From: an uncultured Bacilli bacterium
GTDB lineage: Bacteria; Bacillota_I; Bacilli_A; RFN20; CAG-449
Reading direction: 5' to 3'
Length of the DNA stretch: 64,000 bases
Assembly: GCA_947595215.1 (NCBI GenBank)
Contig: CANQEO010000004.1
Coordinates: 5,493 to 69,492, forward strand
How positions within the stretch are numbered: position 1 is the stretch's first letter; each line of letters starts with the position of its first letter. Both the position numbers and the translations under genes were made by a program. Of this stretch, positions 1 through 64,000 are shown piece after piece. The notes beneath the pieces are model-generated. The model made no database searches and had not been told where the DNA came from. It was given only the letters and a program-made list of their open reading frames with translations.

Positions 1-389
1 TGTGCATCATTGAAATAAGCAGGAACGGTAATAACAGCTTTTTCAATCTTCTCACCGAGATTTTCTTCGGCATAACGTTTCATGTACGCTAAGATTTTTG
101 CTGAGATTTCTTGTGGTGTAAAATCTTTATTTAAACAGTTAATATGAATTTTTTGAGAAGTACCCATCAATCTTTTAATAGATGCAACTGTATCTGGGTT
201 AGTTAATAATTGACGTTTAGCTGCATGTCCGACGATTTCTTCACCATCAGCTTTAAAAGCGACGACAGATGGAGTGGTATTTGGTCCTTCCGGATTTGGA
301 ATAACCTTCCATTTTCCATCGTTTTGTAAATAACTGACCACTGAGTTGGTGGTACCTAAGTCAATACCTAAAATAATTTCTTTTGCCAT
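1..389 (-). CDS. dnaK: Chaperone DnaK (Hsp70), first ~129 codons; the gene runs off the left edge
   Basis: Reverse translation from the ATG at 389-387 gives [18 protein letters not shown]..., the canonical Hsp70 N-terminus. It lies directly downstream of hrcA-grpE, as in the Firmicute heat-shock operon. Confidence 0.93.
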
Positions 390-412
390 AAATTTATGTC
401 TCCTTTTTAAAT

Positions 413-1048
413 TTAGTTTATCGTCTTTTGCTCTTCTTCTTGAGTTTCCAGACTATCGGTCTCTTCTTTTTTCAGCTTAGAAACCGCGACCATCGCTGGT
501 CTAATAAGGCGATCTTTGAGGAAATATCCTTTTGAGAATACTTGTAACACCTTATTTTCAGTATCGCTTTCGCGAACTTCAATCGCTTGCATCGAATCGG
601 CAGAAAAGTCACTTCCAATTTCAGGAGCGATTTCTTTAACTCCTTCACTTTCTAAGACATTAACGATTTGTCGATAAATCATCTCAAAACCTTTAAAATA
701 ATTTTCTAAAGCTGGATCATTAGGTTTTACCATTAAAGCCATATGGAAGGAATCGAAGACTGGAAGCAATGATTCAATAAAGCCACTTGCGCGATATTTC
801 AGCATCATTTGATGATCTTTTTCGTAAGATTTACGAAGATTATCACAATCGGCATATGCTTGATAGAATTTTGTTTTCCAATCATTTACTTCTTGTTCTA
901 ACTTAACGATTTGTTCTTGAATTTTCTTTTCTTTACGAGATTTTTTTTCTTTTGTATTTACTTCTTCGGTTTCACTTGATGTTTCAGCATTTTCGTCATT
1001 GTTTTTATTTTCTTCCATCATCATCATCCTTTCTAGCAAAGAATTCAT
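413..1048 (-). CDS. grpE: Nucleotide exchange factor GrpE
   Basis: Acidic and coiled-coil N-terminus, with a GrpE-like C-terminal region ([16 protein letters not shown]). Positioned between hrcA and dnaK. The start is uncertain: four consecutive ATGs at 1027-1016 follow an AAAGGA Shine-Dalgarno, so the real start is probably one of these rather than 1048. Confidence 0.9.
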
Positions 1049-2039
1049 TTAATTGTTTTTGAATGTATTCAAGGGCATTCATTACTTTTTGATAGTCCAT
1101 TCTAGTCGGTCCTACTAAGGCGATACGTCCTTCGTGATCATCACCGATTTTAATTTTAGTAGTTACTAACGAAACATCATCGAATCCATTTCCATCTTCG
1201 TCTTTGCCGATGAAGACGTCGATATCATCATTTGAATGAAGATATTCAGCGACTGATTTAGGATTTTCTATCAATCCGATTAATCTTTTTAACTTATCAA
1301 TATCAGAATTGAATTCGGGCTGTTCAAGCAAATTTTTAGTTCCGAACAGACTGATACGATCAGTAGCAAATTTCAAGAAAATTTCAGCAAATGCGCGATA
1401 TAATATATCATTATTTTTTAAATGTTGAGTAATAATTTCGCGTGATGCTTCCATCTTTTCGATTAATCCCGATATCGGAGTTCCCCTCATTCTTTCTTGA
1501 ATTACTTTGACACAGTTTTCGATATCTTTTATATCAACCTGTTCAGGAATAATAAAAGTCTTATTTTCGACGTAACCTTTATCAGTAATAAATACTGCGG
1601 TCACCGAATTTTCCGAAAGCGGAATCACTTGTACCGAAAGGAGATGTTCTTCTTCAGCACTAGGTCCTAAAACAATTGAGGCTAAGTTAGTCATGTGCGA
1701 GAGAATTTCACAACTTTCTTTAATGACATCATCAATCGATTTTGATTTTTCATTTAAGATAATAGCGAGCTGATTTTTGATTTCTTCATCGACATCACGT
1801 TGACGTAAATAGTCGATATAGTAACGATAACCTTTCGCAGAAGGTACTCTTCCTGATGAAGTATGAGTCTTTTCAATTAACCCATCATTTTCTAAATTCA
1901 TCATTTCGTTACGGATCGTCGCCGATGAATAAGGAAGATCGTATTGCTCTATAAGCGTGTTGCTACCTACCGGAGCCGCCGTTTTGATAAAGTATTCGAC
2001 GATATATTTTAGGATTAGATCACGCCTTGGTAATGCCAT
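1005..2039 (-). CDS. hrcA: Heat-inducible transcription repressor HrcA
   Basis: 344 aa with an N-terminal wHTH (ILKYIVEYFIKTAAPVGSNTL). First gene of the hrcA-grpE-dnaK operon, with CIRCE immediately upstream. Confidence 0.93.
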   Translation of the reverse strand: MALPRRDLILKYIVEYFIKTAAPVGSNTLIEQYDLPYSSATIRNEMMNLENDGLIEKTHTSSGRVPSAKGYRYYIDYLRQRDVDEEIKNQLAIILNEKSKSIDDVIKESCEILSHMTNLASIVLGPSAEEEHLLSVQVIPLSENSVTAVFITDKGYVENKTFIIPEQVDIKDIENCVKVIQERMRGTPISGLIEKMEASREIITQHLKNNDILYRAFAEIFLKFATDRISLFGTKNLLEQPEFNSDIDKLKRLIGLIENPKSVAEYLHSNDDIDVFIGKDEDGNGFDDVSLVTTKIKIGDDHEGRIALVGPTRMDYQKVMNALEYIQKQLNEFFARKDDDDGRK

Positions 2040-2054
2040 CGTTAACTCACCTCT

Positions 2055-2081
2055 TTAGCACTATTAATATTCAAGTGCTAA
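2055..2081 (-). promoter_or_regulatory. CIRCE operator (HrcA binding site) in the hrcA leader
   Basis: TTAGCACTA-N9-AAGTGCTAA, against the consensus TTAGCACTC-N9-GAGTGCTAA. Located between the -10 box and the hrcA start codon. Confidence 0.85.
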
Positions 2082-2085
2082 GTCT

Positions 2086-2113
2086 ATTATACCCACTTTT
2101 TTAGCAGTGTCAA
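2086..2113 (-). promoter_or_regulatory. SigA-type promoter of hrcA-grpE-dnaK
   Basis: On the minus strand: TTGACA (2113-2108), 16 nt spacer, TATAAT (2091-2086). Confidence 0.7.
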
Positions 2114-2127
2114 CACTTTATTGCTAA
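2101..2127 (-). promoter_or_regulatory. Second, degenerate CIRCE-like inverted repeat overlapping the -35 box
   Basis: TTAGCAGTG-N9-TATTGCTAA. The outer TTAGCA/TGCTAA arms are retained. It sits at the same position as the better second CIRCE upstream of clpB. Confidence 0.5.
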
Positions 2128-2144
2128 TTTTTTATTAACTCGCT

Positions 2145-2380
2145 AAATTTAATCATCTTTCTCACTTTTAAATCAATCTATTTTCGCTTATTTTCATAAA
2201 TATCCCTATGTCTAAATAACAAATATAGTTAAGACATAGTTTTTTTTCGGAAGGATTTATTTTATCATTATTATTAGTTTATTTAATAAATAGAAATAGA
2301 AAAAAGATTACTCTAAGTAAGAGTAATCCATAGCCAATATTAATATATTAATTTGAGCAAGTAATGAGTAAAGTGCAAGG
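2145..2380. repeat. Copy 1 of a 236-bp perfectly duplicated non-coding module (partner at 36864..37099)
   Basis: Base-by-base comparison of the two stretches shows no mismatch at a constant offset of 34719. Both lie in the same orientation upstream of a CIRCE promoter. Confidence 0.9.
2299..2328 (-). terminator. Rho-independent terminator after the RDD/hemW transcription unit (inside repeat copy 1)
   Basis: On the minus strand: GATTACTCT-TACTT-AGAGTAATC followed by TTTTTT. Confidence 0.7.
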
Positions 2381-2400
2381 GCAACCCTTCTTTAATTAAA

Positions 2401-2820
2401 TTAGTTCACTCCTTTATTATTAATAGAAACTATTTTGCTATTAGTAAGTTGATCAAATATGCTGATTTCGGTATGCTGAACAATCATATATATCGCATTT
2501 AAGACCACCATCATTGGAATTGAAAGAAGAACCGCTCGAATTGCGCTATCCCTAAAGGTCATTCTTTTTCCATCGAAGCGTAAAACACGACTACGAACGA
2601 TAAATTGACCAATGCTAATTCCGTTAAATGTCCATAAGAAGAAAGTATTGAAAATTGCGTAGATGACAATTTCAAAAATCATCAACCATAAAGGCAAAGT
2701 TAAAAAATCCATATTCACTCTTTGTGATAATAAAAAGTAGATAATGGTACCAAATCCTAAAGCAATTACAGCATCGATAATAAAAGATATAACTCTCCGC
2801 TCAAAACCGACAATATCCAT
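2401..2820 (-). CDS. RDD-family small integral membrane protein
   Basis: 139 aa with three hydrophobic helices and an RDD-like layout (RRVISFIIDA..., ...RFDGKRMTFRDSAIR). Confidence 0.55.
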   Translation of the reverse strand: MDIVGFERRVISFIIDAVIALGFGTIIYFLLSQRVNMDFLTLPLWLMIFEIVIYAIFNTFFLWTFNGISIGQFIVRSRVLRFDGKRMTFRDSAIRAVLLSIPMMVVLNAIYMIVQHTEISIFDQLTNSKIVSINNKGVN

Positions 2821-2831
2821 GATAAATGCTC

Positions 2832-3920
2832 CTAAAATAAAATTCTTCTAAGAATGTAATCGAGAATAAACAAATGATTCCTCGACACTCTTAAATTACT
2901 ATTATCATACTCTATTAAACCTTCTTTTTGAAGTGGTTTAATTTTTTCTTGGTATTTAGAAATAAAATCGATATGATATTTTTCATTAAATTTCTTTAAA
3001 TTGAGTCCCTCTTCTAAACGTAGAGTAAGCATAATTTCATAAAATATCTCATCATCAATGTTTAATGCTTCAGATTCTAAAATGTATTTACCATTTAAAT
3101 AATCATTTAAGCTTCGAGTATTAGTGTATCTAATTTTTCCGATATAACCAGAAGCACCTAGTCCTATTCCGTAATATTCTTCATTGTGCCAATAGATTAA
3201 ATTGTGCTTACTTTGATATGAATTACGGGCAAAATTTGATACTTCGTAGCGACGATATCCATTTTTCTCTAAATAAGAAACGATATAATCATAATATCTT
3301 CGTGCTTCTTCATCGCTTGGTTCTTCTACTTTTTCCAGATAGAATCGAGTATGGGGATGTACCCCTAATAAATAAGTAGAAATATGAGTAAGGTCTAAAG
3401 ATATCATTTTTTTTAAATCTTCTTTAAGAACCTCAAAATTTTGTTTTGGAAGTCCATATATCAAATCGCCATTGATATCATATATTCCGTATTTTCTTAA
3501 TAGATTTATTATTTTTATAACATCTTCTTCATGATGATGACGATTAGAAAGAACTAGAACCTCTTTAGAAAAACTTTGAATTCCCAAAGATACTCGATTG
3601 ACGTGATGTCGCGCCATTAAGGATATTTTTTCTTCCGTAAGATTTTCAATGTTACATTCAATAGTAAAAGATAAGCCATGATATAAATAAGGTTCTACGA
3701 TCTCAAATAATTTTTTTAATTGATTTAAAGATAGCGCTGAAGGAGTTCCGCCACCGATATATAACGAGGTGATATCTTTGACTCGATAGCTTTCTAATTC
3801 TCGTTTTAAAGCCTCTAGGTATCGTTCGACATAATTGGGTTCATAAAGAATCTTTGCGTAATCACAATATGCGCATAAGCTACTACAAAACGGAATATGA
3901 ATATAAAGTCCCCGACTCAT
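2832..3920 (-). CDS. hemW: Radical SAM heme chaperone HemW (HemN-like, oxygen-independent coproporphyrinogen oxidase family)
   Basis: N-terminal YIHIPFCSSLCAYCDY contains the CxxxCxxC radical SAM motif, followed by GGGTPS. Its position next to lepA matches other Firmicutes. Confidence 0.85.
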   Translation of the reverse strand: MSRGLYIHIPFCSSLCAYCDYAKILYEPNYVERYLEALKRELESYRVKDITSLYIGGGTPSALSLNQLKKLFEIVEPYLYHGLSFTIECNIENLTEEKISLMARHHVNRVSLGIQSFSKEVLVLSNRHHHEEDVIKIINLLRKYGIYDINGDLIYGLPKQNFEVLKEDLKKMISLDLTHISTYLLGVHPHTRFYLEKVEEPSDEEARRYYDYIVSYLEKNGYRRYEVSNFARNSYQSKHNLIYWHNEEYYGIGLGASGYIGKIRYTNTRSLNDYLNGKYILESEALNIDDEIFYEIMLTLRLEEGLNLKKFNEKYHIDFISKYQEKIKPLQKEGLIEYDNSNLRVSRNHLFILDYILRRILF

Positions 3921-3924
3921 TAAA

Positions 3925-4128
3925 TCAGTCTTCTTCAGGATTTTCTTCTTCTAGTTCTTCTTGTTGAGATTCGCTAGGAGTGACAATGAGTCTTTCGATA
4001 TTGTCACGAGAAATCTTATCAGGATCTTCAACTTCATTGTCAGTAAGACCTGGAATATAACGGCGTAATAACCAAACGACTAAAGCGATTAAAGCCGCGA
4101 CTCCTAAAAAACCTAAAATCCACCACAT
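3925..4128 (-). CDS. Small single-pass membrane protein with an acidic tail
   Basis: 67 aa: one N-terminal TM helix (WWILGFLGVAALIALVVWLL) and an E/D-rich C-terminus. Tightly packed between the flanking genes. Confidence 0.5.
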   Translation of the reverse strand: MWWILGFLGVAALIALVVWLLRRYIPGLTDNEVEDPDKISRDNIERLIVTPSESQQEELEEENPEED

Positions 4129-4145
4129 AATCTTTACATCCTTTC

Positions 4146-5549
4146 TTATCGTTGTACGACTGGCGTATAAACGAATTTATTACGAACTTTCTCTTTTTTA
4201 TAAAAACCTAAAGTGGCTAAATTATCCATTGAGGTTCTGGCTGTTTCATAAGCAACTTTAGTTTCTTGTTTATATTGCCCGATTGTATAGTAATTACCTA
4301 CAGTACAATGTCTTGCATAGAAAAAAGCTTGTCCTCTTTTTAACGATGGATAACTTTCTATTAAATGCTCCGCTAAAATGACAGCATCTTTTTCATCTAA
4401 ACCAGTACGAAGCTTCGGTATTGCCACTTGACGCTCAAACATATCTTTGAATTCATCATCTTCTGGGCGTTCTGCTTTTTCTGCTTTTTCTATCTCATCA
4501 CTTTCGATATTTTTAGTCTCTTCATGATAATGAGGAGTTTCAAAGCGGAAGTTTTCTTCTTGGACTTGTTCGCGATCAGCATTTACGAAAGCGTCGTTAA
4601 ATTTAGCAATTCCAGCTTCTACTTCATCTAATGAATAAAGCAAAATGTAAGTTAAATCTAATCCTTTTTCAGTTTCATCAACCATATGCTTACCATGTTC
4701 ATCATTCATGACACCAATTAATGATTCAACATCAAGAAGCACGGCTATCTGATCTAAATCACTATGAGCTAAGATATATTTAAATGAGAGTAACGCGACA
4801 AACTCATTGAAATATTCAAATGGTTTAATATACATGATGTAATAAAAGACTGCGCTAGCTCTAATCAAACTAAAAACCGATTCATCATTAGCAAAATTAA
4901 ACATCTCATTTAACATCGGTTCAATGCGATCAAGCGGCGCTCCTTCATAATGTCTCTTCACTAAAACATGATCGAGCCGTTCATTTAAATCAGTTGTTCT
5001 TAAGTAATCCTCTTTCTTTTCTACGTTGTGTTCAATTCCACATAATGAAGAATAAATATTTACTAAAACTGATAAATTAAATGGAGAACTAAAACGATTT
5101 TCCATTCTTTTTAAGGTATCACTATAATGAGTGATTACAAGATACTCATTAGGTAACGAGTTAATCTCTCCATCAATAATCTTAAGTAAAGTGTCATCAT
5201 TAACGTGAAGTCCATAATATTTTACAAAATCAATAAGACAATCTTTAAGTCTATCTTTTCTAAAATTTTGATGAATCTCTCGCAAATTTTCTAATCTAGA
5301 ATAAGCGATTAAAATCTTATTTAATTTCTTTTCTAAAGAGACAATTTTAGAAGAGATACTTTGTACGGTTGATACAGAAAAAGGAAGCCGTTCAATATTA
5401 CGAAGTGATAATTCTAATTGATGTCTTCTACGATATTCTTTAATTCGCTCCCACAATAAATCGATGGAACTAATCTTTAGTACTTCTTTTACGTAAGATT
5501 TAGTCGCATATTCTTTGTCGGTAAAACGTACTTCTAAGTCTTGTGCCAT
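4146..5549 (-). CDS. Fic-fold-like protein with a degenerate active-site motif and a C-terminal wHTH-like region (function unknown)
   Basis: GAGGTG Shine-Dalgarno before the ATG. The segment IRASAVFYYIMYIKPFEYFNEFVALLSFKYIL aligns to the Fic core (H..F..IHPFxDGNGRxxR), but the His, Asp, Gly and Arg positions are replaced. Confidence 0.4.
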   Translation of the reverse strand: MAQDLEVRFTDKEYATKSYVKEVLKISSIDLLWERIKEYRRRHQLELSLRNIERLPFSVSTVQSISSKIVSLEKKLNKILIAYSRLENLREIHQNFRKDRLKDCLIDFVKYYGLHVNDDTLLKIIDGEINSLPNEYLVITHYSDTLKRMENRFSSPFNLSVLVNIYSSLCGIEHNVEKKEDYLRTTDLNERLDHVLVKRHYEGAPLDRIEPMLNEMFNFANDESVFSLIRASAVFYYIMYIKPFEYFNEFVALLSFKYILAHSDLDQIAVLLDVESLIGVMNDEHGKHMVDETEKGLDLTYILLYSLDEVEAGIAKFNDAFVNADREQVQEENFRFETPHYHEETKNIESDEIEKAEKAERPEDDEFKDMFERQVAIPKLRTGLDEKDAVILAEHLIESYPSLKRGQAFFYARHCTVGNYYTIGQYKQETKVAYETARTSMDNLATLGFYKKEKVRNKFVYTPVVQR

Positions 5550-5652
5550 TCGATCACCTCATATGCTTATTTTACTTACTTTTGATATATAAGTCCATAC
5601 TAAAACTAATTAATTACTAGTTTTCTACTAACAAATTTTGACCAAAAACCTT

Positions 5653-5683
5653 AAAAAAAGACGAATTTTTTCACTCTTCGTCT
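5653..5683 (-). terminator. Rho-independent terminator overlapping the lepA stop codon
   Basis: On the minus strand: AGACGAA-N11-TTCGTCT followed by a T run. Confidence 0.6.
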
Positions 5684-7482
5684 TCAACTGACAAGATTGC
5701 CATGAATGCTTCTTGAGGTACTTCGACAGTACCGATCGACTTCATTCTCTTCTTACCTTCTTTTTGTTTTTCTAATAGTTTTTTCTTACGAGAGATATCG
5801 CCACCATAACATTTTGCTAAAACATCTTTACGCATCGCTTTGATGTCACTTCTGGCGATAACTTTATTGGAAATAGCTGCTTGAACCGGCACTTCAAATT
5901 GTTGCCTTGGAATTATATTTTTTAGTTTTTCCACTAACACTCTACCACGTTGATAAGCAAAATCGCGATAAACAATACTTGATAAAGCATCGATGACATT
6001 TCCATTTAACATGATATCTAATTTTACTAAACGGCTTGTTTTATATTCAGATAATCGATAGTCAAAAGAAGCGTAACCCTTGGTGTATGATTTTAATTTA
6101 TCGAAGAAATTGTAGATGATTTCGCTTAATGGTAATTGATATGTAAGAACTACTCTCGTTGAATCCAGATATTCCATATCGATATAAAGACCACGTTTTT
6201 CTTGGGCTAATTTCATAATCGGACCGATATAATCTTTAGGAGTCATTATCTTAGCTTCGACAAATGGTTCTTGAATCTCTTTAATTAATGACAAATCTGG
6301 AAGTTTTGAAGGATTATCTAAATTAATCATACTTCCATCATTTAAATATACGTGATAAATAACGCTAGGCGCGGTCAAAATCAAATCGATTCCGTATTCT
6401 CTTTCGAGGCGTTCTTCAATAACATCCATATGTAACAATCCCAAAAAACCACATCTAAAACCAAATCCTAATGCTGAAGATGTCTCAGGTTCAAAATGTA
6501 AAGAAGCATCGTTTAATGATAATTTCATTAAAGCTTCTTTTAAATCTTGATATTTGTTAGAATCACATGGATAAAGACCGCAATAAACCATCGGATTCAT
6601 CTTGCGATAACCGGCGAGCGGTGTCGAGGCTTTTCTTTTCACACAAGTGATTGTATCACCGGGACGCACTTTATCAATCTCTTTAATTTGTGCGGCTACA
6701 TATCCGACTTCACCGACTTCTAAGCGATCAACTTTAACATCTTTAGGCGTTCTTATACCTAATTCGGTGACTAGATATTCTTCGCCATTGGCCATGAAAA
6801 CAATAGTATCGCCAACTTCCAAAAATCCCTCTTTAATAACGATTTGAGCGACAACGCCACGATATGAATCATAGAAAGAATCAAAAATTAGCGCTTGAAG
6901 TGGATTTTCTTTTTTACCTTTAGGGCATGGCACATATTCGACAATCGCTTCTAAGACGTTTTCAACTTGATATCCGGTTTTTGCTGATACTTGTAGGCGT
7001 TCATCAAAGGGAAGACCAATATTATCCTCAATTTCATGCTTCGTGCGCTCGACATCTGCGCTTGGTAGATCAACTTTATTGATAATAGGAATTACTTCTA
7101 AATCATTTTCGATAGCAAGATAAACGTTAGCTAGTGTTTGAGCTTCGACTCCTTGAGTAGCATCTACCACTAATAAAGCACCTTCACAAGCTGCCAATGA
7201 ACGGCTTACTTCATAGGTGAAATCGACATGGCCTGGAGTATCAATCAAATTAAAAAGATAGTCTTCATTATTTTTAGCATGATAATTAAGACTTACCGCG
7301 TTTAATTTGATGGTGATACCACGTTCTCTTTCTAGATCCATCGAATCTAAAAGTTGCTCTTTCATCTCTCTTTTAGAAACTGTTCCGGTCAATTCTAAAA
7401 GACGATCGGCCAAAGTTGATTTACCATGGTCAATATGAGCGATGATAGAAAAGTTTCTAATGTGTTTTAAATCGTATTCCAC
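5671..7482 (-). CDS. lepA: Translation elongation factor 4 (LepA)
   Basis: [18 protein letters not shown] (G1 motif), DTPGHVDF, and a LepA-specific C-terminal region. The ORF track starts at the ATG at 7515. However, GGAGG (7494-7490) followed 6 nt later by GTG at 7482 gives the usual short N-terminus ([16 protein letters not shown]), so the GTG start is preferred. Confidence 0.93.
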
Positions 7483-7538
7483 CTTGTAGCCTCCGCTTGT
7501 TATAACATAGCGCATTTATATGCGTGTTTCAAATAAAT

Positions 7539-9869
7539 TTATGAATTCCAAAATTTTTGGACTTCTTCACTTATCTCTTCTATCGAGTAGACACGTTTAT
7601 AATGCGACCATTCTTTTTTAAACATCTCGCGATATTTTTGATATAAAAACCGCGAATCAATTAGCATCACGACACCTCGATCAGTAGCTGAACGTATGAC
7701 CCGACCTGCCGCCTGCATCACTTTATTCATCCCCGGATTAGTATAAGCGTAATCGTAACCTTCTTCTCCATTATTGTTAAAATGTTCTTTTAATAAATCA
7801 CGTTCAAATGAGATGGTCGGAAGACCTACTCCTACAATCACCGCACCTATTAATCGATCTGAAGATAAATCAATACCTTCTGAAAAAGCACCACCTAATA
7901 CCGCAAAACCAATCATTGTCTCTTTTGGTGATAAAACAAATCGGTTTAAAAATTCCGCTCTTTCGCTTTCTTTCATATCACGAGTTTGTTTCAAAGTAAA
8001 ATATTCATCATCTTCAAAATAGCGATATACCTCTTCTAGGTAGGCGAAAGAAGGAAAGAAAACTAAATAATTGCCGACTTTAGCGTTAACCATCACTTTA
8101 ATCGAATTCGCGATATCGCGATATGATAATGGACGATCTTTTAAACGCGTTGAAATATCGCCTCTTATTAATAACAACAAATTTTCTTTTGGAAATGGTG
8201 AATCAAGCGAAATATAAGGACTTGTTTCATCACCGCCTAGAAGACGAATATAATAATCGCGCGGTGTGAGGGTTGCCGAAAAGAAAACCGCACCGCGTAA
8301 TTTTTTTAAACTATCAGATATCAATCTAGATGAATCTAAACATCTGATATGAGCAACAACATTATCATCTATCTTTTCAAAATAAGTGACAAAATCATCA
8401 CATACAAATTCACGTAGTTTTAAAAATTTATTTACATCTTTAAAGATTTCACTGAATTTTTCATTAGAGAAATTTTGATTTTCCTTCATAGTATCCTGTG
8501 AAGCTTTAAAATAATTATCTAAAGCAGCGTAAAATTCTAATGAAAAATCGCCATCTTGAATTTGATATATTTCTTCTTTTTCTTTAGTTTGTTCAAAGTG
8601 GTTAATAAGTTTTTTGAGGTGACGTTTTAGTTTTGGTAGTTTCTCTTTTTTTAATAATTGTCTTAAAAAAATTAAACTATTTAAATCTAAAGAAGTTGAA
8701 TACATCTCCCGCGAACGATCAACTAAATTATGGGCTTCATCAATAAGCGCAAGATAATCTTCTTTTACTTCATCAAAGTAACGTTTTAAATACGCCATCG
8801 GATCAAAAACATAGTTATAATCACAAATGATAACATCTGTGAATAAAGATAAGTCGAGCTGTAATTCAAATGCGCACATCGCATTTTGATAAGCTATAGT
8901 GGTAATGTAATTTTCATCATAGAGATCTTCATCGTTTAGCATTTCTTGTAAAACAATACGTAATTTATCGTAATAGTTTCTCGCAAAAGGACATTCATCA
9001 GGGTTACAATGAGATACATCATTTTGACACATTTTTTCCTTGGCAGTTAATTTAATAGCTTTGATAACTAAACCTTTTTCAATCATTACTTTTAAAGCGT
9101 CAAACGCGATTCCTTTTTGGGAACTTTTAGCCGCTAAATAAAAAATCTTATCATTCTTTTCTTCAGCGAATGACTTGATTGCTGGAAACAATGTCGACAT
9201 CGTCTTTCCAATGCCAGTCGGAGCCTCTGCGAAAAGAAGTCCTCCATCTTGAGCAATCTTATAGGTAAATTTAGCTAATCGATGTTGTCCTTCTCTAAAA
9301 GTCGGATATGGAAATTCCAGTTGATTACTAGATTCCTTTATCCTCTTTTTATGGGTGTCGATTCTTCGATAAAATTCGAGGTATTCCTTAATTAAATTAA
9401 TCACTTCTTCTTCGAGTTTTTCTCTGGAATAAGAAAAGCTTTTAATGAGTTTTGAATTATCAATTTGAGAGATATAAGTAAGGCGACACGATATCTTTTT
9501 TAAATCATTTTGATTAGCAAACATTAAAGCATAACATTTGGCTTGAGCTAAATGCCATTCGCCCTGTTCTTCAAAAAAAGTTTCCAAATCAGCGACGGTC
9601 GATTTAATTTCATCGATAGTAACACGATCTTTCTCAACGATAATTCCATCAGCACGTCCTGAAAGCATCACTTCAAAATCGTCAACATTAAAACTTTCTT
9701 CCAGATAGACTTCTGAAAGATAATTGCCATTTTGAATACTTTGATACCGAAGGTGAATTCTTGTCCCTTCAAGCATGGTGGCATTATTAAAAACACGCGA
9801 ATCGATGCTTCCGCGTCTTAATAAAAAATCAACAAGGCCATGTACCGAAAGGTTTAAGGTTCGTTCCAT
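7539..9869 (-). CDS. PD-(D/E)XK nuclease domain fused to an XPD/DinG-family (Rad3-like) Fe-S DNA helicase
   Basis: N-terminus carries GRADGI...IDEIKS...QAKCY (RecB/Cas4-like D..ExK..QxxxY). It is followed by Walker A (APTGIGKT), a Cys cluster (CQNDVSHCNPDECPF...C) and a DEAH box (LIDEAHNL). The C-terminus has helicase motifs (GAFSEGID, QAAGRVIR). Confidence 0.8.
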   Translation of the reverse strand: MERTLNLSVHGLVDFLLRRGSIDSRVFNNATMLEGTRIHLRYQSIQNGNYLSEVYLEESFNVDDFEVMLSGRADGIIVEKDRVTIDEIKSTVADLETFFEEQGEWHLAQAKCYALMFANQNDLKKISCRLTYISQIDNSKLIKSFSYSREKLEEEVINLIKEYLEFYRRIDTHKKRIKESSNQLEFPYPTFREGQHRLAKFTYKIAQDGGLLFAEAPTGIGKTMSTLFPAIKSFAEEKNDKIFYLAAKSSQKGIAFDALKVMIEKGLVIKAIKLTAKEKMCQNDVSHCNPDECPFARNYYDKLRIVLQEMLNDEDLYDENYITTIAYQNAMCAFELQLDLSLFTDVIICDYNYVFDPMAYLKRYFDEVKEDYLALIDEAHNLVDRSREMYSTSLDLNSLIFLRQLLKKEKLPKLKRHLKKLINHFEQTKEKEEIYQIQDGDFSLEFYAALDNYFKASQDTMKENQNFSNEKFSEIFKDVNKFLKLREFVCDDFVTYFEKIDDNVVAHIRCLDSSRLISDSLKKLRGAVFFSATLTPRDYYIRLLGGDETSPYISLDSPFPKENLLLLIRGDISTRLKDRPLSYRDIANSIKVMVNAKVGNYLVFFPSFAYLEEVYRYFEDDEYFTLKQTRDMKESERAEFLNRFVLSPKETMIGFAVLGGAFSEGIDLSSDRLIGAVIVGVGLPTISFERDLLKEHFNNNGEEGYDYAYTNPGMNKVMQAAGRVIRSATDRGVVMLIDSRFLYQKYREMFKKEWSHYKRVYSIEEISEEVQKFWNS

Positions 9870-9921
9870 AAAAAAACCACCTCAGTTATTATAACTGAAA
9901 GTAGCAAATTTTTAAAGAATA

Positions 9922-10851
9922 TCAGTTCATGTAGAAAAGATAGAAAAGTCCAATTTCAACAAGTTGAATTGCCGCGGTGATTAGAAATAAATACAATACC
10001 TTACGATGAAGATTTAATGGATCTTTTCCTTCTTGGATATCTTTGATAATCGCGTCTCTTCTAAGTTTTTTACCACCAGTAATTATAATAGTCACTATAA
10101 ACACAATTAGCGTCATAATAATCATTGCCAAGAAAAAGCCATTAACTTCAATGCCACGATTTTGAACATTAAGATTTAGGATGAAATAAATAATAGCAAA
10201 CGCGATATTTAATGCGATAACAGGATAGCGCATTATTCTAATATTATTTACGTAAGATGTTATCTCTTTTGATAGTTGATAAGATATCTTTACTTCTCCC
10301 GAAGTTAAATCCGCATATTGAGTATGATCAACAATCTTAAATGAAATATATGGAATCACATAAATTGTAACTTCTGCCTCTTCAATAGTCGACCACAATT
10401 CAGATTCTAAATGAGCTGATTGATATTCCTTTTGACTTTTAAAATTCTTATCGATTAATCGCATTAAAGATTTTTCATCGAAAATAGAAGCCTTAGTTTC
10501 CAAGTCATTTTTAGTAATCTTCTCTAAATCCTCTTTATTAAAATCGTCGATTTTAATTTGAAATTGATAGTCATCTTTTGAAATTTCAACGAAGTCTCTT
10601 TCGATTTCATATCTGTGTTCACTACCATCTTTTTGTTTATAATCAATTTTACCTTTATATACGATTTGATAAATGACATGATACATTTTTGTTACTTGTA
10701 CATTTTCAAAAGAAACCTTATCAAGGTTTTCTAAAAAGGTACTAGATACATCAAGTGATGCATCTTCAATCATCTGCTTAGCCTTTTCAAAAAGCTGAAG
10801 TGGTTCATAGTTTTCTTTTGTTATATAAATCTCTTTAATTAAAATACTCAT
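9922..10851 (-). CDS. Hypothetical membrane protein (soluble N-terminal ~200 aa plus 3 C-terminal TM helices)
   Basis: 309-aa ORF whose start overlaps the ppiB stop by 4 nt. I recognise no family motif. Confidence 0.5.
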   Translation of the reverse strand: MSILIKEIYITKENYEPLQLFEKAKQMIEDASLDVSSTFLENLDKVSFENVQVTKMYHVIYQIVYKGKIDYKQKDGSEHRYEIERDFVEISKDDYQFQIKIDDFNKEDLEKITKNDLETKASIFDEKSLMRLIDKNFKSQKEYQSAHLESELWSTIEEAEVTIYVIPYISFKIVDHTQYADLTSGEVKISYQLSKEITSYVNNIRIMRYPVIALNIAFAIIYFILNLNVQNRGIEVNGFFLAMIIMTLIVFIVTIIITGGKKLRRDAIIKDIQEGKDPLNLHRKVLYLFLITAAIQLVEIGLFYLFYMN

Positions 10852-11351
10852 TTAATAGTTATAACCTCTACTTGTGGTTCATCAATAGCAATCGCTTTTT
10901 CAATCACAACAGGTGTTAAAGGACGATCAGAAGCTGTCGTTTTTACACTAGCGATTTTATCGACAACTTCAATTCCTTCAACTACGTGACCAAAGGCAGC
11001 ATATTGCCCATCTAAATACGTACCATCTTGATGCATGATAAAAAATTGACTACCCGCCGAATCCATCAAGTAGCTCCTTGCCATAGAAATGGTTCCTTTA
11101 ATATGAGAAATGTCATTCTTATGCCCATTGGCGCTAAATTCACCTTTTATCGAATAATCTGGTCCACCAGTTCCATTACCGCGAGGATCACCACCTTGAA
11201 TCATAAATCCTTTAATAACGCGATGAAAAGTTAGTCCATCATAGAATCCTTTATTTACTAAACTTACAAAGTTAGCACATGTATTTGGTGCCTGTGTGCG
11301 ATCTAATTCGATTTTAATTTCTCCGTAATCTTTTATTTTTAAAATTATCAT
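10848..11351 (-). CDS. ppiB: Cyclophilin-type peptidyl-prolyl cis-trans isomerase
   Basis: FHRVIKGFMIQGGDP and GSQFFI motifs; 167 aa. Confidence 0.92.
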   Translation of the reverse strand: MIILKIKDYGEIKIELDRTQAPNTCANFVSLVNKGFYDGLTFHRVIKGFMIQGGDPRGNGTGGPDYSIKGEFSANGHKNDISHIKGTISMARSYLMDSAGSQFFIMHQDGTYLDGQYAAFGHVVEGIEVVDKIASVKTTASDRPLTPVVIEKAIAIDEPQVEVITIK

Positions 11352-11426
11352 AAATATTTTCCTCTCCTTTCCATTTTAATATACTTTTATTTTACACCTC
11401 AATGAGGTTTTTATCACATATAAATT

Positions 11427-12923
11427 CTATTTAAAAGTGCGTGTTGCTTTTATTGCCTTTTTCCATCCTGAGTATAGTCTATCGCGTTTTTCTTCACTTA
11501 GATGTGGCATGAACACTCTATCTAAACGATGTTTTCTTTTTAATTCTTCTTTATTGGTCCATATTTTTGAAGCAAGTCCCGCAAGATAGGTAGCACCTAA
11601 AGCGGTCGTTTCCATACATTCTGGTCGTACAATTTTTAAATTCATTATATCGGCTTGAAATTGAACTAAATAATTATTGACGCTTGCTCCACCATCGACC
11701 GCTAGACTTGAAAAAGGAATTCTAGAATCTTGAAGCATCACTTCCATTACATCTTTACTTTGGTATGCAATCGATTCCACAGTGGCATTAATAAAATGTT
11801 CTCTTTTAGTGGCTCTAGTTAAACCAAAAACCGCCCCACGAGCATCATTATCCCAATACGGAGTTCCTAAGCCTACAAATGCAGGCACAACGTAAACTCC
11901 TTCACTTCCTTCAACCATCTCGCTCGCTAGTTCACAATCGCTCGATTTTTCAAAAAGGCGCATTCCATCTCGTAACCATTGTACCGCTGAGCCACCGACA
12001 AATACCGAACCCTCTAAAGCGTATTCTATTTTATTATCCATCGACCACGCAATCGTCGATAATAATCCGTTTTTAGAATCGATAAGTTCATCTTTAGTAT
12101 TCATTAACATGAAGCAGCCAGTTCCATAAGTATTTTTTATATCGCCCTTTTCAAAACAACATTGACCAAATAGCGATGCTTGTTGATCACCGATTAAACT
12201 TCCAATCGGTAAGTCTAAATCTGGAATAATCTTTTTTAAAGCCGTAGCGACACCATATATTTCAGAAGAATTTCTCACTTTTGGTAAGAGACTAGATGGA
12301 ATTTGAAGTAAATCTAATAATTCTTGATCCCATTTTAAAGTATGAATATTAAATAACATTGTTCTTGAAGCATTTGAATAATCAGTGATATGTAATTTTC
12401 TTTCACTTAGTCGATAGGCAAGATAAGAATCAACTGTTCCAAAAGATAACTCACCATTTTTAGCTTTTTGAATTGCTCCTTCAACATGATCAAGAATAAA
12501 CCTAATCTTTGTCGCGCTAAAATACGGATTAATGAGAAGACCTGTTTTTTCTTTGATAAATGTTTCATATCCATCATTAATGAGTTTTTCACAGATATCT
12601 TGAGATTGGCGAGATTGCCAGACCACTGCATGATAGATAGGTCTACCTGTCTTTTTATCCCAAATAATTGTTGTTTCACGTTGATTAGTAATTCCTAAAA
12701 CAACTGGAGTTATATGTTTTTCTTTTAAATCATTTAAAACTATTTTTAAAGCTTCAAACACAGTTTCATATATCTCTTCAGCATCTTGTTCAACCCAACC
12801 ATTATGTGGAGTAACAATTGAAACTTCTAATTGTGCTTTAGAAATGACATTACCTTCTTCATCAAAAGCGATGACACGACTACTTGTTGTACCTTGATCG
12901 ATGGTGACGATACATTTTTTCAT
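11427..12923 (-). CDS. glpK: Glycerol kinase
   Basis: IDQGTTSSR N-terminus, 498 aa, FGGY-kinase layout throughout. Confidence 0.93.
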   Translation of the reverse strand: MKKCIVTIDQGTTSSRVIAFDEEGNVISKAQLEVSIVTPHNGWVEQDAEEIYETVFEALKIVLNDLKEKHITPVVLGITNQRETTIIWDKKTGRPIYHAVVWQSRQSQDICEKLINDGYETFIKEKTGLLINPYFSATKIRFILDHVEGAIQKAKNGELSFGTVDSYLAYRLSERKLHITDYSNASRTMLFNIHTLKWDQELLDLLQIPSSLLPKVRNSSEIYGVATALKKIIPDLDLPIGSLIGDQQASLFGQCCFEKGDIKNTYGTGCFMLMNTKDELIDSKNGLLSTIAWSMDNKIEYALEGSVFVGGSAVQWLRDGMRLFEKSSDCELASEMVEGSEGVYVVPAFVGLGTPYWDNDARGAVFGLTRATKREHFINATVESIAYQSKDVMEVMLQDSRIPFSSLAVDGGASVNNYLVQFQADIMNLKIVRPECMETTALGATYLAGLASKIWTNKEELKRKHRLDRVFMPHLSEEKRDRLYSGWKKAIKATRTFK

Positions 12924-12989
12924 AAGACCTCCAAAATCATATCGATGATTTTATTATAAAGTCTTCTTTGGAAAAAATAAATATCACTA

Positions 12990-13760
12990 TCATTTCTTAG
13001 CAATGGTCTTTTGTTCAATATCATCGATACAAACTATTTGATGGCTTTTAACACTTTCTATAATAAGACAATTTGCGCCGATTGTTACATCATCTTCGAT
13101 TATGGTTTGTCCACCTAATATCGAGGCATTGGCATATATAATTACATTATTTCCAATAGTCGGATGACGTTTTTTACCACGAAGTTTTCTTCCTTTATTT
13201 AAAGATAATGCTCCTAATGTAACTCCTTGATATAGTCGTACATGATTACCGATTAAAGTAGTTTCACCAATTACAACACCTGTCCCGTGATCGATAAAAA
13301 AATGATTTCCGATAGTCGCCCCAGGATGAATATCGATTCCAGTTTTGCTATGTGCATACTCACTCATAATTCGTGGGAGATATGGGATTTTTAAAAGATA
13401 TAATTCATGAGCAATCCGATGAATAAAAATTGCATCTAATCCCGGATAAGAAAGAGCAATCTCTTTAACATCTAATGCCGATGGATCTCCTTTAAAAGCC
13501 GCATTTAAATCAGTTAAAAATATTTTTTTAATCTCATTAAAACTTTTAAAAAAATTGTCTACTATTATCGAAGTATCACTTAATTTGTCATGTAATAAAA
13601 AAACTTTATTTATCTCTGAAAATAAAATTCCACGTGCTTTTTTCTCAATTTCAAAAATATCGAAATTGTCTATTTCAAGCACTTGACATAAAGTAAGTTG
13701 CTTTAATAATAAAAGCAGTTTAATAAGTTTATTTTTATTTGGTAAATCAACGTACTTCAT
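12990..13760 (-). CDS. cysE: Serine O-acetyltransferase
   Basis: Hexapeptide-repeat C-terminus ([41 protein letters not shown]). Directly downstream of cysK. Confidence 0.85.
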
Positions 13761-13765
13761 TATTT

Positions 13766-14680
13766 TTATTCCGCATTTTCAACTAAGTTAGTTGAAAGAT
13801 AACGTTCACCACCATCCGGTAAAACAACTACAATATTTAAACCTTTATTTTCTTTTCTTTTAGCGACCTCTAACGCAGCATAATAAGCAGCGCCGGAAGA
13901 AACACCGACAAATAATCCATGTGTTTTAGAAAGATGACGTGCTGTCGATAAAGCTTCTTCATCTGGAACGCCGATTACTTCATCTAAGATTTCTCGATTT
14001 AAAACTTTAGGAACAAAACCCGCGCCAATTCCTTGAATACGATGAGTTCCTGGTTTTCCACCTTGTAATACCGGCGAATTAGCCGGTTCAACACCAATCA
14101 ATTTTACATTTGGATTTTTCTCTTTAAAATATTTTCCGACACCAGATATCGTACCACCTGTGCCGATGCCCGCAACTAAGATATCAACATGATTTAAATC
14201 GCGGTCAATTTCTTTTGCAGTTGTAAGATAGTGAATTGAAGGATTATCAAAGTTTTCAAATTGAGATGGAATAAAAGAATTTTCGATTTCTTTATTCAAC
14301 TCTTCTGCTTTAGCGATTGCCCCTTTCATTCCAAGTTTTGAATCTGTTAAAACAATCTCCGCACCATATGCTTTCATAAAATTTCTTCTTTCAATTGTCA
14401 TTGAAGAAGGCATTACCGCAATAAAACGCATTTTATAAACCGCAGCGACTAAAGCTAAGCCGATACCAGTATTGCCTGATGTCGGTTCAATCAGTATCGA
14501 ATCCTTATTGATGACTCCTCTTTTTAACGCTTTATCAATCATGTGCTTTGCGATTCTTATTTTTACCGAACCACTTGGATTAAATGATTCTACTTTAACA
14601 AAAATTTGGGCATTAATTCCATCTTCTTTTGTTTCGATAAGAGGTGTATTACCAATTGTCTCTAAAATATTTTGATACAT
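13766..14680 (-). CDS. cysK: Cysteine synthase A (O-acetylserine sulfhydrylase)
   Basis: Fold-type II PLP enzyme with [10 protein letters not shown] and [10 protein letters not shown] loops. The PLP-lysine motif reads SVKIR instead of the usual SVKDR. Confidence 0.88.
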
Positions 14681-14743
14681 ATTTTTCCTCCTATTTATTT
14701 TATTTATATGTATCTATCTAATTTTAGACCACTTTAATTTCAA

Positions 14744-15286
14744 TTAATTTAAGAATGCCATTTGTATCGCCATTTTTACCTTTTCTATCATTGCATCATC
14801 TAAGGTTAACTTACCATTTTCCCTTCCGTTCATCCTTGCAATCCTTCTTTTAGAAACCGAACGAATTGCATCTAATTTTAAATAGGAATGCGCTAATTCA
14901 TTCTTATCATTTAATCCTTCAATTATTCCTAAATCAAATGTTAATAGTGAACCTGGCGCATCACGACTGGAAAGTGGAATTACAATCACATTTCCTAGAT
15001 CAATCGCCCATACTAAAGCGTAATGACCATGAGTTTTATAGTCGCTTAATTCCGTACCTACGTTAATTCCAAACTCAACCCAAACAATATCACCGCGACT
15101 TAAATTATCAGGTTGGGCACCATATCCGATTTTATTGATAGATTGATTGAGATATAATGTTTTTTTACCAATCCAATTTAAATATTCTAGGGCAATTTCG
15201 CTATCGATATTAGATAATTGTTTTTTTATCGATAACAAAAGCTCATCGACTTTTGCTTTATTTTTTCGATGTGTCTTATCTCGCAT
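14744..15286 (-). CDS. PemK/MazF-like domain protein with a ~70-aa N-terminal extension
   Basis: The core RGDIVWVEFGINVGTELSDYKTHGHYALVWAIDLGNVIVIPLSS resembles the MazF/PemK N-terminal beta-strands (RGDI..V.F....G.E....RP.LV......V...PLTS). The start is moved to the ATG at 15286, preceded by GGGTGA; the track start is 15319. Confidence 0.45.
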   Translation of the reverse strand: MRDKTHRKNKAKVDELLLSIKKQLSNIDSEIALEYLNWIGKKTLYLNQSINKIGYGAQPDNLSRGDIVWVEFGINVGTELSDYKTHGHYALVWAIDLGNVIVIPLSSRDAPGSLLTFDLGIIEGLNDKNELAHSYLKLDAIRSVSKRRIARMNGRENGKLTLDDAMIEKVKMAIQMAFLN

Positions 15287-15347
15287 ATATCGAATCACCC
15301 TAATACTTAATATATGCAATTTTAAATTTTTGCTAAAAATTATATTT

Positions 15348-16637
15348 TTATTCTTCGACTATCGCGTATAAATCATAACTAGTTGCAGAAACGATTTTAA
15401 CAATGGCGATATCTCCTTCTTCAAATGTTTTAGAAGAAGTAAAATAAATCTTTCCGTCAATATCATCTGGAGCGTTAAAATGACTTCTTAAAAGATAGCA
15501 ATTTTTCTCAGCATCATAACCGATAACAATACCGCGATGAACCTCTCCAATCCGCTTATTATTCTTTTCATTTGAAATTTGTTGTTGGATTTGCATGATT
15601 TCTTTTAAACGTTTATTAGCAATCGATTTTTTTACTTGTGGTTTCATATTATAAGAAGCCGTACCATCTTCACGTGAATATATAAATACACCTAAATGAT
15701 CAAATTTAACATCTGTGACAAATTGCTTTAATATTTCAAAATCGTCATCATCTTCCGTTGGAAAACCAACAATTAATGTGGTTCTTAAAATAGCATTAGG
15801 AACTTCATTTCTAATCTTTTCAAATAATGATTTTAAGAACTCATAATTACCACGGCGATTCATAGTTTTTAAAATTTTACTTGAAGCATGTTGAATCGGG
15901 ATATCAAAATATGGAGTTAAACGCGGCTCCTTTCCCATCAATTTAATAAGTTCATCGCTGATTTCATCAGGATAAAGATATAACAATCTAATATATTCAA
16001 AGTCAGTCTCTTTTAATAGTTCTTCAAGTAAGTTTTCAATACGATAATTTTCATATATGTCGCTGCCGTAACGAGTCGTATCTTGTGAGATAACGATAAG
16101 TTCTTTCACCCCACGACTTTGTAATTCTTTAGCCTCTTCGATAAGTCTTTCTTTGGGAAAAGATTTAAAGTCACCTCTTATTAACGGAATTGCACAATAA
16201 CTGCAGCGATTATTACATCCTTCGGATATTTTTAAGTAGGCGCTGTAAAAAGTGGTCGCTAAAACACGGTGCAATGGATTTAATTCACCATTAATCGAAC
16301 AACGATAATGCTCTCGAAGTATTTTAGCAAAGTTAGGATATTCGCGAATCGGAATGAAAAGATCAACCTCTGGAAGTTCTTTTTTCAATTCTTCGATATA
16401 TCGCTCTACTAAACATCCAGTAACCACTAAAAATTTATGATATAACGCCATTTCTAAAATCGTCTCTATCGATTCTTTTTTACTTGCTTCAATAAATCCG
16501 CAAGTATTAATGATAATTATATCGGCCTCACTAGCATTTGGCGTAAGTTCAAAATCATTCTCTTTTAATAATCCAATCATCATTTCAGAATCAACGAGAT
16601 TTTTAGCGCAACCAAGACTTACTATACCTACTTTCAT
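15348..16637 (-). CDS. rimO: Ribosomal protein S12 methylthiotransferase RimO
   Basis: SLGCAKNLVDSE N-terminus, radical SAM CNNRCSYC, and a C-terminal TRAM domain. Confidence 0.85.
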   Translation of the reverse strand: MKVGIVSLGCAKNLVDSEMMIGLLKENDFELTPNASEADIIIINTCGFIEASKKESIETILEMALYHKFLVVTGCLVERYIEELKKELPEVDLFIPIREYPNFAKILREHYRCSINGELNPLHRVLATTFYSAYLKISEGCNNRCSYCAIPLIRGDFKSFPKERLIEEAKELQSRGVKELIVISQDTTRYGSDIYENYRIENLLEELLKETDFEYIRLLYLYPDEISDELIKLMGKEPRLTPYFDIPIQHASSKILKTMNRRGNYEFLKSLFEKIRNEVPNAILRTTLIVGFPTEDDDDFEILKQFVTDVKFDHLGVFIYSREDGTASYNMKPQVKKSIANKRLKEIMQIQQQISNEKNNKRIGEVHRGIVIGYDAEKNCYLLRSHFNAPDDIDGKIYFTSSKTFEEGDIAIVKIVSATSYDLYAIVEE

Positions 16638-16690
16638 AATAACTACCTCATATAAGATTATAATTAATTAATTTTCTTAAAGAAAGCATA

Positions 16691-16716
16691 AAAAAACTGA
16701 AGCATCAGCTTCAGTT
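16691..16716 (-). terminator. Rho-independent terminator
   Basis: On the minus strand: ACTGAAGC-TGAT-GCTTCAGT followed by TTTTTT. Lies downstream of the small membrane-protein gene. Confidence 0.75.
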
Positions 16717-16732
16717 ATAAATTGGTTAATTC

Positions 16733-17005
16733 TTAGAATAAATTCCAAATACCACCGACAAGAGCTAGTGCAACACAAACCCAAAAGATAATCATCCAAG
16801 CTTTATGTCTAAGAACCTTTAGCGCATCATAAGCGGTGATAATTAAACAAACTACTACTAAAATACCCGCAATCTTTTCAAGGATTGGCCAACTAATACC
16901 AACTGCTGATAATATAGTTGCTAAACCATAGAAGAATAATGCGAAGAAACAACTAACACTAAATACTTGTCTCCAAGTTAAACTCTTTGAATTCTTTGAT
17001 GTCAT
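16733..17005 (-). CDS. Small membrane protein (3 TM helices)
   Basis: The start is moved to the ATG at 17005, 7 nt after GGAGG; the longer track ORF reaches 17098 with no Shine-Dalgarno. Confidence 0.55.
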   Translation of the reverse strand: MTSKNSKSLTWRQVFSVSCFFALFFYGLATILSAVGISWPILEKIAGILVVVCLIITAYDALKVLRHKAWMIIFWVCVALALVGGIWNLF

Positions 17006-17127
17006 AAATCTACCTCCATAAAGATATTTTAAACTATAGAAAAATATTTTACTAGATAAATTTGCAATTATTAAAAATAATTGATTTGAAATTATCATTT
17101 GCTATAATGTGCATAGAGGTAAGCTTT

Positions 17128-19311
17128 ATGCATAAAATTATTTTTTTCTCTCTTATAGTAACTATATTTCAATTTAATACTAATATCCAATATGATGAAT
17201 TAAAATATGCCAGAGCACATCCGGCTGACACATTTGAACTTAAAGCCTCAAATGAACCTCTATACAATTCACAAAAAAATCTAAACTATTTAAACTTGGG
17301 AAATACTTTAGATAATTATCGTGGAGATGGAGTTAAAGTAGCAATCATCGACTCAGGTATTAATATCGACCATCAAGAATTTAAAGATATAAATGGATAT
17401 AAATACACTGACATCTCATTAGATTCCGCTTATTTAAAACGTAATGCATATTCAATTACAGCGCAAACAATAAATAACTATGGTTATAATATCATTGATG
17501 ACACTAATGGTCATGGTACTGAAGTCGCCGGTACTATCGCTTCAAGAGTTAATGAGCTCGGGATTACTGGTATTGCTCCTAATGTCGAGTTAATGATTTT
17601 AAAAACCGAGTATTATTTAGATCAGTTAGAATATGGTATTCGTTATGCAGTTGATCATGGTGCGGATATTATTAATCTATCGGTACAAGCTTATAAGGAA
17701 GATTATTCAAATATTGACACTTTTTTCAATGATGCCGTTAAATACGCCAAAGATAATGGTGTTATTATTGTAGCTGCTGCTGGAAATAAAGCAACCAGTG
17801 AAAAATGTTATCCTGCCTCTTGTGATGATGTCATCGGTGTTGGTGCTTTAAAAGATGGTACAAACAATCAAAAAGCCGAATATTCAAACTATGGTACCGA
17901 TAACGTTTATTTAGTTGCACCTGGCACATTCTATTTACCAAGCATCGAATCATCTACTTCATATGTCACAGTACAAGGAACTTCTTTTGCTTCACCCGCT
18001 GTTAGTGGTGCAATCGCTCTTTTTAAATCAAAATTTCCTAATGCTACATATGAACAAGTTTTATCAAAGCTAGATGATTCACTCATAGATTTAAATGATA
18101 GAAATTATTTTGGTAACGGCCGTATTGACATCTCTCGCTATTTAGAGCAATATCCAATTCTTAGTGCCGAATTCAATAGCCATTATATCGAAATGACTGT
18201 CGGTGAAGTTTTAACACCTAAAGTTAATATTTTACCTGAAAACGCCACTAACAAAAACATGCTTTTCATGGCCGATAATGAAGATATAATTTCAATCGAT
18301 GAAGAAACTGGCACAATGACAGCATTACAAGAAGGAAATACTACTATATATTTTCTAACCGATGATGGCAACTTTATGGATGAGTGTGAAGTCGTTGTTC
18401 GTTCCGGCTATGTAGGAGTTACTAAAGCAAGTCTTGGCTTTTCATATCAAGATATTGATACTCTGGTTTCTAAAACTATCAGTATGAGTGTAAATACTAC
18501 CATAATAAATAGCAATTTTTCAAATGCTGCTAACGTCACTAATTACTTTGATATTACCGATGAAAATAATAATGTGAATGATTTAGTTAAATCTGTCTCA
18601 TTAAGTAAGAATAGCTCCTCTTATGCATATATTGGTGGTAGCAATAAAGAAGTTCGTCTCTATTATAATTCTTATGGCGATGGTACATCTCTTGATTTTG
18701 TCACACTCTTAGAGGTATCCAAAATAAAAATATCATTCTTATTAAGTTCTAATTCTGGTGGCAAGTGTGGTTTAGTTATCGATAATGAAATTAAAGAAAT
18801 TGAAAGCGATCAAGAATATGATGTTAATAGCAATAACTTCAAAATCAAAAATATTGCCACTTCTAATGTACAAGTGAAGATAAGAAAAATCGAATTAAAA
18901 TTTAATATTGGTGAAAAAGGTATCCATTTTTCAAATGTACGCGCTAAATTTACCGCACATATTGATAAAGATATTTTTGAATCTTTAAGTGTTATAAGAG
19001 CTGGTGTTATTATATCAATTCCTTATAGTTCTGAAATTATGAATGTTATGATCTCACTAAAAAAGATATCTTTTAATGAAGATTATTATTTTACTGCTGT
19101 CATCACTAATATTCCTAAAAGCGCTTATGAAGTAATAATGACCGCAACGGGATATTTAGTACTCGAAGATGAATCTATTATTTATTTAAAATCTAGGAGT
19201 ATCTCAATTAAAGAAATGGTAGAAAATTATCTTTATGAAGGTAATCCGTTTGAATTATCAAAAGAAGATATTTATTTGATGAATCAATTTCAAACTTATT
19301 GTTCTAAATAG
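17128..19311 (+). CDS. Secreted subtilisin-like (S8) serine protease with a Big_2-like Ig domain and a ~300-aa uncharacterised C-terminal region
   Basis: Catalytic triad contexts VAIIDSGI, NGHGTEVAG and GTSFASPAVSGA. Signal-like N-terminus MHKIIFFSLIVTIFQ after an AGAGGT Shine-Dalgarno. A TATAAT box lies at 17104-17109. Confidence 0.85.
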   Translation: MHKIIFFSLIVTIFQFNTNIQYDELKYARAHPADTFELKASNEPLYNSQKNLNYLNLGNTLDNYRGDGVKVAIIDSGINIDHQEFKDINGYKYTDISLDSAYLKRNAYSITAQTINNYGYNIIDDTNGHGTEVAGTIASRVNELGITGIAPNVELMILKTEYYLDQLEYGIRYAVDHGADIINLSVQAYKEDYSNIDTFFNDAVKYAKDNGVIIVAAAGNKATSEKCYPASCDDVIGVGALKDGTNNQKAEYSNYGTDNVYLVAPGTFYLPSIESSTSYVTVQGTSFASPAVSGAIALFKSKFPNATYEQVLSKLDDSLIDLNDRNYFGNGRIDISRYLEQYPILSAEFNSHYIEMTVGEVLTPKVNILPENATNKNMLFMADNEDIISIDEETGTMTALQEGNTTIYFLTDDGNFMDECEVVVRSGYVGVTKASLGFSYQDIDTLVSKTISMSVNTTIINSNFSNAANVTNYFDITDENNNVNDLVKSVSLSKNSSSYAYIGGSNKEVRLYYNSYGDGTSLDFVTLLEVSKIKISFLLSSNSGGKCGLVIDNEIKEIESDQEYDVNSNNFKIKNIATSNVQVKIRKIELKFNIGEKGIHFSNVRAKFTAHIDKDIFESLSVIRAGVIISIPYSSEIMNVMISLKKISFNEDYYFTAVITNIPKSAYEVIMTATGYLVLEDESIIYLKSRSISIKEMVENYLYEGNPFELSKEDIYLMNQFQTYCSK

Positions 19312-19817
19312 ATTTTTGCCAGTTCTATAATCGGCAATTCACGTTGTTTAACTAGAAGTGCCACTTTTCCATTCATCGATGTATTAAATAATTCAATAGC
19401 TTTATCAATACTAACCCATATATTACCTTTTAATATATCCCCTTCGCCTTCTTGAAGATGGGGTTTATGCAAAGATTTAAGATGACATAAGTAATAATAA
19501 TTAATATTTTTCCGATTAATTAAATTATAATAATCCTCAATTATTAGTAATGGTCTAATGATTTCTACTTCAGCTCCTAATTCTTCATCTAACTCTCTTT
19601 TTAAAGCTTCTTCTAGAGTTTCTTTTTCTTCTACTCCACCACCCGGTGTCTCAAAGTAATCGCGATGACCAAAGATATCATTTCCATCTACTTTATTAAG
19701 ACAGATATTTTTATTATCATCATAAACTATAGCTCTGACCACTTTACGAATATGGTCAAAACCATTATTTGGATATTGATCATCTTCAAAATATAAAGTT
19801 TTTTCAAAATCAAACAT
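19296..19817 (-). CDS. NUDIX hydrolase
   Basis: Intact Nudix box GGGVEEKETLEEALKRELDEELGAEV. The ATG at 19817, preceded by GAGGAG, is preferred over the track start at 19859. The 3' end overlaps the convergent S8 protease gene by 16 nt. Confidence 0.8.
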   Translation of the reverse strand: MFDFEKTLYFEDDQYPNNGFDHIRKVVRAIVYDDNKNICLNKVDGNDIFGHRDYFETPGGGVEEKETLEEALKRELDEELGAEVEIIRPLLIIEDYYNLINRKNINYYYLCHLKSLHKPHLQEGEGDILKGNIWVSIDKAIELFNTSMNGKVALLVKQRELPIIELAKIYLEQ

Positions 19818-20952
19818 GTTTTTGAACTCCTCGATAATAGATTTCATCGATAATTCCACCGCCTAAAAGACGATCTTTATCATAAAAGACCGCGGCCTGA
19901 CCTGGTGTAACCGCTTTATATGGTTCATCGTAAATTACTTCAATTGTATCGTCATCAATTCGATTGATAGTTACGCCTAAATCTTTTTGACGATAACGGA
20001 ATTTACATCCGACATGAAGGGTTTCAAACGGGTCACTAATCCAATTAATTCCTCTTACTATCGCACGATCTGATAATAAATAAGTATTCTCTTCACCTTG
20101 AGCGACATATAAAATATTTGTTTTAACATTTTTGGCAACAACAAACCATGATGCGGTTTCGCGATCTTTAATACCACCGATTCCTAAACCTCTTCTTTGT
20201 CCTAATGTATAATACATTACTCCATCGTGATGTCCAACAACTTCTTTTGTGACAATATCAACAATATCTCCTTTTTGAGCAGGTAAATAATTATTTAAAA
20301 ATAATTTAAAATTACGTTCCCCGATAAAACACACACCAGTGCTATCTTTTTTATCAGCGATTGGTAAATTAAGTTCGTGAGCGATTTTTCTTACTTCTGT
20401 TTTGTCAATCTTACCGAGTGGGAAAAGACAAAATGAAATTTGTTTTTCGTCTATTTGTGAAAGGAAATATGTTTGGTCTTTGTTTTGATCAAACGATTTA
20501 TGAAGTTCAACACGACCATCTTCTTTATCGACTCTTAAAGCGTAGTGACCGGTTGCGATAAGATCAAAACCCTCTCTTAAAGCGTATTTTAAAAAAGCAT
20601 CGAATTTGATGTATTTGTTACAAAAGATGTCCGGATTAGGCGTTCTACCCTTTTTGTATTCATCCAAAAAATATGAAAAAACATTATCCCAATATTCCTT
20701 TACAAAATCGATGCGATATAATTTGATGCCTAAATTATCAGCTACCGCTTTCGCGTCCATATAATCAACTTCTTGAGGACACACGGAATTATTGATGGTA
20801 GGATTTCCTAAATAGTCATTATTAGCTAGAGCATCCCAGTTGCGCATAAACCCACCTGAAACATCATAACCTTGTTTCAGTAATAAGTAAGCAGCAATAG
20901 CGGAATCAACTCCACCAGATAAACCCACTAAAACTTTTAATTTCTTTTCCAT
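19810..20952 (-). CDS. mnmA: tRNA 2-thiouridine(34) synthase MnmA
   Basis: PP-loop VGLSGGVDSA; conserved over its full length. The ATG at 20952 follows GAGGA; the track start is 20967. Confidence 0.92.
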   Translation of the reverse strand: MEKKLKVLVGLSGGVDSAIAAYLLLKQGYDVSGGFMRNWDALANNDYLGNPTINNSVCPQEVDYMDAKAVADNLGIKLYRIDFVKEYWDNVFSYFLDEYKKGRTPNPDIFCNKYIKFDAFLKYALREGFDLIATGHYALRVDKEDGRVELHKSFDQNKDQTYFLSQIDEKQISFCLFPLGKIDKTEVRKIAHELNLPIADKKDSTGVCFIGERNFKLFLNNYLPAQKGDIVDIVTKEVVGHHDGVMYYTLGQRRGLGIGGIKDRETASWFVVAKNVKTNILYVAQGEENTYLLSDRAIVRGINWISDPFETLHVGCKFRYRQKDLGVTINRIDDDTIEVIYDEPYKAVTPGQAAVFYDKDRLLGGGIIDEIYYRGVQKHV

Positions 20953-20953
20953 A

Positions 20954-21403
20954 CTACAAATCCTCACTATTGATTATTAATGTAAATGGACCATCGTTAA
21001 CCAATTTCACTTTCATATCAGCTTGAAAAATTCCTTGAGCGACTTTTCCACTATATTGCTCTTCAAGATATAAAATAGTTTCATGATACAGTTCACGCGC
21101 ACTTTCCGCGTTTAATGCATCGATAAAGGAAGGGCGACGTCCTTTTTTAACATTCCCATAAAGTGTAAATTGTGAAACACATAAGATTTCACCTTTTACA
21201 TCATCTAACGAAAGGTTAGTTTTACCATTCTCATCAGGAAAAAGGCGCAAAGAAAGAATCTTATCAATCATCTTTTTACTAGTAACAAGCGTATCTCCTT
21301 CACAAAAGCCTACAAGCAATAAAAAGCCTTTTCCGATTTCAGAAAAGACTCTGCCTTCGATTTCTACACTTGCTTTTGTTACAACTTGTAAAACAACGCG
21401 CAT
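20954..21403 (-). CDS. dtd: D-aminoacyl-tRNA deacylase
   Basis: 149 aa with SQFTLYG and the NDGPFT C-terminal motif. Confidence 0.92.
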   Translation of the reverse strand: MRVVLQVVTKASVEIEGRVFSEIGKGFLLLVGFCEGDTLVTSKKMIDKILSLRLFPDENGKTNLSLDDVKGEILCVSQFTLYGNVKKGRRPSFIDALNAESARELYHETILYLEEQYSGKVAQGIFQADMKVKLVNDGPFTLIINSEDL

Positions 21404-21449
21404 AATCTTTCACCCGTCTATATATTATAAACGAGCCATGCTAACAAAA

Positions 21450-22826
21450 CTATAAGTTTTGTTTTTTATGCGCCGATTCACGGACAAAGACATTTTTAAA
21501 GCTTCGATAATCAAATGGGCATAAAGGATAAAGATAAGGTAAATTAAATACTTTGATTTGAACTAAATATAAGAATAAAGCTGTGGCTGCAATCACAAAC
21601 CCAGTAGTGCCAAAAATTTCAGCAATGACCACAAACGCAATAGATACAACCTTATTAGTTAGTGATAATTCGTAACTCGGAGTCGCAAATCCACAAATCG
21701 CACTTATCGATACAAATAGTAATATTTCCGGCAAAAATAATCCCAAATCCATCGATACCTGCCCTAAAATAATAGCAGCCACTAATGATAATGCTGATAC
21801 CAGTGGTGTCGGTGTATGAATAATTGCAATCCTAAATAGTTCTATCATTAAAGTTGCTCCCAACACTTGTAACAACAATGGTGTATCTGATTCATTTGAA
21901 ACAGCAAAGTTAACACCGTTTGAAAAATCGCTATTAGTTACAAGGCATAACCATAATGGTACTAAAAATAATGAAATCATAATTGCGACACTTCTTAAAA
22001 AGCGAGTAAAAGATCCGACAATCGGTGTTTGACGAAATTCTTCTACATGTTTAGAATGATCCACTAAAGTAATCGGAGTGATAATCGCACTACTTGATGT
22101 ATCAACTAAAATAACTGCTTTTCCGTTTACTAATTGAATTGAAGCGACATCAGGGCGTTCGGTATAACGCACCAAAGGATATGGAGATTTAGTTTGTTGA
22201 AACATATTTTCTTCTAAGGCGCGATCTGTCATTACTAACGAATTTACATCAACTTCATCTAGCTTATCTTTGATTTTTTGTAACACCTCTTTGTCAATCG
22301 CATCATCTATATAACACAATGCTACCAATGTTTTTGTAGTTCTACCAATTTCGAACTTTTCTACTTTTAACTTATCGGATTTAATTCTTCTTCTAATAAG
22401 TCCAAGATTAGTGATAATTGACTCATTAAATCCATCACGAGACCCACGAACTGTCTTTTCCGAATCCGGTTCACTTACCGCGCGAGTCGGATAAAATCTC
22501 GTATCGACTAATAAAGCATAGGCTTCATTTGGATAAAGAATAATACTAATGCCGTTATATAAAGACTTCTTGATTATTTCCATGTCTTTTTCAGTTGTTA
22601 CCGAACCATTAAACATCGAATAGAAGCTTTCTCTTGGAGTTGCAGACCATTTAAAGCTTTCCATCATCGCATTGATGTAGGCTTCACTTACTAAACTTGA
22701 AAGGAAATATAATATCGCACGTTTCTTTCCTTGATTGATTTCTCTTCTTACAATATCAAAGTTATTCTCGACATCGAGTTCTTTTTTTAATTGAGAATCA
22801 ATTTGATTAAAGAACGATTTTCTCAT
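21450..22826 (-). CDS. spoVAF: Stage V sporulation protein AF (GerA-family spore germination protein)
   Basis: GerA-family core (RGSRDGFNESIITNLGLIRRRIK) plus C-terminal TM helices. Last gene of the spoVA cluster. The ATG at 22826 follows GAGG; the track start is 22865. Confidence 0.8.
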   Translation of the reverse strand: MRKSFFNQIDSQLKKELDVENNFDIVRREINQGKKRAILYFLSSLVSEAYINAMMESFKWSATPRESFYSMFNGSVTTEKDMEIIKKSLYNGISIILYPNEAYALLVDTRFYPTRAVSEPDSEKTVRGSRDGFNESIITNLGLIRRRIKSDKLKVEKFEIGRTTKTLVALCYIDDAIDKEVLQKIKDKLDEVDVNSLVMTDRALEENMFQQTKSPYPLVRYTERPDVASIQLVNGKAVILVDTSSSAIITPITLVDHSKHVEEFRQTPIVGSFTRFLRSVAIMISLFLVPLWLCLVTNSDFSNGVNFAVSNESDTPLLLQVLGATLMIELFRIAIIHTPTPLVSALSLVAAIILGQVSMDLGLFLPEILLFVSISAICGFATPSYELSLTNKVVSIAFVVIAEIFGTTGFVIAATALFLYLVQIKVFNLPYLYPLCPFDYRSFKNVFVRESAHKKQNL

Positions 22827-22833
22827 AACTGCC

Positions 22834-23184
22834 TCATTGACGTGGTTTAGCGACAATAGATGCAAATGTTGCTATAAAGATAGTAAATCCTAAAGTAGCA
22901 CTACATTTGGTAAGTAAACCTAAAAGCATTCCTAATAATCCATTTTCTTTTAAACCTTCAAGACCACCTTCGACTAAAAGATGACCAAAATTAGTAATTG
23001 GAACACTAGCGCCACCACCCGCAAAATCTAAAAGATATTGATAAAGACCGCAGGCAGAAAGAATCGCACCTAATACTACGAATAAAGAAGTGATATGACC
23101 TGGAGTTAATTTAGTTTTATCATAAATAATTTGCGCAACTAAACAAAAGGCGCCTGCAACCAAAAATGCATATAAGTAGATCAT
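22834..23184 (-). CDS. spoVAE: Stage V sporulation protein AE (SpoVAEb-type membrane protein)
   Basis: 116-aa polytopic membrane protein immediately after spoVAD. Confidence 0.85.
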   Translation of the reverse strand: MIYLYAFLVAGAFCLVAQIIYDKTKLTPGHITSLFVVLGAILSACGLYQYLLDFAGGGASVPITNFGHLLVEGGLEGLKENGLLGMLLGLLTKCSATLGFTIFIATFASIVAKPRQ

Positions 23185-23187
23185 TAT

Positions 23188-24183
23188 TTATTCCTCCACT
23201 CGTTCTAGTTCTACTGCATGTGCAATAACGGGAATGACCTTCTTTTGGCCGACCGAAGTTTTCGAATGTAAAGCTCCTGTTCCGACAAGAAGGATTCTTT
23301 TAATATCTTTTTGTTCCATCTTTTGTAAGATATATCCGTAGGTTGTGATTGCAATACATCCGCATCCACTACCACCAGAGAATTTATCCCATTCTCCTTT
23401 TTCATAAATGAGACTTCCCGAATCAACATGATTAAAGAATACCTGTCCTTCTTTTTCAAACATTTCTTTTACTACTTTGCTTCCAATAGAAGATAAATCA
23501 CCAGTCATAATTAAATCGTAGTCTTTAAAAGTTCTCTTGCTATGCTTTAAATGCTGTGCGATAGTATCATAAGCAGCAAATGCCATCGGTGATCCCATAT
23601 CGTTAGCGTCAGTCCATTTGACATCGTGCACTTTACCAAAAGTACATGAAACTACTTTAACTTTAGTTTTACGATTACCAACTATCGCCGCACCAGCACC
23701 TGACACAGTAATGGTCGTAGTGTCTTTCTTTTCTATTCCATACTCGGTAGGATAGCGAAATTGACGTTCAGATGAACCATAGTTAGATGAAGAAAAACAT
23801 AATGCATTAGTGGCTAACTTTGAAGATACAAAGGTCGAAGCTAGCGCTAGAGAAAGCATCGCAGTAGAACACGCTCCATATACTCCGACAAATGAATAAG
23901 GCATTTCTTTAGCTAAAAGGTTAGAAACTGCTAGTTGATCGGTAAGATCACCACCAAAAGCAATATCAATTTTACTTGAAGGTAATCCGGATTTCTTTAA
24001 TGCCGTCAAGATTGCGGTTTTTGACATCTCTTTTTCGCCATCTTCGTAGCTTTTTTGATCTGCATAAATATTAGAAAAACAATAATCAAAGTACTCTTTT
24101 AATGGCCCTTGTGCTTCTTCAGGTCCAGCTACTGCAGCTGAAGCTTGAATATATACATCTTTAAACTTTAAAGTGAGGCTCAT
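23188..24183 (-). CDS. spoVAD: Stage V sporulation protein AD (thiolase-fold DPA-binding protein)
   Basis: 331 aa with a thiolase-like layout, flanked by spoVAC and spoVAE. Confidence 0.88.
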   Translation of the reverse strand: MSLTLKFKDVYIQASAAVAGPEEAQGPLKEYFDYCFSNIYADQKSYEDGEKEMSKTAILTALKKSGLPSSKIDIAFGGDLTDQLAVSNLLAKEMPYSFVGVYGACSTAMLSLALASTFVSSKLATNALCFSSSNYGSSERQFRYPTEYGIEKKDTTTITVSGAGAAIVGNRKTKVKVVSCTFGKVHDVKWTDANDMGSPMAFAAYDTIAQHLKHSKRTFKDYDLIMTGDLSSIGSKVVKEMFEKEGQVFFNHVDSGSLIYEKGEWDKFSGGSGCGCIAITTYGYILQKMEQKDIKRILLVGTGALHSKTSVGQKKVIPVIAHAVELERVEE

Positions 24184-24632
24184 AATGCTACCCCCATAAA
24201 ACTTAAGATGTATCTAATCACGCAGCAAATGACTGCCGAAAAGACTCCATATGTGATGACAGAACCAGCAAGTGCAAACATTCTAGTTCCAACTCCATAA
24301 ATCGGTCCTTCAAATTTACCTTCTATAGCAGCTGAAGTCATCGAATTTGCAAATCCTGTTGTGGGAATAAATAACCCAGCACCAACCAACTGTGCCAGAT
24401 TATTATACCAACCAAACATAGTAAGCACGGCCGCGAAGAAAACAACTACAATCGCTGAAAACGACATCGCTTCAGGAGTCTCTAAGTTTAGTACATTAGT
24501 CCCTAAATCAATTAGTGCCTGAGCGGCGATTCCCATAAGTCCTCCACTTATAAAAGCGAGAAAACCATTTCGCACCATATGTTTTTTTGGTGCATTCTTT
24601 TTAACAATTTCTGAATATGTTGTATAGTCCAT
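24180..24632 (-). CDS. spoVAC: Stage V sporulation protein AC (DPA channel subunit)
   Basis: 150-aa, 4-TM protein; first gene of the spoVAC-D-E-F operon. Confidence 0.88.
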   Translation of the reverse strand: MDYTTYSEIVKKNAPKKHMVRNGFLAFISGGLMGIAAQALIDLGTNVLNLETPEAMSFSAIVVVFFAAVLTMFGWYNNLAQLVGAGLFIPTTGFANSMTSAAIEGKFEGPIYGVGTRMFALAGSVITYGVFSAVICCVIRYILSFMGVAL

Positions 24633-24649
24633 TATTTCACCTCAAAATT

Positions 24650-24678
24650 TAGTGTGTGAAAAAAATTCATTTTATAAC
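24650..24678 (-). promoter_or_regulatory. Possible forespore (SigG/SigF-type) promoter of the spoVA operon
   Basis: On the minus strand: GTTATA, 16 nt, CACACTA. This resembles the forespore consensus GHATR-N17/18-CATNNTA. The match is weak. Confidence 0.3.
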
Positions 24679-25002
24679 CAACTTTTTAATTGAAATAACA
24701 TTATTTTATATATGTTGATTTTTATATTTACATAGAAGCATTAAAAATAAAAATTGGTAAATAGAAAAAACTATAATGAAAAGGTTATCCGAAAATAATG
24801 GCGAGTTTCGACAGATTCTAAAATAGATAAATAAAGTATAATAAAAGTAATTAAAGAAATTTATTACTGATTCAAATATTAATAACTTATTTATGTAGTT
24901 CTAGAAATTAAATAATTCGCAATCTTTTCAAAAAATATTCAATTATTAATATCAAGTAATATATTTTTTCTTTTTATAATACATTTGATTGAGGTGAAGA
25001 CA

Positions 25003-26163
25003 ATGAAAAAAATATTATTGGCTTTTCTATGTTTGACACTGGGATTAACTTTTTTTAAATCAGAAATTAAACCTGCATATGCTGATGAACCGAATTTAGA
25101 TTTAAATACTCATAGTGCCATTCTTATTGAACCTATTTCTGGCGCAGTTCTTTATGAGCAAAATGCTGATGACGTTTTATTCCCTGCTTCAATGACTAAG
25201 ATGATGGGGATGTATCTTATTTTAGAAGCAATTGAAAATAATAAAATTTCTTGGAACGATGAAGTTATCGTCTCATCGTACGCTTCATCTATGGGTGGAA
25301 CACAAATCTTTTTAGAGCCAAACGAAAAGATGAGCGTCGAAGATCTCTTTAAAGCAGTTGCTATCAACTCTGCTAATGATGCTATCGTCGCGCTTGGAGA
25401 ATATGTCGCAGGTTCTAACGATGCTTTTGTTTCGATGATGAATAACAAAGCTAGAGAATTCGGAATGACAAACACAAACTTTGCAAACGCGACAGGATTC
25501 GATGATCCTAGCCATGTAACAACTGTGCGTGATATGTCAAAAATAGGCTCAAAGTTACTTGAATATGGCGAGTCAATTTTGCGTTTTTCAAGAATGGAAG
25601 AAGCCTATGTTAGAGAAAATACCAGTTCCCCTTTCTGGCTTGTAAATACCAATAAACTTTTAAAATATTACGATGGCATGGATGGTTTAAAAACCGGATT
25701 CACAGTTAAGGCAGGTTACAATTTAACGGCGACCGCAAAAAGAAATGGTATCCGCTTATTATCAGTAGTTATGAAAGAAGAAACGATACAGAAAAGATCA
25801 CAAGATACTATTCGCCTTCTTGACTATGGTTTTTCAAAACTTGAATTAAAAACTATATTTAATGAGAATGATACTTTAACTGTTTTTAATTTCAATAACA
25901 CCTTGTCAAAGGAAACTAAGCTTATCACTAAAAATCGAATAGACGTTATCTTAGATAAAGGTGAAGATATAAGTGCTCTTAGCCTTAGTCTTGAATTATA
26001 TCGTGATTATGCACCCGTTTTGGAGGATGAGGTAATTGGAGAACTAATTGTAGAAACTGCCGCTAAAAGACGATATACCTTTCCTATCTACGCTAGCGAA
26101 GCAGTTGAAAGTTTAAATTTTTGGGATTATCTTCTATACAATCTCGCGTTATTATTTGCTTAA
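25003..26163 (+). CDS. dacF: Sporulation D-alanyl-D-alanine carboxypeptidase (S11 PBP)
   Basis: Signal peptide, active-site SMTK, and later SANDA (SxN). Lies immediately upstream of spoIIAA-spoIIAB-sigF, as in Bacillus. The ATG at 25003 follows GAGGTG; the track TTG is at 24985. Confidence 0.85.
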   Translation: MKKILLAFLCLTLGLTFFKSEIKPAYADEPNLDLNTHSAILIEPISGAVLYEQNADDVLFPASMTKMMGMYLILEAIENNKISWNDEVIVSSYASSMGGTQIFLEPNEKMSVEDLFKAVAINSANDAIVALGEYVAGSNDAFVSMMNNKAREFGMTNTNFANATGFDDPSHVTTVRDMSKIGSKLLEYGESILRFSRMEEAYVRENTSSPFWLVNTNKLLKYYDGMDGLKTGFTVKAGYNLTATAKRNGIRLLSVVMKEETIQKRSQDTIRLLDYGFSKLELKTIFNENDTLTVFNFNNTLSKETKLITKNRIDVILDKGEDISALSLSLELYRDYAPVLEDEVIGELIVETAAKRRYTFPIYASEAVESLNFWDYLLYNLALLFA

Positions 26164-26181
26164 AAATTGTTTGACAATTTT

Positions 26182-26212
26182 AAATGATTCATATTTTAAT
26201 GAATCATTTTTT
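26182..26212 (+). terminator. Rho-independent terminator after dacF
   Basis: AATGATTCA-N9-TGAATCATT followed by TTTTT. Confidence 0.75.
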
Positions 26213-26287
26213 ATTTATATATCTAATTATGTTATTTAAAGTTGTTTCATTACATTTTTCATACTAAAATCAACTTTTGTAGAAATA

Positions 26288-26329
26288 TGTCGAACGAATT
26301 TTTGCAATCATTTGTCACTAATTGTCGAA
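26288..26329 (+). promoter_or_regulatory. Two perfect Spo0A boxes (TGTCGAA) upstream of spoIIAA
   Basis: TGTCGAA at 26288-26294 and at 26323-26329, 55-96 nt upstream of the spoIIAA ATG. The second box ends in GAAT, a possible SigH -10 element. Confidence 0.6.
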
Positions 26330-26383
26330 TGTGGCAAATGATTTTTTTTAATGCGCTAAAATTTAAAAACGGAGGTAAAACGA

Positions 26384-26737
26384 ATGGAAAGCAAGATAAA
26401 GTTCACCACTTTCGATCAAGGTTTAATTATCAAAATCTCTGGTGAATTAGATTCAATGAAAACAATGCTTTATCGCGAGAAGATTCATCGGGAAATGGTT
26501 AGAATCGGGCCGCGAATGTTATTGTTTGATTTTAAGGATTTACAGTTTATCGATTCATCGGGAATTGGATTGATTTTAGGACGTTTTAACGAAGTTGATA
26601 AAATCGGTGGTTTAGTCGGCATTACAGGTTTAAATAACTACTCAAGAAAGATATTTCAAATCACAGGAATTTTACAAATAATCGGCGAATACCAAAGCGC
26701 CGCTCAATTTAAAAAGGAAGCGAGGATAAACTTATGA
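26384..26737 (+). CDS. spoIIAA: Anti-sigma-F factor antagonist SpoIIAA (STAS domain)
   Basis: 117 aa with the phosphorylatable serine context FIDSSGIGLILG. GGAGG Shine-Dalgarno. Confidence 0.92.
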   Translation: MESKIKFTTFDQGLIIKISGELDSMKTMLYREKIHREMVRIGPRMLLFDFKDLQFIDSSGIGLILGRFNEVDKIGGLVGITGLNNYSRKIFQITGILQIIGEYQSAAQFKKEARINL

Positions 26738-27183
26738 TCAATAAAATGGAGCTTAAATTTTCTGCCTCTTTATCTAATGAGATTTTAGCTCGTCAAGCGG
26801 TTATCGCTTTTATTTCCCCTCTTGATCCTTCTTTAGAGGAAATTAATGAAATTAAAACGATAATTGCTGAAGGAGTTTCTAATGCGATAATTCACGGATA
26901 TGAATTAGATGCTTCAAAAGATGTATTTTTAAAAGCAGTCATCGATAAAGATGAACTTGAATTAACAATTGTCGATTATGGTAAAGGTATTGTAAATCTA
27001 GAAGAAGCAAGAATGCCTCATTATACCACACGACCCGATTTAGAACGTGCCGGAATGGGATTAACTATTATGGAAACTTTATCAGATAGTTTTGCAATCA
27101 AAACCTTGCCAGGTATGGGATGTAAGTTAGTCATCAAAAAGAAGCTTGCTAAAGAAACTATCTCATATGGAACAACTTGCTGA
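26734..27183 (+). CDS. spoIIAB: Anti-sigma-F factor / serine kinase SpoIIAB
   Basis: GHKL ATPase motifs (EGVSNAIIHG, DYGKGI, GMGLTIM). Overlaps spoIIAA by 4 nt. Confidence 0.92.
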   Translation: MINKMELKFSASLSNEILARQAVIAFISPLDPSLEEINEIKTIIAEGVSNAIIHGYELDASKDVFLKAVIDKDELELTIVDYGKGIVNLEEARMPHYTTRPDLERAGMGLTIMETLSDSFAIKTLPGMGCKLVIKKKLAKETISYGTTC

Positions 27184-27877
27184 AAATCTTGATTTAATTA
27201 AACGAGCACAGAATAAAGAACCAGGCGCTTTAGAAGAAGCAGTAAATAGCAATCAATTATTAATTTATTCGCTTTTAAAACGTTATCGCTACGCTAAAGA
27301 AGATCAAGAAGATCTTTTACAAGTTGCCAATATCGGTCTAATAAAAGCAATTCAAAACTTCGACTTTTCATACGAAGTTCTTTTTTCAACGTATGCAGTT
27401 CCATTAATTCTTGGTGAAATAAAGAAATATTTTCGCGAGAAACAATCACTTCATGTTTCTAGATCAACTAAAGAACTATATCAAGCTATTGTTAAAGCAC
27501 AAGAAGAATTAGAAAAAAATCTGAATCGTAATGTCACTTTAAGTGATATTAGTGAACATTTAAATGTTTCGATTGAAGATATTGTTTACGCCTACGAATC
27601 ACAGTATCGTCCTTGTTCTTTAGATAGTAATCTTAAGGATGAAGATGATATTACTTTATTGGATACAATAAAAGATAAAAATAGCGATTTTACTAATAAT
27701 CTCGAACTCAAATTTGCGTTAGAAAAATTGGAACCGAAGGAGCGTCTGTTTGTTGAATTAAGATTTTTTCAAGGCTTAAAACAAAGTGAAATTGCTGAAA
27801 GACTCTTCGTCTCGCAAGTACAAATTTCACGTATTGAAAGAAAGATTATCGATAAGCTTCGTGAATTATTAGAATGA
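27167..27877 (+). CDS. sigF: Sporulation sigma factor SigF
   Basis: Sigma-70 regions 2-4 (YAVPLILGEIKKYFR, SQVQISRIERK). The start is ambiguous between the ATG at 27167 and the TTG at 27146; neither has a strong Shine-Dalgarno. Confidence 0.9.
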   Translation: MEQLAENLDLIKRAQNKEPGALEEAVNSNQLLIYSLLKRYRYAKEDQEDLLQVANIGLIKAIQNFDFSYEVLFSTYAVPLILGEIKKYFREKQSLHVSRSTKELYQAIVKAQEELEKNLNRNVTLSDISEHLNVSIEDIVYAYESQYRPCSLDSNLKDEDDITLLDTIKDKNSDFTNNLELKFALEKLEPKERLFVELRFFQGLKQSEIAERLFVSQVQISRIERKIIDKLRELLE

Positions 27878-27885
27878 TGACAAAA

Positions 27886-27919
27886 AGAAAAAGTTCAGGC
27901 AACTCGCTTGAACTTTTTT
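27886..27919. terminator. Bidirectional terminator between sigF (+) and deoC (-)
   Basis: AAAAAGTTCA-N11-TGAACTTTTTT, with A and T runs on both sides. Confidence 0.75.
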
Positions 27920-28583
27920 AATACTCTCTTTTTATTTGCTTTAATTCTTGGACGATTTTTACACCAGAAGATGTTCCGATACGATTAGCGCCAGCCGCAA
28001 TCATTTTTAGGAAATCTTCCTTAGTTCTAATGCCACCAGATGCCTTAACACCACACTTATCTTTAACTGTTTCACGCATTAGTTTAACATCGTGTTCAGT
28101 GGCCCCACCAGTTGAAAAGCCCGTTGAAGTCTTAACAAAATCCGCTCCCGCTTCTAAAGAAAGACGGCATGCTCTTTCTTTTTCTTCATCAGTTAAAAGA
28201 CAAGTTTCAATAATTACTTTTAGAATGCAATTCGGAACAGCTTTTCTCACTTCTTCGATATCATGTTTTACATATCTATCATCTTTCTCTTTTAAACGAG
28301 AAATGTTGATTACCATATCGATTTCTTTAGCTCCTTCAAAAGCCGCTTCTGCTGCTTCTGCTGCTTTTGCAACTATAGAAGTTGCACCTAAAGGAAATCC
28401 AATTACAGTACATACTTTGACATCGGTATCTTTCAATTCCCTAACTGCCAAAGCAACATAACTAGGATTAACACAAACAGAAGCAAAATCGTATTTTTTA
28501 GCCTCAGCACATAAGTTAAGAATTTGCGCATCAGTAGCATCCGCTTTTAATAATGTGTGATCAATGTATTTACTATAGTTCAT
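27918..28583 (-). CDS. deoC: Deoxyribose-phosphate aldolase
   Basis: [35 protein letters not shown] and VKASGGIR are all conserved. The ATG at 28583 gives the usual short N-terminus. The GTG at 28598 and the track start at 28682 are alternatives. Confidence 0.9.
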
Positions 28584-28847
28584 AAATAGGTATATCACTT
28601 TTAGTGATATCTCCTCCTTTTCTATATTTATTATATCAAAAAAGTTATTAAAATCTACACTGAGTTTCCGAGAATGAATCAAAAAATGTCCTAGTCTATA
28701 TAATAGGCTAAACCTTTAAAATTAATTTATTTAATTATTAGTCGTGCAATGATCCCTTTCGCTTAAGTTATCAATCTATTATTAAAATAATTATTTGCCA
28801 GAGTAATAATATCTTTGACACCTCGATAAAATGTAAGCTTCTTAAAA

Positions 28848-28869
28848 CAAAAAAAGACCCTCAGGTCTT
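28848..28869 (-). terminator. Rho-independent terminator after rpmF
   Basis: On the minus strand: AAGACC-TGAG-GGTCTT followed by a T run. Confidence 0.7.
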
Positions 28870-28879
28870 AATTTACTAA

Positions 28880-29062
28880 TTAGTCATTTTTAACATTGAC
28901 TACTTGTTTTCCATCATAGTAGCCACATTTTGGACACACGCGGTGTGAAACTATTTTCTCCCCACAATGTTTGCAAGTAACTAAACCACTCACATGAAGT
29001 TTAAAATGAGTTCTACGCATTCTTTTAGTAGTTTTAGATGTTCTTCTCGCTGGAACTGCCAT
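28880..29062 (-). CDS. rpmF: 50S ribosomal protein L32
   Basis: [22 protein letters not shown] plus a CxxC...CxxC zinc ribbon. Confidence 0.95.
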
Positions 29063-29166
29063 CTTTACACACCTCCTAAATCTTTAAGACACGCTTGTTA
29101 TTATATCTAAGACATATAATAGTGTCAACAAAATTAATTTCAAAACTTTAATTTGAAACTAGGTTT

Positions 29167-30435
29167 TTAATGGCTTTTTTGATATATCGTTTTTATGAAC
29201 TGGCCTGTGATATCTTTAGTGCTTTTTATTCTCACTTCAAGATAGTTAGAAGTAAGACCTTTATAACACTCATTTTTTTGATCATAGCCTTCAATTAAAC
29301 ATTCTACTTCTTTGTTTTCAAAGAGATTTTCATATTTGTTTTCAAGTTCTTTACCCAATTCAATCAAGCGACGAACTCTTTCTTTTTTAGTTTGAGAAGA
29401 GATTTGCCCATCCATTTTTGCCGCTCTGGTACCTGGACGAATTGAATAAGGAAAAACGTGAAGAAAAGCAAAATCACACTTTTTGATAAATTCGTATGTT
29501 TCTATAAATTCCTCTTCGGTTTCTTGAGGAAAACCTACGATAACATCACAAGCAAGTGCGATATCAGGTAATCTTGATTTCAATGCTACAATTCTTTCAT
29601 AAAATTGATCGACATCGTATTTACGATTCATTCTCTTTAATACCGTATTAGACCCAGATTGCAAGGGAATATGCAAATGTCTAGCGATACGTTCATTATT
29701 TGCGATAAGATCAATTAATTCATCACTAATTTGGCTCGCTTCAATTGAAGAAATTCTTATTCTTCTTAAACTTGGAACTTCTTCGAGAATCGTTTTTAGT
29801 AAGGTAACAAAATCAATGTTACCTAAATCTTTTCCATAGTTTGCCGTATCAATACCAGTTAATACGATTTCATTATAGTTATTGGACACAAGACGTTTTA
29901 CTTCTAAGATGATATCTTGAGGGTTCCGCGAACGCGATTTACCACGTGTAAATGGAATGATACAATATGAGCAAAAATTATCACAACCATCTTGGATTTT
30001 CAAAAAAGCTCTCGTGTTCTCTTCAAATTTATCAATCTTTAAGCATTCATAATCGCGATGACGAGTTAAATATTCATTCGATATGATTTCATCACCGCTT
30101 TCAAATATTTTAAGTTTTTCAATAATCTTACCTTTATCGGAGGTACCCAAAACAATATCAGCCTCTTGATTTTTTAAAAGTAATCCAGCATCTAATTCAG
30201 CATAACAACCCATAATAACGCGAATTGCATTTGGATTGTCTTTACTTAGTGAATGAAGCTTTTGACGAGATTTATCAGCGCCAATTTTAGTTACAGCACA
30301 AGAATTGACAATAATAATATCAGCACTTTCTTCTTTAGCCTCTCGATATCCGTTTTGTATTAATAATTCTCGGACCGCCTCGCTTTCATAAGAATTTACC
30401 TTACAGCCCAAAGTTGCAATTTTAAAGTATTTCAT
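29167..30435 (-). CDS. mtaB: tRNA (t6A37) methylthiotransferase MtaB
   Basis: TLGCKVNSYES N-terminus, radical SAM CDNFCSYC, and a TRAM C-terminus. Lies in the prmA/rsmE/mtaB neighbourhood. Confidence 0.85.
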   Translation of the reverse strand: MKYFKIATLGCKVNSYESEAVRELLIQNGYREAKEESADIIIVNSCAVTKIGADKSRQKLHSLSKDNPNAIRVIMGCYAELDAGLLLKNQEADIVLGTSDKGKIIEKLKIFESGDEIISNEYLTRHRDYECLKIDKFEENTRAFLKIQDGCDNFCSYCIIPFTRGKSRSRNPQDIILEVKRLVSNNYNEIVLTGIDTANYGKDLGNIDFVTLLKTILEEVPSLRRIRISSIEASQISDELIDLIANNERIARHLHIPLQSGSNTVLKRMNRKYDVDQFYERIVALKSRLPDIALACDVIVGFPQETEEEFIETYEFIKKCDFAFLHVFPYSIRPGTRAAKMDGQISSQTKKERVRRLIELGKELENKYENLFENKEVECLIEGYDQKNECYKGLTSNYLEVRIKSTKDITGQFIKTIYQKSH

Positions 30436-31249
30436 CAGCTTCTTTTCCTTTACGATAAATCTTCGTCTTTTTAATCATTCTAATTGAAAGTCTGCGATAA
30501 AGCGCATGGTGCATACGACGACTAATAAATCCATTTTTACGTAGACAATCGATAAATTTATTACGATCTAAATTGTAAAAAGCCTCCACCACTTCGTTGA
30601 TTCGGCGTAAGATGTGGTGATGGTTAGGATGTTTAATATATTTATCAAATAACATAATTTTAAAATCCAATCGCCCTTGATCGTTAATAATATAGATCGT
30701 TTCAAAATCAGGATGATAAAAGGCACAAGATTTAGTATCACTCTTAATTTTGATTAAAGATGTAAAACTACTATCGTATATCTCATAACCTAATTGATCT
30801 AGAAAATCATAACAAGCTGAAGAAGGGTCTTCGTTAAGACGATCGTAGGGATAAGATAATAATTTTTCAGGTTCGTTTAAATATATATAATTTAGAGAAT
30901 TTGAGAAAAATGGTATAACGATATGATTCAAATTTGAAAGCATGAAAGGTTTCGATTCCATCAAGAACTTAACCTCACGTTCCATAAAGTCCTCAACGCT
31001 GATTTCATTTTGGTTTTCAGCACGATTTTTAATACCTTTAAGGTAACGTTCAATAGTTTCTTTATTATCGAGACCTTTGATGATAATATTGGCAAGAATA
31101 ATACGGAAATCTTCATCGTAATCATTTAACTTATAGATTTCTGCAAGTTTGTTTAAACGTCCATAATTTGTAAGATAAAATTCAAAATCATCAGTATCTC
31201 TAAGACGACGATAATTATCGCCACCTAACCAATCAAATGTGAAGTTCAT
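30422..31249 (-). CDS. Hypothetical protein (275 aa), translationally coupled between rsmE and mtaB
   Basis: Its start overlaps the rsmE stop by 4 nt and its stop overlaps the mtaB start by 14 nt. No recognisable motif. Confidence 0.5.
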   Translation of the reverse strand: MNFTFDWLGGDNYRRLRDTDDFEFYLTNYGRLNKLAEIYKLNDYDEDFRIILANIIIKGLDNKETIERYLKGIKNRAENQNEISVEDFMEREVKFLMESKPFMLSNLNHIVIPFFSNSLNYIYLNEPEKLLSYPYDRLNEDPSSACYDFLDQLGYEIYDSSFTSLIKIKSDTKSCAFYHPDFETIYIINDQGRLDFKIMLFDKYIKHPNHHHILRRINEVVEAFYNLDRNKFIDCLRKNGFISRRMHHALYRRLSIRMIKKTKIYRKGKEADEIL

Positions 31250-31962
31250 TGTCCTTCCTCCTCAAGATAAAGCATCAAAGCACTCATCATTGTTATTGCA
31301 GCAGTCTCGCTTCGTAAAATTCTTCTTCCAAGAGAAACGCTACAATATCTTGCCTTTTGTAAATATGTGACTTCATCTTCATCAAAGCCACCTTCTGCAC
31401 CGACCACTAAGGAGATACTATCACCTTTAGAAATATTTTTTAGATTTGATATAAAACCGCATTGTTTTTCATTTTCATAAGCGATAAACCGATGTTTTAC
31501 ATCGTAAGAAGGAATTTCTTTTAAACTACAAATTTCGACAGTAGGTACAAAATTTCTTTTGCTTTGTTCAGCAGCCTCAGTAGCTATTTTTTGAAATCTA
31601 AATAGTTTTCTAGTACGATCTTCCATTTTTATTTTAACCACTGTTCTTTTAGATTCAACTAACACGATTTTACTAATTCCGAGTTCCGTAGCTTTTTGAA
31701 TAACTAATTCATTTTTATCACCTTTAGCTAAGCAATAGAAAAGTATTATATCATAATCAAGTTCATGATTATCATTTAATTTTTTAATTAATAAAGTCTT
31801 AAACGGATTCAAATATTCAATTTTTGCTAAATAAGTTGCTCCATCTGAAACTACCTCAAAAGTTTCTCCTACTTTAGCGCGCATTACCTTTAATAGATGA
31901 TGTTGTTGATTATCATCCAATAAAACTTTTCCATCCTCAACAGGCGCAAAATAACGTTGCAT
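31246..31962 (-). CDS. rsmE: 16S rRNA (uracil1498-N3)-methyltransferase RsmE
   Basis: MQRYF... N-terminus with a PUA-like domain, then the SPOUT C-terminus (VGAEGGF, LGRRILRSETA). Confidence 0.88.
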   Translation of the reverse strand: MQRYFAPVEDGKVLLDDNQQHHLLKVMRAKVGETFEVVSDGATYLAKIEYLNPFKTLLIKKLNDNHELDYDIILFYCLAKGDKNELVIQKATELGISKIVLVESKRTVVKIKMEDRTRKLFRFQKIATEAAEQSKRNFVPTVEICSLKEIPSYDVKHRFIAYENEKQCGFISNLKNISKGDSISLVVGAEGGFDEDEVTYLQKARYCSVSLGRRILRSETAAITMMSALMLYLEEEGQ

Positions 31963-31964
31963 TT

Positions 31965-32798
31965 TTAATCCTCATAATGCTCTTTTAAAAATGCAATTTC
32001 ACGAGCATAGCCATCCAAATCATTTGGTGTTTCAAGAATAAATGGCAAATTTTTTAAGTGTGGATTATTGATTACTTTTATTAAAGCTTCATTTCCGATA
32101 TGACCTTCTCCAATTTTAGCATGTCGGTCTTTATGTGCTCCGCGTGGATTCATTGAATCGTTTAAGTGAATAGCTTTTAAACGATCTAATCCGATTATTT
32201 TATCGAAAGTTCCTAAAACACCATCTAAGTCATTAACAATATCATATCCGCCTTCATGAACGTGGCAAGTATCTAGTAAAACACCGATTTTATCTTTAAG
32301 TTTTACTCCGTCAATAATTCGTTTAAGCTCCTCGAAGTTACGACCGATTTCACTACCTTTTCCCGCCATTGTTTCAAGAAGAACAATTGTATTTTGATCT
32401 TCGCTTAACGAATCATTTAATGCATCGATAATAAATTGAATTCCTACATCTTCACCTTGGCCAACATGACTTCCCGGATGAAAGTTGTAGTAATTTCCTT
32501 TAATATATTCCATTCGTTTTAAATCATCCTTAAAAGTTCTAAGTGCAAAATCACGAATAGATTGATCTTTGGAGCATAGATTCAATGTGTAAGAAGCATG
32601 AGCGATAATTTTGTCGATTCCTAATTCATCTTTAAACCTTAAGAAGTTTTTAATATCGATAGGATCAATATCTTTTGCATCACCTCCACGAGGATTTCTC
32701 GTAAAGAATTGAAAGGTGTTCGCTCCGATTGTTTTAGCCTCTTCTAACATGTGAGTAAATCCATTAGATGAAGATAAATGACAGCCTATTTTTAACAT
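31965..32798 (-). CDS. nfo: Endonuclease IV (AP endonuclease)
   Basis: TIM-barrel xylose-isomerase-like fold with [21 protein letters not shown] and ILETP motifs. Confidence 0.9.
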
Positions 32799-32910
32799 CC
32801 TATCACTCCATTTCTACGCTAATATTATCATATACCTAAGAAATTTTCATTAAATATTATATAGTAATATTTAAATATTCATAGTATACTTTTTTATAAT
32901 TGAGGTATTT

Positions 32911-34164
32911 ATGAAAAGAAATAAATTTATTCTATGTATTTCAAGTATCTTGCTTTTGACTACTTCATGCTTCAATAAAGATTTCATAGATTCATCTATT
33001 GAGTCTAATAGTATAGAAGATAGTTCTTTTACATTTGATTCAGTAAATTCTGAAAAATCATCTAGTAATAACGATACACTTAGTGAAGAGTTAAGTGATG
33101 ACTCAAGTGATACTTTTAGTGAAAGTTTATCTAGTATTAGTGAAGAGATAAATCATAAAACTCACTATTTTGTACCTATTGGTACTGAAAATCAAAATTT
33201 AGAAGTAACTTATTTTCAATTAGAAAACTCTAATTCTAAAATTCAATGTGGTGATGCAACTTATATTAAAATCGGAGACATCGATATTATTATTGATGCT
33301 GGAGAAAAAAGAATAGGTAGCGATATAGTAGTTCCTTTCCTGAAAGAACATGTTAAGGATAGTCGTATCGAATTAGTGATTACTACTCATACTGATTCTG
33401 ATCATATCGGTGGGATGGTCGGATTATCCGGTAAAGAAAGTGTTCTATCTATTAACGATTTTACCTATGACACAATTATTGATTGCGGCTTTATACCCGG
33501 TACAATAGTAGTCGAGGATTATTATAAATTAGTAGAAACCTTAGTAGAAAAAGGTGCAAATTATTATACGTATTATGACATGATTTTAAATGATGATGTT
33601 CCCTCTAACTTCTACCTTGGGAAAGATGCAAGTTTGAATTTATTAGACACTAAATTTTATGAACAATATATGAACTTAAGTTTAGAGGAAATGAAAAAAA
33701 AGAATAGTAATTCAACTTTTAAAAATAATTGTTCAGTACCTTTCCTATTAACGCATGGTTCTAACACTTTTCTTTTTGCGGGAGATTGTGAAAGTAGCAC
33801 TGAAAAAGCTCTTGTCGATTATAATAATCTTCCAGAAATTGATGTTTTCAAAGCTAATCACCATGGTTCAGAAACATCAAATACTAATTACCTATTAGAT
33901 GTTATTTTACCCAAAAACGTAATTATTGAATCAACCAAAACTAATCAATATAATCTTCCATCGAAAGTAATTCTTGACCGTTTAAAAGAGTACACTTTAA
34001 ATGTTTATACCCCTTTCATCAATGGTAATATTTATGTGACAAGTAATATGAAAGAATTAAACTTTACTTGCGAAGGTTTCTATGATTATGCTACCAACAC
34101 AATTACACCTGGAAGTGAACAAATACAATCGATTTATGAAACTGATTATTATGTAAATAGCTAA
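32911..34164 (+). CDS. Lipoprotein with a Ser/Asp-rich linker and a ComEC-type metallo-beta-lactamase-fold domain
   Basis: Lipobox LLLTTSC. Low-complexity S/D/E linker. MBL motif ITTHTDSDHIGG and a later FKANHHGS, as in the ComEC C-terminal domain. Confidence 0.7.
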   Translation: MKRNKFILCISSILLLTTSCFNKDFIDSSIESNSIEDSSFTFDSVNSEKSSSNNDTLSEELSDDSSDTFSESLSSISEEINHKTHYFVPIGTENQNLEVTYFQLENSNSKIQCGDATYIKIGDIDIIIDAGEKRIGSDIVVPFLKEHVKDSRIELVITTHTDSDHIGGMVGLSGKESVLSINDFTYDTIIDCGFIPGTIVVEDYYKLVETLVEKGANYYTYYDMILNDDVPSNFYLGKDASLNLLDTKFYEQYMNLSLEEMKKKNSNSTFKNNCSVPFLLTHGSNTFLFAGDCESSTEKALVDYNNLPEIDVFKANHHGSETSNTNYLLDVILPKNVIIESTKTNQYNLPSKVILDRLKEYTLNVYTPFINGNIYVTSNMKELNFTCEGFYDYATNTITPGSEQIQSIYETDYYVNS

Positions 34165-34167
34165 TAA

Positions 34168-34209
34168 ACAAAAAGACTCTTGTACAATATTGTACTTGAG
34201 CCTTTTTTT
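34168..34209. terminator. Bidirectional terminator between the MBL lipoprotein gene (+) and clpB (-)
   Basis: An A run, then CTCTTGTACA-ATAT-TGTACTTGAG (imperfect), then a T run. Confidence 0.65.
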
Positions 34210-34210
34210 A

Positions 34211-36760
34211 TCATTTAAAAATAAATTTTCCGTTTTGATAATCAATTGTCACTTTTGACTTTTCATGTATATTTCCTTTAAGTATTTCACTAGCTAAAGG
34301 TGTCTCAATTTCTTTTTGAATATAGCGTTTTAAAGGACGCGCTCCATATATTCTATCAAATCCAGTCTCCGCTAAATGTTGTAGTGCCATTTCAGTAATT
34401 TCGAGAGAAATTGACATTTTTTCTAAACGATGTTCTAATTCATCTATAAATTTTTTTGCAATCTTTTGAATCATTTCCGATTCTAATGGTTTAAAGAAAA
34501 TTATTTCATCAATTCTATTTAAAAATTCTGGTTTAAAACGTTCCTTTAACTCTTGTTGAACTTTATTGAGATTTTTATCATTATATCCATCTAATAGATA
34601 TGTTGAGCCAATATTACTGGTCATAATTAAAATCGTATTTTTAAAATCAACTATTCTTCCTTTAGAATCAGTTAAACGACCATCATCTAATACTTGAAGA
34701 AGAATATTAAACACATCTGGATGAGCTTTTTCGATTTCATCAAGAAGCACGATTGAATATGGTTTTCTTCTTACAGCTTCAGTTAATTGTCCACCTTCTT
34801 CATATCCAACATATCCTGGAGGAGCACCTAAAAGGCGAGAAACCGAAAATTTTTCCATATATTCTGACATATCTATGCGAATAATTTGTGCTTCAGAATC
34901 AAATAAATTAGCTGCAAGGGCTTTTGCAACCTCAGTCTTACCAACACCTGTAGGTCCTAAGAAAAGAAAACTACCGATTGGACGATGTTCATCATTAATT
35001 CCCGCTCTTGAGCGAAGAATCGCATCACTCACTTTAATAAGCGCTTCATCTTGACCGATAACTCTTTTACTTAAAGAATCTTTTAATCCCAATATTTTAT
35101 CAGTTTCACTCTTTTTTAATTTATTAAGAGGAATACCAGTCCATTTAGAGACGACTTTTGCGATATCTTCTTCTTTTACAACCTCATCAAGCATCTTTTC
35201 TTTGTTGTTACTCTCACTGGATTCAATCAATTTTTCTAATTCTGGTATTGTCTGGTATTGAATTCGAGCTGCTTTTTCATAATCGGCATTATTTAAAGCA
35301 TGTTCCAAATCAAGTTTTGCTTTTTCGAGATCTTGCTTAGCGCTTTTAGAACGATACAATTCTTCTTTTTCTTTTTCCCACTTAGCTTTAACTTCAGTTT
35401 GTTTTTGCGTAAGTTCTGCAATTTCTTTATCCATCTTTTTAAGTCGATTAATTGCAATTTCACTATTTTCTTTGCTCAAGGATACTCTTTCAATTTGGAG
35501 TTGCATTAATTTTCGATTGATTTCGTCTAATTCAACTGGTAAAGAATCTATTTGCATTCTTGTAGCCGCACATGCTTCATCAATTAAATCGATAGCCTTA
35601 TCTGGTAAAAAACGGTCGGAAATATATCGTTTAGAAAGGCTAGCAGCCGCTACAAGCGCAGAGTCTAAAATCTTAACACCATGGTGCGATTCGTAACGCT
35701 CTTTTAAACCACGTAAAATTGAAATAGTATCTTCTAGAGTCGATTCATCGACAAGAACCTTTTGCATTCTTCTCTCAAAAGCTGGATCTTTTTCGATGTA
35801 TTTGCGATATTCATCTAAAGTAGTAGCGCCAATACAATGAAGTTCACCACGAGCAAGCATTGGTTTTAATAAATTAGCAGCATCCATAGCACCATCGGTT
35901 TTACCCGCACCAATCAATGTATGAATTTCATCGATAAAAAGAATTATATTTCCTTCCGATTTTTTAATTTCATTTAAAGTTGCTTTTAATCTTTCTTCAA
36001 ATTCGCCACGATATTTAGCACCAGCAATTAACGCTCCCAAATCTAATTCATATATTGTTTTATCCTTTAGTGAAAATGGAACATCACCTTTAAAAATTCT
36101 CCATGCTAAACCTTCTACTATCGCTGTTTTACCGACGCCTGGTTCACCAATTAATACAGGATTATTTTTACTTTTTCGTGATAATATTTCAATCACTCTT
36201 CTAATTTCCTCATCTCTACCGATTACTGGATCAATTTTACCACGCGCAACATCTAGTGTTAAATCACGACCATACTTTTCAAGAACTTCATATTTTTGTT
36301 CTGGATTTTGATCTTCGACATGATTATTTCCACGAATCATTTTAATCGCTTCCTCAAATTTTCTTTGCTCAAAATTTGGTATTTTAGTAAGTTTGCTGAC
36401 TAATGAATGTCGTGAATCAAATAGTGCTAATATTAAATGCTCTACACTTAAATATGAATCTTTATATTCGTTCATATATTTGCGCGCATTATATATTAGG
36501 TTATTTAAATCAGTTGAAAGATATTGTTGAGAAACACTATTTGATTTTGCTCTCCCATCGACATACTCATTAATAATTTGATTAACAGCGTTTATCTTTA
36601 CTCCAACTTTAGATGCAATGTTAATTAGCATCGATTCTGGATCATCAATCATCGCTTTTAGTAAATGCGAAATATCTATTTCGCTACTTGCATTATCTTT
36701 AGCAATAATGCTTGCTTGATTAAGTAAATTAATAACTTTTTCTGTCATATTATTTTCCAT
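34211..36760 (-). CDS. clpB: ATP-dependent chaperone / disaggregase ClpB
   Basis: 849 aa with two AAA+ modules (GEPGVGKT, GPTGVGKT) separated by a long coiled-coil middle domain. GGGGTG Shine-Dalgarno 8 nt before the ATG. Confidence 0.95.
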   Translation of the reverse strand: MENNMTEKVINLLNQASIIAKDNASSEIDISHLLKAMIDDPESMLINIASKVGVKINAVNQIINEYVDGRAKSNSVSQQYLSTDLNNLIYNARKYMNEYKDSYLSVEHLILALFDSRHSLVSKLTKIPNFEQRKFEEAIKMIRGNNHVEDQNPEQKYEVLEKYGRDLTLDVARGKIDPVIGRDEEIRRVIEILSRKSKNNPVLIGEPGVGKTAIVEGLAWRIFKGDVPFSLKDKTIYELDLGALIAGAKYRGEFEERLKATLNEIKKSEGNIILFIDEIHTLIGAGKTDGAMDAANLLKPMLARGELHCIGATTLDEYRKYIEKDPAFERRMQKVLVDESTLEDTISILRGLKERYESHHGVKILDSALVAAASLSKRYISDRFLPDKAIDLIDEACAATRMQIDSLPVELDEINRKLMQLQIERVSLSKENSEIAINRLKKMDKEIAELTQKQTEVKAKWEKEKEELYRSKSAKQDLEKAKLDLEHALNNADYEKAARIQYQTIPELEKLIESSESNNKEKMLDEVVKEEDIAKVVSKWTGIPLNKLKKSETDKILGLKDSLSKRVIGQDEALIKVSDAILRSRAGINDEHRPIGSFLFLGPTGVGKTEVAKALAANLFDSEAQIIRIDMSEYMEKFSVSRLLGAPPGYVGYEEGGQLTEAVRRKPYSIVLLDEIEKAHPDVFNILLQVLDDGRLTDSKGRIVDFKNTILIMTSNIGSTYLLDGYNDKNLNKVQQELKERFKPEFLNRIDEIIFFKPLESEMIQKIAKKFIDELEHRLEKMSISLEITEMALQHLAETGFDRIYGARPLKRYIQKEIETPLASEILKGNIHEKSKVTIDYQNGKFIFK

Positions 36761-36775
36761 TAAAATATCACCCCT

Positions 36776-36802
36776 TTAGCACTTATTATATCCAAGTGCT
36801 AA
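36776..36802 (-). promoter_or_regulatory. CIRCE operator 1 in the clpB leader
   Basis: TTAGCACTT-N9-AAGTGCTAA, between the -10 box and the start codon. Confidence 0.85.
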
Positions 36803-36806
36803 AATA

Positions 36807-36834
36807 AGTATACCACCATTTTTAGCAGTGTCAA
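36807..36834 (-). promoter_or_regulatory. SigA-type promoter of clpB
   Basis: On the minus strand: TTGACA (36834-36829), 16 nt spacer, TATACT (36812-36807). Confidence 0.7.
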
Positions 36835-36848
36835 TATTTGAGTGCTAA
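36822..36848 (-). promoter_or_regulatory. CIRCE operator 2 overlapping the clpB -35 box
   Basis: TTAGCAGTG-N9-GAGTGCTAA; one arm is a perfect match to the consensus. Confidence 0.8.
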
Positions 36849-36863
36849 ATTTTTTAACTTGTA

Positions 36864-37099
36864 AAATTTAATCATCTTTCTCACTTTTAAATCAATCTAT
36901 TTTCGCTTATTTTCATAAATATCCCTATGTCTAAATAACAAATATAGTTAAGACATAGTTTTTTTTCGGAAGGATTTATTTTATCATTATTATTAGTTTA
37001 TTTAATAAATAGAAATAGAAAAAAGATTACTCTAAGTAAGAGTAATCCATAGCCAATATTAATATATTAATTTGAGCAAGTAATGAGTAAAGTGCAAGG
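36864..37099. repeat. Copy 2 of the 236-bp perfectly duplicated non-coding module (partner at 2145..2380)
   Basis: Identical to copy 1 at every position I compared. Same orientation and same position relative to the CIRCE promoter. Confidence 0.9.
37018..37047 (-). terminator. Rho-independent terminator after the antiporter gene (inside repeat copy 2)
   Basis: The same GATTACTCT-TACTT-AGAGTAATC plus TTTTTT hairpin as at 2299..2328. Confidence 0.7.
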
Positions 37100-37199
37100 T
37101 ACAACTTTCCTTTTTACTCTTCTTGTTTTTTATAATAAATTAATTAATATTATTTTTACTGAATATCAACAAAATACTTTATTTTTCTAAGGATCTTTT

Positions 37200-38204
37200 T
37201 TAATTTGCAAATACTGGATAAACAACATGAGTCAAAATTAAATATGTAACGTAACCGATATATAAGACAACTAATACTCCTCCTTCAATCTTTCCAAGCT
37301 TGCTTGATGTCAATGAGAAAATATATACTAAAATACAAATTGCTAATAAAATAATAATATCAACAATAACACTTAATGAAACTTCTAATCCTGTTCCCAT
37401 TGCTCCTGTGATTGTCGCAGATGCACCTAAAATTAATAGTATATTGAAAATATTAGAACCGATTGCATTACCTAAAGCAATATCATTTTCGCCTTTTCGA
37501 GCCGCGACTATTGAAGTAACAAGTTCTGGTAATGAAGTTCCAACCGAAACAATAGTAAGAGCCACTAAAGCTTCATCCATTCCAAATGCCAAAGCAATTT
37601 CTGAAGCGGTAGTTGTGACACATTCACCACCAAACCAAATTGCTACAATACCAAAGAGAATGAATATAACAGATTTTAAAATACTCATTTCTTTTTTATT
37701 GTTACCTTCATTTTCAATATCTTCTTCCAGTTCTGTATGCTCTTTTTTTGCCATCTTAATTTGCATTAAAACATAGCAGATAAGAATAACTAAAAGAATT
37801 ATTCCGGTTATTAATCCAATTTTTTGTGGTGTGATAAATAGCGAAACAATCAAGACTATAGAGGTAATAACTAATAGTAATGGAAACTCAAATTTAAGCA
37901 TTGATTTTTTTACTGCGATTGGCATCATTACAGCTGACATACCAAGAACCATTAAAGTATTAAAGATATTTGATCCGATAACATTACCAACTGACATATC
38001 AGCTTTTCCAGCCACTGCGGAAACTATACTAACAGATAGTTCTGGTAATGAAGTTCCAATTGAGACGATAGTTAAACCAATTATTAGCGAAGAGATTTTT
38101 AATCTGCGCGCTACCGAAGAAGAACCATCAACAAATTTATCAGCTCCAACAATAAGAAGAACCATTCCGATAATCAAAAATAAAAAGTTTAAAAATAAAC
38201 GCAT
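37200..38204 (-). CDS. Ca2+/Na+ antiporter (CaCA family, YrbG-like)
   Basis: Two alpha-repeats (GTSLPELSVS..GNVIGSNIFN and GTSLPELVTS..GNAIGSNIFN) separated by an acidic loop. Confidence 0.88.
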   Translation of the reverse strand: MRLFLNFLFLIIGMVLLIVGADKFVDGSSSVARRLKISSLIIGLTIVSIGTSLPELSVSIVSAVAGKADMSVGNVIGSNIFNTLMVLGMSAVMMPIAVKKSMLKFEFPLLLVITSIVLIVSLFITPQKIGLITGIILLVILICYVLMQIKMAKKEHTELEEDIENEGNNKKEMSILKSVIFILFGIVAIWFGGECVTTTASEIALAFGMDEALVALTIVSVGTSLPELVTSIVAARKGENDIALGNAIGSNIFNILLILGASATITGAMGTGLEVSLSVIVDIIILLAICILVYIFSLTSSKLGKIEGGVLVVLYIGYVTYLILTHVVYPVFAN

Positions 38205-38397
38205 ACTACTACCTCATTTCTGCGACTTAATCATTATACATTTATAGTTGGTTTTAGCAAAGGACTTAGTATTTAATTCTCATTTTTATTTTCTTTTACG
38301 ATGAAATTAAATATTAACATTCAGTTTTGGTTTTAAATTTCTTATAACTTATTCATCATTTTGTTCACTTTTGAATAATATAAGAAGAGGTGATTTT

Positions 38398-39684
38398 ATG
38401 TTCTTTCATTTTGTAAAAAAAGGCGATTCATTATATAAGTTATCTAAATATTATGGAGTTAGTATTAAACAACTCGTAGATGATAACGATTTAAGTTCGC
38501 CAAAAGATTTAGCGGTTGGCCAATGTCTTATCATTCGTTTAAAAAATCATTCATATCGTCCTAAAAGAGGTGAGACAATACAAGATATCGCAAATAAAAA
38601 TTTTATTTCAATTAATAAGTTGTTAAATGATAATCCATCATTAAGTAACGTTAAAACATTTAATGGAGACGAAAAAGTTCTAATAGATTATGATTTAGAT
38701 GAAAAATTTAATTTAAGAGTTAATGGATACTGCTACACTGATATTAAAGAAAAACCTTTGACTGATGCGTTAGATTCGTTAACATATCTTTCGATCTTTT
38801 CATATCGAGTCAATAGCGATGGTAGTTTAAACTCAATTACTGATGAAAAATTGATTGACCAAGCTTTAAAATACAATGTAGCCCCACTCATGGTAATTAC
38901 AAATACAAAAGCAAATGGTGGGTTCGATAGTGATTTAGTTTCAAAACTTTTATCATCTAATGACTCTCAAGAAAAACTTTTATCATCAATTGAAAAAACT
39001 TTAAAAGATAAAAACTATTATGGACTTAATATTGACTTTGAATATGTAAATCCTAAAGACAAAGATAACTTTAGAATTTTTGTGAATCGTGTTAAGAATA
39101 GAATAAAGCCTAATAATTACGATTTATCTATTGCTTTAGCACCAAAAATTAAAAGCGATCAAAAAGGAGTTTTATATGAGGCTCATGATTATGAAGCTCT
39201 AGGTCGCCTTGTTGATCGTGTCATTATTATGACTTATGAATGGGGTTATACTTATGGTCCTGCGATGGCAGTTGCACCTTTAGATAAAGTACGTCAAGTT
39301 ATTGAGTACGCAAAAACAGTGATTGAATCAAGAAAAATTTATATGGGTATTCCTAATTACGGATACGATTTCACATTACCTTACGATAAGACAAAAGCGG
39401 CAAAATCAATCGGTAATAAAGAGGCTGTGGAACTGGCAATCAAAGAAGGAGCAGAAATCAAATTCGATGATGTCAGCGAAACACCATATTTCAATTACAA
39501 AAAAGATAATGTCATGCATAATGTCCACTTTGAAGATCCTTGTTCTTTAAGTAGAAAATTAAATTACGCAATTGATAGTGGTATCGGTGGTGTCAGCATT
39601 TGGACCATAAATCGATACTATAAACCTCTTTATCTTTTACTAGATTATTACTTTGAAGATGAAAAAGTTATCGATAATGACTAA
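38398..39684 (+). CDS. sleL: Spore cortex-lytic N-acetylglucosaminidase-like protein (2x LysM + GH18; YaaH/SleL-like)
   Basis: Two LysM repeats (HFVKKGDSLYKLSKYYGV..., YRPKRGETIQDIANKNFI...) followed by GH18 with GLNIDFEY. The ATG at 38398 follows GAGGTG. Confidence 0.75.
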   Translation: MFFHFVKKGDSLYKLSKYYGVSIKQLVDDNDLSSPKDLAVGQCLIIRLKNHSYRPKRGETIQDIANKNFISINKLLNDNPSLSNVKTFNGDEKVLIDYDLDEKFNLRVNGYCYTDIKEKPLTDALDSLTYLSIFSYRVNSDGSLNSITDEKLIDQALKYNVAPLMVITNTKANGGFDSDLVSKLLSSNDSQEKLLSSIEKTLKDKNYYGLNIDFEYVNPKDKDNFRIFVNRVKNRIKPNNYDLSIALAPKIKSDQKGVLYEAHDYEALGRLVDRVIIMTYEWGYTYGPAMAVAPLDKVRQVIEYAKTVIESRKIYMGIPNYGYDFTLPYDKTKAAKSIGNKEAVELAIKEGAEIKFDDVSETPYFNYKKDNVMHNVHFEDPCSLSRKLNYAIDSGIGGVSIWTINRYYKPLYLLLDYYFEDEKVIDND

Positions 39685-39756
39685 CTCTATCGATATTAAT
39701 TTCATATATTAAAAGTTAAATAAAAGTTAAAAAATATTTAATTTAATTTTAAATAA

Positions 39757-39785
39757 TTGTAATTAAATAGGCTCAATAATATAAT
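39757..39785 (+). promoter_or_regulatory. SigA-type promoter of tRNA-Thr
   Basis: TTGTAA, 17 nt spacer, TATAAT, ending 11 nt before the tRNA 5' end. Confidence 0.6.
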
Positions 39786-39796
39786 GATTAATGCTT

Positions 39797-39870
39797 GCCA
39801 GCTTAGTTCATTGGTAGAATAAATCACTCGTAATGATTAGAGACAAGTTCGATTCTTGTAGCTGGCACCA
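39797..39870 (+). tRNA. tRNA-Thr (anticodon CGU), CCA encoded
   Basis: Hand-folded cloverleaf. Acceptor GCCAGCT/AGCTGGC and D arm GTTC-ATTGGTA-GAAT. Anticodon arm AATCA-CTCGTAA-TGATT, giving anticodon CGT. T arm ACAAG-TTCGATT-CTTGT, discriminator A, then CCA. Total 74 nt. Confidence 0.9.
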
Positions 39871-39879
39871 TTATCATAT

Positions 39880-39901
39880 GCCCATTTGAGAGGGCTTTTT
39901 T
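39880..39901 (+). terminator. Weak terminator after tRNA-Thr
   Basis: GCCC-N8-GGGC followed by TTTTTT. The stem is only 4 bp. Confidence 0.4.
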
Positions 39902-39912
39902 ATTTTAATAAA

Positions 39913-40356
39913 CTATTTTTTTAGTATATCTTCAATTCCTTTAAATCCCTCTTCGCTCATATTTTCTTTAGCAAAGTTTAATAGTAAATCAAAAGTATTA
40001 TTAACTCTGATATCAAAGTCGTAAAGTTTTTTTATTTCAATTGCAATAACACCATATTTATCGATATCTTCTTGAAGATAATACTCTAGCATATCTTTAG
40101 GATTAGCTTCTTCGTTCTCTAAATAACCAAGGGCTATTTTATTATAGTTTTTATACAATTCTTCAAAAGAAGAAAACACTTTTAAATCGATAATTTTAAC
40201 TTTCAATTCATTTTGATTTTTAATATTTTTAAAGATAATTACATCATTGATATTTAACAATCTTCTCTTTTCATCATAAAGACGCATCTCGACTGTTTTT
40301 TGTTCATTATCTATTAATGTATAAGCATTTGAAGAGAGATTCATAAAATGTTTCAT
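39913..40356 (-). CDS. ASCH-domain protein
   Basis: N-terminal beta-barrel pattern (KTVEMRLYDEKRRLLNINDVIIF...VKIIDLKVFSSFEEL) typical of ASCH/PUA-like domains. The ATG at 40356 lies 6 nt after GAGGTG; the track start (GTG) is at 40365. Confidence 0.6.
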   Translation of the reverse strand: MKHFMNLSSNAYTLIDNEQKTVEMRLYDEKRRLLNINDVIIFKNIKNQNELKVKIIDLKVFSSFEELYKNYNKIALGYLENEEANPKDMLEYYLQEDIDKYGVIAIEIKKLYDFDIRVNNTFDLLLNFAKENMSEEGFKGIEDILKK

Positions 40357-40518
40357 TATTGTCACCTCAAATTTATTTTAACATAAATAACTATCAAAAA
40401 TATATCATCATAATAGATCTAAGATGGCTATTTACAATCTTTAAGAAAATAACAAAGAAAATCTCCAAATATTATATATTTTCTTTTTTTTAATATATAC
40501 ACAACATATAATTACAAG

Positions 40519-40647
40519 TATCAGAGTAGTTAAGAAGCGTTAAGTGCTATGCGATGGGAAGTGGCGCATAGACGAACACATATGTGGCGGTTTCTTAACG
40601 CGTCCGCTGGTACAAGAGCGGACCTCTAGTATAAGGAGGTCTTTTTT
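40519..40647 (+). promoter_or_regulatory. THF (tetrahydrofolate) riboswitch, aptamer 40519-40612, plus terminator / SD-sequestering expression platform
   Basis: Matches the THF-I conserved blocks: AGAGUAG ... GCGUUAAGUG ... AUGGGA ... ACGAA ... GGCGGU ... CGCGUCCGCUGG. P1 is UAUCAG/CUGGUA. The downstream hairpin GACCTC-N9-GAGGTC plus TTTTTT contains the SD. The gene below it is an ECF folate S-component. Confidence 0.85.
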
Positions 40648-41187
40648 ATGAAGAAAAAAATCGATGTTAGAACTCTCACAACATCATCGGTTTTAACTGC
40701 TCTTTCTGTTGTCTTATATTTTTTGAGCGTTAGAACTGATGACATTGCCATTACTATTTATGGCTTTCCTCTACTTTTAGCAGGAATTATCTTCGGTCCT
40801 ATTGTCGGTGGTTTAAGCGGCCTTGCTACAGGAATCATCACCCAATTACTACAGTATGGATTAAGTCCATCGATGCCTGTGTGGTTACTTGCGCCATTAT
40901 GTTGGGGTCTTGTAAGTGGTTTAATAAGCTATATGCTTAAATATCGCATTTCAATTAAAACATTAATTCTAAATTGTTTGATAACTAGTATCATATGTTT
41001 TTTATTTAATACTTTGGCGATTAAATTAGATGGAATCATTATTGGTTATCCGGTTTATTTTGTTTATGCGAAAATTATTTTGCGTTTAATAAATGCTATA
41101 CTTTTATCTTTTATTTATAGTTTCATCTTAAGTGATATAGCCCCTCGTGTAGCGATTATACGACAAAAGCAATCTCTAAAAAAATAG
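40648..41187 (+). CDS. folT: ECF transporter S component, folate family
   Basis: 179-aa, 6-TM protein directly controlled by the THF riboswitch. Confidence 0.75.
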   Translation: MKKKIDVRTLTTSSVLTALSVVLYFLSVRTDDIAITIYGFPLLLAGIIFGPIVGGLSGLATGIITQLLQYGLSPSMPVWLLAPLCWGLVSGLISYMLKYRISIKTLILNCLITSIICFLFNTLAIKLDGIIIGYPVYFVYAKIILRLINAILLSFIYSFILSDIAPRVAIIRQKQSLKK

Positions 41188-41362
41188 TTGTGAATTAAAT
41201 GAAAGAAATTTAAACCAATTTAGTTGTTTGAAATATTTATATTCATTTTCCTATAATATCAAAGAAACAATCGTGGATATATTCACCTATAGTCACAGTA
41301 CAAATTTGTTTATACTTTACCTATTTTATGTGCTATAATTTTTTTGAGGTGATATTTTCAAT

Positions 41363-42184
41363 ATGCCGCAAAAACCGATATTAGCAATTTTATACGACTT
41401 TGATAAAACATTATGTAGTGATGATATGCAGAATTTTTCTTTCATTCCTTCATTAGGAATGACACCCGCAGAATTTTGGGGTAGAACTGGAGAATTCTCA
41501 AAAAAAACTAACATGGAACGTATATTATCGTATATGTACATGATGATTGAAACCGCCAAAGAAAAGAATGTTAAACTTACTCGTGAATACTTAAACTCCC
41601 TTGGTAAAGATTTAAAATATTTTGAAGGAGTTACCACCTGGTTTAAAAGAATTAACGAATATGCCGAAGAGCGCGGTATTATTGTCGAACACTATATCGT
41701 TTCTTCGGGTACTAAGGAAATTATCGATGGTTCAATTATCGCTAAAGACTTTACTCGCATCTATGGTTGCGAATTCTTATATGATGAAAATGGCGTGGCT
41801 TGTTGGCCTCGCATAGCGATTAACTACACTGCGAAGACACAATACTTATTTAGAATCTCTAAAGGTGTTTTAGATGAATCTGACGATGATAAAGTTAATC
41901 AACGTGTCGATAAAAGAATCCCTATCAGCAATATTGTATATATAGGTGATGGTCTTACCGATGTTCCGTGCATGACTCTGGTGAAAGAAAAAGGTGGTCG
42001 TTCAATCGCTCTTTACGGTAAAGGAAAAAAAGAAAAAGTTCTTCCTCTAGTTCAAGAAGAACGTGTCAATTATATTTGTAAAGCCGATTATCGAAAAGAT
42101 AGCCGTCTTGAACAAATTATGAAATTAATTATCGAGTCAATTTCTATTTCTAGTAAGCTCCTCGCTGAGGAAGATACAATTTAG
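41363..42184 (+). CDS. HAD-superfamily hydrolase
   Basis: Motif I ILYDFDKTLC (DxDxT) and motif IV YIGDGLTDVPCM. TATAAT and GAGGTG lie upstream. Confidence 0.7.
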   Translation: MPQKPILAILYDFDKTLCSDDMQNFSFIPSLGMTPAEFWGRTGEFSKKTNMERILSYMYMMIETAKEKNVKLTREYLNSLGKDLKYFEGVTTWFKRINEYAEERGIIVEHYIVSSGTKEIIDGSIIAKDFTRIYGCEFLYDENGVACWPRIAINYTAKTQYLFRISKGVLDESDDDKVNQRVDKRIPISNIVYIGDGLTDVPCMTLVKEKGGRSIALYGKGKKEKVLPLVQEERVNYICKADYRKDSRLEQIMKLIIESISISSKLLAEEDTI

Positions 42185-42319
42185 ATACAAAATAAAAAAT
42201 ATCGATCTTTGAATAAATTCTACGTTTTTCAGCTTTTTCATTTCAATATGCTACAAGGAGAAATACTTTAAATTTCAAAGTTTCTCTCATAAATATATGG
42301 TTTTTATATGTTAAAAAGT

Positions 42320-43288
42320 TCATTTAGTCAAACTTTCGATAAAGTCTAGCACCTTATTTTTATATTGCACTTCATCGACTAATGCGCTTTGAGCATGAGT
42401 TGCATTAGCCACAATCAACAAATTCTTACTAGAATTACAACAAGCGTAATTTTCTGTCGTAAAGATAGTTGGAACAAAATAGTCTTTATCGCCATGAATA
42501 AATAATATCGGTTTAATAGCGCGCTCAAGATGTTTTTTAGTATCTTCTTCATGTAGTTCATATCCGCAGAATCGCTTACTAAGAATATTTGTAATTTTTA
42601 ACATTAAACTACTAGGTAATCTAATCATAGTCTTTATGATGTGTTTAAACTGCTCATAAACCGATGTATAACCACAATCAGCAATAATTCCTTTTACTTC
42701 TTCACATTGATAATCACTTAAAAGTAAAGCAGTATTAGCCCCCATTGAAACACCATGAATAATAATCTTTTTATCAGGAAAATTTTCTTTTAAGTATTCT
42801 AACCATTTCTTTACATCTCGGTAATCTAAAGTGCCAAAGCCGATATGAGTTCCCTCACTTTTTCCGTGACTACGATGATCAACTGCAAATAAATCAAAAT
42901 TGGTATCTTTATAAATATTATAAAAAAGTGAAAGGTCGCTTAATCCCGAACTCCGATATCCATGTAGTAATAATATTAAAATATCACTATTACCTTTAAT
43001 ATGATAACCACATAAATCTAATTTATCATCATAGCTTCTGATATGATGTTCGCTTAAAGTCGGATTAGAAAGTAACGCTTGTTTAGCCTCTTTCAGTTTA
43101 TCTAGAAAACACGACCAATCATCAGGAAGCAAATTATTACTATGTTTACGCTTAAAGGTACTCTTATAAAGAACAAATATAATCGTAGCAAAAAATATTA
43201 GCGATAATATTAATAAAACTACGACGATAATTAATAACCAATTGTACCATTCCATATTACTTGGTACCAAAGATACGATCACCAGCAT
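42320..43288 (-). CDS. Membrane-anchored alpha/beta-fold hydrolase
   Basis: N-terminal TM helix, HG oxyanion motif LLLHGYRS, nucleophile elbow GVSMGA, and a C-terminal GDKD...H. An alternative start lies at 43255. Confidence 0.7.
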   Translation of the reverse strand: MLVIVSLVPSNMEWYNWLLIIVVVLLILSLIFFATIIFVLYKSTFKRKHSNNLLPDDWSCFLDKLKEAKQALLSNPTLSEHHIRSYDDKLDLCGYHIKGNSDILILLLHGYRSSGLSDLSLFYNIYKDTNFDLFAVDHRSHGKSEGTHIGFGTLDYRDVKKWLEYLKENFPDKKIIIHGVSMGANTALLLSDYQCEEVKGIIADCGYTSVYEQFKHIIKTMIRLPSSLMLKITNILSKRFCGYELHEEDTKKHLERAIKPILFIHGDKDYFVPTIFTTENYACCNSSKNLLIVANATHAQSALVDEVQYKNKVLDFIESLTK

Positions 43289-43883
43289 CTCCTAAGCCTG
43301 GTAATATGTAACCATTTTCATCAAGTTTTTCATCTAAAGTCGCTAAATAGATAGGAACTTCCGGAAAAGCTTCTTCAACTGCTTTTACTCCGCTTGGAGC
43401 ACCTACTAAACACATTAATCTTACATCATTGTATCCACGGCTTTTAACCGCTTGAATTGCAGCAATTGCACTTCCTCCGGTTGCGAGCATTGGATCGACA
43501 ACCACAACTAAAGGATTTTCTACTTTTGGTAATTTAAAATAATATTCAATCGGTTTTAAAGTCTTTTCATCACGATACATCCCTATATGACCGATTCTCG
43601 CAGTTGGAATCATATTTTTAATTCCATCACACATTCCAATACCGGCACGTAAAATCGGAGCTAAGATAATTTTATAATCTAATCTTATACGTGGTAATGT
43701 GACACCTGTAGGAGTTTTAATATTATCTTTTTCATTATGAGTTTTTAAATCTTTAAATACTTCAAAGCACATTAAGGAAGCTATCTCATCAAGATTTTCT
43801 CTAAACTCTTTACTCTTAGTCGTTTGATCGCGCATGATATTAAGCTTTACCTCTATTAAAGGGTGTTTTACAATTGTTAGCAT
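43257..43883 (-). CDS. upp: Uracil phosphoribosyltransferase
   Basis: 208 aa with the PRPP loop VVVVDPMLATGGS and the C-terminal YILPGLGDAGDRIFGTK. Confidence 0.93.
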   Translation of the reverse strand: MLTIVKHPLIEVKLNIMRDQTTKSKEFRENLDEIASLMCFEVFKDLKTHNEKDNIKTPTGVTLPRIRLDYKIILAPILRAGIGMCDGIKNMIPTARIGHIGMYRDEKTLKPIEYYFKLPKVENPLVVVVDPMLATGGSAIAAIQAVKSRGYNDVRLMCLVGAPSGVKAVEEAFPEVPIYLATLDEKLDENGYILPGLGDAGDRIFGTK

Positions 43884-44072
43884 CGTTAACTCCTTCTTTA
43901 TTAATGTTGTCTTTAATAAATATTTTTTCGAATATATTCTAACAAATTTAAAAAATTAAATAAATAGGTGTTTAAGTTATATTAACTATATCTTAAAAAT
44001 CTTTTTCATTTTTTGTCCTTCGACTTTATTGTTTAAACATTCAAAATAGTATTTTATTTTTCTAATTTTAAA

Positions 44073-44096
44073 AGGGATCAAATTCTGACCCCTTTA
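44073..44096 (-). terminator. Terminator after the response-regulator gene
   Basis: On the minus strand: GGGGTCA-GAATT-TGATCCC (one mismatch) followed by TTTT. Confidence 0.5.
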
Positions 44097-44106
44097 TATC
44101 TTTAAG

Positions 44107-44748
44107 TTACTTTAGTTTTGATAAATTGATCGGTCTACGACAGCAATATCCTTTTCCATATCTTGTTTCAATGATATTTGGATCTGGTAATTTACGTCGT
44201 AATGATTTTATGTGCATATCAACGGTTCTTGTTTCATAAGCAGAACCTACTCCCCAGATACCATTTAAGATATCTTTACGAGTTGCATAATCTTTAGCAG
44301 AAGCAATAATTTTAAGTATTTGAAATTCTTTATTAGTAAGCTTGATAGTTTGATTATTATAAATCACTTCATTTTCTCTTACCAGAAAAGTAAATGGTCC
44401 ATGTTTTTCACTCCAACAATCACGAGTAATTTCAGTAATAGACACTAAAAATTTACTATAATTTATCGGTTTAGTAATGCATGGTATATTATCGCGTTGT
44501 TCTCTACCTAGCAATAAAAGGAATTCTTTTGAGACTATAGTACATGCTTCTTTGATTACTTCATCAAGATGGTCTTTAGTAAAATCACTATCGATAACTA
44601 TTACATCAGCTTTGCTATGTACAAGTCGTTCGGTAAAATCAATCATCCTACTAATAGTGATAACTTCATAACCATTAAGTTTTAGAATTTTTTTCGCCGC
44701 ATTATTAATTCGGCGGTCATCTTCAATCAAACATATTGTGAGTTTCAT
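44107..44748 (-). CDS. Orphan OmpR/PhoB-type response regulator (receiver + winged-helix), atypical receiver
   Basis: Receiver features EDD and VIVIDSD (acceptor Asp) and KP; the position of the usual Thr/Ser reads LLLLG. C-terminal trans_reg_C motif (RTVDMHIKSLRRKL, IETRYGKGY). The ATG at 44748 lies 7 nt after AGGAG; the track start is 44790. No histidine kinase gene is in the window. Confidence 0.75.
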   Translation of the reverse strand: MKLTICLIEDDRRINNAAKKILKLNGYEVITISRMIDFTERLVHSKADVIVIDSDFTKDHLDEVIKEACTIVSKEFLLLLGREQRDNIPCITKPINYSKFLVSITEITRDCWSEKHGPFTFLVRENEVIYNNQTIKLTNKEFQILKIIASAKDYATRKDILNGIWGVGSAYETRTVDMHIKSLRRKLPDPNIIETRYGKGYCCRRPINLSKLK

Positions 44749-44855
44749 GGGACGACTCCTAATTCTAGAATGCCAATGACATATTGCCAAACACTCTATA
44801 TATTATTTTATCTCATTATCTTATAAATACAATAAAATTGAATAAGAAAATCTTT

Positions 44856-44898
44856 TGGTTAAACTATCTATTGCAATTGAAATTCAAATAATAGCAAT
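44856..44898. promoter_or_regulatory. 43-nt conserved box, copy A (upstream of the response-regulator gene)
   Basis: TGGTTAAACTATCTATTGCAATTGAAATTCAAATAATAGCAAT. It matches copy B at 49794..49836 in 39 of 43 positions. It contains TTGCAAT/TAGCAAT half-sites about 21 bp apart. A plausible TTGTAT-16-TAAAAT promoter follows on the minus strand. Confidence 0.55.
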
Positions 44899-45195
44899 AT
44901 AAAAATTCTTACAAAATATGTTAACGTATTAATTCAAAAAATATAATATTGAATGCAAGCCTAAATAAATAATGTTACATCTTCCTAAATGTTTTTAGAT
45001 TTTCTTTTGCTTTAATATTTGTTTATCAGCAAGTCTCAATTTATCTTTTTAACAATATATCAAAGCACTTTAAAAATACACTTGATAAAATTTACAAGAT
45101 TGAAGAAAACTATATTGGTTTATATCAATCGTTATACTTTTACAAGAGCGCTAAATATTCAACACTTTTATCGCAAATTTGCAAATATGTATCTT

Positions 45196-47019
45196 TTAAA
45201 TTTTTACTCTAATACTAGAATAAATATCGTAAATATCGTTTTCATTTAATGCAACAGGGAAATTTTTTAGTCTAGTCATATTCACTGATTCACATAATAT
45301 TTTCATCTGATTATCATCAATTTTTATGAGCGAATTATCGAAAACATCATTAATTATTTTACTTAAATATCTCATAGCATTACTTATCGAATCTACATTA
45401 AATAATATACTTAATTTTTCAAATATAATTTCGATATGTTTAACTTTTTTTGAATCAAGAATAACGCTTTTCTTTTCTATCAATTTTTGCATAACACTAG
45501 GCAAAAGCAAAGCAACCGCCTTACCATGCGGAATATTATAAAGAGATGTTAATTTATAACTTAATGCATGAGCCGCGGTAGTTTGCGAAATATTAATAGC
45601 TTTACCAGCCAAATTTGCAGCATCAAAAATAACTTGTAAATCTTCTAATTCACCATCTAAGTATCGCTGGATATTAGGTAAAATTAACTTTATTGCCTTT
45701 TCAGCATACTCAATACTTTGAGTATTAGAATTAATTGACCACATCGATTCTATACTATGGCAAAGTGCATCAAAAATTGTGGCTTTTTTCTGTTCTAAAG
45801 ATAATGTCTCTAAAAATTTTTTTTCTAAAATCGCTACTTCTGGTATCAACATATCATCAGTTAGAGATTGCTTATTTCCTTCGAAGTAAATTACAGAATA
45901 TCTAGTAGATTCGCTTCCCGTACCTGCAGTGGTAGGAATACAAATATGCTTTAAATTAATATATTTATGATTTTGCTTCAAAAAATTATCATTACTATCT
46001 AATGGTAAAAAAAGTTTAATTGATTTAGCGGTATCAATTGCACTTCCTCCACCAATCGAAATTATAGAATCACAATTATTCTTTTTAAATAATTCTAATC
46101 CTTTTACACAATCTTCATATATTGGATTAGCTTTAAAATCACTAAAATAAATCGGCTCTAAGAATTCTTCTAATTTCTGTGTAACCCAACCATTTTTCAA
46201 AAAAGGTGCTATAACAACAAAAGGTTTTTTTATATTATATTTTCCGATAATATTTCTTATGTTTTCAAAACCATACAAAATTTCTTGTTCCTTATAATCC
46301 ATAGCTTCTATTTCTTTAGAAACCTTTTCGTAATCATCTAAATTATCAATCTCATTAATATAAAAGCCATCATATGACATAACGTTAATATTCATATTAG
46401 ACGAAACTTCATTAAAAGCATTTTCAGCATAAACATCAAATATATTTTTGTTCTCTATAAAGTCAACTACCGAATTAATCCATACCTTAAAATCTTTTTG
46501 AGACAACTTATAAAGCGGTTGAAAAGTAAAGCAATTTTCATCAAATATATTGATGCCAACTTCTACAATCCGATTATTTATTACACGTGCTTTAAAATCT
46601 TTTTCTGGTAGCGGTAAATTCTTGTTAATTAATCCTATAGATGGAAATTTATTTTCAAGAATAGTTTCAACTAGTTTCTTATTAAATACGAGATCACCAT
46701 GAAGAGTCAAGAAATCATCATTCAAAAAATCTTTTGCAAGATAAAATGAATAGATGTAATTGGTTTTATCATACAAATCATTATGGACAAAATGAAAAAT
46801 TAAATCCTTATAAGCTTCCTTTTTAGTAATTTCAATTAACTGATGTTCAAATGGCCCGGTTGTAATAACAAATTCTTTGATTCCACATTCTTGTAAAATT
46901 CTAATTTGTCTTTCAAATAACGTTTCACCATTTAGTAATTTAATCATTGATTTATGGGTATGTGATGTTAACTCACCCATTCTTTTACCTATACCGGAAT
47001 TAAAAATCAACGCTTTCAT
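45196..47019 (-). CDS. Fusion: LicC/PntC-like nucleotidyltransferase (N) + group III iron-containing alcohol dehydrogenase (C); predicted phosphonoacetaldehyde reductase
   Basis: N-terminus ALIFNSGIGKRMG ... HGD ... NEIDNLDDY (NTP_transf_3 / LicC-like). C-terminus GGGSAIDTAKSI, PTTAGTGSE and HGKAVA (Fe-ADH). Its start abuts the stop of the phosphonopyruvate decarboxylase gene. Confidence 0.75.
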   Translation of the reverse strand: MKALIFNSGIGKRMGELTSHTHKSMIKLLNGETLFERQIRILQECGIKEFVITTGPFEHQLIEITKKEAYKDLIFHFVHNDLYDKTNYIYSFYLAKDFLNDDFLTLHGDLVFNKKLVETILENKFPSIGLINKNLPLPEKDFKARVINNRIVEVGINIFDENCFTFQPLYKLSQKDFKVWINSVVDFIENKNIFDVYAENAFNEVSSNMNINVMSYDGFYINEIDNLDDYEKVSKEIEAMDYKEQEILYGFENIRNIIGKYNIKKPFVVIAPFLKNGWVTQKLEEFLEPIYFSDFKANPIYEDCVKGLELFKKNNCDSIISIGGGSAIDTAKSIKLFLPLDSNDNFLKQNHKYINLKHICIPTTAGTGSESTRYSVIYFEGNKQSLTDDMLIPEVAILEKKFLETLSLEQKKATIFDALCHSIESMWSINSNTQSIEYAEKAIKLILPNIQRYLDGELEDLQVIFDAANLAGKAINISQTTAAHALSYKLTSLYNIPHGKAVALLLPSVMQKLIEKKSVILDSKKVKHIEIIFEKLSILFNVDSISNAMRYLSKIINDVFDNSLIKIDDNQMKILCESVNMTRLKNFPVALNENDIYDIYSSIRVKI

Positions 47020-48132
47020 TTATCTTACACCTAATTTTTTCATTAATGCAATTTTATTTTCTATAGGGGTGGTAGTTGGTCTTCCAAGATTCTCCCTAGA
47101 ACCTTGTTTTGTATGTAAAACTAATGCTACTGCATTCTCTTTTTTCAATACAGAAATACCTTTTTTTATTTCATCTTGAGTTGAGGCAATTATTACATTT
47201 TTAAACCCACAAGCCTTAAGAATTGCTGGAATATCTAGTGATTTTGAACAAGTTGGTTGTCCACCGACTGATTCGTGCGCATTATTGTCATTTAGAATAT
47301 ATTTAAAATTATTAGGCATATTAGCAGCAATGACGCCTAAACTTCCCATATGCATAATAAAAGAACCATCACCATCAATGCAATAAACATTCTTATCTGT
47401 TCCAATACTTACCCCATAAGCAATAGAAGCTGTATGTCCCATAGATCCTACAGTAAGAAAATCATTTGCATGACCTTGTTTATTTGCCTCTCTAATTTCA
47501 AAAATCTCACGAGAAGTCTTGCCTGTAGTAGAGACAATTATATCTTCATCAGACAATGAATCTATAATTGCTTTTAAAGCATCTTCTCTAGTCATTGTGT
47601 AGGAAGAGGTTTCTAACTTAATCTTATAATCGGAAAATAATCCTTTTTTAATTACTAAAGCATATGGTTTGTTGTTTTTATTCATGTAATCGATAGCTCT
47701 TGTCAAAGCATCTTGATAATTATCACTCAAAACCTCATAGTCAATTCCCATCGATTGCAATAATGGTATAGTTACTTTTCCTTGTTTTACGTGTTGTGGT
47801 TCATCATGTTTACCTGGTTCACCACGCCATCCAATTATTAAGAGCATTGGAATCGAGTAAACATCTTCATCCGCTAAAGATAATAATGGATTTATAGCAT
47901 TTCCTTCACCTGAGTTTTGCATATAAACACATCCTATCTTTCCAGTTGAAAGATGATAGCCTGCACACATAGCGACAGCATTACCTTCATTAGCGGTAAT
48001 GATATTTTTCTCTTTTGAAGAATTCATTTTAATACATGCACATAAATTCGCCAATAATGAATCAGGCACACCAGCAAAAAAATCAATATTGTTATCACAT
48101 AAATAATCGTAAAACTCTTTTGTGTCAATCAT
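47020..48132 (-). CDS. ppd: Phosphonopyruvate decarboxylase (TPP-dependent)
   Basis: 370 aa with the N-terminus FYDYLCDNNIDFFAGVPDSLL and the TPP-binding GDGSFIMHMG...N motif. Directly downstream of the PEP mutase gene. Confidence 0.85.
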   Translation of the reverse strand: MIDTKEFYDYLCDNNIDFFAGVPDSLLANLCACIKMNSSKEKNIITANEGNAVAMCAGYHLSTGKIGCVYMQNSGEGNAINPLLSLADEDVYSIPMLLIIGWRGEPGKHDEPQHVKQGKVTIPLLQSMGIDYEVLSDNYQDALTRAIDYMNKNNKPYALVIKKGLFSDYKIKLETSSYTMTREDALKAIIDSLSDEDIIVSTTGKTSREIFEIREANKQGHANDFLTVGSMGHTASIAYGVSIGTDKNVYCIDGDGSFIMHMGSLGVIAANMPNNFKYILNDNNAHESVGGQPTCSKSLDIPAILKACGFKNVIIASTQDEIKKGISVLKKENAVALVLHTKQGSRENLGRPTTTPIENKIALMKKLGVR

Positions 48133-48148
48133 AATAACTACTAGCTCC

Positions 48149-49462
48149 TTATTGCTTTGTACCTGGAATAAGTTCTAAAACTTCTTTTATTGAGATACAG
48201 TACTTTTGAGATGCTTCTAATGAACGATGATGTTTTAAAACTTCTTCAGCACAGTTTTTCATTGCAGGATATGCACTTCTTAACATATGGTTTGCATGAA
48301 TTATAATGTTGGCACCCCATTCATGCAATTCTTCTTCAGTGAATTGATTATATGAAGTAGGAACTAAAATGACAGGAATATCTTTAGAGTATTCTCTAAA
48401 TCTTCTCAAAAATTCTTTAATCTCTTGACCATCTTTTTCTTTAGAATGAATCATGATACCATCAGCACAACCTTCTTCGATATAAATCTTTGCTCTCATG
48501 AGGGCTTCCTCAATACCGTAACCGGCAATTAAAGCTTCTATTCTAGCAAAAATCAAGAAATCTTTTGTAACTTGAGCGATTTTACCAGCTTTAATCTTTT
48601 TGGCAAATTCATGTGGATCATCTAATACTTGTTTTGCTTCTGTACCAAACAAAGAATTTTGTTTTAAACCTGTTTTATCTTCAATAATAATTGCAGATAC
48701 TCCTAATCTTTCCAGAGTTCTAACATTATAGGTAAAATGTTCAGTTTTTCCACCAGTATCTCCATCTAAAATAATCGGTTTAGTTGTCACTTCCATTATC
48801 TCTTCGATAGTTCTAAGTCTTGAAGTTAAATCGACTAATTCAATATCTGGTTTACCTTTAAAAGAAGAATCACATAAAGAAGATACCCACATGGCATCAA
48901 ATTCTTTTTGTGTTTCATTATCTTCTTCAACTACTTTAGTATTCTCCACAATTAAACCCGTTAATCCATTGCTAGCTTCCATAACATTAACAAATGGTTT
49001 AAGCGTTAAAAGTTTTCTTAATTTAGCGCGACGATAATCGGGAGTATTTATTAATTCACGATAATTTTGTTCTAGCATAGTACTAGAAATATCTTTTGTA
49101 TAAGGAATTTCGATTAATTTGCCGCCCCAAGTAGCTAATGTATCAATAACTTTTTGGCGAATATTTCTTTGAATACCGGTTCTCCAATCATCGCCATGAA
49201 GAACATAATCAGGTTTTAATGCTATTAAATTATCTGTGTAATCTAATGTAGTTTGCGGAACAACTTTAGTTACACCCTTTATATTTTCAAAGATAATTTT
49301 TCTTTCTTCGTATGATAAAAGAGGCAATCTTTTGTAAGAAGCAATTGCTTCATCGGTTAACAAACCGACAATAACATTTCCCAATTTTATTCCTTCTTTA
49401 ATGATATTGATGTGACCATTATGAATAACATCAGCACTCATAACTATATAAACATTTTTCAT
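48149..49462 (-). CDS. Fusion: HxGH cytidylyltransferase domain (N) + phosphoenolpyruvate phosphomutase (C), Fom1-like architecture
   Basis: N-terminus [18 protein letters not shown] (the CTP-transferase HxGH motif). The C-terminus is ICL/PEP-mutase fold, with DGDTGG and the PepM-diagnostic EDKxxxxxNS present as [13 protein letters not shown]. Confidence 0.88.
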
Positions 49463-49793
49463 AATAAACTTTATACCTTTCTTACTGGACTATTTACCAT
49501 TTTATTTTGTTCTAATATTTTTTTAGCAAGTTAGTACAATATAAACCTCCATCTACTTTTAAATTATAAATAATCGCAAAAATTTTTACTATAGTTATAT
49601 GCATAATTTTTATAATACAAAAAAAATTTTAGATATATTATCACCTGTAATTTCATCACATCATTTAACATCTATAAAATCAGCAAATGCTTTAAAATTA
49701 TCATAATTTTTATCTATAATTATTTTTTATAACTTCCTAATTTACTTTTTAATCTAATTCTATTATCACTTTCACTCTTTAAACGACAGCTTA

Positions 49794-49836
49794 TGGTTAA
49801 ACTATTTATCGCAATAGAGATTCAAATAATAGCAAT
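49794..49836. promoter_or_regulatory. 43-nt conserved box, copy B (upstream of the phosphonate operon)
   Basis: TGGTTAAACTATTTATCGCAATAGAGATTCAAATAATAGCAAT. Same orientation as copy A. Lies 332-374 nt upstream of the PepM start codon. Confidence 0.55.
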
Positions 49837-49907
49837 TAAATATTTAAATAAGTTATATCTAATTAATATTTCTAAAGTTCATCAATTTTCTATTATCTCT
49901 TAAACAT

Positions 49908-49945
49908 TAAAAATCTCCTATCCGTGTTATATTATTTTAGGAGAT
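49908..49945 (-). terminator. Rho-independent terminator after the 2-TM protein gene
   Basis: On the minus strand: ATCTCCTA-N17-TAGGAGAT followed by TTTT. Confidence 0.6.
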
Positions 49946-49971
49946 TATTTTATCTATTTTTAAATTTGTTC

Positions 49972-51189
49972 TTATAGATTCTCTTTACGCAAGTATTTAA
50001 GTAAGAAAACTATCGATGCACTTGTGAATGGCATCATTTTATAGTTTTTTTCATTAATTATCATTTTATCTGGTTGAATTGTACAATGTTCTAAATCATC
50101 GATGGTAAGAAGTAAAAATTTCGAACCATCCATATTTTTAAAATGTTTGTCTTTTTTTAAATTCTCTACCTCTTGTTCAAAGTTGTAACGAAATTCCTCT
50201 TCTGAAAGATTTGTTTTCCAATAAAATATAAATTGTGGTTTGCCTCCCTCTAAAAGATCACGGCAAAACCCAAAGATTCCTTTAGTTATTTCAATATTAT
50301 TATCAATATCGATATTGAGTTCTTTTTTTATTTCTTCGATTATTGCTTTATTAAGTCCGTTTACACTCAGTGTTCTATCATCTTCAAGTGCGTATGCCGA
50401 TTTTAACGAAGCACTTACGCTACACCCTAAAGTTCTTTTACCAATCGAAAGATCGTTATCACGCTCAACAAAAATAATTTTGCCATTTTGAAGTTCGATA
50501 AAACCATTAAATCCTAAATGATTTGATAACTTTGAATCTTTTAATGAATTGAGGAAAGGACCCGGTTCATAAATATCTCTTATTGTTTTACCATTATTCA
50601 ACTTATAATCCATCACTCTATTTGTTATTAGTGAATCATAGTAATATGTTCGAGAATATAATAATTCTACTTTGTTTCCATTTGTTCTCAAATCATCCAA
50701 ACGAATACTCATAGAATTGTAAACCACTGAAAATTTATGAGCCTGCATTAAACAATCTGAATTTGTCGCAACTTGCGTGGGAAGTTGATAGTTTTTACTT
50801 GAATGTGAATGGTCTATAACTATATCAAATGGTGGTTGATCATAATAGCGGAAAACTAATTGTTCTACAGGAAATTTTTTGCCTTGATAGTCAATCATTT
50901 GCATACGGGAATATTTTTTGATAAGCGTATTATAGTCTGTAGTAAGTTTTGTTGCATCTTCACAAACTCTTCCTATAACGTTTTCTATAGAATAAGCAAT
51001 GATCTCACAAATAAAGGCAATAATAATAGCTACAAAAGTTTGAACATCAAATATATTTTCAAAACTTAAGGAGTTATCGATTGCTTTAAAAACTATTAAA
51101 AGCACAACCGGCACAAGGAAAATAATAACTTTAATCACAGTTGGATTAATAATATTTTTTAATACTCGATAAAATTTTTCTTTTGTCAT
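49972..51189 (-). CDS. Hypothetical membrane protein: two N-terminal TM helices + ~320-aa unassigned soluble domain
   Basis: The ATG at 51189 lies 7 nt after GGAG; the track start is 51216. TM helices are VIKVIIFLVPVVLLIVF and FVAIIIAFICEIIAYSI. The gene is monocistronic, with long non-coding flanks of 509 and ~690 bp. Confidence 0.6.
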   Translation of the reverse strand: MTKEKFYRVLKNIINPTVIKVIIFLVPVVLLIVFKAIDNSLSFENIFDVQTFVAIIIAFICEIIAYSIENVIGRVCEDATKLTTDYNTLIKKYSRMQMIDYQGKKFPVEQLVFRYYDQPPFDIVIDHSHSSKNYQLPTQVATNSDCLMQAHKFSVVYNSMSIRLDDLRTNGNKVELLYSRTYYYDSLITNRVMDYKLNNGKTIRDIYEPGPFLNSLKDSKLSNHLGFNGFIELQNGKIIFVERDNDLSIGKRTLGCSVSASLKSAYALEDDRTLSVNGLNKAIIEEIKKELNIDIDNNIEITKGIFGFCRDLLEGGKPQFIFYWKTNLSEEEFRYNFEQEVENLKKDKHFKNMDGSKFLLLTIDDLEHCTIQPDKMIINEKNYKMMPFTSASIVFLLKYLRKENL

Positions 51190-51353
51190 AAAAGATCTCC
51201 TACCAATATAATTCATTAAGTAAAATGTAACATATAAATCGCATTAAATCAAATTTATTATTGTTACTAAAGCGTGGCGATAATAGTATCAATTATAAAA
51301 AAAATATGGTTACGATATTAAAAATTTATGTAATCGAAAATGAAAAATACAAA

Positions 51354-51590
51354 AGAAAAACCACCTCCATAGATGGCTTCAACCGATTCGCAGAAATTGT
51401 ATTGTTAATAGAAACTCTCCTTTTCTAATCTTTTATATGAAGTTTCTTATCTACGTCTCGGTAGAGTATCTGGTGGTTCCCCTTTGCTAGCGACACTTAT
51501 CTTGCATACACAAGATTTGGAGATGGTTTTGTCTATATGCCAATGCATCAAGACGAAAGAATTATTATCTATAAATTCATTTTTGTAAAT
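51354..51590 (-). ncRNA. Candidate ~240-nt non-coding RNA or leader, delimited by a strong promoter and an intrinsic terminator
   Basis: Promoter on the minus strand: TTGACA (51624-51619), 16 nt spacer, TATAGT (51602-51597). Terminator: CCAUCU-AUGG-AGGUGG plus UUUUU at 51376-51354. The body is noticeably more GC-rich than its flanks and has no ORF of 60 aa or more. I could not assign an RNA class. Confidence 0.4.
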
Positions 51591-51845
51591 AGTAGCACTA
51601 TAAGAATTTTTATCAATTTGTCAACCGATATAATAATCATCTTTTTATAAATTTATTTTCAAAAAATTACAAAAAATGGAAACAAATACTTCGGTGTCTA
51701 TCATCTTGATACACAAAATACAATTCAAAAAGATAATACCATTTCAAGTTATAATTAAAAATTTTGTGACAGGTATGATCCCAAGAAGTCGCGAAATTTA
51801 CAAATTTTTACAAGTAATTTATTAAAAATATCAAATTTTTTTGTC

Positions 51846-51868
51846 AAAAAGTAATCTAAAAAGATTAC
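51846..51868 (-). terminator. Rho-independent terminator after the acetyltransferase gene
   Basis: On the minus strand: GTAATCT-TTTT-AGATTAC followed by TTTTT, beginning 10 nt after the stop codon. Confidence 0.7.
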
Positions 51869-51878
51869 ATTTATTAAA

Positions 51879-52421
51879 TTATTTTATAAATATTGGAATA
51901 TTTAAATGTGAATTGTTATTACTAATTTTTCTTGCCGGAACTCCTCCCCACGTTGTTCCCTCTTCAGTTATGCTTTTTGTAACTACTGCATTTGCTCCAA
52001 TCGCTACATCAGAAGCTATTTTTATATTTCCGATTACTTTACTGCCACTTCCTAATAATATGTTATCTCCAAGAATTGGAACATGATTAGATGGGCCCGA
52101 AGCACCTATTATACATTGAGCATGGATGCGAAGATTTTTACCAACTTTTGCTTTTCCATTTATAAAAATGCATCCTAAATGAGCTATTGATAATCCTGGT
52201 TCACATACATTCAAAGGTATATATGTTATATACTTATTGCTCAATCTATTTAATATAAACTTGTAGATTCGAAATCTTATTCTTTTATTGCAATTATAAA
52301 AATACTCGCAATAACGCAATAATTTAACATATTTAAACTCCTTCGAATTTAAACTTTGATTATTCTCAGAATCTTTCTTAATATATTCTTTTAAATCATT
52401 TTTTGTTTTTATCATAAGCAA
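51879..52421 (-). CDS. Left-handed beta-helix (hexapeptide) O-acetyltransferase, WcaB/CysE-like
   Basis: Hexapeptide repeats (IHAQCIIGASG..., LGDNILLGSGSKVIGNIKIASDVAIGANAVV). Located in the glycan locus. Confidence 0.75.
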   Translation of the reverse strand: MLMIKTKNDLKEYIKKDSENNQSLNSKEFKYVKLLRYCEYFYNCNKRIRFRIYKFILNRLSNKYITYIPLNVCEPGLSIAHLGCIFINGKAKVGKNLRIHAQCIIGASGPSNHVPILGDNILLGSGSKVIGNIKIASDVAIGANAVVTKSITEEGTTWGGVPARKISNNNSHLNIPIFIK

Positions 52422-52534
52422 ATGATAAAAAATATTTTAGTGTAAGACAATGTGTTTGTTATAAAATAAAAGATGTATATCTTTTTTACAATTATAATCA
52501 AAATTAAAAAATAAAGTTTTCAAAATGGAATATC

Positions 52535-54022
52535 TTAATATTTTCTTTGTTTTTTTCGCAGTAATTTTAATAAGTTTTTATTTATTAATAGATTAGTCGA
52601 CAATACAACGACAGAAGAAATAATTGTAAAAATCAAGCCATAAATTATAAAAGTAAAATAATCATTTATATCTGGTTTATAAAAATAATTGACTATAACA
52701 GCTAGAAAAAAAAGTAAGAAATTAAGAATTGCTGTCAAAGTTGTCTTATAACCTTTTCTTTTTAAAATAATTTTATCAGAAATTATGTTTACATAGATAA
52801 CCTTTATTGGAAGAGCTATTACAGTAGCCAATAAAACTCCAATTATACCAATAAATTTTACTAAAATGATAGATAATGACAGATTTATAAAAGCCTCAAG
52901 CAATGAAATATAACTCAATTTTTTAGCATATCCACCCAAGCCACATAGATTTTGACCAACATATCTACTCCAAGAAAACATTTGAACAAGACAAAATAAA
53001 ATAGGTAAACCCGGTATTAAATAATCTATATCATTAACTCCATTTGTATATAATTTAACAAAAGGTATGATTAAAAAATACGAAACTATCATTAGAATTG
53101 AAATCGAGCCACAAATGATAGAATTGAAATTATCATGAATTATCGTATATTTTTCTTTGCTTTCACTGAATGATTGACCAAGTATATGTTGCACGCTTCC
53201 AACACATGCATTTAACAACATATTTAAACTTGCAAAAACTAAATTGTAAACAGAATAAATACTTGCTGTTTCAGTAGAAATAAAAATCGATAAAATAACC
53301 ATATCTGTCGATGAAAAAATAGTCCACGCAATTTCTGTAATAATATATGAATTTCTATCTTTTAATTTTTCATTATTATCATCGGATTTAAAATTAACCC
53401 AAGCATAATGTTTTTTTGCATACAAGTTATAGATTAGTACTTTAATTAATGAAACAATAAAAAAACCAACTTGAATTAATGCAATATTAAATGAGAATAT
53501 AGCTAATAAAATTTTAACAACATAACAAAGTGTTTTAACTAATAAATCCACATTAGCCTTTACATAGTTTCTTCCATCGGCAATAAAAATACAATTCCAT
53601 TTCTCAACGAAATAAAATGATACAACACTTGTAAGTCCTTCAAACAATACATAAATTGCAATTGTCCAATAAGAAACTTTAGTTTTAAGAATAAAAGGTA
53701 ATACAAATGATAAAATAATTATCGTTAAAAGATAAAATATTGTTATTTTCTTAAAATATTTTTTCGAAATACTAAGTACTCTAGAAATATTTTCTTTATC
53801 ATCATTTTTTATATATGGATATAAGGAATTTCTTGTTGCTTGTCCGATACCAGCCTCCAATAATGCCACATAAGAAAAGATTTGAGTTATAGTACTTGTA
53901 AAGCCATTTGTGTCAGATCCATAGTTTAACAAAATAATACGTGGGATTATTAGTCCTAATATAAGAATAATTGATTGACTTATTAAACCAAAAGCAATAT
54001 TTTTAAATGCATTTTTCTTCAT
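52535..54022 (-). CDS. wzx: Wzx-type oligosaccharide flippase (MOP superfamily)
   Basis: Polytopic protein of about 495 aa with roughly 12-14 TM helices. The ATG at 54022 follows GGAGTG; the track start is 54079. Confidence 0.7.
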   Translation of the reverse strand: MKKNAFKNIAFGLISQSIILILGLIIPRIILLNYGSDTNGFTSTITQIFSYVALLEAGIGQATRNSLYPYIKNDDKENISRVLSISKKYFKKITIFYLLTIIILSFVLPFILKTKVSYWTIAIYVLFEGLTSVVSFYFVEKWNCIFIADGRNYVKANVDLLVKTLCYVVKILLAIFSFNIALIQVGFFIVSLIKVLIYNLYAKKHYAWVNFKSDDNNEKLKDRNSYIITEIAWTIFSSTDMVILSIFISTETASIYSVYNLVFASLNMLLNACVGSVQHILGQSFSESKEKYTIIHDNFNSIICGSISILMIVSYFLIIPFVKLYTNGVNDIDYLIPGLPILFCLVQMFSWSRYVGQNLCGLGGYAKKLSYISLLEAFINLSLSIILVKFIGIIGVLLATVIALPIKVIYVNIISDKIILKRKGYKTTLTAILNFLLFFLAVIVNYFYKPDINDYFTFIIYGLIFTIISSVVVLSTNLLINKNLLKLLRKKQRKY

Positions 54023-54932
54023 AATCACTCCAATTAAATCTTTGACACCATTGTTCAAGAGAAAAATATTCAACCACATCTTTTGAATAATCGATAAAAG
54101 GTTTATTCAAAAATGTAATAATTTCCTTATAGTTAAATCCATCCAAAACTAAAATATTATTCGGATTAAAGAATTTTTCATTTAATACATTCTTATTAGT
54201 AGTAATTAATTTCTTATTGAAATATATTGCTTCTTGAATTCTTAACGAATAACCAGCCTGATTAGTTTCAACATCTAATATAGCCTTACTTGAAACAATT
54301 TTTTTTAAGTATTCCTCATAAGGAATATAATTTTCTTGAGATATAGATAAATTTTTGGAAATAGCATTATCACATATAATTGTAAAATCCATTTTCAATA
54401 ACAAATTATTCATAATATTATATAAATCAAATTCATCAATTACTCTTCTTTTATACTTTCCCACAAAACAAATATCAAATTTTATATCAGTTTTTGGAAA
54501 ATCCTTTTTAAAATATGGCAAGGGATTATAAAGCAACTTGTATTTTTGACAATCAATAATGTCAAATGAGGAAATAAGAAAATTTGTTTTCTTCTTCAAT
54601 TGCTCTATTTTTTTTTCGGCTGACTTAGCAGAAGTAGAATTCATAAAGTAAAAAACCATTTTTTTTCTTAAACTTAGTTTTGATAGATATTTTAATATTT
54701 GCTTATTTTGTAAACAACTATCTAAAATAATTATTTGATCATACTTTTTTATAATTTTTAAATTGATATTGTAACAAAAACTAGGAATCGGAAGTTTGAA
54801 TTTACAACAAAATCTTTTTATAAAATAAAAAATTTTAGATTCATTAAAAATTTCAATTACTTTAAAATTTTTCAAATTAACAAAATTGAAAAAGTAATCA
54901 TCATGATTTAATTTAACAATTAATGTAGTCAT
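54003..54932 (-). CDS. Hypothetical transferase-like protein (C-terminal half resembles the GT-B / Glyco_trans_1_2, CgeB-like fold)
   Basis: Pattern DICFVGKY...R....L........Y.EYLKKIVSSKAILDV.......YSLRIQEAIYFNKKLITT, typical of a GT-B C-terminal Rossmann half. The N-terminal half is unassigned. Confidence 0.35.
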   Translation of the reverse strand: MTTLIVKLNHDDYFFNFVNLKNFKVIEIFNESKIFYFIKRFCCKFKLPIPSFCYNINLKIIKKYDQIIILDSCLQNKQILKYLSKLSLRKKMVFYFMNSTSAKSAEKKIEQLKKKTNFLISSFDIIDCQKYKLLYNPLPYFKKDFPKTDIKFDICFVGKYKRRVIDEFDLYNIMNNLLLKMDFTIICDNAISKNLSISQENYIPYEEYLKKIVSSKAILDVETNQAGYSLRIQEAIYFNKKLITTNKNVLNEKFFNPNNILVLDGFNYKEIITFLNKPFIDYSKDVVEYFSLEQWCQRFNWSDYEEKCI

Positions 54933-56184
54933 ATTTTTTTCTCCTTTTCGAAAAATTCATATTTAAATATGTAATACCAATTAGTCCAGGATAGAATAAA
55001 TCGGTTTGTGCTAAAGTAGTATTTAAGAACAAAAATATAAATAATAGTAAAAGAGAATATTTTCTATTTAAGAAATAAGGATATAGTAACCAAATAATAA
55101 CTAAAATTAGTGCAACAACACCATAAACCACACCAAAGCTTAAGATACTGGCAGCAACGTAACCAGTCCCTTTTATTAAAGCAGTAAAATTGTTATAACC
55201 AATTCCAAATGGATTTTTTATCATAGAATCTACGCACAATTCTATCATTCCAATACGATAATATCCTGTATCTATAGTTAAGTCTAATTGACCATTAGAA
55301 AATACTTTACCTATAAAATTTTCATATATTAAACTATTTTCACCTCTTATAGCAAAATCAAATACTGCAATTAATAAAATTAAAAGTAATATAAACACAA
55401 AAATATTTTTTTGCATTGACTTATACTTCCTATTAAAAATATAAAAGATGGCTAAAATTAAGAAACTAATGAATCCAGTCGTAGACTGACATGACAAAAG
55501 ACATAATAACGCTACAATTAACGTTTGGTTTCTTAAACTCTTATCTCCTATGTAATCGCTTTTAAATAACACAATATACAAAATAAAGTTTATCATTATC
55601 TGATAAACACCGGGTTCAGTATAAATTCCACAATTTCTATAAGGATGAAGATTGGCATTATACGTATATAATATAAAACCTCTACTATATTCGTATTTTT
55701 CATAACCTGCAACACCCCATTTAGCAGTTAAATATTCATGAAAAATTGACATTTGAAAAAAACTTGGAAAAATAAGTTGAATAATGAAAAAAAGTAAACT
55801 TATCCCAAAAAAGAATTTAGCACATTTTGCTAACCTCGTACAAAACATTTTTTTATTTATGTTTATTGCAGCATTACATATTAATATTCCATTCAAAAAA
55901 TCAATTGTCCCTTTTACTCCGATACCACCTACCATCAATCGACCGAAAAATGTTATTATTGTCAATATAAATAAAATTGCTAATGTATAATTATTCCTAA
56001 TCCCTTTATTCAATAAAGTAACTGCCAATAAAAAAATAAAAATCACAATTTTAACTATTGACGGAATAACCTTTGCATACAAAGAACTTCCTGGTATATA
56101 TAAAAACATTATGATGAGTAAATATTGCAAAAGCTCGGATACTTTAATTGAAGATAACTTTTCTTTTAACATCAATTTTTCCAT
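54913..56184 (-). CDS. wzy: Wzy-like polysaccharide polymerase / O-antigen ligase-like polytopic membrane protein
   Basis: 423 aa with about 10-12 TM helices and one larger loop. Adjacent to the flippase gene. Confidence 0.55.
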   Translation of the reverse strand: MEKLMLKEKLSSIKVSELLQYLLIIMFLYIPGSSLYAKVIPSIVKIVIFIFLLAVTLLNKGIRNNYTLAILFILTIITFFGRLMVGGIGVKGTIDFLNGILICNAAININKKMFCTRLAKCAKFFFGISLLFFIIQLIFPSFFQMSIFHEYLTAKWGVAGYEKYEYSRGFILYTYNANLHPYRNCGIYTEPGVYQIMINFILYIVLFKSDYIGDKSLRNQTLIVALLCLLSCQSTTGFISFLILAIFYIFNRKYKSMQKNIFVFILLLILLIAVFDFAIRGENSLIYENFIGKVFSNGQLDLTIDTGYYRIGMIELCVDSMIKNPFGIGYNNFTALIKGTGYVAASILSFGVVYGVVALILVIIWLLYPYFLNRKYSLLLLFIFLFLNTTLAQTDLFYPGLIGITYLNMNFSKRRKKYDYINC

Positions 56185-56487
56185 AGTTAGATTTATTCTT
56201 TCCTCCGATGCAATACTTTCTATTGTGAATATTCTTTTCTCTTTAAATAGAGATTATTTTTCAAATATAGATTAATCAGCTCTTTATTTATTATAAACAA
56301 CTAGCATTCAATTAAAAAGGATAAAATAATTTTTATAATAATATGAAAGAAATTATATCATAATACTTTTTTCCATATTAACTTAAAATCAACTATAAAA
56401 AACCACTTTTTTTACTTTGTAACGCTGCTCGAAACAAATTATAAAGCAACAATTGACATTTTCTTTGCTATAGTTCCTCTTAAAATA

Positions 56488-57525
56488 TTACGCATCTTTC
56501 TTTTCTTTAGGTTTGTAATTTCTTTCTAACCAATTCATATATTCTCCAGATTCGACATTTTGAATCCAATCTTGATGTTCAAGGTTCCATTTAATAGTAG
56601 CTTGAATTCCAGTATCAAAATTATGCTTCGGTTTCCAACCTAATTCGGATTCTATTTTTGTAGGATCCATCGCATATCGTAAATCATGACCCGGACGATC
56701 TTTTACGTAACTTATTAACGATTCAGGTTTACCTAGTGTTTTTAAAATCGTTTTTACAACCTCTAAATTGGTCTTTTCATTATGTCCACCAATATTATAT
56801 ATCTCTCCATTGCGACCATTTCTAACAATCAAATCAATTGCAGTACAATGATCTTCAACATATAGCCAGTCTCTAACATTGCTACCATTACCATATACTG
56901 GTAAAGGTTCATTTTTTAGGGCCTTTTGAATCATTAATGGAATTAATTTTTCAGGAAAATGATATGGTCCATAGTTATTTGAACACCTTGAAATAGTTAC
57001 TGGTAAATTATAAGTTCTATGATATGCTAAAACTAACAAGTCTGCGCTTGCTTTAGATGCGCTATATGGACTTGAAGTATGTAGAGGAGTATCTTCATGG
57101 AAAAACAAATCAGGTCTATCTAGTGGTAAATCTCCATATACTTCATCTGTAGAAACTTGATGATATCTTTTTATACCATATTTTCTACATGCATCCATTA
57201 AAACTTGAGTTCCTAAAATATTTGTCTTCAAGAAAATTTCAGGATTTTCAATTGAACGATCCACATGAGACTCAGCCGCAAAGTTAATGACATAATCAAA
57301 ATTTTCCTCTTTAAATATTTTATATATGGCTTCACGATTACAAATATTTTCATGTATAAATTTAAAATTTGGTTTATTTAAAATAGGACCTAAAGTCTCC
57401 ATATTACCAGCATATGTTAAGGCATCAATGCATACAAAAAAATCATTCGGATATTTGTCAACCATAATGTGAAGGTAATTTCCACCTATAAAACCAGCTC
57501 CACCACTTACTAAAAATTTTGCCAT
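56488..57525 (-). CDS. rfbB: dTDP-glucose 4,6-dehydratase
   Basis: GGAGFIGGN, the YSASKASAD catalytic motif, and an extended-SDR layout over 345 aa. Confidence 0.9.
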   Translation of the reverse strand: MAKFLVSGGAGFIGGNYLHIMVDKYPNDFFVCIDALTYAGNMETLGPILNKPNFKFIHENICNREAIYKIFKEENFDYVINFAAESHVDRSIENPEIFLKTNILGTQVLMDACRKYGIKRYHQVSTDEVYGDLPLDRPDLFFHEDTPLHTSSPYSASKASADLLVLAYHRTYNLPVTISRCSNNYGPYHFPEKLIPLMIQKALKNEPLPVYGNGSNVRDWLYVEDHCTAIDLIVRNGRNGEIYNIGGHNEKTNLEVVKTILKTLGKPESLISYVKDRPGHDLRYAMDPTKIESELGWKPKHNFDTGIQATIKWNLEHQDWIQNVESGEYMNWLERNYKPKEKKDA

Positions 57526-57664
57526 ATAAATCTCCTTTATATTTAAGCTATTAAAGCCATTTCGAATAATTGTATCATGTTATTTATGCATTGTCAAATT
57601 TTACAGATTAAGGTAATACCATTGCGTCAATATTTAGTCAAAGTTAAAAGTTGTATTAATGTAG

Positions 57665-58579
57665 TTATATTTTCAAATTCTTTTTTAACCAAGTAGCTGT
57701 TTTTAAAATTGATTCTTTAAAATCACTTTTTGGAGTAAAACCGGTGTCCTCTCGAAGTGCCTTTAAATTAATTAACGAATAATTTATAGCGTTCGTATCA
57801 GCATAAACGCCAAAATTCAATACTCCATTAGGATTTACAAAATCTCGAATACTTCTAAAAATTGTTCCAAACGTAGAAATGGTATCGTGACCAATATAGT
57901 ATGTTTTCTGATTTATACCTTTCTCGCCAATCGCATAGAATGCTCTTGCAACATCTTCAACGTAAATTAAATCGTATGGAGTATCATCGGGAATTAAATT
58001 TGACGGATTATTTTTTAATAGATTTTCTAATACAATATTAGGTATCATTTTAGATTTATTATTTTCGCCATAAACCATTGCAATTAATCCACAATTAAAC
58101 TCTATGTTATTTTGATATGCCAATGTTTTACAAATCATTTCTGCTGAAAGTTTACAAGTAGCATAAACATTAGTATAGCGCGGTTCAAAAGAATCTAATG
58201 ACATATAGTGACGCGTTTCTAACACATTAACAGAAGAAGCTAAGATAAACTTTTTACAACTCAAATTTTTTGCAATCATTAATGCATCACATGCATATTT
58301 ACAATTTAAAAGTTGCAATTCATAATTTTTAAATGCTTCTCCGAATACTCCATTCCAAGCTAGATGGTAAAAACAATCTAAGTTTCTCGGTAATTTATCT
58401 TTTAAAATATAGTACTCTTCAAAATAAGCTTTAATAAAGTGTAATTTATCACATTTTAAACTATTTAAACGATCTTCATCAGTACCAACCGCATACACTT
58501 CGACACCTTGTTTTAAAAGATATTCAACTAAGCGAGACCCAATAAATCCAGTTGCACCAGTTACACAAACCGCTTTCAT
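57665..58579 (-). CDS. NAD(P)-dependent extended SDR (epimerase/dehydratase family); predicted dTDP-4-keto-sugar 4-ketoreductase
   Basis: VTGATGFIGSRL and YATCK (YxxxK). Its position follows the epimerase gene in the deoxysugar operon. Confidence 0.65.
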   Translation of the reverse strand: MKAVCVTGATGFIGSRLVEYLLKQGVEVYAVGTDEDRLNSLKCDKLHFIKAYFEEYYILKDKLPRNLDCFYHLAWNGVFGEAFKNYELQLLNCKYACDALMIAKNLSCKKFILASSVNVLETRHYMSLDSFEPRYTNVYATCKLSAEMICKTLAYQNNIEFNCGLIAMVYGENNKSKMIPNIVLENLLKNNPSNLIPDDTPYDLIYVEDVARAFYAIGEKGINQKTYYIGHDTISTFGTIFRSIRDFVNPNGVLNFGVYADTNAINYSLINLKALREDTGFTPKSDFKESILKTATWLKKNLKI

Positions 58580-59146
58580 TTAATTATTTTCCTTCATGGT
58601 AAAATTGACATCGCTATCTTTTAAATAAGGAGCGGTAATATCCTTTTGTGAAACAATCGGATTATCACAACCCCAAGGAATATTAATCTCAGGATCATCC
58701 CATTTTATAGAACGATCAAGTTTAGGTTCATAGAGTCCATCAACTTTGTAAAGAACTTCACACTCATCAACCAAAGTTATAAAAGCATGACCAAAACCCG
58801 ATGGAATAAGGATTTGTTTTCTATTTTCTTTACTTAATTCGACACAAACCCACTTTTTAAAAGTAGGTGAATCTTTTCTTAAATCAACAGCATAATCCAT
58901 TACTTTTCCATTGGTGCAACGTACTAACTTTGCTTGAGGAACAGGATTGTTTTGAAAATGAATACCGCGAATAGTACCCTTTTTTATTGAATATGAATGA
59001 TTATCTTGGACAAAATCCAAATTTATCCCCAGATTTAATAACGTTCTTTTCGAATAAACTTCACTATAATATCCGCGATAATCTTCAAAATAATCCGGTT
59101 CGATAACTTTTACACCTAATCCAATTTCTGTAATTTTAGCACCCAT
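58580..59146 (-). CDS. dTDP-4-keto-6-deoxyhexose 3,5-epimerase (RmlC-like cupin)
   Basis: FEDYRGYY, RGIHFQ and GFGHAF motifs. The ATG at 59146 follows GGAGG; the track start is 59170. Confidence 0.85.
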   Translation of the reverse strand: MGAKITEIGLGVKVIEPDYFEDYRGYYSEVYSKRTLLNLGINLDFVQDNHSYSIKKGTIRGIHFQNNPVPQAKLVRCTNGKVMDYAVDLRKDSPTFKKWVCVELSKENRKQILIPSGFGHAFITLVDECEVLYKVDGLYEPKLDRSIKWDDPEINIPWGCDNPIVSQKDITAPYLKDSDVNFTMKENN

Positions 59147-59147
59147 T

Positions 59148-60170
59148 TTAAATGTCCTCCTTAAATTCATCTACTAACTTAGATTGAATAACTAAATTTT
59201 TATAATTTTCATCTCTAATTTTATCATCATAAATACATTTTATAAAGTGTTCTATTGATTTTCTAAAAGAATCGTCGGCAGGAAGTTTTACTTTATTTGT
59301 TTCATTTCCTAATGTTATTGTGACTAAAGGCTCAAAATTATCAGGAGCAGTTAATATTCTATTTGTGTAAATAGTTCCTTTTGATCCCCAAATTTCTAGT
59401 TCACATTTGTAAGAATTGTCCATTCCGAAAGATACTTGACAAATAGTTCCTTCATCATTTACTAGTGTACCACTACCATATATATCGACATCAAAATTAT
59501 CTACATAATTTAATTGATGCGTTACCAATCTAGCTGATGAACCTAATAGTCGTGTTGCTAATTTTAAGGTATAGCCACCACAATCTAATAATGCACCACC
59601 ACCTAGATTTTTATTGTATCGAAAATCATTTTTTCCTCTAAATGGAAAGCCAAAAGCAATTCTAATTAACCTTGTACTTCCGAACGATTCTTTCCTTATT
59701 TCATTTTCAATAAATTCTATTTGACTATGGAAATTAAACATATAATTTTCGTGGAGAGCTAACTTATTTTCTTTTGCAATATCGACTAATTCTGTAGTAT
59801 CTGTTAATTGTGTAGTCGATGGTTTTTCAACAAAAACATGCTTACCATTTTCTAGAGCCAATTTCGCCCATTTAAAGTGAAGCGCAGGTGGTAATGGAAT
59901 ATATACTGCATCTATTTTATCACTCTTTAATAATGATTCGTAACTATCAAATATTTCTCCACCATATGATTCTTTAAATTTTAATGCTTTATCATACTCT
60001 ATTTTTAAGATATTTAAATCATTGTTGGGAGAGGTTTTTCCAAACCATTCTTCTTCGTTTGCAGCAGCAATACCGATATATTCTATATCTTCTACTTTTT
60101 TTAGAGCGGGCATAAATCTTCTGAATGCAATTTCAGAAGGGCATAGAATTGCTAATCTTATTTTTGTCAT
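59148..60170 (-). CDS. Gfo/Idh/MocA-family oxidoreductase; predicted NDP-hexose 3-ketoreductase
   Basis: N-terminal Rossmann fold and the EKP motif (VFVEKPST). Lies immediately downstream of the 2,3-dehydratase gene, as in deoxysugar clusters. Confidence 0.7.
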   Translation of the reverse strand: MTKIRLAILCPSEIAFRRFMPALKKVEDIEYIGIAAANEEEWFGKTSPNNDLNILKIEYDKALKFKESYGGEIFDSYESLLKSDKIDAVYIPLPPALHFKWAKLALENGKHVFVEKPSTTQLTDTTELVDIAKENKLALHENYMFNFHSQIEFIENEIRKESFGSTRLIRIAFGFPFRGKNDFRYNKNLGGGALLDCGGYTLKLATRLLGSSARLVTHQLNYVDNFDVDIYGSGTLVNDEGTICQVSFGMDNSYKCELEIWGSKGTIYTNRILTAPDNFEPLVTITLGNETNKVKLPADDSFRKSIEHFIKCIYDDKIRDENYKNLVIQSKLVDEFKEDI

Positions 60171-60171
60171 A

Positions 60172-61542
60172 TTATACCTCCAATAAAGATAACAGATTTC
60201 TCAATTGAATATTTAAAGTATTATTAACTTGTTGCAATAGATTTAGTGTGCGATAATCTACCCAAAAATATCCTTCGGGCATGGAAGTAATTTCTTCTTT
60301 TGCAACTTCAATAATGATATTTCTATTTTGTTCATGATAGAATCTTCCGCCCTCTTCTGACAGCAATACATCATGAATAACATGTTTATCATCTATCAAT
60401 TTACAAAACATTTCTTCAATATTGTTTTTAACAATTTCATTTGCTTCTAATTGAACGCTAGGACCCAGTTCAATTAAATCTAAATTTCCGACCTCATGCT
60501 TAGCGTGAACTAGAAATTCTCTCTTGCCATTGTTCTTTCTAGTTATTAATCCAAACATCGCAATTCCATTAGCTTCGAACAATGGCTGCTGCCAATGTTT
60601 AACTTCTCTTCCTTCTATTGAAATATCACAAAATACAACTTTAAAATGGTAGTTGCTTAAACATGAAAATTCATTATCTGACATTTTCCAATTGGATAAT
60701 GAAAATAAAGGTACTAATTCCGTAGAAAAATTACTAAACATTTTAAAATCATTAACATAATGATAAATTGTAGAAACAATATTTTCATCATCTTCATTAA
60801 ATATTGAACGACATAACTCTTTATCGCTAAATAACTGTTCTACTTCAGCATATTTTATACCGTAAAGACTATAAGGAATGCAAGACAATACAGTTCTAGT
60901 ATCCATATTAACTAAATTATCAATTTTCATTAGTTTTTTTATCTGTCCCAATGTCATCCATTTATGTGAAGGCAAAACTTCTATATCTTCATCAACATAA
61001 ATTATAATATTTCTATTTCTCTTTTTTAGAAATCTTGCTCCTTGTTCAGATTGAATTTGATCAACAATTATTTTATAGTTTGCGGCATTAATAAAGTAAT
61101 CTAAGTATGCAGGACGATTACCTCCATGCTTTTGAGTAAAATTAGATTTAGTTGCTTGAATAGTTGGTGAAATTTGTATTTTATTTAAATTACCTGGTTC
61201 AATCTTTGCTTGCATCAAAAAATGAATAGTTCCATTAATTTCTTTACATATGATGCCTAAAAAACCAATCTCATCTTGTATGATAATTGGTTGTGAGACA
61301 ACTATTTTATCATCATTTTTAATTTTTAAACCTGTAATTGAAAAGAAACTGCTATTTTTATTAACAATTTTTCCGGTTTTATCATCATAAAACCATTGAT
61401 TGCATGCATCAAAAGAAATTTTATCTATTAGTACTTGCGTATTCTTATTCTTTTCATCAACCCAGTCTAGGATATTATCGATAGAATTAATACCTTTTAT
61501 ATTGGACCAAGAATAAACTATTTTTCTTATTATATCTCGCAT
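60172..61542 (-). CDS. NDP-hexose 2,3-dehydratase (two-domain EvaA/OleV-type)
   Basis: Duplicated domain with the signatures QAKIEPGN...SPTIQATKSNFTQKHGG...QSEQGARF in the first half and LSEEGGRFYHEQNRN in the second. Confidence 0.85.
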   Translation of the reverse strand: MRDIIRKIVYSWSNIKGINSIDNILDWVDEKNKNTQVLIDKISFDACNQWFYDDKTGKIVNKNSSFFSITGLKIKNDDKIVVSQPIIIQDEIGFLGIICKEINGTIHFLMQAKIEPGNLNKIQISPTIQATKSNFTQKHGGNRPAYLDYFINAANYKIIVDQIQSEQGARFLKKRNRNIIIYVDEDIEVLPSHKWMTLGQIKKLMKIDNLVNMDTRTVLSCIPYSLYGIKYAEVEQLFSDKELCRSIFNEDDENIVSTIYHYVNDFKMFSNFSTELVPLFSLSNWKMSDNEFSCLSNYHFKVVFCDISIEGREVKHWQQPLFEANGIAMFGLITRKNNGKREFLVHAKHEVGNLDLIELGPSVQLEANEIVKNNIEEMFCKLIDDKHVIHDVLLSEEGGRFYHEQNRNIIIEVAKEEITSMPEGYFWVDYRTLNLLQQVNNTLNIQLRNLLSLLEV

Positions 61543-61553
61543 ATTGAAACCTT

Positions 61554-62438
61554 TTAATAAATAATTTTTCCTTTTGCAACGTTAAGTAAATGCTCTCCAT
61601 ATTGGTTTTTCGCCATTGACTTTCCAATTTCTATTAATTGATCTTTGGTAATCCATCCGTTTTTGTATGCAATTTCTTCAGGACAGCACACTTTTATTCC
61701 TTGATGATCCTCTAAAATTTTAATATAGTTAGATGCATCAACCAAAGATTCATGCGTTCCAGTATCTAACCAAGAATATCCTCTTCCAAGAGTAGTAACA
61801 TGTAATTTATTTTGTTCAAGATACATATTATTCAAAGATGTAATTTCATACTCCCCTCTTTCAGAAAGCGGAACCGACTTAGCTAATTTGGTGACTCCTT
61901 TTGGATAAAAGTATAATCCTGTAACACAATAATTCGATTTAGGATTTTTTGGTTTTTCTTCAATAGAGATTGCATTATTATTCTCATCCAATTCAACAAT
62001 CCCATATCTTTCTGGGTCTTTAACAAAGTATCCATAAATAGTAGCACAATCCTCATTCGCTCTTGATACAGAATTTTTTAAATGTTTAATTAATCCTGCA
62101 CCATAGAAGATATTATCTCCTAATATCAGTGCACAAGAATCATCTCCAATAAACTCTTCTCCAATAATAAAAGCTTGTGCTAATCCATCAGGAGAAGGTT
62201 GTATTGCATACGATAAATTTATTCCAAACTTAGAACCGTCTCCTAATAATGCTTGAAAGCGAGGAGTATCCGTTGGAGTAGAAATAATTAAAATATCTTT
62301 AATGCCAGCCATCATCAAAGTACTTAATGGATAATAAATCATAGGTTTGTCGTAAACCGGTAATAATTGTTTCGAAGTAACCAGTGTTAATGGGTAAAGT
62401 CTAGTTCCAGATCCACCAGCTAATATAATTCCTTTCAT
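61554..62438 (-). CDS. rfbA: Glucose-1-phosphate thymidylyltransferase
   Basis: [18 protein letters not shown] and full-length RmlA similarity. The ATG at 62438 follows GGAGG; the track start is 62462. Confidence 0.92.
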
Positions 62439-62550
62439 ATTCATTTCCTCCATTTTGTACACATAATCAATATTAATGTATCATAATTAGACTAATCTTT
62501 GTATAAAAAATAAAATAATCAACAATTCAAAGCAAATATATAGAAATATT

Positions 62551-63723
62551 TTATTTTAGTTTATCTTCTAAATATTTTTTTATAATTTCAAACTTTTGAA
62601 AAGTACTTTCTATAACCAAATCCATATTATAATATTTATATTCAGCTAAACGTCCACATAAAAAGATATTATGATATTTTTTTGACTCATTGTAATATTT
62701 TTCATAAATATCCATATTAGTTTTATTTATTACAGGGTAACATGGGATATTTCTTTTGGGATTAGATATATCATAGTCATGAGGATATTCTGTTACCACT
62801 ACTGTATCCGATTTATTGGAGCAATTAAAACTAAAATATTTATATTCAGTACTTCGTGTATAGCCTTTTGCCTGCGGATAAGAAATAATCTCACACGGCA
62901 AATATTTATCACATTTATAATACTGATGCTTAAATTCTAATGTTCGATAAGGTAGCTTACCAAATTTAAAATTAAATAACTCATCTATACCACCAGTATA
63001 AATTAGCAAATCCACTTCTTCTTCATCAAAAAGCACTTTTTCATCTAAGAATCTAATATGTTCAATTGCATCAACACTAGTATGCAGGTGAATCTTTTCG
63101 TGATTTAACATATTTAAAAACAAAGCACTAAATCCGTTTTTTGGCAAAAATTGAAAATCTTTATTTAAATATCGCGAATCAAACCCAATACAAAATTGAA
63201 CTCTATTAATAACACTCCTATCAATTTGATCAATTGGGATTCCCCATTGTTTGGAACTATATGTCTTAAATGCTTTCTCATATAATAAATTTGCAAAATG
63301 TACAATGTTCTCATTTCCACACTCTAATAGTTCATACATTGTAACTCTATCTCTTCCTTTAAAAAGAGTTCTCATATCCTTAATAATCGATTCAGATTCT
63401 TTGTAACCAACAAGCTGTTGTATCGATGTAAAATTATATGGCAATCTTACATATTTATCATCGATGTAACTAAGCAAACTGCAATTGTATGGAATCATTT
63501 CAGAATATTTCGATAAATAATCAATTATCCAATAATTATTAGTATTCAAAAAATGTGGTCCATATTTTTGCACCATTATTCCATACTCATCTTCATAATC
63601 ATACATGTTGCCACCAACTACATCTCTTTTTTCAATCAGTTCCACATCATAATTTAATTCTTCAGCAATCCTTCTTGCCATTATGCTTCCAGAAAAACCA
63701 GTCCCAACAATAATAATTTTCAT
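62551..63723 (-). CDS. glf: UDP-galactopyranose mutase
   Basis: FAD-binding site IIIVGTGFSGS; 390 aa with a Glf-like layout (YGPHFLNT, YTRSTEYKYF). Confidence 0.88.
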   Translation of the reverse strand: MKIIIVGTGFSGSIMARRIAEELNYDVELIEKRDVVGGNMYDYEDEYGIMVQKYGPHFLNTNNYWIIDYLSKYSEMIPYNCSLLSYIDDKYVRLPYNFTSIQQLVGYKESESIIKDMRTLFKGRDRVTMYELLECGNENIVHFANLLYEKAFKTYSSKQWGIPIDQIDRSVINRVQFCIGFDSRYLNKDFQFLPKNGFSALFLNMLNHEKIHLHTSVDAIEHIRFLDEKVLFDEEEVDLLIYTGGIDELFNFKFGKLPYRTLEFKHQYYKCDKYLPCEIISYPQAKGYTRSTEYKYFSFNCSNKSDTVVVTEYPHDYDISNPKRNIPCYPVINKTNMDIYEKYYNESKKYHNIFLCGRLAEYKYYNMDLVIESTFQKFEIIKKYLEDKLK

Positions 63724-63747
63724 ATATCTATACTCCTAGAACATTTT

Positions 63748-64000
63748 TTAAGATGATTTACTATCAACATTAATTATTTGACCCAGTTGTTGTGCCATAT
63801 TTTCTATAGTGAAATGACTTTTAAAATAATTATATGCTTTATTTTCCAAACGAGATAAATCAATCATTCCAGTTTCAATTTTACCAATTAAATCTTGAAA
63901 ACTTTGCGAATCCTTTTTTACAATAATGCAATTTTCTCCGTCAACTGCATAATCTTTAATACATTCATTTTCGACTACAATAATCGCTTTTTCCATTTTT
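63748..64000 (-). CDS. Glycosyltransferase family 1, C-terminal fragment (the reading frame stays open to the right edge)
   Basis: C-terminal GT1 pattern (IVVENECIKDYAVDGENCIIVKKDS...). The frame is still open at base 64000. Confidence 0.5.
   Translation of the reverse strand, partial: KMEKAIIVVENECIKDYAVDGENCIIVKKDSQSFQDLIGKIETGMIDLSRLENKAYNYFKSHFTIENMAQQLGQIINVDSKSS

Follow-up and report, generated by a model that had tools for sequence, protein, structure and literature searches.

The hrcA and clpB promoters of an uncultured Bacilli lineage are each accompanied by an exact copy of the same 236-bp module, and comparison with related genomes indicates that this module is recent, species-restricted, non-coding DNA rather than an old and conserved regulatory element. 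The reading that we prefer, though tentatively and at somewhat less than an even chance, is that it is, or was copied from, a young non-autonomous insertion element that entered at a pseudo-terminator target and works as a two-way terminator or insulator. The module provides a clean case of young non-coding DNA at the same base beside two co-regulated promoters, and annotators should not take it for a conserved element of heat-shock regulation.

The repeat and its genomic setting

The DNA analyzed here (the window) is a stretch of 64,000 nucleotides from an 851-kb MAG of this lineage (24 contigs, 65% complete, 32% G+C). The four genes that flank the two loci all lie on the minus strand:

1005-2039, minus strand: hrcA (PF01628), which opens the hrcA-grpE-dnaK-dnaJ operon
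2145-2380, no strand assigned: core copy 1, upstream of hrcA (unitig breaks at 2174 and 2351)
2401-2820, minus strand: RDD-family membrane protein gene, upstream of hrcA
34211-36760, minus strand: clpB
36864-37099, no strand assigned: core copy 2, upstream of clpB (unitig break at 37070)
37200-38204, minus strand: Na/Ca-exchanger family gene, upstream of clpB

The two core copies match at every base, as the earlier note on this DNA had claimed for a perfect, same-orientation duplicate of 236 bp; they are direct repeats spaced 34,719 bp apart, and their identity ends sharply at 2144/2145 on the left and at 2380/2381 on the right. In a fragmented MAG of 24 contigs and 65% completeness such a repeat might be the product of metagenome mis-joining, a chance that we consider negligible in light of the unitigs and of other assemblies. 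Logan unitigs (k=31; ERR10663690, ERR10663692 and ERR10663693) stop exactly 30 nt (k-1) within the repeat, at 2174, 2351 and 37070, so that the branching is exact at three of the four repeat boundaries in three or four runs. In other assemblies clpB is found beside these neighbors on five long contigs or more; ENA NODE_68, the one of them that was read through, has the core at both the hrcA and the clpB loci, and four further long contigs keep the neighbor genes. Furthermore, the longest k-mer common to both loci outside the module is at most 16 nt, which is too short for a false join. The repeat is no assembly artefact.

A prophage or island with att repeats was ruled out as the source of the repeat: the 34.7 kb between the copies holds housekeeping genes, and in the same-genus genome G001 a single contig carries hrcA and clpB, oriented alike. 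Two perfect direct repeats of 236 bp at this distance are a substrate for deletion or duplication of the intervening segment.

Distribution of the module

Within the 851 kb of its own genome the module is present in two copies, with no weaker matches. The earlier note had asked for its copy number here and in relatives, and had held that many further copies at unrelated loci would mark it as a generic dispersed repeat; the count is two in this 65%-complete MAG and zero in the relatives searched. The module was not found in three same-genus genomes, though these keep the promoter cassettes and the neighbor genes of both loci, nor in 31 genomes of the family, 400 of the order and 400 of the class, nor in phage and plasmid collections, and three exact stretches of it had no match in JGI metagenome contigs or GTDB genome contigs. 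The species is itself rare, with neighbor proteins that form single-member clusters and a nearest HrcA that is 88% identical, followed by one at 65%. No intermediate lineage by which to date the event was found among these single-member neighbor-protein clusters.

An ancient cassette beside a young module

On their promoter side both copies adjoin a cassette of fixed 81-nt architecture in which a proximal CIRCE lies at the transcription start, followed by a consensus -10, a -35 (TTGACA) within a distal CIRCE and then a T-tract:

2047-2127, minus strand: hrcA dual-CIRCE cassette (CIRCE at 2055-2081 and 2101-2127; -35 at 2113-2108; -10 at 2091-2086)
2128-2138, no strand assigned: T-tract and ATTAA past the distal CIRCE at hrcA, with the new DNA beginning right after TTAA (clpB counterpart at 36849-36857)
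36768-36848, minus strand: clpB dual-CIRCE cassette (CIRCE at 36776-36802 and 36822-36848)

In Spiroplasma melliferum the dnaK and clpB promoters likewise have two CIRCE copies each (PMC5138195), and the cassette described here, which controls hrcA, clpB and groES, resembles that dual-CIRCE HrcA regulon. The groES copy lies on contig C10 (G000:C10:2048-2128), and the htpG promoter on contig C5 has a single CIRCE that overlaps its -35 (G000:C5:74746-74772). The earlier note was hence mistaken in treating hrcA and clpB as the two CIRCE promoters of this genome, groES (dual) and htpG (single) being CIRCE-controlled as well; neither of these two further promoters has the module. The module also stands apart from the operator of the HrcA/CIRCE regulon in that it lies outside the conserved operator and has no CIRCE inverted repeat (TTAGCACTC-N9-GAGTGCTAA), a pattern scan finding two per cassette only.

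Matches to the cassette occur in 57 of 61 related genomes. Because identity to the orthologous cassettes of the same-genus genomes G001 and G002 is 90-95% in each case, whereas the hrcA, clpB and groES cassettes are 69-79% identical to their paralogues within their own genome, the comparison indicates that the cassette is ancient and constrained, and that the 79% identity between 2047-2133 and 36768-36854 is the standing distance between paralogues rather than decay after a duplication. The earlier note had put this promoter-proximal identity at roughly three-quarters, a sound estimate, and had called it counter-intuitive that the functional part should have diverged while the distal part is perfect. 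The pattern is real; the paradox is gone, since the old, constrained cassette and the young module have separate histories.

In the same-genus relatives (L023 1595-1615 in G001; L024 and L025) only ~7 nt, and no terminator, separate clpB's distal CIRCE from the stop codon that closes the co-directional exchanger gene; clpB is open to read-through there unless bound HrcA blocks the polymerase.

Predicted terminators and other content of the module

Two predicted hairpins lie within the module, each with the G+C-containing stem-loop and following T-run of an intrinsic (Rho-independent) terminator:

2206-2247, plus strand: terminator-like hairpin T2, CTATGTCT...AGACATAG, 8+4-bp stem and T8 (identical copy at 36925-36966)
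2299-2329, minus strand: terminator T1, 10-bp stem GGATTACTCT/AGAGTAATCT and T6 (identical copy at 37018-37048)

T1 has a predicted fold of -11.9 kcal/mol (z -4.5) and T2 one of -10 kcal/mol (z -1.9), the latter having been missed by the terminator scan because its loop is longer than the scan rule allows. The two are convergent, on opposite strands and 51 nt apart. T1 is the sole predicted terminator of the RDD gene, and its copy at 37018-37048 that of the Na/Ca-exchanger gene; the earlier note, which had placed the module downstream of the upstream gene's terminator, was therefore wrong, as the module itself contains the only predicted one.

T2, by contrast, is a hairpin followed by T8 with no plus-strand gene there to terminate, and this speaks for a functional RNA: an sRNA of ~95 nt on the plus strand (~2155-2247), transcribed from a divergent, HrcA-controlled promoter, with its -35 over the distal CIRCE, and ending at T2, its two copies kept identical by selection and conversion; alternatively, the module might bind a further regulator of the heat-shock promoters. 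Weak promoter-like hexamers do lie over the distal CIRCE (TTGCTA-17-TAAATT at hrcA, by eye, and TTGAGT-18-TAAAAT at clpB), and the putative RNA has an unstructured, pyrimidine-rich 5′ part. Such promoter-like sites are, however, no commoner than in shuffled sequence, complementarity to the genome does not exceed that of shuffles once self-matches are removed, and perfect identity of loop and spacer would be unexpected from selection alone. No Rfam 15 family matches the module at gathering score; at E<=10 there are two chance-level matches, to PCGEM1 (E 9.4, overlapping the right end of the core) and to rliI (E 5.8, outside the core). We accordingly regard a functional RNA or regulator-binding site as very unlikely, given also that the module is conserved in no relative and is missing from the groES and htpG CIRCE promoters. 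The conserved functional platform that the earlier note had offered as one explanation is unsupported on the same grounds: no other genome searched has the module, two CIRCE promoters of its own genome do without it, and no RNA family matches.

No open reading frame is intact in both copies, in agreement with the earlier note's statement that the module contains no conserved ORF. A small protein or type I toxin was considered and rejected: frames of 35, 25 and 23 aa have no Pfam or NCBIfam match and no relatives, and none is whole at both loci. The 35-aa hydrophobic frame (MSKVQGTTFLFT...; 37083-37190, plus strand) begins in the right end of the module and is a gene call in public assemblies; at hrcA it is truncated to 11 aa, it has no family match, and it is probably spurious. 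Capture of the 3′ ends of two convergent genes was likewise unsupported.

Filled and empty sites at clpB and hrcA

The DNA that is new to this lineage extends beyond the core at both loci:

2139-2400, no strand assigned: lineage-specific DNA at hrcA, beginning CTCG (right limit uncertain, 2390-2420)
36850-36857, no strand assigned: left 8-bp direct repeat TTTTTTAA at clpB, where relatives have a single T7-9AA
36858-37195, no strand assigned: whole clpB insert, 338 bp, CTTG...GGATC, comprising 6 nt, the core and 96 nt (filled versus empty against G001-G003)
37196-37203, no strand assigned: right TTTTTTAA copy at clpB, which includes the stop codon of the Na/Ca-exchanger gene

At clpB the relatives' distal CIRCE is followed after ~7 nt by the exchanger stop codon (CIRCE, T7-9, AA). 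In this genome the two copies of TTTTTTAA enclose 338 bp, and joining the flanks restores the empty site of the relatives, which points to an insertion with an 8-bp direct repeat. Among the three explanations that the earlier note had left side by side (recent gene conversion, selection on a functional element and a mobile intergenic element), it is the recent copying of lineage-specific DNA that holds up, by the absence from relatives and by this pair of empty and filled sites.

The hrcA locus is less simple. Relatives have a ~120-bp spacer there with its own terminator, which in this genome is replaced by 2139 to ~2400, and the C-terminus of the RDD protein differs from theirs. There is no clear target duplication, only a loose resemblance between ATTAA and TTTAATTAA. 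The 96 bp to the right of the core at clpB are missing at hrcA and occur nowhere else in the genome, and the 6 nt just left of the core (CTCGCT at hrcA, CTTGTA at clpB) differ by three mismatches. T1 weakly resembles the native hrcA-side terminator of the relatives (p ~0.02, z ~2), so that the hrcA copy could be native DNA; the resemblance is no better than that to unrelated control loci.

This architecture can also be read without a mobile element. The module may have arisen once, for example as the evolving hrcA-RDD spacer. A copy would then have reached the second locus through break repair or ectopic gene conversion, with the paralogous CIRCE cassette as anchor and T-tract microhomology as the join on the far side; or two old copies may have been kept identical by repeated conversion. 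The copies do share their orientation and lie right beside the only sequence common to both loci, there are just two of them, they have no inverted repeats, and TTTTTTAA at the two clpB junctions could be microhomology instead of a target duplication. The weak likeness of T1 to the relatives' hrcA terminator would fit an origin in that spacer, and the genome has other near-exact repeats within diverged paralogues (1905 bp at 99.8% and 1539 bp at 98.9%). The anchor, however, is poor: the cassette offers 81-87 bp at 79%, with a longest exact run of ~16 bp, and a 17-nt stretch with an indel and mismatches separates it from the identical tract. To the right of the core no significant homology joins the loci (209 of 500 shuffles do as well), the right 96 bp of the clpB insert have no counterpart elsewhere in the genome, and the T1 resemblance is matched by unrelated loci. 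On balance, we judge copying by recombination alone to be rather unlikely.

With the module, clpB has gained a new predicted terminator where relatives, whose clpB abuts the upstream stop codon, have none, and hrcA a replacement terminator; read-through into the two stress operons has probably been changed by it.

A resident IS91-family element and its junctions

Four kinds of repeat end terminate most contigs of the MAG and are the marks of multi-copy elements left unassembled. A gene fragment with a match to PF04986 (Y2_Tnp, the rolling-circle transposase of the IS91 family) has its 3′ end ~100 nt before the type C end (...AATTTCCTAG), which occurs together with the type B end (...GATTTTGTTC) in the same genomes. 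Type B is 100% identical across genera, which suggests a recent horizontal spread of the element. In 15 of 17 independent sites, drawn from six genomes (four of this genus and two of other genera in the family), the type C end, which begins CTAG or CAAG, follows directly after a terminator hairpin, a T-run and TTAA; no consistent target duplication was seen for this resident IS. Its type C ends lie outside the window, at C5:1-75, C6:1-75, C12, C13, C17, C20 and C23 of G000, for example, and ends of the element occur elsewhere in G001 (C37), G002 (C8 and C10), G003 (C3, C5 and C45) and G013 (C1, C3 and C47). Such strict targeting of the position after a terminator is perhaps a more interesting lead than the module.

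Both copies of the module start at this same signature of palindrome, T-tract and TTAA. At hrcA the distal CIRCE palindrome is followed by T6, ATTAA and then CTCG (2139-2142), and at clpB by T6AA and then CTTG (36858-36861). The IS91 family is described as having target or cleavage tetranucleotides that include CTTG, GTTC and CTCG, no inverted repeats, subterminal palindromes, frequent overshoot of the terminus and no target duplication (PMC13181058). The module is similar in its CTCG or CTTG start, its subterminal palindromes and its lack of inverted repeats, and the unequal length of its copies at one end recalls missed termination in the one-ended transposition of IS91 elements, as its junction context recalls that of the resident Y2_Tnp-associated element. 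It differs from the family in having no transposase, and from the family's use of targets in that the tetranucleotides are missing from the relatives' empty sites; CTCG and CTTG may thus be part of the insert and not of the target. No significant similarity was found between the module ends and either the resident IS ends or the four contig-end repeat types.

Two further observations concern repeats of this kind. A second repeat family occupies 14 contig ends, on C1, C4, C9, C14, C15, C16, C18 and C19 (type A) and on C3, C11, C13 and C22 (type A′); these ends have a long imperfect palindrome between an A-run and a T-run (AAAAAAGGGATG...CATCCCC TTTTTT), which is two-way terminator-like, and they face inward at both ends of some contigs. 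Beside a degenerate IS91-like copy in G002 (contig C8; L068 1206-1931) lies a 241-aa ORF whose start resembles a REP-associated/IS200-type Y1 transposase (MARQARDKSPLGVYFVNLRASE...) and which matches no Pfam family.

A possible insertion at a pseudo-terminator

The young insertion element that we prefer would have entered, in each case, directly past the distal CIRCE palindrome, T-tract and TTAA of the ancient HrcA-controlled cassette, using the same terminator-proximal TTAA target as the resident multi-copy IS91-family (Y2/HUH) IS. An insertion process that favors the 3′ side of terminators would take the CIRCE palindrome and its T-tract for a terminator, and this likeness of an operator palindrome to an intrinsic terminator is the likely reason for arrival at the same base beside two co-regulated promoters. 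The identity of the copies would mean either that the second copy is very recent or that the cores have lately been homogenized by ectopic gene conversion. Judging from its anatomy, T1 would end transcription of the co-directional upstream gene (RDD or Na/Ca exchanger) and shield the tightly repressed heat-shock promoters from read-through, while T2 on the opposite strand would stop divergent or antisense transcription, making the module a portable insulator, whether selected or incidental.

The empty and filled clpB sites, the junction signature, the absence from relatives, the exact identity with its unitig breaks and the terminator folds all support a small insertion. Against it stand the two copies only, the lack of terminal inverted repeats (the best alignment of the left end to the reverse-complemented right end is equaled in 263 of 1000 shuffles), ends unlike those of the resident IS, an hrcA copy without the 96 bp of the clpB insert and without a clear duplication, the three differences in the six positions left of the core, for which a simple recent copy does not account, and a groES cassette that has a similar T-tract and TTAA yet no insert. 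The weak resemblance of T1 to the relatives' terminator, by which the hrcA copy could be native, counts in the same direction, and derivation from IS91 in particular is opposed by the 8-bp direct repeat at clpB, whereas that family makes no target duplication.

A bolder version would make the module a previously unseen small non-autonomous element, moved by a terminator-seeking IS91-family transposase that mistakes CIRCE and T-tract for a terminator; heat-shock promoters would in this way receive a portable two-way terminator cassette, perhaps along with an HrcA-controlled divergent sRNA. We consider this version quite unlikely; if it were true, a terminator-seeking element would be rewiring how a whole regulon is insulated in one lineage.

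Comparison with known systems

Tested against known classes, the module is a lineage-specific small non-coding insertion or repeat that fails the tests for a MITE and partly fits an IS91 derivative. It has neither terminal inverted repeats nor many dispersed copies nor a parent IS with matching ends, and of the target duplication expected for a MITE there is the 8-bp TTTTTTAA at clpB, against a single site in relatives, and the loose resemblance at hrcA. As an IS91 derivative it departs from the no-duplication rule at clpB, and its ends are not recognizably like the resident oriIS and terIS.

The SPRITE, RUP and BOX elements of Streptococcus pneumoniae are small interspersed intergenic repeats, SPRITE being Rho-independent-terminator-like (PMC10969869). 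By analogy, the module resembles terminator-bearing small intergenic repeats such as SPRITE, with junctions that resemble the IS91 type: it is short, non-coding and intergenic, has terminator-like hairpins, is confined to one lineage and may alter the transcription of its neighbors. Whereas SPRITE, RUP and BOX have tens to hundreds of copies, the module is known in two copies, lacks inverted termini and has no relatives in sequence.

Ectopic gene conversion or concerted evolution would likewise give an identical, sharp-ended tract in two otherwise diverged loci, as in other such tracts of this genome; unlike a conversion tract, the module has non-homologous right flanks and a left flank set off by diverged bases—the 79% cassette ends 17 nt from the identical tract—and is new DNA at both loci. 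Class C group II introns of bacteria insert just past intrinsic terminators, and the module shares with them a position immediately 3′ of a hairpin and T-tract; unlike them, it has no ribozyme domains and no Rfam match, and it is only 236-338 bp long.

Other features of the genome

The 1539-bp tract of 98.9% identity (G000:C10:2217-3754 and 7777-9314) extends over the 3′ halves of two paralogous genes for ~1210-aa surface proteins, one of which ends 90 bp upstream of the groES CIRCE cassette; together with the 1905-bp repeat of 99.8% on contig C1, it looks like gene conversion. An Rfam scan of the window located a tRNA gene (39797-39867, plus strand) and a THF riboswitch (40520-40611, plus strand; 76 bits). 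At the end of contig C21 (G000:C21:1-960), an array with a 66-bp period, composed of a 36-nt repeat (GTTTGAGAGTAATGTTAAATTAGGTATTACTTATAC) and spacers of ~30 nt, looks like a CRISPR array.

Follow-up and report, generated by a model that had tools for sequence, protein, structure and literature searches.

The cassette consists of three open reading frames, all on the (-) strand of a 64-kb stretch of DNA (the window), which encode a fusion of a cytidylyltransferase with PEP mutase (CyTase-PepM), a phosphonopyruvate decarboxylase (Ppd) and a fusion of a nucleotidyltransferase with an iron-dependent alcohol dehydrogenase (NTase-ADH) (Table 1). The gene set and coordinates are exactly those given in the preliminary description of this DNA. 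The three genes are tightly coupled, with 16 nt between the PepM gene and ppd and 0 nt between ppd and the NTase-ADH gene, and have the structure of an operon. The promoter presumably lies in the intergenic region upstream of the cassette, where a terminator-like hairpin (fold -10.9 kcal/mol, z -3.05) ends the preceding gene. Downstream of the cassette lies an orphan regulator of the OmpR family. In a few relatives, homologues likewise sit downstream of the cassette: they are present in a cluster of five loci (the window included) and again, within a subset of loci, in L027 and L085. An association with the cassette is therefore possible, but membership is uncertain.

Table 1. Features of the cassette and its surroundings
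Feature	Position	Strand	Basis
Orphan OmpR-family regulator, Trans_reg_C and atypical receiver	44107..44790	(-)	Pfam; 405 nt downstream of cassette
NTase-Fe-ADH fusion, 607 aa	45196-47019	(-)	Pfam and NCBIfam
Group III Fe-alcohol dehydrogenase domain, predicted phosphonoacetaldehyde reductase	45196..46287	(-)	PF00465 and PF25137
LicC/PntC-like nucleotidyltransferase domain, N-terminal	46288..47019	(-)	PF12804; LicC 1jyk, Tde-PntC 6pd1
Phosphonopyruvate decarboxylase, TPP-dependent, 370 aa	47020-48132	(-)	TIGR03297
CyTase-PepM fusion, 437 aa	48149-49462	(-)	Pfam and NCBIfam
PEP mutase domain, EDKxxxxxNS motif, C-terminal part	48149..49042	(-)	TIGR02320, PF13714, PDB 1m1b
Fom1-type cytidylyltransferase domain, HNGH motif, N-terminal part	49043..49462	(-)	PF01467; PDB 5x3d match
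Intergenic region upstream of cassette, 509 bp	49463..49971	(-)	Sequence
Terminator-like hairpin and U-run, ending the preceding gene	about 49905-49945	(-)	Sequence and fold
Polysaccharide locus, candidate acceptor pathway	51879..63723	(-)	Pfam, NCBIfam, homologues

The cassette had been placed inside a Wzx/Wzy locus. It is instead a transcription unit of its own, lying at the 3' edge of that locus. An unrelated, solitary NUDT22-like gene with a terminator-like hairpin on either side separates it from the polysaccharide genes, which weakens the case for co-regulation with them. The order of genes in the locus is glf, rmlA, NDP-hexose 2,3-dehydratase, GFO oxidoreductase, rmlC-like, SDR reductase, rmlB, Wzy-like, WaaS/CpsH-family glycosyltransferase, divergent Wzx and hexapeptide acetyltransferase, which predicts galactofuranose, 2,6-dideoxyhexose and O-acetyl groups in the polysaccharide. 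Among the glycan neighbours named previously, the acetyltransferase and the sugar-nucleotide genes (rmlA, rmlB, rmlC-like and glf) stand. The polymerase has a Wzy_C match below threshold (28 bits against 31.7), and the flippase, which has no Pfam match, is recognised from the names of homologues of about 50-57% identity ('lipopolysaccharide biosynthesis protein' or 'O-antigen/teichoic acid export membrane protein'). The presence of GerA, SpoVAD and sporulation-type sigma genes confirms the sporulating Firmicute background.

Domains of the cassette enzymes

In the first protein, Pfam places an N-terminal cytidylyltransferase domain (PF01467 CTP_transf_like, aa 10-131, E 1e-13) before a PEP mutase domain (PF13714, aa 150-409, E 2e-48), the latter also scoring 373 bits with TIGR02320 of NCBIfam (cut-off 319.6), and the HNGH and EDKxxxxxNS motifs are both visible in the translation. 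Over 133 aa, the N-terminal domain shares 60% identity with the cytidylyltransferase domain of Fom1, whose structure is solved (PDB 5x3d, E 3e-54), and the PEP mutase domain matches PDB 1m1b (E 3e-39). The second protein scores 445 bits with TIGR03297 against an NCBIfam cut-off of 312.5. The E-values behind the domain assignments are far beyond chance, and both the HxGH cytidylyltransferase-PepM fusion and the TPP-dependent decarboxylase were correctly recognised before.

The third protein had been described as ending in a group III Fe-ADH, and it does so (PF00465 and PF25137 at aa 252-529), with a GGGS NAD motif and the metal ligands D417, H421, H484 and H498. Left out of that account of cytidylylation was its N-terminal LicC/PntC-like nucleotidyltransferase domain. 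By Pfam the domain covers aa 1-~125 (PF12804/PF00483), and it reaches ~aa 240 according to an inositol-1-phosphate cytidylyltransferase model and the match to the structure of LicC (1jyk, E 8e-11); the similarity to Tde-PntC (6pd1, E 1.6e-5) is weaker. A GxGxR...K signature is invariant across the family of NTase-ADH fusions, as are G9, G11, R13, K23, H107, G108, D109 and E199 in alignment A1. The cassette accordingly carries two predicted cytidylyltransferase domains, a Fom1-like one on PepM and a LicC/PntC-like one on the ADH.

The proposed likeness of the ADH to FomC extends to its being a group III Fe-ADH, but the domain belongs to a separate Fe-ADH clade that is almost always found next to PepM-Ppd. 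Its top NCBIfam match is the PhpC-type equivalog TIGR03405, at 130 bits barely above the ErcA, AdhE and lactaldehyde reductase models and far under the cut-off of 423.7, so that by profile the domain is not a member of the PhpC-type family. The residues proposed to bind the phosphonate in PhpC, mapped by offset, have plausible invariant counterparts in K383, T480, Y488 and R583; these do not discriminate, because the K, T and Y are shared with the unrelated Thermotoga Fe-ADH 1o2d. It is the genomic context that points to phosphonoacetaldehyde as the substrate.

A predicted route to CMP-2-hydroxyethylphosphonate

We consider it fairly probable that the cassette is a self-contained module making a CMP-activated C2 phosphonate, 2-hydroxyethylphosphonate (HEP), for the cell envelope, with the adjacent Wzx/Wzy polysaccharide as the likeliest acceptor. 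The PepM domain would isomerise PEP to phosphonopyruvate, Ppd would decarboxylate it irreversibly to phosphonoacetaldehyde, and the Fe-ADH domain would convert the aldehyde to HEP. The LicC/PntC-like domain that shares a protein with the ADH would be the most direct candidate for then forming CMP-HEP, while the Fom1-like domain could carry out the same cytidylylation or a second reaction. From CMP-HEP the phosphonyl group would be passed to a glycopolymer of the cell surface. That a single reaction should have two cytidylyltransferase domains counts against this scheme.

The early fosfomycin route of Streptomyces wedmorensis uses Fom1 (CyTase-PepM), Fom2 (Ppd) and FomC (Fe-ADH), with CMP-HEP as an intermediate. 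The domain-for-domain resemblance of the cassette to these enzymes is borne out: the three catalytic steps and the CyTase-PepM fusion are the same, the CyTase domain is close to that of Fom1, and a group III Fe-ADH follows Ppd here too. In contrast to fosfomycin clusters, the cassette lies among envelope glycan genes, its ADH has an additional LicC/PntC-like domain and scores under the cut-off of the PhpC-type profile, and Fom3, Fom4, FomD and FomA/B are absent from the window. As noted previously, the 64 kb hold no antibiotic-tailoring genes; neither transaminase, B12 radical SAM, LicD nor C-P lyase type genes were found there. It is highly improbable that the cassette opens a pathway to a diffusible phosphonate, such as an antibiotic. 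The layout is indeed the one with which the fosfomycin, phosphinothricin and dehydrophos pathways begin (PMC8942020), and an antibiotic role has been proposed for a related Ppm-Ppd-reductase cluster of the gut archaeon Methanocorpusculum vombati (PMC10035134), but B12 radical SAM, epoxidase/cupin, ATP-grasp and NRPS genes are missing from the window, as are a kinase-type resistance gene and an exporter, and the conserved partners over about 80 loci are glycan, teichoic-acid or lipid transferases rather than tailoring enzymes.

In Treponema denticola, CMP-AEP is made by Tde1415, a fusion of PntC with AEP transaminase (Rice et al. 2019, PMC6697681; PDB 6pd1/6pd2). In both systems the enzyme turning phosphonoacetaldehyde into the final phosphonate (here by prediction) bears a PF12804 cytidylyltransferase at its N terminus, the fusion gene adjoins Ppm and Ppd, a second, Ppm-fused nucleotidyltransferase is present in the cluster, and the cell surface is the destination (again predicted here). 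By analogy, the NTase-ADH fusion would be the HEP counterpart of the Treponema protein, and we favour its LicC/PntC-like domain as the HEP activator; in Tde1415, too, PntC is joined to the enzyme of the final step to AEP. The partner differs: a class V aminotransferase in Treponema, giving AEP, and an Fe-ADH here, which predicts HEP. Moreover, Glu104 of Tde-PntC, which binds the amine of AEP, corresponds to an invariant His in the fusion family, which fits a non-amine head group. In sequence LicC is the nearer of the two, and the phosphocholine system of Streptococcus pneumoniae follows the same logic, in that a small head group is activated by a LicC-type cytidylyltransferase before it is attached to a glycopolymer; LicD is carried by many relatives of the cassette, although the window lacks LicA, LicB and LicD, and the head group of the cassette would be made de novo from PEP, with a C-P bond.

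It is conceivable, if quite improbable, that the pathway ends in something other than HEP, with the Fe-ADH clade acting on another carbonyl or alcohol (e.g. an aldehyde bound to CMP, or an intermediate further along) or one of the two nucleotidyltransferases activating another phosphonate or phospho-alcohol. That the ADH falls outside the PhpC-type family would be in line with this, and the co-occurrence of two different NTase domains in most loci and in triple fusions hints at two distinct activation reactions. Ppd is nevertheless always present, hence phosphonoacetaldehyde is the carbonyl at hand; the cassette has no other enzyme able to make a different substrate, and its Fom1-like domain is 60% identical to one that acts on HEP (Cho 2017, as cited in PMC6697681).

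Relatives of the module and the likely acceptor

Motifs of the module occur on about 580 stretches of species-representative genomes, mostly from Clostridia, with others from Bacilli, Actinomycetota, Bacteroidota and one archaeon; Gordonibacter sp. An230 and Yeguia hominis NSJ-40 are examples of cultured carriers. Linkage to PepM-Ppd is conserved: PepM and Ppd lie directly upstream in 62 of the 64 species-representative genome loci that extend for 2.6 kb or more ahead of the NTase-ADH fusion, and 52 of these 62 have the CyTase-PepM fusion. The LicC/PntC-like domain is retained at all 10 loci that have PepM without the Fom1-like domain. Given such a constant partner, the earlier assignment of cytidylylation to the Fom1-like domain only is incomplete. 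Standalone members of the ADH clade are also found beside PepM-Ppd, some in the exact Fom1/Fom2/FomC layout (L105, L106, L109, L112, L115), and fusion partners within the clade include LicD, TagF-like domains and both nucleotidyltransferases.

LicD, TagF-like and CDP-alcohol transferases all consume CMP- or CDP-activated donors. In 35 loci with full flanks, LicD and/or TagF-like genes are found at 17 and a CDP-alcohol phosphatidyltransferase at 7, while 11 have none of the three types and share no other conserved partner. In L003-L005 the cassette is embedded mid-way in cps loci (Wzy/Wzx/Wzz). Since the relatives' cassettes lie in cps loci or beside transferases that use such donors, an envelope destination is favoured. 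This part of the proposal that the cassette supplies CMP-HEP for a surface glycan gains support, whereas a phosphonyl transferase is absent from the window; LicD, TagF-like and CDP-alcohol transferase genes were found neither in the 64 kb nor in the 3.5 kb beyond.

The absence of a transferase from the window and the position of the cassette as a separate unit at the locus edge would also suit a CMP-HEP destined for another envelope polymer or lipid (a teichoic-acid-like polymer, a glycolipid or a phosphonolipid) by a transferase encoded elsewhere in the genome. The relatives, in which the cassette pairs either with TagF-like/LicD genes or with a lipid-type set of CDP-alcohol phosphatidyltransferase and acyltransferase, suggest that the module serves different acceptor systems. 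We nonetheless regard another acceptor as unlikely in this genome, given the cassettes of L003-L005 in the middle of cps loci and, in the 64 kb, the polysaccharide genes next to the cassette, where none for lipids or teichoic acids were seen. Adjacency and the relatives together suggest a functional link between the cassette and the polysaccharide locus.

HEP-bearing phosphonoglycans have been chemically proven in Glycomyces sp. and Stackebrandtia nassauensis (Yu et al. 2014, via PMC8942020 and PMC13576164), where HEP is placed on an extracellular polysaccharide via PepM, Ppd and an Fe-ADH; the same chemistry is predicted here, although those are actinomycetes with proven products and our host is an uncultured, gut-type organism resembling Clostridia. 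The view that HEP-glycans are chemically rare agrees with the passages available from these two sources, which name them only from the two actinomycetes. At the genomic level, however, a module of this kind is not unusual for a Firmicute, being common in Clostridia. Judged from its genes, the module is no rarity but widespread, and common in gut and rumen bacteria.

The cassette and its enzymes

The three minus-strand open reading frames start and end exactly where the preliminary description placed them, with intergenic gaps of 16 nt and 0 nt. The first encodes, as had also been read from the sequence, an HxGH cytidylyltransferase (CyTase) fused to a PEP mutase (PepM, or Ppm): its translation contains HNGH and an EDKxxxxxNS motif, the Pfam architecture agrees, and the mutase domain scores 373 bits with TIGR02320 against an NCBIfam equivalog cut-off of 319.6. 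Over 133 residues the CyTase N-domain shares 60% identity (E 3e-54) with the crystallised domain of Fom1 (PDB: 5x3d), an early fosfomycin enzyme of Streptomyces. By homology, this protein is a Fom1-type bifunctional CyTase-PEP mutase, predicted to cytidylylate 2-hydroxyethylphosphonate (HEP). That the second gene encodes a phosphonopyruvate decarboxylase (Ppd) is borne out by TIGR03297 (445 bits; cut-off 312.5), and both TPP-binding domains, TPP_enzyme_N and TPP_enzyme_C, are found. The third protein ends in the group III Fe-alcohol dehydrogenase (ADH) described earlier, on which Pfam agrees, and it also carries an N-terminal LicC/PntC-like nucleotidyltransferase (NTase).

Features of the cassette and its surroundings (window positions, except where a locus is named)
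Feature	Position	Strand	Description
CyTase-PepM fusion, 437 aa	48149-49462	-	PF01467 at aa 10-131; PEP mutase domain at aa 150-409
Ppd	47020-48132	-	
NTase-ADH fusion, 607 aa, two domains	45196-47019	-	N-terminal LicC/PntC-like PF12804; C-terminal group III Fe-ADH, PF00465 + PF25137
Orphan OmpR-family regulator	44107-44790	-	DNA-binding domain recognisable; Pfam misses receiver region
405/414-aa membrane-anchored protein	49972-51216	-	N-terminal transmembrane helices
WaaS/CpsH-family glycosyltransferase	54003-54932		
rmlA to rmlB sugar-nucleotide genes	56488-62462	-	
glf	62551-63723	-	
Radical SAM/SPASM protein	L011 2-1144		Partial at contig end; ~2.4-3.5 kb past the window high end
467-aa protein	4146-5549	-	No Pfam match; weak PADLOC SoFic match, E 7e-8
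tRNA-Thr(CGU)	39797-39870	+	Sole tRNA gene of the window
THF riboswitch	40520-40611	+	76 bits; gathering score 36
ECF-transporter S component	40648-41187	+	Directly downstream of the THF riboswitch

The NTase domain matches LicC (PDB: 1jyk; E 8e-11) and PntC, the phosphonyl-tailoring cytidylyltransferase of Treponema denticola (Tde-PntC, PDB: 6pd1; E 1.6e-5). Its GxG(T/S)Rx4-8PK-type signature reads SGIGKRMGELTSHTHK, in which G9, G11, R13 and K23 are invariant in alignment A1 of the fusion family. The acidic pair that binds 2-aminoethylphosphonate (AEP) in Tde-PntC is not kept whole. The position of Glu104, which binds the AEP amine, is occupied by an invariant His107, and that of Glu196, matched via LicC D192, by an invariant Glu199. 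His107 would fit a head group that is not AEP and not an amine, and does not speak against phosphonate activation. Since the PntC-like domain is retained even in loci without the Fom1-like domain, it is probably the main predicted activating enzyme.

The architecture of the NTase-ADH fusion is that of Tde1415, the T. denticola fusion of PntC with an AEP transaminase, except that the aminotransferase is replaced by the Fe-ADH. Tde1415 makes CMP-AEP, and the Fom1 domain is reported to make CMP-HEP; fusion to PF12804, PF01467 or both is seen in about 60% of Ppm proteins, and a second nucleotidyltransferase is often found in Ppm clusters (Rice et al. 2019, PMC6697681).

The metal and NAD sites of a group III Fe-ADH are intact in the ADH domain, which has the GGGS motif and the residues D417, H421, H484 and H498; of these residues, D417, H484 and H498 do not vary in A1. 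Its best NCBIfam match is the phosphonate-associated Fe-ADH model TIGR03405 ('Phn_Fe-ADH'), which presumably represents PhpC-type enzymes, with a score of 130 bits that lies below the cut-off of 423.7 and barely above those of the ErcA, AdhE and lactaldehyde reductase models. The ten nearest standalone relatives are likewise below the cut-off (130-162 bits). An exhaustive search with the domain retrieved a large clade of closer relatives at 220-370 bits, with any solved Fe-ADH reaching only ~123 bits. Many clade members are standalone enzymes of ~370 aa; others are fused to LicD, to TagF-like and MptE-like domains, or to both nucleotidyltransferase types (proteins P0244, P0246, P0248, P0259, P0263, P0284, P0290 and P0298). 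In a metagenome scan seeded with standalone ADHs, wherever the flanking DNA sufficed, clade members were once more found beside PepM and Ppd, either in the plain order CyTase-PepM, Ppd, ADH, as in Fom1/Fom2/FomC, or with triple-fusion NTase-CyTase-PepM proteins. The sub-threshold scores, the close clade and the PepM-Ppd context together argue for a distinct Fe-ADH clade that, by context, would be dedicated to PepM-Ppd pathways. The enzyme is predicted to work like FomC and PhpC, orthology to which is a separate matter. The clade fusions further suggest that CMP-HEP may serve in the manner of CDP-glycerol, perhaps for building teichoic-acid-like or poly-HEP polymers.

Lys157, Thr256, Tyr264 and Arg349 have been proposed as the phosphonate ligands of PhpC in a 2026 study (PMC13576164). 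The invariant K383, T480, Y488 and R583 of the fusion family are candidate counterparts by their spacing from the metal ligands, and the unrelated Thermotoga Fe-ADH 1o2d shares the K, T and Y. A Tyr at His+4 was rejected as a diagnostic of PhpC, being unspecific: it occurs in Thermotoga 1o2d and in 9jx4 too.

We also asked whether the cassette might make a product other than HEP. Because homologous PF01467-Ppm fusions are found in AEP clusters too (PMC8942020), the substrate specificity of the CyTase is not readable from the family alone. A transaminase is absent across the 64-kb window, and the change at the Glu104 position would fit a head group other than an amine. We regard a different product as quite improbable, and HEP as the predicted one.

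Position of the cassette and candidate transferases

On the same strand upstream of the cassette lie, in order, glf, rmlA and genes for an NDP-hexose 2,3-dehydratase, a GFO-family oxidoreductase, an rmlC-like epimerase and an SDR reductase, then rmlB, followed by a Wzy-like protein, a WaaS/CpsH-family glycosyltransferase, a 495/514-aa multi-TM protein and a hexapeptide acetyltransferase. A 662-nt gap, a solitary gene for the 405/414-aa protein and a 509-nt gap separate this locus from the cassette, and the solitary gene has terminator-like hairpins on both flanks. Because this gene and its hairpins intervene, the cassette is most likely transcribed on its own, at the 3' border of the polysaccharide genes; the preliminary description had placed it inside a Wzx/Wzy locus, which does not hold in the window. 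A consensus promoter scan of this AT-rich DNA was uninformative (100 sites; 102 expected), and an Rfam search of the intergenic regions of the cassette gave nothing credible. Downstream of the cassette are the orphan OmpR-type regulator, upp and a hydrolase. The regulator has no kinase nearby; four further loci carry a homologue of it downstream of the cassette.

The acetyltransferase and sugar-nucleotide genes named earlier as neighbours are clear, and so are the glycosyltransferases of the locus. The polymerase is a sub-threshold Wzy_C match only (28 bits; gathering score 31.7; E 2e-6), and the flippase can be named by its homologues only. The candidate Wzx, the 495/514-aa protein, had no match in a Pfam search; the names given to its homologues are lipopolysaccharide biosynthesis protein or O-antigen/teichoic acid export protein, and PF01943 or PF01554 occurs in a few of them. 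When the Wzx and Wzy candidates were compared by pairwise BLAST with their annotated counterparts in L003, the cassette locus of a relative, the result was uninformative. The priming transferase is encoded outside the sequence covered.

The genes from rmlA to rmlB, with a PF03559 2,3-dehydratase and an rmlC-like 3,5-epimerase, make up the gene set that a dTDP-2,6-dideoxyhexose would be expected to require, and glf adds galactofuranose. 2,6-Dideoxyhexoses are typical of antibiotic glycosides and, to our knowledge, unusual for a surface polysaccharide locus. The radical SAM/SPASM protein seen in L011 heads a glycosyltransferase run upstream of glf.

HMMs for LicD, TagF-like and CDP-OH_P_transf proteins, built from the relatives and confirmed with Pfam, had no match in the whole 64-kb window. 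The 3.5 kb past its end contain a radical SAM/SPASM gene and two GT1-type genes, and no LicD, TagF-like or CDP-alcohol transferase. As a HEP transferase we considered the 405/414-aa protein and rejected it: it has no Pfam, NCBIfam or PADLOC match, and its homologues at 44-75% identity are solitary and in unrelated contexts (five of five examined). Its AlphaFold model (pLDDT 85) matches human NUDT22, a UDP-glucose/galactose Nudix hydrolase, in Foldseek (E 7e-14; target TM 0.71). Judged from this fold, the protein looks like a member of an uncharacterised membrane-anchored Nudix-like family; it has ~340 relatives, and the few whose source is named are Clostridia-type. The ~200-aa proteins just upstream of PepM in two relatives (L003 and L005) were likewise set aside, as they resemble degenerate CpsD-type partners of a Wzz/CpsC protein. 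The WaaS/CpsH-family glycosyltransferase, a candidate CMP-dependent transferase, has no homologue in the other cassette loci and no PDB sequence match.

A diffusible small molecule would be in keeping with the Fom1/Fom2/FomC-like layout. A B12-radical-SAM HMM built from neighbours in the relatives had no match in the six-frame window, the radical SAM genes of the window are MiaB-like and HemN-like housekeeping types, and nearly all ORFs of at least 100 aa between 42 and 64 kb carry assignments other than antibiotic tailoring. The earlier statement that a Fom3-like enzyme is lacking is thus upheld, and the fosfomycin-type set of Fom3, epoxidase, hydrolase and resistance kinases is absent from the window, Fom3 as judged by HMM and the rest by the ORF assignments between 42 and 64 kb. 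We consider a diffusible product highly improbable.

The background of a sporulating Firmicute was recovered as described, with GerA, SpoVAD and a sporulation-type sigma factor beside housekeeping genes. The tRNA gene lies between a LysM/GH18 gene and the THF riboswitch, and the ECF-transporter S component probably belongs to a folate-family transporter that the riboswitch controls.

Relatives of the cassette and their partner genes

Among 90%-identity clusters, the NTase-ADH fusion has >100 full-length relatives that share 46-62% identity with it. A scan with one genome per species gave ~580 stretches with the family nucleotidyltransferase motifs, and the best 80 of these are mostly full-length fusions, with a few interrupted by contig ends. 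Hosts of these best 80 are Clostridia-type (45), Bacilli-type (14), Actinomycetota (13), unclassified Bacillota (4), Bacteroidota (3) and a Thermoplasmata archaeon (1). That a Firmicute making a HEP-bearing glycan would be unusual, as first thought, is contradicted at the level of genomes by this distribution, in which the module is widespread and Clostridia-type hosts dominate. The fusion of the window is 55% identical to its closest match in a species-representative genome, and sequence matches of the window itself are metagenome contigs only.

PepM and Ppd lie directly upstream of the fusion in 62 of the 64 loci with enough upstream DNA, as a Fom1-like CyTase-PepM fusion in 52 and with a PepM without the CyTase in 10. 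Partner genes were classified over the 35 loci with full flanks. LicD and/or TagF-like glycerophosphotransferase-type genes occur in 17 of them, and a lipid-type set (CDP-alcohol phosphatidyltransferase, B12-binding radical SAM, PlsC acyltransferase and AMP-ligase) in seven. The remaining 11 have none of these, as in the window, and share no family beyond the three cassette genes. Of two cultured carriers, Gordonibacter sp. An230 (L073) has a transferase-less locus of the window's kind and Yeguia hominis NSJ-40 (L046) one of the TagF type. The cassette lies within Wzy/Wzx/Wzz loci in L003-L005; in L006 a LicD domain is on the fusion itself, followed by two further LicD proteins.

The 10 loci whose PepM lacks the Fom1-like domain (L043, L051, L064, L067, L069-L072, L074 and L078; e.g. 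L078 5299-6678) come from Lachnospiraceae, Oscillospiraceae, Ruminococcus and unclassified Clostridia MAGs. Most add the lipid-type set and a 214-aa protein, and L074 and L072 have part of the set only. The B12-binding radical SAM of these loci has a Fom3-like architecture and no PDB sequence match. From their gene content, the lipid-type loci are candidates for a phosphonolipid pathway, possibly with C-methylation.

Proposed pathway and its meaning

The preliminary description proposed that the cassette supplies CMP-HEP as donor for a surface glycan, a reading that our findings support in part. Domain identities, gene coupling and conserved linkage to PepM-Ppd and to CMP/CDP-donor transferases are observed; what the ADH acts on, which domain does the activation, and which transferase and acceptor are used we infer. 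PepM would convert PEP to phosphonopyruvate and Ppd would convert this to phosphonoacetaldehyde, which the ADH domain would reduce to HEP. The PntC-like and/or the Fom1-like domain would then form CMP-HEP, whose phosphonyl group would be transferred to an envelope glycopolymer. We hold this pathway as a whole to be rather probable. The acceptor could instead be encoded elsewhere in the genome: in the window the cassette is set apart from the polysaccharide genes, and in three relatives it lies within such a locus. An acceptor other than the neighbouring polysaccharide seems unlikely to us, and transfer to an envelope glycopolymer stays our reading.

In complete genomes, HEP was assigned to 8.5% of ppm neighbourhoods, with products from only two of 10 HEP families, a methylphosphonate adduct of Nitrosopumilus and a HEP-exopolysaccharide of Stackebrandtia (Li and Horsman 2022, PMC8942020). 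Two actinomycetes alone were cited for HEP-glycans in 2026, in a study that asked for the HEP source of widespread catabolic clusters and pointed to plant-fibre-degrading habitats (PMC13576164). The gut archaeon Methanocorpusculum vombati has a cluster of Ppm, Ppd and a 'phosphonoacetaldehyde reductase', for which its authors suggested horizontal transfer because the reductase best matches an enzyme predicted in the bacterium Natronincola peptidivorans and the cluster has transposase-like genes on its flanks (PMC10035134). In comparison with these reports, the gene set thus belongs to an inventoried but biochemically untouched class of ppm neighbourhoods, and the window cassette is an ordinary member of this large uncharacterised class. 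We found no description of a PntC-like-ADH fusion or of a Firmicute HEP-glycan in the literature, by which absence is not proven.

More tentatively, and with more doubt than confidence, we suggest that HEP on surface glycopolymers is common in gut and rumen Firmicutes including this host, via a portable two-cytidylyltransferase module, and that the transferase-less loci use an unrecognised kind of phosphonyl transferase. For enzymology, the LicC/PntC-like-ADH fusion would be the HEP counterpart of the characterised PntC-AEP transaminase fusion. Two concrete, testable points are why one three-gene module has two different cytidylyltransferase domains and why about a third of the loci lack a transferase. 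If the proposal is true, this would be the first HEP-glycan outside actinomycetes and would name a producer of the environmental HEP implied by the newly described HEP-catabolic clusters (PMC13576164). HEP would then often decorate the surfaces of anaerobic bacteria in gut and rumen, beside the well-known AEP. It would bear on phosphorus cycling in gut and rumen habitats, dedicated HEP-degrading clusters having been reported in 2026, and on the surface antigenicity of commensals and their recognition by phage or host.

Follow-up and report, generated by a model that had tools for sequence, protein, structure and literature searches.

The window, a 64,000-nt stretch of DNA from an uncultured Bacilli bacterium, carries on its minus strand a cassette of three genes, which encode a fusion of a Fom1-type cytidylyltransferase (CyTase) domain with PEP mutase (PepM), a phosphonopyruvate decarboxylase (Ppd), and a fusion of a LicC/PntC-type nucleotidyltransferase (NTase) domain with an Fe-ADH. 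Hereafter, the Fom1-type domain is called CyT, the LicC/PntC-type domain NT3, 2-hydroxyethylphosphonate HEP and phosphonoacetaldehyde PnAA.

The cassette and the surrounding polysaccharide locus

The intergenic gaps in the cassette are 16 nt and 0 nt, and non-coding DNA of 509 nt and 405 nt lies on its flanks. The first gene (48149..49462, minus strand) encodes the 437-aa CyT-PepM protein, in which a CTP_transf_like domain (residues 10-131) precedes the PEP mutase. Its HxGH-type CyT domain (PF01467; residues 1-140, 49043..49462, minus strand; 52 bits to Pfam CTP_transf_like) contains an HNGH motif at residues 14-17 (49412-49423) and an HGDDW motif whose Asp92 codon is at 49187-49189. The PEP mutase domain (residues 148-437, 48149..49021, minus strand), with an EDKxxxxxNS-type motif at residue 261 of the protein, and the 370-aa Ppd (47020..48132, minus strand) both score above the curated equivalog cut-offs (TIGR02320, 373 bits against 319.55, and TIGR03297, 445 bits against 312.5, respectively). 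The third gene (45196..47019, minus strand) encodes a 607-aa protein, in which the Pfam domains NTP_transf_3/NTP_transferase (residues 2-123) are followed by Fe-ADH plus ADH_Fe_C (residues 252-529). We divided it into NT3 (residues 1-245, 46285..47019, minus strand; PF12804 and PF00483), whose signature GIGKRMGELTSHTHK spans 46951-46995 and whose His107 is encoded at 46699-46701, and an Fe-dependent (group III) ADH domain, a predicted PnAA reductase (residues 246-607, 45196..46284, minus strand; Fe-ADH 116 bits, ADH_Fe_C 72 bits). The original prediction had named these domains correctly by the Pfam assignments, both the NTase-Fe-ADH join and the HxGH cytidylyltransferase on PepM, and the strings that it quoted, ALIFNSGIGKRMG and NEIDNLDDY, are both found in the 607-aa protein. 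Since the AlphaFold2 model of this fusion is confident (mean pLDDT 93.6, pTM 0.90) and its full-length homologues at 46-62% identity are plentiful, we regard the cassette ORFs as real genes.

The cassette is located at the 3' end of a cps/Wzy locus. Pfam and NCBIfam scans of the upstream region (49972..63723, minus strand) identified cps-type glycan genes for Glf, RmlA, an NDP-hexose 2,3-dehydratase, an oxidoreductase, an RmlC-like protein, an epimerase, RmlB, a Wzy-like protein, a WaaS/CpsH glycosyltransferase, a 514-aa unknown protein, an acetyltransferase and a 414-aa unknown protein with two TM segments. The locus runs past the window with LicD, GT4s, Bac_transf and CpsB (contig C4:69000-77626, locus L003). 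This LicD (PF04991, 157.6 bits; C4:72849-73487), on the cassette strand ~3.4 kb past the right edge of the window and ~18 kb from the cassette, is the sole LicD of the MAG. A choline kinase was looked for in the MAG and not found; the MAG is 65% complete, and other transferases or choline genes may therefore be unassembled. The 509-nt leader upstream of pepM contains a 56-nt box (49790..49845; family D1 of the repeat search), which has a second copy (44852-44907; 84% identity over 56 nt) upstream of an orphan OmpR-type regulator gene. An Rfam scan of the leaders gave no match, and scans of 44000-52000 were uninformative in this AT-rich DNA (promoter-like sites, 58 found and 53 expected; terminator-like sites, 2 found and 2.3 expected). 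Neither the orphan response regulator nor the 414-aa membrane protein recurs beside the other cassettes examined. The gene content resembles Fom1/Fom2/FomC and could suggest a fosfomycin-like, small-molecule natural product instead of a surface decoration. We consider this extremely improbable, because no Fom3, Fom4 or FomD-type tailoring gene is present within the window, and the cassette sits in a cps/Wzy locus with LicD and is fused to LicD in other lineages.

Motifs and conservation of the encoded domains

CyT aligns with the CyTase domain of Fom1 (PDB 5X3D; 185.7 bits, E 4.5e-54), and a hand count of the alignment gives about 80 identities in 133 residues (~60%). H14 and G16 are kept in 55/55 sequences and H17 in 54/55. 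The protein thus shows both features of a Fom1-type CyTase, the HxGH motif and the N-terminal fusion to a PepM with EDKxxxxxNS. As CyT is ~60% identical to Fom1 and has Asp92 of HGDDW in common with it, it most likely acts as a HEP cytidylyltransferase, making CMP-HEP from HEP and CTP as Fom1 does.

The family profile of NT3 matches LicC (1JYK, 66 bits, the best PDB sequence match) and Tde1415 (6PD1, 53 bits). In the alignment with Tde1415, R13, K23, H107, D109 and E199 of NT3 correspond to R15, K25, E104, D106 and E196; the first four are invariant in 55/55 sequences and E199 is kept in 53/55. The N-terminal signature reads G9-I-G11-K12-R13-X8-H22-K23 compared with the family GXG(T/S)RX4-8PK: G9, G11, R13 and K23 are kept in 55/55 sequences, while the T/S position is Lys in 40/55 and the Pro position is His in 44/55 and Pro in 11/55. 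The acidic metal ligands are represented by the invariant D109, E223 and D225 (compare D106 of Tde1415 and the E216-type EID motif of LicC). Judged from the alignment, NT3 has the catalytic residues of the PntC/LicC signature, and the two deviating positions are non-catalytic. The paired acidic contacts to the substrate amine (E104/E196 in Tde1415, D105/D192 in LicC) are incomplete: E199 is kept and E104 is replaced by the invariant His107. In the crystal structure of Tde-PntC, Glu104 hydrogen-bonds to the AEP amine. Its replacement by His fits a non-amine substrate such as HEP, and we therefore filed NT3 as a PntC-like variant and not as an AEP-specific PntC. The pocket would have been re-tuned from amine to hydroxyl by the changes of Glu to His107 and Trp to Ala198 and by the gain of Lys140 and Lys143.

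Mean pairwise identity across 54 loci is 0.62 for CyT, 0.57 for NT3, 0.61 for Ppd, 0.73 for PepM and 0.46 for ADH; by this measure of sequence, both NTase domains are under constraint and conserved as much as Ppd. These data bear on the idea that one NTase is not catalytic and serves instead as a scaffold or as an allosteric sensor of nucleotides. Apart from the general oddity of an apparent redundancy, this idea could appeal to the departures of the NT3 signature from GXG(T/S)RX4-8PK, namely Lys12 for Thr/Ser and His22 for Pro in 44/55. It is nevertheless very unlikely, as HxGH, G9/G11/R13/K23, D109 and E223/D225 show little or no variation in 55 sequences and conservation across each domain equals that of Ppd. 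The original prediction had suggested an alignment check of the catalytic residues, with a "mere scaffold" as one outcome; the motifs are retained in both NTases, so that this outcome does not apply.

Fold and motifs place the ADH domain among the group III Fe-ADHs. GGGS, D417, H484 and H498 show no variation in the 55-sequence alignment, and the top Foldseek matches of the whole 607-aa model are Fe-ADHs, including sulfoacetaldehyde reductase 6JKO; the ADH domain dominates the matches of this search, from which nothing was gained on NT3. The best NCBIfam match is Phn_Fe-ADH (TIGR03405, a model of PsrA/PhpC-like PnAA reductases; 130 bits, below the cut-off of 423.7). PepM and Ppd are neighbours of the domain in over 80 loci, and from this gene context we predict that it is a PnAA reductase, its score being far too low for the one curated model of such reductases. 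ADH-LicD and ADH-TagF fusions (loci L094 and L097) were considered as further support and dropped; they have no PepM or Ppd nearby, and their ADHs may therefore use other substrates.

Distribution of the paired NTases and of the residue switches

The NT3-ADH fusion is common, with at least 120 protein clusters among the matches listed, all full-length, and relatives in up to ~410 species genomes. The original prediction had named no characterised case of an NTase fused to the reductase and allowed that the architecture might prove common and already characterised; the homologues at 46-62% identity bear out the former half of that proviso but not the latter, as the literature searched held no paper on the biochemistry of an NTase fused to a PnAA reductase. 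Its statement that phosphonate systems use one NTase type or the other was wrong. Both NTases are present in 19/23 AEP-type loci and in every HEP-type CyTase-PepM locus sampled, and two NTases are thus the majority state in the sampled AEP and HEP phosphonate loci, a norm and not an oddity. Rice et al. 2019 (PMC6697681) likewise reported clusters with a ppm-fused NTase and a second NTase 1-2 genes away, as well as 42 Ppm proteins carrying both PF12804 and PF01467; dual-NTase clusters are thus already in the literature.

The trio of cassette genes is kept in 42/51 well-flanked genome loci, which were chosen by the NT3-ADH fusion, and in 3/4 other CyT-PepM loci from a 399-genome phylum sample. 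Elsewhere the same five domains are split or reordered as CyT-PepM, Ppd, NT3, ADH or as Ppd, NT3, CyT-PepM, ADH, and NT3-CyT-PepM triple fusions occur. NT3-ADH-LicD triple fusions were found in ~11 loci plus P0073, and LicD lies within 10 kb in 39/73 CyT-type loci. In 8 Lachnospiraceae loci of a lipid type, with a CDP-alcohol phosphatidyltransferase and a PepM without the CyTase domain, NT3-ADH is the only NTase, which indicates that NT3 alone can supply the activated donor. In loci L093 and L135-139, CyT is the sole NTase. The NTase-ADH-LicD triple fusions and the Lachnospiraceae lipid-type cluster are new here. Both types have cultured carriers, which put the two-NTase puzzle within experimental reach: Yeguia hominis NSJ-40 (L067) has the glycan type, and Anaerosporobacter mobilis DSM 15930 and Butyrivibrio sp. 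LB2008 (L066, L069) have the lipid type.

Position 107 of NT3 is His in 82/82 ADH-type (HEP) domains and Glu in 29/29 AEPT-type (AEP) domains. Position 92 of CyT behaves in parallel, being Asp in HEP-type and Asn in AEP-type relatives. Both switches are new here. The ADH/AEPT label changes once on the PepM tree, and both switches map to that split; independent-contrast statistics are therefore not applicable, and we set aside the covariation of His/Glu107 with Asp/Asn92 as independent evidence.

The switches are relevant to the order of the reactions. NT3 could cytidylylate PnAA and the ADH could then reduce CMP-PnAA to CMP-HEP, leaving free HEP to CyT. This order would give the two NTases separate substrates, and has a precedent in the synthesis of CDP-6-D-glucitol in C. 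jejuni, in which cytidylyl transfer comes before reduction (PMC10918830). We judge it improbable, as residue 107 tracks the final group (OH or NH3+) and not the aldehyde common to both branches, the Tde1415 homologue of NT3 works on finished AEP (PMC6697681), and reduction comes before cytidylyl transfer in Bcs1.

A more serious possibility, which we entertain tentatively, is that CyT and NT3 are not redundant and differ in substrate or role. One might activate HEP and the other either HEP in a modified form or another phosph(on)ate, the two might feed different transferases, or the PepM-fused CyT might control the CMP-HEP pool or the flux through PepM. Intact CyT and NT3 occur together in most glycan-type cassettes, HEP and AEP, whether fused, split, reordered or in a single polypeptide; the two are under similar constraint; many loci have more than one LicD paralogue (two or three) or a transferase of the TagF type; and the loss of the CyTase coincides with the switch from glycan to lipid context. 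On the other hand, each type is the sole NTase somewhere (CyT in the loci named above, NT3 in lipid-type loci), and relatives of both, Fom1 and Tde/Ari-PntC, have been demonstrated to form CMP-phosphonates from CTP (PMC6697681). The residue switches in both domains also track HEP against AEP, which argues that both NTases see the end product and not a shared upstream intermediate. With similar reserve, we raise the possibility that glycan-type phosphonate decoration, in the HEP branch as in the AEP branch, depends on the pairing of functionally distinct NTases. The pair may, for example, supply two activated species or two transferases (LicD paralogues or TagF-type enzymes, possibly with a HEP-containing polymer), or the PepM-fused domain may control how much passes the unfavourable mutase step. 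If the pairing is required, the present 'Pnt' pathway scheme, with its single NTase, is incomplete.

A predicted route to CMP-HEP and its relation to known systems

Phosphonate decoration of the cell surface is frequent in host-associated bacteria, and to our knowledge its biochemistry has been worked out for AEP only. Our preferred reading, to which we give a probability of about 0.7, is that the cassette makes CMP-HEP, that the 607-aa protein corresponds in the HEP branch to PntC-AEPT, and that LicD puts HEP on the capsule or exopolysaccharide. What the analysis shows directly is which domains are present, that their motifs are retained and conserved, and in which gene contexts and fusions they occur; all enzymatic activities, the substrate of each NTase and the acceptor-side role of LicD are inferred. 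The cassette would be a self-contained, horizontally mobile unit leading from PEP to CMP-HEP: PepM would convert PEP to phosphonopyruvate, Ppd would convert this to PnAA, and the Fe-ADH domain would reduce it to HEP before cytidylylation. The 607-aa protein would be bifunctional, its ADH making the final phosphonate and the fused NT3 activating it, and the LicD of the same cps locus would transfer HEP from CMP-HEP onto the polysaccharide. CyT and NT3 would constitute two convergent routes to one product, CMP-HEP, as is probably usual in glycan-type phosphonate cassettes. This reading is favored because His107 tracks the ADH-type NT3 and aligns with Glu104, the AEP-amine ligand of Tde-PntC, and because CyT matches the Fom1 domain whose HEP cytidylyltransferase activity has been defined biochemically; the NT3-ADH-LicD fusions, the proximity of LicD in other loci, the lone LicD in the same locus and the lack of a choline kinase among the MAG genes found suggest LicD as the user of CMP-HEP. 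Against the reading weigh the ~18 kb between LicD and the cassette, the incompleteness of the MAG, the low score of the ADH domain and the single split behind the residue switches. Strict redundancy of the NTases is doubtful, since both have been co-retained across hundreds of lineages and in several fusion states.

Across gut Bacillota and Bacteroidota and in some Actinomycetota, this cassette appears to be the main route to HEP. It yields a predicted HEP-specific PntC subtype, with His107 for Glu as a simple diagnostic residue, and the NTase-ADH-LicD fusions, as Rosetta stones, link activation to transfer. It also sharpens the puzzle, placing a CyTase ~60% identical to a proven CMP-HEP maker beside an unrelated NTase predicted for the same job.

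Among known systems, Tde1415, the PntC-AEPT fusion of Treponema denticola (PDB 6PD1/6PD2; Rice et al. 2019, PMC6697681), likewise has an N-terminal LicC/PntC-type NTase joined to the enzyme for the step from PnAA to the final phosphonate. Its cluster also contains Ppd and an NTase-fused Ppm, and it shares the residues equivalent to R13, K23, D109 and E199. It differs in having a class-V aminotransferase (AEP) in place of the C-terminal Fe-ADH (HEP) and the amine ligand Glu104 in place of His107, and the sequence kinship is distant (53 bits to the family profile). The Streptomyces fosfomycin route to CMP-HEP, described for Fom1/Fom2/FomC by Cho et al. 2017 as cited in PMC6697681, combines a CyTase-PepM fusion, Ppd and Fe-ADH as predicted here, and the ~60% identity of its CyTase (PDB 5X3D) includes the HxGH, HGDDW and YTxxISST motifs; in contrast, our cassette has a second, LicC-type NTase on the ADH, is without Fom3, Fom4 and FomD, and lies in a polysaccharide locus with LicD. 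LicC/LicD of Streptococcus pneumoniae (PDB 1JYK/1JYL) share the NTase fold and the predicted logic, in which a CMP-activated head group is passed to a glycan via LicD, whereas the head group there is imported choline and not a phosphonate made de novo, and the Trp before the acidic pocket residue (W-D) is Ala198 here. In Bcs1/TarIJ, the NTase is of the IspD type and its partner is a dehydrogenase of the short- or medium-chain kind. As far as the work of Zolli et al. 2001 is represented in PMC10299916, Bcs1/TarIJ is a bifunctional CDP-ribitol synthase, with reductase and cytidylyltransferase in one polypeptide that supplies a CDP/CMP-activated alditol-type donor for capsule or teichoic acid; its folds are unrelated and its substrate is a phosphate and not a phosphonate, so the likeness to the 607-aa protein is one of analogy, not homology.

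The cassette and the integrity of its two NTases

The phosphonate cassette comprises three co-directional minus-strand genes with intergenic spacings of 16 nt and 0 nt, flanked by non-coding stretches of 509 nt and 405 nt. Gene 1 (49462..48149 (-), 437 aa) encodes a CTP_transf_like domain (PF01467), the Fom1-type cytidylyltransferase (CyTase; HNGH at residues 14-17), fused to a PEP mutase (PepM) that exceeds the TIGR02320 cut-off and has the diagnostic 10-residue motif. Gene 2 (48132..47020 (-)) encodes a phosphonopyruvate decarboxylase (Ppd) exceeding the TIGR03297 cut-off. Gene 3 (47019..45196 (-)) encodes a 607-aa protein in which a LicC/PntC-type NTase (NTP_transf_3/NTP_transferase, here NT3; residues 2-123 by Pfam, ~1-245 structurally) is joined to an Fe-ADH. 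The AlphaFold2 model of this fusion, built from a 40-sequence alignment, has a mean pLDDT of 93.6 and a pTM of 0.90. The gene layout, the Pfam and NCBIfam scans and the model bear out in every detail the original prediction of two unrelated NTases in one operon, one of them fused to the reductase. Among the canonical metal ligands of group III ADHs, the second (DxxxH; residue 421, 45757-45759) is His in this Fe-ADH but Gln in 44/55 family members, while the three remaining ligand positions do not vary.

Both NTase domains lie near characterised enzymes and, judged by alignment, look intact, neither resembling a decayed scaffold. The CyTase matches the Fom1 CyTase domain crystal structure (PDB 5X3D) with 185.7 bits (E 4.5e-54; ~80 identities over 133 aligned positions by hand count), a domain described in Rice et al. 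2019 (PMC6697681, citing Cho et al. 2017) as converting 2-hydroxyethylphosphonate (HEP) and CTP to CMP-HEP. In a profile search, the best solved relatives of NT3 were LicC (1JYK, 66 bits) and Tde1415, the PntC-AEPT fusion of Treponema denticola (6PD1, 53 bits). R13, K23, D109 and E199 of NT3 align with Tde R15, K25, D106 and E196, and R15 and K25 are required for Tde-PntC activity (PMC6697681). Across 55 genome-locus sequences, G9, G11, R13, K23, H107, D109, K140, K143, E223 and D225 of NT3 are invariant, as are D11, H14 and G16 of the CyTase, with H17 kept in 54/55. The catalytic residues, whose loss from one domain had been considered possible, are thus kept in both. Mean pairwise identity over 54 loci was 0.62 for CyTase, 0.57 for NT3, 0.61 for Ppd, 0.73 for PepM and 0.46 for ADH.

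Occurrence of the fusion and of paired NTases

The NTase-Fe-ADH fusion beside pepM, whose frequency the original prediction had left to a database search, is common. The 120 best-matching clusters listed from a 5.8-billion-protein collection are all full-length fusions (46-62% identity), and a one-genome-per-GTDB-species scan gave 410 confirmed relatives, the best 80 of which are essentially all full-length. These are mostly from Bacillota, with others from Bacteroidota, Actinomycetota and one Chloroflexota MAG, and include three cultured isolates (Anaerosporobacter mobilis DSM 15930, Yeguia hominis NSJ-40 and Butyrivibrio sp. LB2008). The exact order CyTase-PepM, Ppd, NT3-ADH occurs in 42/51 loci having at least 4 kb of flank on each side, and the trio recurs in 3/4 other CyTase-PepM matches when a 399-genome sample of the same phylum is queried with CyTase-PepM. 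PepM is absent from a 96% complete genome of the same genus, so the cassette is accessory.

The premise of the original prediction that a phosphonate system uses one NTase type or the other proved wrong. Rice et al. 2019 (PMC6697681) report that ~60% of Ppm (PepM) proteins are NTase-fused, that 42 carry both PF12804 and PF01467 fusions, and that the clusters studied had a ppm-fused NTase with another 1-2 genes away. In our metagenome scan, queried with an AEP-type CyTase-PepM and counted over aminotransferase (AEPT)-type loci with adequate flanks, an extra LicC-type NTase lay inside the cassette in 19 loci and was missing in 4. All HEP-type loci of that scan, which were not chosen by NT3, contain NT3, three of them as Pfam-confirmed NT3-CyTase-PepM triple fusions. 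Relatives with a stand-alone ADH show the arrangements CyTase-PepM, Ppd, NT3, ADH and Ppd, NT3, CyTase-PepM, ADH, which likewise pair both NTases.

Probable substrates of the two NTases

Several lines probably tie the LicC-type domain to the end product of the pathway. First, it is fused to the enzyme making that product both here and in Tde1415, and the fusion is extended to NT3-ADH-LicD in ~11 sampled loci and in protein P0073. Second, NT3 is the sole NTase in eight Lachnospiraceae "lipid-type" loci, where PepM has no CyTase. Third, the pocket residues differ between the branches. In the Tde1415 crystal structure, the amine of aminoethylphosphonate (AEP) is hydrogen-bonded by two residues, one of which, Glu104 (PMC6697681), aligns with His107 of the 607-aa fusion; this column is His in 82/82 ADH-type (HEP-branch) and Glu in 29/29 AEPT-type NT3 domains. 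From AEPT-type to ADH-type, position 198, directly before the retained acidic E199, changes from Trp to Ala, position 140 from Asp/Glu to Lys and position 143 from hydrophobic to Lys; these changes point in the same direction and in combination would make the pocket less fit for a cation. The CyTase switches in parallel, residue 92 in its invariant HGD(D/N)W motif being Asp in 68/69 ADH-type sequences and Fom1, and Asn in 49/50 AEPT-type sequences. Since the ADH/AEPT label switches only once on the PepM tree, all of this covariation is a single evolutionary event; what gives it weight is the established substrate contact at position 107 and not the counts.

We hold with moderate confidence that CMP-HEP would be the product of both NTases and would come mainly from the LicC-type domain. 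The reversed order, in which NT3 cytidylylates phosphonoacetaldehyde and the ADH then reduces the product, is possible, as C. jejuni CDP-glucitol synthesis runs this way (PMC10918830), but it is disfavoured because the pocket follows OH versus NH3+ instead of the aldehyde common to both branches. The CyTase is the sole NTase in loci L093 and L135-139, as NT3 is in the lipid-type loci, so that each suffices somewhere. Yet most glycan-type cassettes keep both, which speaks against simple redundancy; a real division of labour between the NTases is the less likely reading.

Genomic setting and related systems

The contig is 77.6 kb long and the MAG 851 kb (65% complete). A cps-type locus lies upstream of the cassette on the same strand, with a dTDP-dideoxyhexose set, Glf, a Wzy-like protein, glycosyltransferases and an acetyltransferase inside the window, and GT4s, a radical SAM/SPASM protein, LicD, Bac_transf and CpsB just past it. 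The MAG contains this one LicD only; neither a choline kinase nor an additional NTase of either cassette type was found in it, two absences that 65% completeness leaves unproven. The simplest reading is that LicD would transfer HEP from CMP-HEP onto the glycan. The radical SAM/SPASM protein (386 aa; sampled locus L003:2577-3737 (-), contig 71576-72736) is directly downstream of LicD. A 309-aa protein without a Pfam match (54003-54932 (-)) was rejected as a candidate phosphonate transferase, being an ordinary glycosyltransferase of the NCBIfam WaaS/CpsH family (149 bits, cut-off 60). The immediate upstream neighbour of the cassette, a 414-aa protein (49972-51216 (-)) that begins with two TM helices, is probably outside the phosphonate system, since it has no Pfam match and no homologue near any of ~160 other cassettes. 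A 56-nt box, present at 44852-44907 and 49790-49845 (84% identical, same orientation), lies upstream of an orphan OmpR-type regulator gene (44107-44790) and of pepM, respectively; this regulator could control the cassette, and no similar one was found beside 158 other cassettes.

The lipid-type cluster (L066:3008-11788, L069:2979-11806; also L061, L063, L064, L071, L077 and L083) is conserved and occurs in the cultured A. mobilis DSM 15930 and Butyrivibrio sp. LB2008. It encodes an acyltransferase, an acyl-AMP ligase, a B12-binding radical SAM protein, a CDP-alcohol phosphatidyltransferase, a 216-aa unknown protein, PepM, Ppd and NT3-ADH, and by gene content looks like a HEP phosphonolipid pathway whose product is possibly methylated. 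Its radical SAM protein recalls Fom3 of the fosfomycin system, which acts on CMP-HEP, with generic scores only (HpnR 132 bits, PhpK family 76 bits). In a same-order genome, a TagF-family CDP-glycerol glycerophosphotransferase homologue (L090:7356-8591, 249 bits) directly precedes the HEP cassette in place of LicD, so that CMP-HEP might there serve in a teichoic-acid-like way. ADH relatives of ~40-47% identity occur as fusions with LicD, with TagF-type glycerophosphotransferase and MptE-like domains, or with both (L094:8001-12000, L097:713-8743; proteins P0128, P0133, P0143 and P0147). Since L094 and L097 lack PepM and Ppd and L097 carries Kdo-pathway genes, this subfamily probably also makes non-phosphonate alditol-phosphate donors.

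In line with the original prediction, the searchable literature yielded no characterised NTase-Fe-ADH fusion, nor a characterised HEP-specific PntC; PhpC-type neighbourhoods are merely listed as unexplored (Li and Horsman 2022). The 607-aa protein merits biochemical study, although it would not surprise specialists. It is best classed as the HEP analogue of PntC-AEPT: in Tde1415, as here, the final enzyme is fused to a LicC-type NTase, whereas only here is that enzyme an Fe-ADH, predicted to make HEP.

Follow-up and report, generated by a model that had tools for sequence, protein, structure and literature searches.

A predicted dTDP-2,6-dideoxyhexose pathway and an adjoining Glf-family mutase in a capsule locus of an uncultured Firmicute

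Introduction

The enzymes that form dTDP-2,6-dideoxy-L-hexoses are best known from antibiotics. In actinomycetes, OleS/E/V/W/L/U of the oleandomycin pathway (L-olivose) and KijD5/D4/B1/D10/D11/C2 of the kijanimicin pathway (L-digitoxose, i.e. 2-deoxy-6-deoxy-L-altrose) comprise the same six enzyme classes, acting in the same chemical order. Digitoxose is also found in the S-layer O-glycan of Tannerella forsythia, a protein O-glycan of a Gram-negative host, where it is reportedly a pyranose. In Escherichia coli O52, Fcf1 and Fcf2 form dTDP-D-fucofuranose by means of a dTDP-6-deoxyhexose 4-ketoreductase and, subsequently, a Glf-family dTDP-sugar pyranose/furanose mutase; this pair resembles the arrangement described here, but the O52 route has neither a 2-deoxygenation nor an epimerase. 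In the capsule locus of Campylobacter jejuni HS:41, a nucleotidyltransferase, a 4,6-dehydratase, an RmlC-like epimerase and an SDR C4-reductase are accompanied by the mutase HS41.17, which acts on CDP-6-deoxy-L-altrose and CDP-D-fucose and is a published precedent for a Glf-type mutase using a 6-deoxy-L-sugar nucleotide.

Here we analyse a 64,000-nucleotide stretch of DNA (the window) from an uncultured, small-genome, low-GC Firmicute. Positions 56488-63723 are best explained as a seven-gene nucleotide-sugar unit inside a Wzx/Wzy-type capsule locus. The predicted product is a dTDP-2,6-dideoxyhexose that feeds a surface glycan, a reading to which we assign a probability of about 0.78.

Results and discussion

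All six open reading frames of the pathway are intact and lie on the minus strand, as do all genes and sites given coordinates below. The first-pass annotation had assigned them to a complete dTDP-2,6-dideoxyhexose pathway. This observation is confirmed by a strong family match for each gene, with RmlA, RmlB, RmlC and the dehydratase exceeding curated cut-offs and with catalytic residues invariant across 10-20 homologues of the cassette enzymes, while the interpretation is partly supported. From rmlA through the SDR gene the gaps are only 0-11 nt, and no terminator-like sites were found in 51500-64000. A 139-bp intergenic gap precedes rmlB and contains a promoter-like site (57569..57597; TTGACA-17-TACAAT with TG, 11/12 consensus matches), which is a lead only, because consensus matches across the whole region occur at chance level.

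The first gene, rmlA (61554..62438), encodes a glucose-1-phosphate thymidylyltransferase (TIGR01207, 465 bits; cut-off 361). Its reading frame extends as far as a GTG at 62462 and the TIGR01207 alignment begins at residue 10 of this longer frame; the ATG at 62438 agrees with the length of the homologues (288-294 aa). The next gene (60172..61542) encodes a two-domain NDP-hexose 2,3-dehydratase of the EvaA/OleV/KijB1 type. A profile search had been proposed as the check on this 456-aa protein, and it matches PF03559 in two stretches (E 2e-130), while the alignment with EvaA (4j7g, E 1e-82), a relative of OleV and KijB1, includes both halves. The motifs QAKIEPGN and SEEGGRF are present, and E115 and E166, corresponding to the catalytic E139 and E190 of EvaA, are invariant in 20/20 homologues. 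It is followed by a Gfo/Idh/MocA sugar 3-ketoreductase of the KijD10/OleW type (59148..60170) with both the N- and the C-terminal GFO_IDH_MocA domains. This protein is far closer to KijD10 (3rbv, E 1e-53 over 280 residues) than to the next Gfo protein (1e-22), and K116 of its EKP motif (K102 in KijD10), D196 and Y200 are invariant in 20/20 homologues. The last gene of the block, rmlB (56488..57525), encodes a dTDP-glucose 4,6-dehydratase (TIGR01181, 469 bits; cut-off 365).

The two enzymes encoded between the ketoreductase gene and rmlB differ from their actinomycete counterparts. The dTDP-4-keto-sugar 3,5-epimerase (58580..59146, alternative start 59170; TIGR01221, 198 bits; cut-off 156) is of the housekeeping RmlC type and not of the EvaD/NovW type, its top PDB matches being genuine RmlC proteins (3ryk, 2.6e-51), well above NovW (2e-26) and EvaD (1e-21); H71, K81, Y141 and D177 are invariant in 10/10 homologues. 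The candidate dTDP-4-keto-2,6-dideoxyhexose 4-ketoreductase (57665..58579; PF01370, Epimerase, E 2.5e-29) is an extended SDR, not RmlD, and belongs to an uncharacterised group. Its GATGFIG motif and Y139xxxK143 are invariant in 11/11 homologues, and it aligns end to end (32% identity, E 3e-46) with the SDR that fills the C4-reductase slot in an HS:41-type CDP pathway locus. The slot after RmlC is occupied in the same way in nine further cassettes.

The housekeeping type of RmlC, the uncharacterised family of the SDR and an upstream GT4 with a DUF1972 domain, of the kind found in rhamnosyltransferases, would fit a supply of ordinary 6-deoxy-L-hexose such as L-rhamnose or 6-deoxy-L-talose by RmlA, RmlB, RmlC and the SDR, with the dehydratase/ketoreductase branch being minor, silent or inactive. 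We consider this improbable. The dehydratase and ketoreductase genes are intact, with invariant catalytic residues, are packed between rmlA and rmlC and are conserved together in 19/19 foreign loci; the close homologues of the SDR likewise sit in dehydratase/ketoreductase cassettes. No RmlD was found above the cut-off in the 65% of the genome examined, nor in any cassette examined; an RmlD, or a canonical UDP-galactopyranose mutase, may lie in the remainder of the genome.

Taking profile or structure-relative matches and conserved catalytic residues as the basis for each step, we propose the following route. RmlA and RmlB would form dTDP-4-keto-6-deoxy-D-glucose, from which the EvaA-type dehydratase would strip the 2-hydroxyl group to give the 3,4-diketo sugar. 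The KijD10-type reductase is expected to reduce C3, leaving the 3-OH equatorial if it acts as KijD10 does, and the RmlC-type enzyme would then epimerise C5 and possibly C3. Reduction of C4 by the SDR would yield a dTDP-2,6-dideoxy-L-hexose of the olivose, oliose or digitoxose type. The locus is best read as supplying such a sugar to a surface glycan; the configuration at C3, C4 and C5 cannot be predicted from the sequence. All six enzyme classes of the Ole/Kij-type route to dTDP-2,6-dideoxy-L-hexose are present, so that this part of the “L-olivose-like” product proposed in the first-pass annotation stands, but olivose itself is not decidable, the final epimer being set by the 4-ketoreductase and not by the epimerase.

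The dTDP-4-keto-2,6-dideoxy intermediate could instead be processed outside the block to an amino, branched or trideoxy sugar, by the radical SAM/SPASM protein encoded in the same locus or by an aminotransferase or methyltransferase encoded elsewhere; sister cassettes in other genomes do carry aminotransferases, and in locus L137 a DegT gene lies near such a cassette. This appears very improbable, since the block already contains a dedicated 4-ketoreductase candidate, and neither it nor the 8 kb upstream of it holds a gene for an aminotransferase, a C- or O-methyltransferase or a 3-dehydratase.

The genes around the cassette agree with the surface-polysaccharide setting that had been suggested for it. 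Downstream of rmlB lie a candidate Wzy-like polymerase (54913..56184) with about nine hydrophobic segments, matching PF04932 with 28 bits and therefore under the cut-off of 31.7, and a WaaS/CpsH-family glycosyltransferase (54003..54932; NF053598, 149 bits; cut-off 60). They are followed by a polytopic membrane protein with at least nine hydrophobic segments (52535..54079), a candidate Wzx-type flippase that gave no Pfam or NCBIfam match in profile searches and is weakly similar (23%, E 9e-4) to a Polysacc_synt-like protein encoded in the Coprobacillus cateniformis locus, and by a hexapeptide-repeat acetyltransferase (51879..52421; PF00132). At the other end, the C-terminal part of a GT-B-like glycosyltransferase of 339 aa with weak Glycos_transf_1 similarity (63748..64000; L016 41-1060) reaches the window end, and both this gene and the capsule locus run past it. 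Upstream of the GT-B-like gene follow a GT4, the radical SAM/SPASM gene, LicD, another GT4, the GT4 with DUF1972, Bac_transf, which is the priming transferase of a Gram-positive Wzx/Wzy-type capsule locus, and CpsB. A glycosyltransferase of the locus would add the dideoxy sugar to a repeat unit, which would then be flipped by the Wzx-like and polymerised by the Wzy-like protein. Phosphonate genes are also present in the locus, and together with the acetyltransferase and LicD they suggest that O-acetyl and phosphonate groups may decorate the same glycan. The setting differs from that of the actinomycete Ole/Kij genes, which belong to polyketide/aglycone clusters in hosts other than low-GC Firmicutes, and from that of the T. 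forsythia protein glycan, with which a surface 2,6-dideoxyhexose, here predicted, is shared.

The seventh gene (62551..63723), 88 bp upstream of rmlA, encodes a Glf-family FAD pyranose/furanose mutase (PF03275), for which the actinomycete Ole/Kij pathways have no attached counterpart. With 340 bits it exceeds the TIGR00031 equivalog cut-off, the profile annotation being UDP-galactopyranose mutase (UGM), and it shares the fold family of the bacterial UGMs of Klebsiella pneumoniae (2bi7/3int), Deinococcus radiodurans (3hdq) and E. coli (1i8t), with PDB matches from 7e-62 to 2e-49. From the presence of glf, galactofuranose had been predicted as a constituent of the glycan, which our results render doubtful. 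The protein is 48-69% identical to cassette-embedded Glfs but shares only 29-41% identity with Glfs encoded in 25 related genomes; these form a different branch. In our tree its clade is monophyletic (SH-aLRT 100) and sister to the CDP-pathway group of HS:41-type mutases (support 98-99). When loci were picked via Glf and then checked for the cassette, 7/7 samples of the clade lay inside a cassette, against 0/78 of the more distant Glfs; the clade was found only embedded in dTDP-2-deoxy cassettes. This cassette-bound branch is the new point of our analysis. Such a clade could also arise if an ordinary UGM were inherited together with the cassette.

The substrate pocket points in the same direction as the tree. 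In comparison to canonical UGMs, N270, which hydrogen-bonds uracil, is replaced by Ser, and H63, F186, Dr-D212 and N84 are replaced by Asn, Leu, Lys and Cys; F62 and Q264 are both Leu. All seven positions are replaced in 11/11 clade members, that of N84/H109, which hydrogen-bonds galactose in UGM, being taken by a small hydrophobic residue, and the substitution signature is found in 120/120 of the closest database homologues. Among 79 other Glfs and the four crystallised UGMs, Asn270 and the residues of the galactose pocket (His63, Phe186, Asp212 and Asn84/His109) hardly vary. The flavin and diphosphate residues are retained, as are H60, Y155, W160, R174, Y185 and R280. TIGR00031 cannot tell substrates apart, because the mutase of the HS:41-like CDP-6-deoxyhexose locus L084, with substitutions of a similar kind (N270 to Ala, N84 to Leu), passes it as well.

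Thus, the window Glf is probably not an ordinary UGM. We put at close to even odds that it would convert the dTDP-2,6-dideoxyhexose to a furanose, in a role like that of HS41.17, instead of making UDP-galactofuranose; the end product may then be a dTDP-2,6-dideoxyhexofuranose, comparable to the HS:41 pathway. The window route would differ from HS:41 in using dTDP in place of CDP and in the inserted 2,3-dehydratase and 3-ketoreductase, so that its sugar would lack the 2-OH. Rated at somewhat under even odds is an ordinary UGM next to a pathway for a pyranose dTDP-2,6-dideoxy-L-hexose, both donors serving one conserved repeat-unit motif with galactofuranose and dideoxyhexose and therefore moving together. 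The TIGR00031 score and the complete set of UGM flavin and diphosphate residues speak for it, as does the common grouping of nucleotide-sugar genes in capsule loci; the loss of the uracil and galactose contacts throughout the clade and the separate branch of the relatives' own Glfs speak against it. A further point against it is the translational coupling of glf with the SDR or the dehydratase gene in other clade members; in the window glf is uncoupled from both, which counts against the furanose step. Four close six-gene cassettes (L001, L035, L036 and L038) are without any Glf, which speaks for the ordinary UGM, and the mutase is therefore optional.

The cassette is not a rarity and its setting is not exceptional, although 2,6-dideoxy sugars had first been regarded as rare in envelope glycans, where the digitoxose of T. 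forsythia was already known. The ketoreductase gene directly follows the dehydratase gene in all 19 foreign loci, including those of Clostridium innocuum, C. cateniformis and a C. difficile strain, and four other genomes belonging to the same class show the complete gene order. Cassettes recur in many surface-glycan loci of Firmicutes, Bacteroidota and other groups, so that a set of 2-deoxy sugar genes associated mainly with antibiotics is widespread yet unstudied in gut bacteria.

Enzymes of the deoxysugar cassette

Seven open reading frames, all running in one direction, occupy positions 56488-63723 on the minus strand. Six of them (rmlA, 2,3-dehydratase, 3-ketoreductase, rmlC, SDR and rmlB; 56488-62438) had been assigned to a dTDP-2,6-dideoxyhexose pathway in the first-pass annotation. 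This gene set was confirmed, each ORF being present where it had been placed and matching its family, and the shorter ATG starts chosen there for rmlA and rmlC agree with profile alignments and homologue lengths. RmlA (TIGR01207, 465 bits vs. 361), RmlB (TIGR01181, 469 bits vs. 365) and RmlC (TIGR01221, 198 bits vs. 156) score above the equivalog cut-offs.

The 456-aa 2,3-dehydratase scores 433 bits on the hexose-dehydratase profile PF03559 (cut-off 25; E = 2e-130), where two matching stretches correspond to two tandem Nudix-like domains, and its alignment with EvaA (E = 1e-82) spans both halves. To our knowledge, EvaA is the only 2,3-dehydratase with a solved structure. Glu139 and Glu190 in pocket A of EvaA were named essential in a 2022 review of nucleotide-sugar dehydratases; they align with E115 (AKIEPGN) and E166 (QSEQGA) of the window protein, which are invariant in 20 of 20 homologues. 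By family, the protein is an EvaA-type NDP-hexose 2,3-dehydratase, predicted to convert dTDP-4-keto-6-deoxyglucose to the 3,4-diketo-2,6-dideoxy sugar.

The 340-aa 3-ketoreductase (59148-60170, minus strand) carries the N- and C-terminal domains of the Gfo/Idh/MocA family (PF01408 and PF22725) and is closest to the proven sugar 3-ketoreductase KijD10 (1e-53), the next Gfo relative following at 1e-22. Its residues K116, D196 and Y200 correspond to KijD10 Lys102 (EKP motif), Asp182 and Tyr186 and are invariant in 20/20 homologues. The roles of Asp182 and Tyr186 are said to have been described by Kubiak and Holden in 2011. The catalytic role of Lys102 is taken from the literature on 2,6-dideoxysugar pathways. 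The N-terminal dinucleotide motif reads ILCPSEIAFRRF and not GxGxxA; the same form occurs in 11 of the 20 cassette homologues, while the remaining ones have G(A/T)(S/A)DIA in this position. The subfamily to which the window protein belongs is marked by a conserved I/L-C-P-S-E-I-A-F/Y-R-R-F where a glycine-rich dinucleotide motif is usual, and also by some 20 inserted residues (EEWFG...) not found in the G(A/T)SDIA-type cassette homologues.

In RmlC, the catalytic set H71, K81, Y141 and D177 is invariant in 10/10 sequences, and the best PDB matches are genuine RmlC proteins (2.6e-51), well ahead of the mono-epimerases EvaD and NovW. The 304-aa SDR is of the extended type, with GATGFIG, Y139 and K143 (YxxxK) conserved in 11/11 sequences and S116 at a position occupied by T in 9 of the 11. 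Within the deoxysugar operon its gene takes the place of the 4-ketoreductase, a slot that is conserved in other cassettes. An assignment as RmlD was rejected, as PF04321 reached 19.6 bits against a cut-off of 27 and TIGR01214 gave no match; nor was an RmlD above cut-off found in the assembled genome (65% complete) or in the related cassettes inspected. A PDB search with the SDR returned distant epimerases and dehydratases only (best 1e-11), and database names are generic. We regard the SDR as a candidate non-RmlD extended-SDR 4-ketoreductase. In all four tailoring enzymes the catalytic residues are invariant among cassette homologues.

Taken as a pathway, these enzymes would yield a dTDP-2,6-dideoxyhexose, a product to which we assign a probability of about 0.8-0.85. 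KijD10-type reductases generate an equatorial 3-OH, as on the L-digitoxose route, the axial alternative being made by a different enzyme. The RmlC-like character of the epimerase favours an L-sugar. According to a deoxysugar review, OleL leads to L-olivose together with OleU and to L-digitoxose together with EryBIV. Since its product differs with the partner reductase, it is the 4-ketoreductase that selects the epimer, and for this reason L-olivose, as deduced from the presence of a true RmlC, was dropped.

Distribution of the cassette

Clustered at 90%, the database relatives of the 2,3-dehydratase number more than 7,700, and at 50% clustering 667 clusters fall below 1e-30. The closest 120 relatives share 57-69% identity over the full length and derive largely from gut and rumen metagenomes. 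Within the phylum of the window bacterium the enzyme is sporadic (3 of 61 relatives, 8 of 401 genomes). The ketoreductase gene directly follows the dehydratase gene in 19 of 19 foreign loci, and the complete order rmlA-dehydratase-ketoreductase-rmlC-SDR-rmlB is shared by an Erysipelotrichales MAG and by three further genomes from the class, with 35-91% identity per protein. Further carriers are Coprobacillus cateniformis, Clostridium innocuum, a C. difficile assembly, Desulfosporosinus, Ruminiclostridium, Bacteroides and Flavobacteriales, all with the cassette in glycan-type contexts. Conserved pairing and order, invariant catalytic residues and the broad range of carriers indicate that the cassette is real, under selection and mobile. 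At the genomic level it is not a rarity.

2,6-Dideoxy sugars are viewed as typical of actinomycete antibiotics and of plant cardiac glycosides, and 2-deoxy glycosides are very acid-labile. Due to this lability they would be missed by routine composition analysis. The 2022 review places 2,3-dehydratases in antibiotic pathways only, and among the 24 monosaccharides in a 2025 review of commensal gut glycans there is no 2,6-dideoxyhexose. A precedent on a surface glycan is the S-layer O-glycan of Tannerella forsythia, which contains the 2,6-dideoxyhexose digitoxose; the genes for digitoxose are not discussed there. The earlier statement that 2,6-dideoxy sugars are rare in envelope glycans thus holds for the known chemistry, but not for the genomes, in which the cassette is common, and it has to accommodate the T. 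forsythia digitoxose. If our reading is true, 2,6-dideoxy sugars would be a regular building block of the surface glycans of gut and rumen Firmicutes. Such a sugar could bear on phage receptors, immune recognition and the glyco-engineering of deoxysugar donors.

In the C. difficile assembly, the cassette adjoins the cwp84 region and an ABC transporter. This locus (L018; GCA_052076475.1, JBQJGB010000005.1:242831-264222) contains an embedded glf and gtrA and is part of a glycan cluster of the S-layer region, where it is flanked by an ABC-transporter/glycosyltransferase block on one side and by a Cwp84-like gene on the other. The cluster is unlike the published C. difficile SLCT-11 locus as described in the literature. 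A gene for a small GtrA-family membrane protein directly follows the cassette glf in three ABC-transporter-type loci (L018, L023 and L137), so that the two form a recurrent pair.

A cassette-bound clade of Glf-like mutases

The seventh gene, glf (62551-63723, minus strand), had been read as an ordinary UDP-galactopyranose mutase (UGM) gene supplying galactofuranose. Counting the window, glf lies within or beside the dTDP block in six of the first 20 cassettes; it is absent from four close six-gene cassettes. The window Glf shares 50-57% identity with cassette-embedded Glfs of distant taxa and 29-41% with those of related genomes; 25 of 60 such genomes have a Glf, in no case beside a cassette. 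A scan of metagenome contigs that started from Glf returned 80 loci. In the two nearest (67% and 48% identity) glf is embedded in the cassette, and the other 78 (34-42%) are without a dehydratase. In five further look-ups among the closest database homologues glf was embedded in all five, giving 7/7 in total; for one of these, the Glf of C. innocuum, the assembly index gives 991 blocks. In C. innocuum, glf and the SDR gene have 4 nt in common, and in the nearest subclade of the window Glf there is a 13-nt overlap between glf and the dehydratase gene; in the window, 88 bp separate glf from rmlA.

In a maximum-likelihood tree of 90 Glfs, the 11 cassette-linked proteins form one clade (SH-aLRT 100) with an eight-member group as sister (99), and the 71 others stand apart (98). 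Adjacency of glf to the cassette by chance was rejected, as the Glfs of the relatives belong to a different branch and distant Glfs never occur with the cassette. A cassette-bound clade could in principle also come about through co-inheritance. As a separate observation, the Glf homologues in three genomes of relatives (G018:C12:1296-2390, G011:C35:897-1991 and G041:C108:10631-11707) contain one in-frame TAA each in an otherwise full-length match, which may be due to pseudogenisation, to assembly errors or to another cause.

The Glf alignment was mapped to Klebsiella pneumoniae UGM numbering and to published active-site tables. The flavin and diphosphate residues H60, Y155, W160, R174, Y185 and R280 are kept in 11/11 clade members, and the window Glf passes the UGM profile TIGR00031 (340 bits vs. 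304). The uracil- and galactose-pocket residues common to crystallised UGMs are replaced in all 11 and kept in 64-79 of 79 other Glfs. Asn270, which hydrogen-bonds to uracil and is present in 71/79 other Glfs, is Ser in 11/11 clade members; His63 (77/79) is Asn or Thr; Phe186 (79/79) is Leu or Ile; and Deinococcus radiodurans Asp212 (76/79) is Lys. The position of Asn84/His109, with its hydrogen bond to galactose (His or Asn in 67/79), is occupied by Cys, Ala, Thr, Ile or Val. The window Glf has S281, N60, L186, K188 and C81 at these positions, respectively, and F62, H55 and Q264 are likewise replaced in the clade. In window numbering the signature is Q52, L59, N60, L186, K188, L275 and S281, with minor variants at some positions. 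It occurs in 120/120 of the closest database homologues and is carried by at least 120 sequence clusters.

Of the reading as an ordinary glf, the GLF fold, the flavin and diphosphate residues and the TIGR00031 match stand, whereas Asn270, His63, Phe186 and Asn84/His109 do not. Because the uracil and galactose pockets are replaced, we do not file the protein as a UGM, although it should be UGM-like in mechanism.

In the sister group of the clade, N270 is changed to Ala or Val and N84 to Leu. A complete five-gene CDP pathway with a Glf-like mutase was observed on metagenome contig Ga0134090_1000029 (L084, 6632-11155), encoding a Glc-1-P cytidylyltransferase, a CDP-glucose 4,6-dehydratase, an SDR, an RmlC-like epimerase and the mutase. 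Its gene architecture is of the Campylobacter jejuni HS:41 type, a pathway in which HS41.17 is the mutase (PMC12369002). The L084 mutase has Ala for Asn270 and Leu for Asn84, yet it scores above the TIGR00031 cut-off for "UDP-galactopyranose mutase". A mutase of a CDP pathway thus passes the profile, which is therefore blind to substrate, an annotation pitfall through which this equivalog profile over-annotates. The window SDR shares 32% identity over its full length (E = 3e-46) with the L084 SDR that occupies the C4-reductase position, far better than with any PDB relative. Like an HS41.17-type mutase, the window Glf has a cassette context (7/7) and an altered base and sugar pocket, and its clade is sister to the CDP group. 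By context and pocket changes it is a candidate HS41.17-type NDP-6-deoxyhexose pyranose/furanose mutase.

Proposed pathway and ring form

We propose that the block follows the HS:41 logic, but with a dTDP-linked 2-deoxy sugar. RmlA and RmlB would act first, the 2,3-dehydratase and the 3-ketoreductase would remove the 2-OH, the RmlC-type epimerase and the SDR would set C5 (possibly C3) and C4, and the dedicated mutase would probably contract the ring. L-Digitoxose is the 2-deoxy form of 6-deoxy-L-altrose; because of this, the product would be dTDP-L-digitoxofuranose if the SDR and the epimerase act as in HS:41. Our analysis shows to which families the proteins belong, which residues are conserved, how the genes are linked and how the Glf clade is structured; from this we infer all activities, the ring form, the stereochemistry and the incorporation into the capsule repeat.

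The furanose step itself we consider close to an even bet. With slightly greater reserve, we suggest that the window Glf may be the first to be recognised of a large clade of mutases that interconvert the pyranose and furanose forms of a dTDP-2,6-dideoxyhexose, and that a 2,6-dideoxyhexofuranose may occur on the surface of the window bacterium, of cultured gut bacteria, C. innocuum and C. cateniformis among them, and of some C. difficile strains. One candidate for this sugar, by analogy, is L-digitoxofuranose, which corresponds to the 6-deoxy-L-altrofuranose in C. jejuni HS:41 without its 2-OH. A dideoxyhexofuranose was not found in any glycan in the literature searched, which is a weak negative. 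Such a sugar would be destroyed by standard acid hydrolysis and could therefore have been overlooked.

The annotation is sound on the sequence evidence: the module is widespread and its product predicted, with an apparently neofunctionalised mutase clade as an added twist. From this cassette-bound clade follows a testable prediction, namely that the UGM family includes a further, new substrate specificity, and with C. innocuum and C. cateniformis as cultured carriers the chemistry is open to direct test.

Operon layout and the surrounding capsule-type locus

From rmlA through the SDR gene the intergenic gaps measure 0-11 nt. A scan of 51500-64000 found no terminator-like sites, and promoter matches in this region were at chance level overall; the operon structure is thus read from gene spacing only. 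A promoter-like site of the extended -10 type, close to consensus (TTGACA-17-TACAAT with TG; 57569-57597, minus strand), was noticed in the 139-bp gap between the SDR gene and rmlB, which may have a separate promoter.

Downstream of the cassette are genes for a Wzy-like membrane protein, a WaaS/CpsH glycosyltransferase, a polytopic membrane protein that matches no profile and a hexapeptide acetyltransferase, and phosphonate genes. The window (C4:5493-69492) belongs to an assembly of 24 contigs and 851 kb that is 65% complete. The 8 kb past the window end (L016, C4:69200-77626) begin with the remainder of a GT-B-like transferase gene, followed in turn by genes for a GT4, a radical SAM/SPASM protein, LicD, a second GT4, a GT4 that carries DUF1972, the priming enzyme Bac_transf and CpsB; CpsA/C/D were not seen up to the end of the contig. 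CpsB, Bac_transf, four GT4-like genes and the WaaS/CpsH glycosyltransferase are clear capsule components, and the surroundings are a Gram-positive capsule-type locus. The surface-polysaccharide setting proposed earlier is thus borne out by CpsB, Bac_transf and the glycosyltransferases, but less so in its wzx/wzy part: the Wzy-like protein stays below the Wzy_C cut-off (28 bits vs. 31.7), and the Wzx candidate, without a profile match, is recognised by membrane topology only. A Pfam and NCBIfam search returned nothing for the 514-aa and 414-aa proteins.

Three genes on the minus strand of L016 deserve mention. The LicD-family gene (3551-4363), in the same capsule locus just past the window end, could encode the missing transferase for the phosphonate from the genes at window positions 45196-49462. 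The radical SAM/SPASM gene (2377-3537) is without an obvious role. The GT4 at 5573-6682 carries an N-terminal DUF1972, a domain known from streptococcal rhamnosyltransferases, and is a candidate transferase for a 2-deoxy analogue of an L-6-deoxyhexose.
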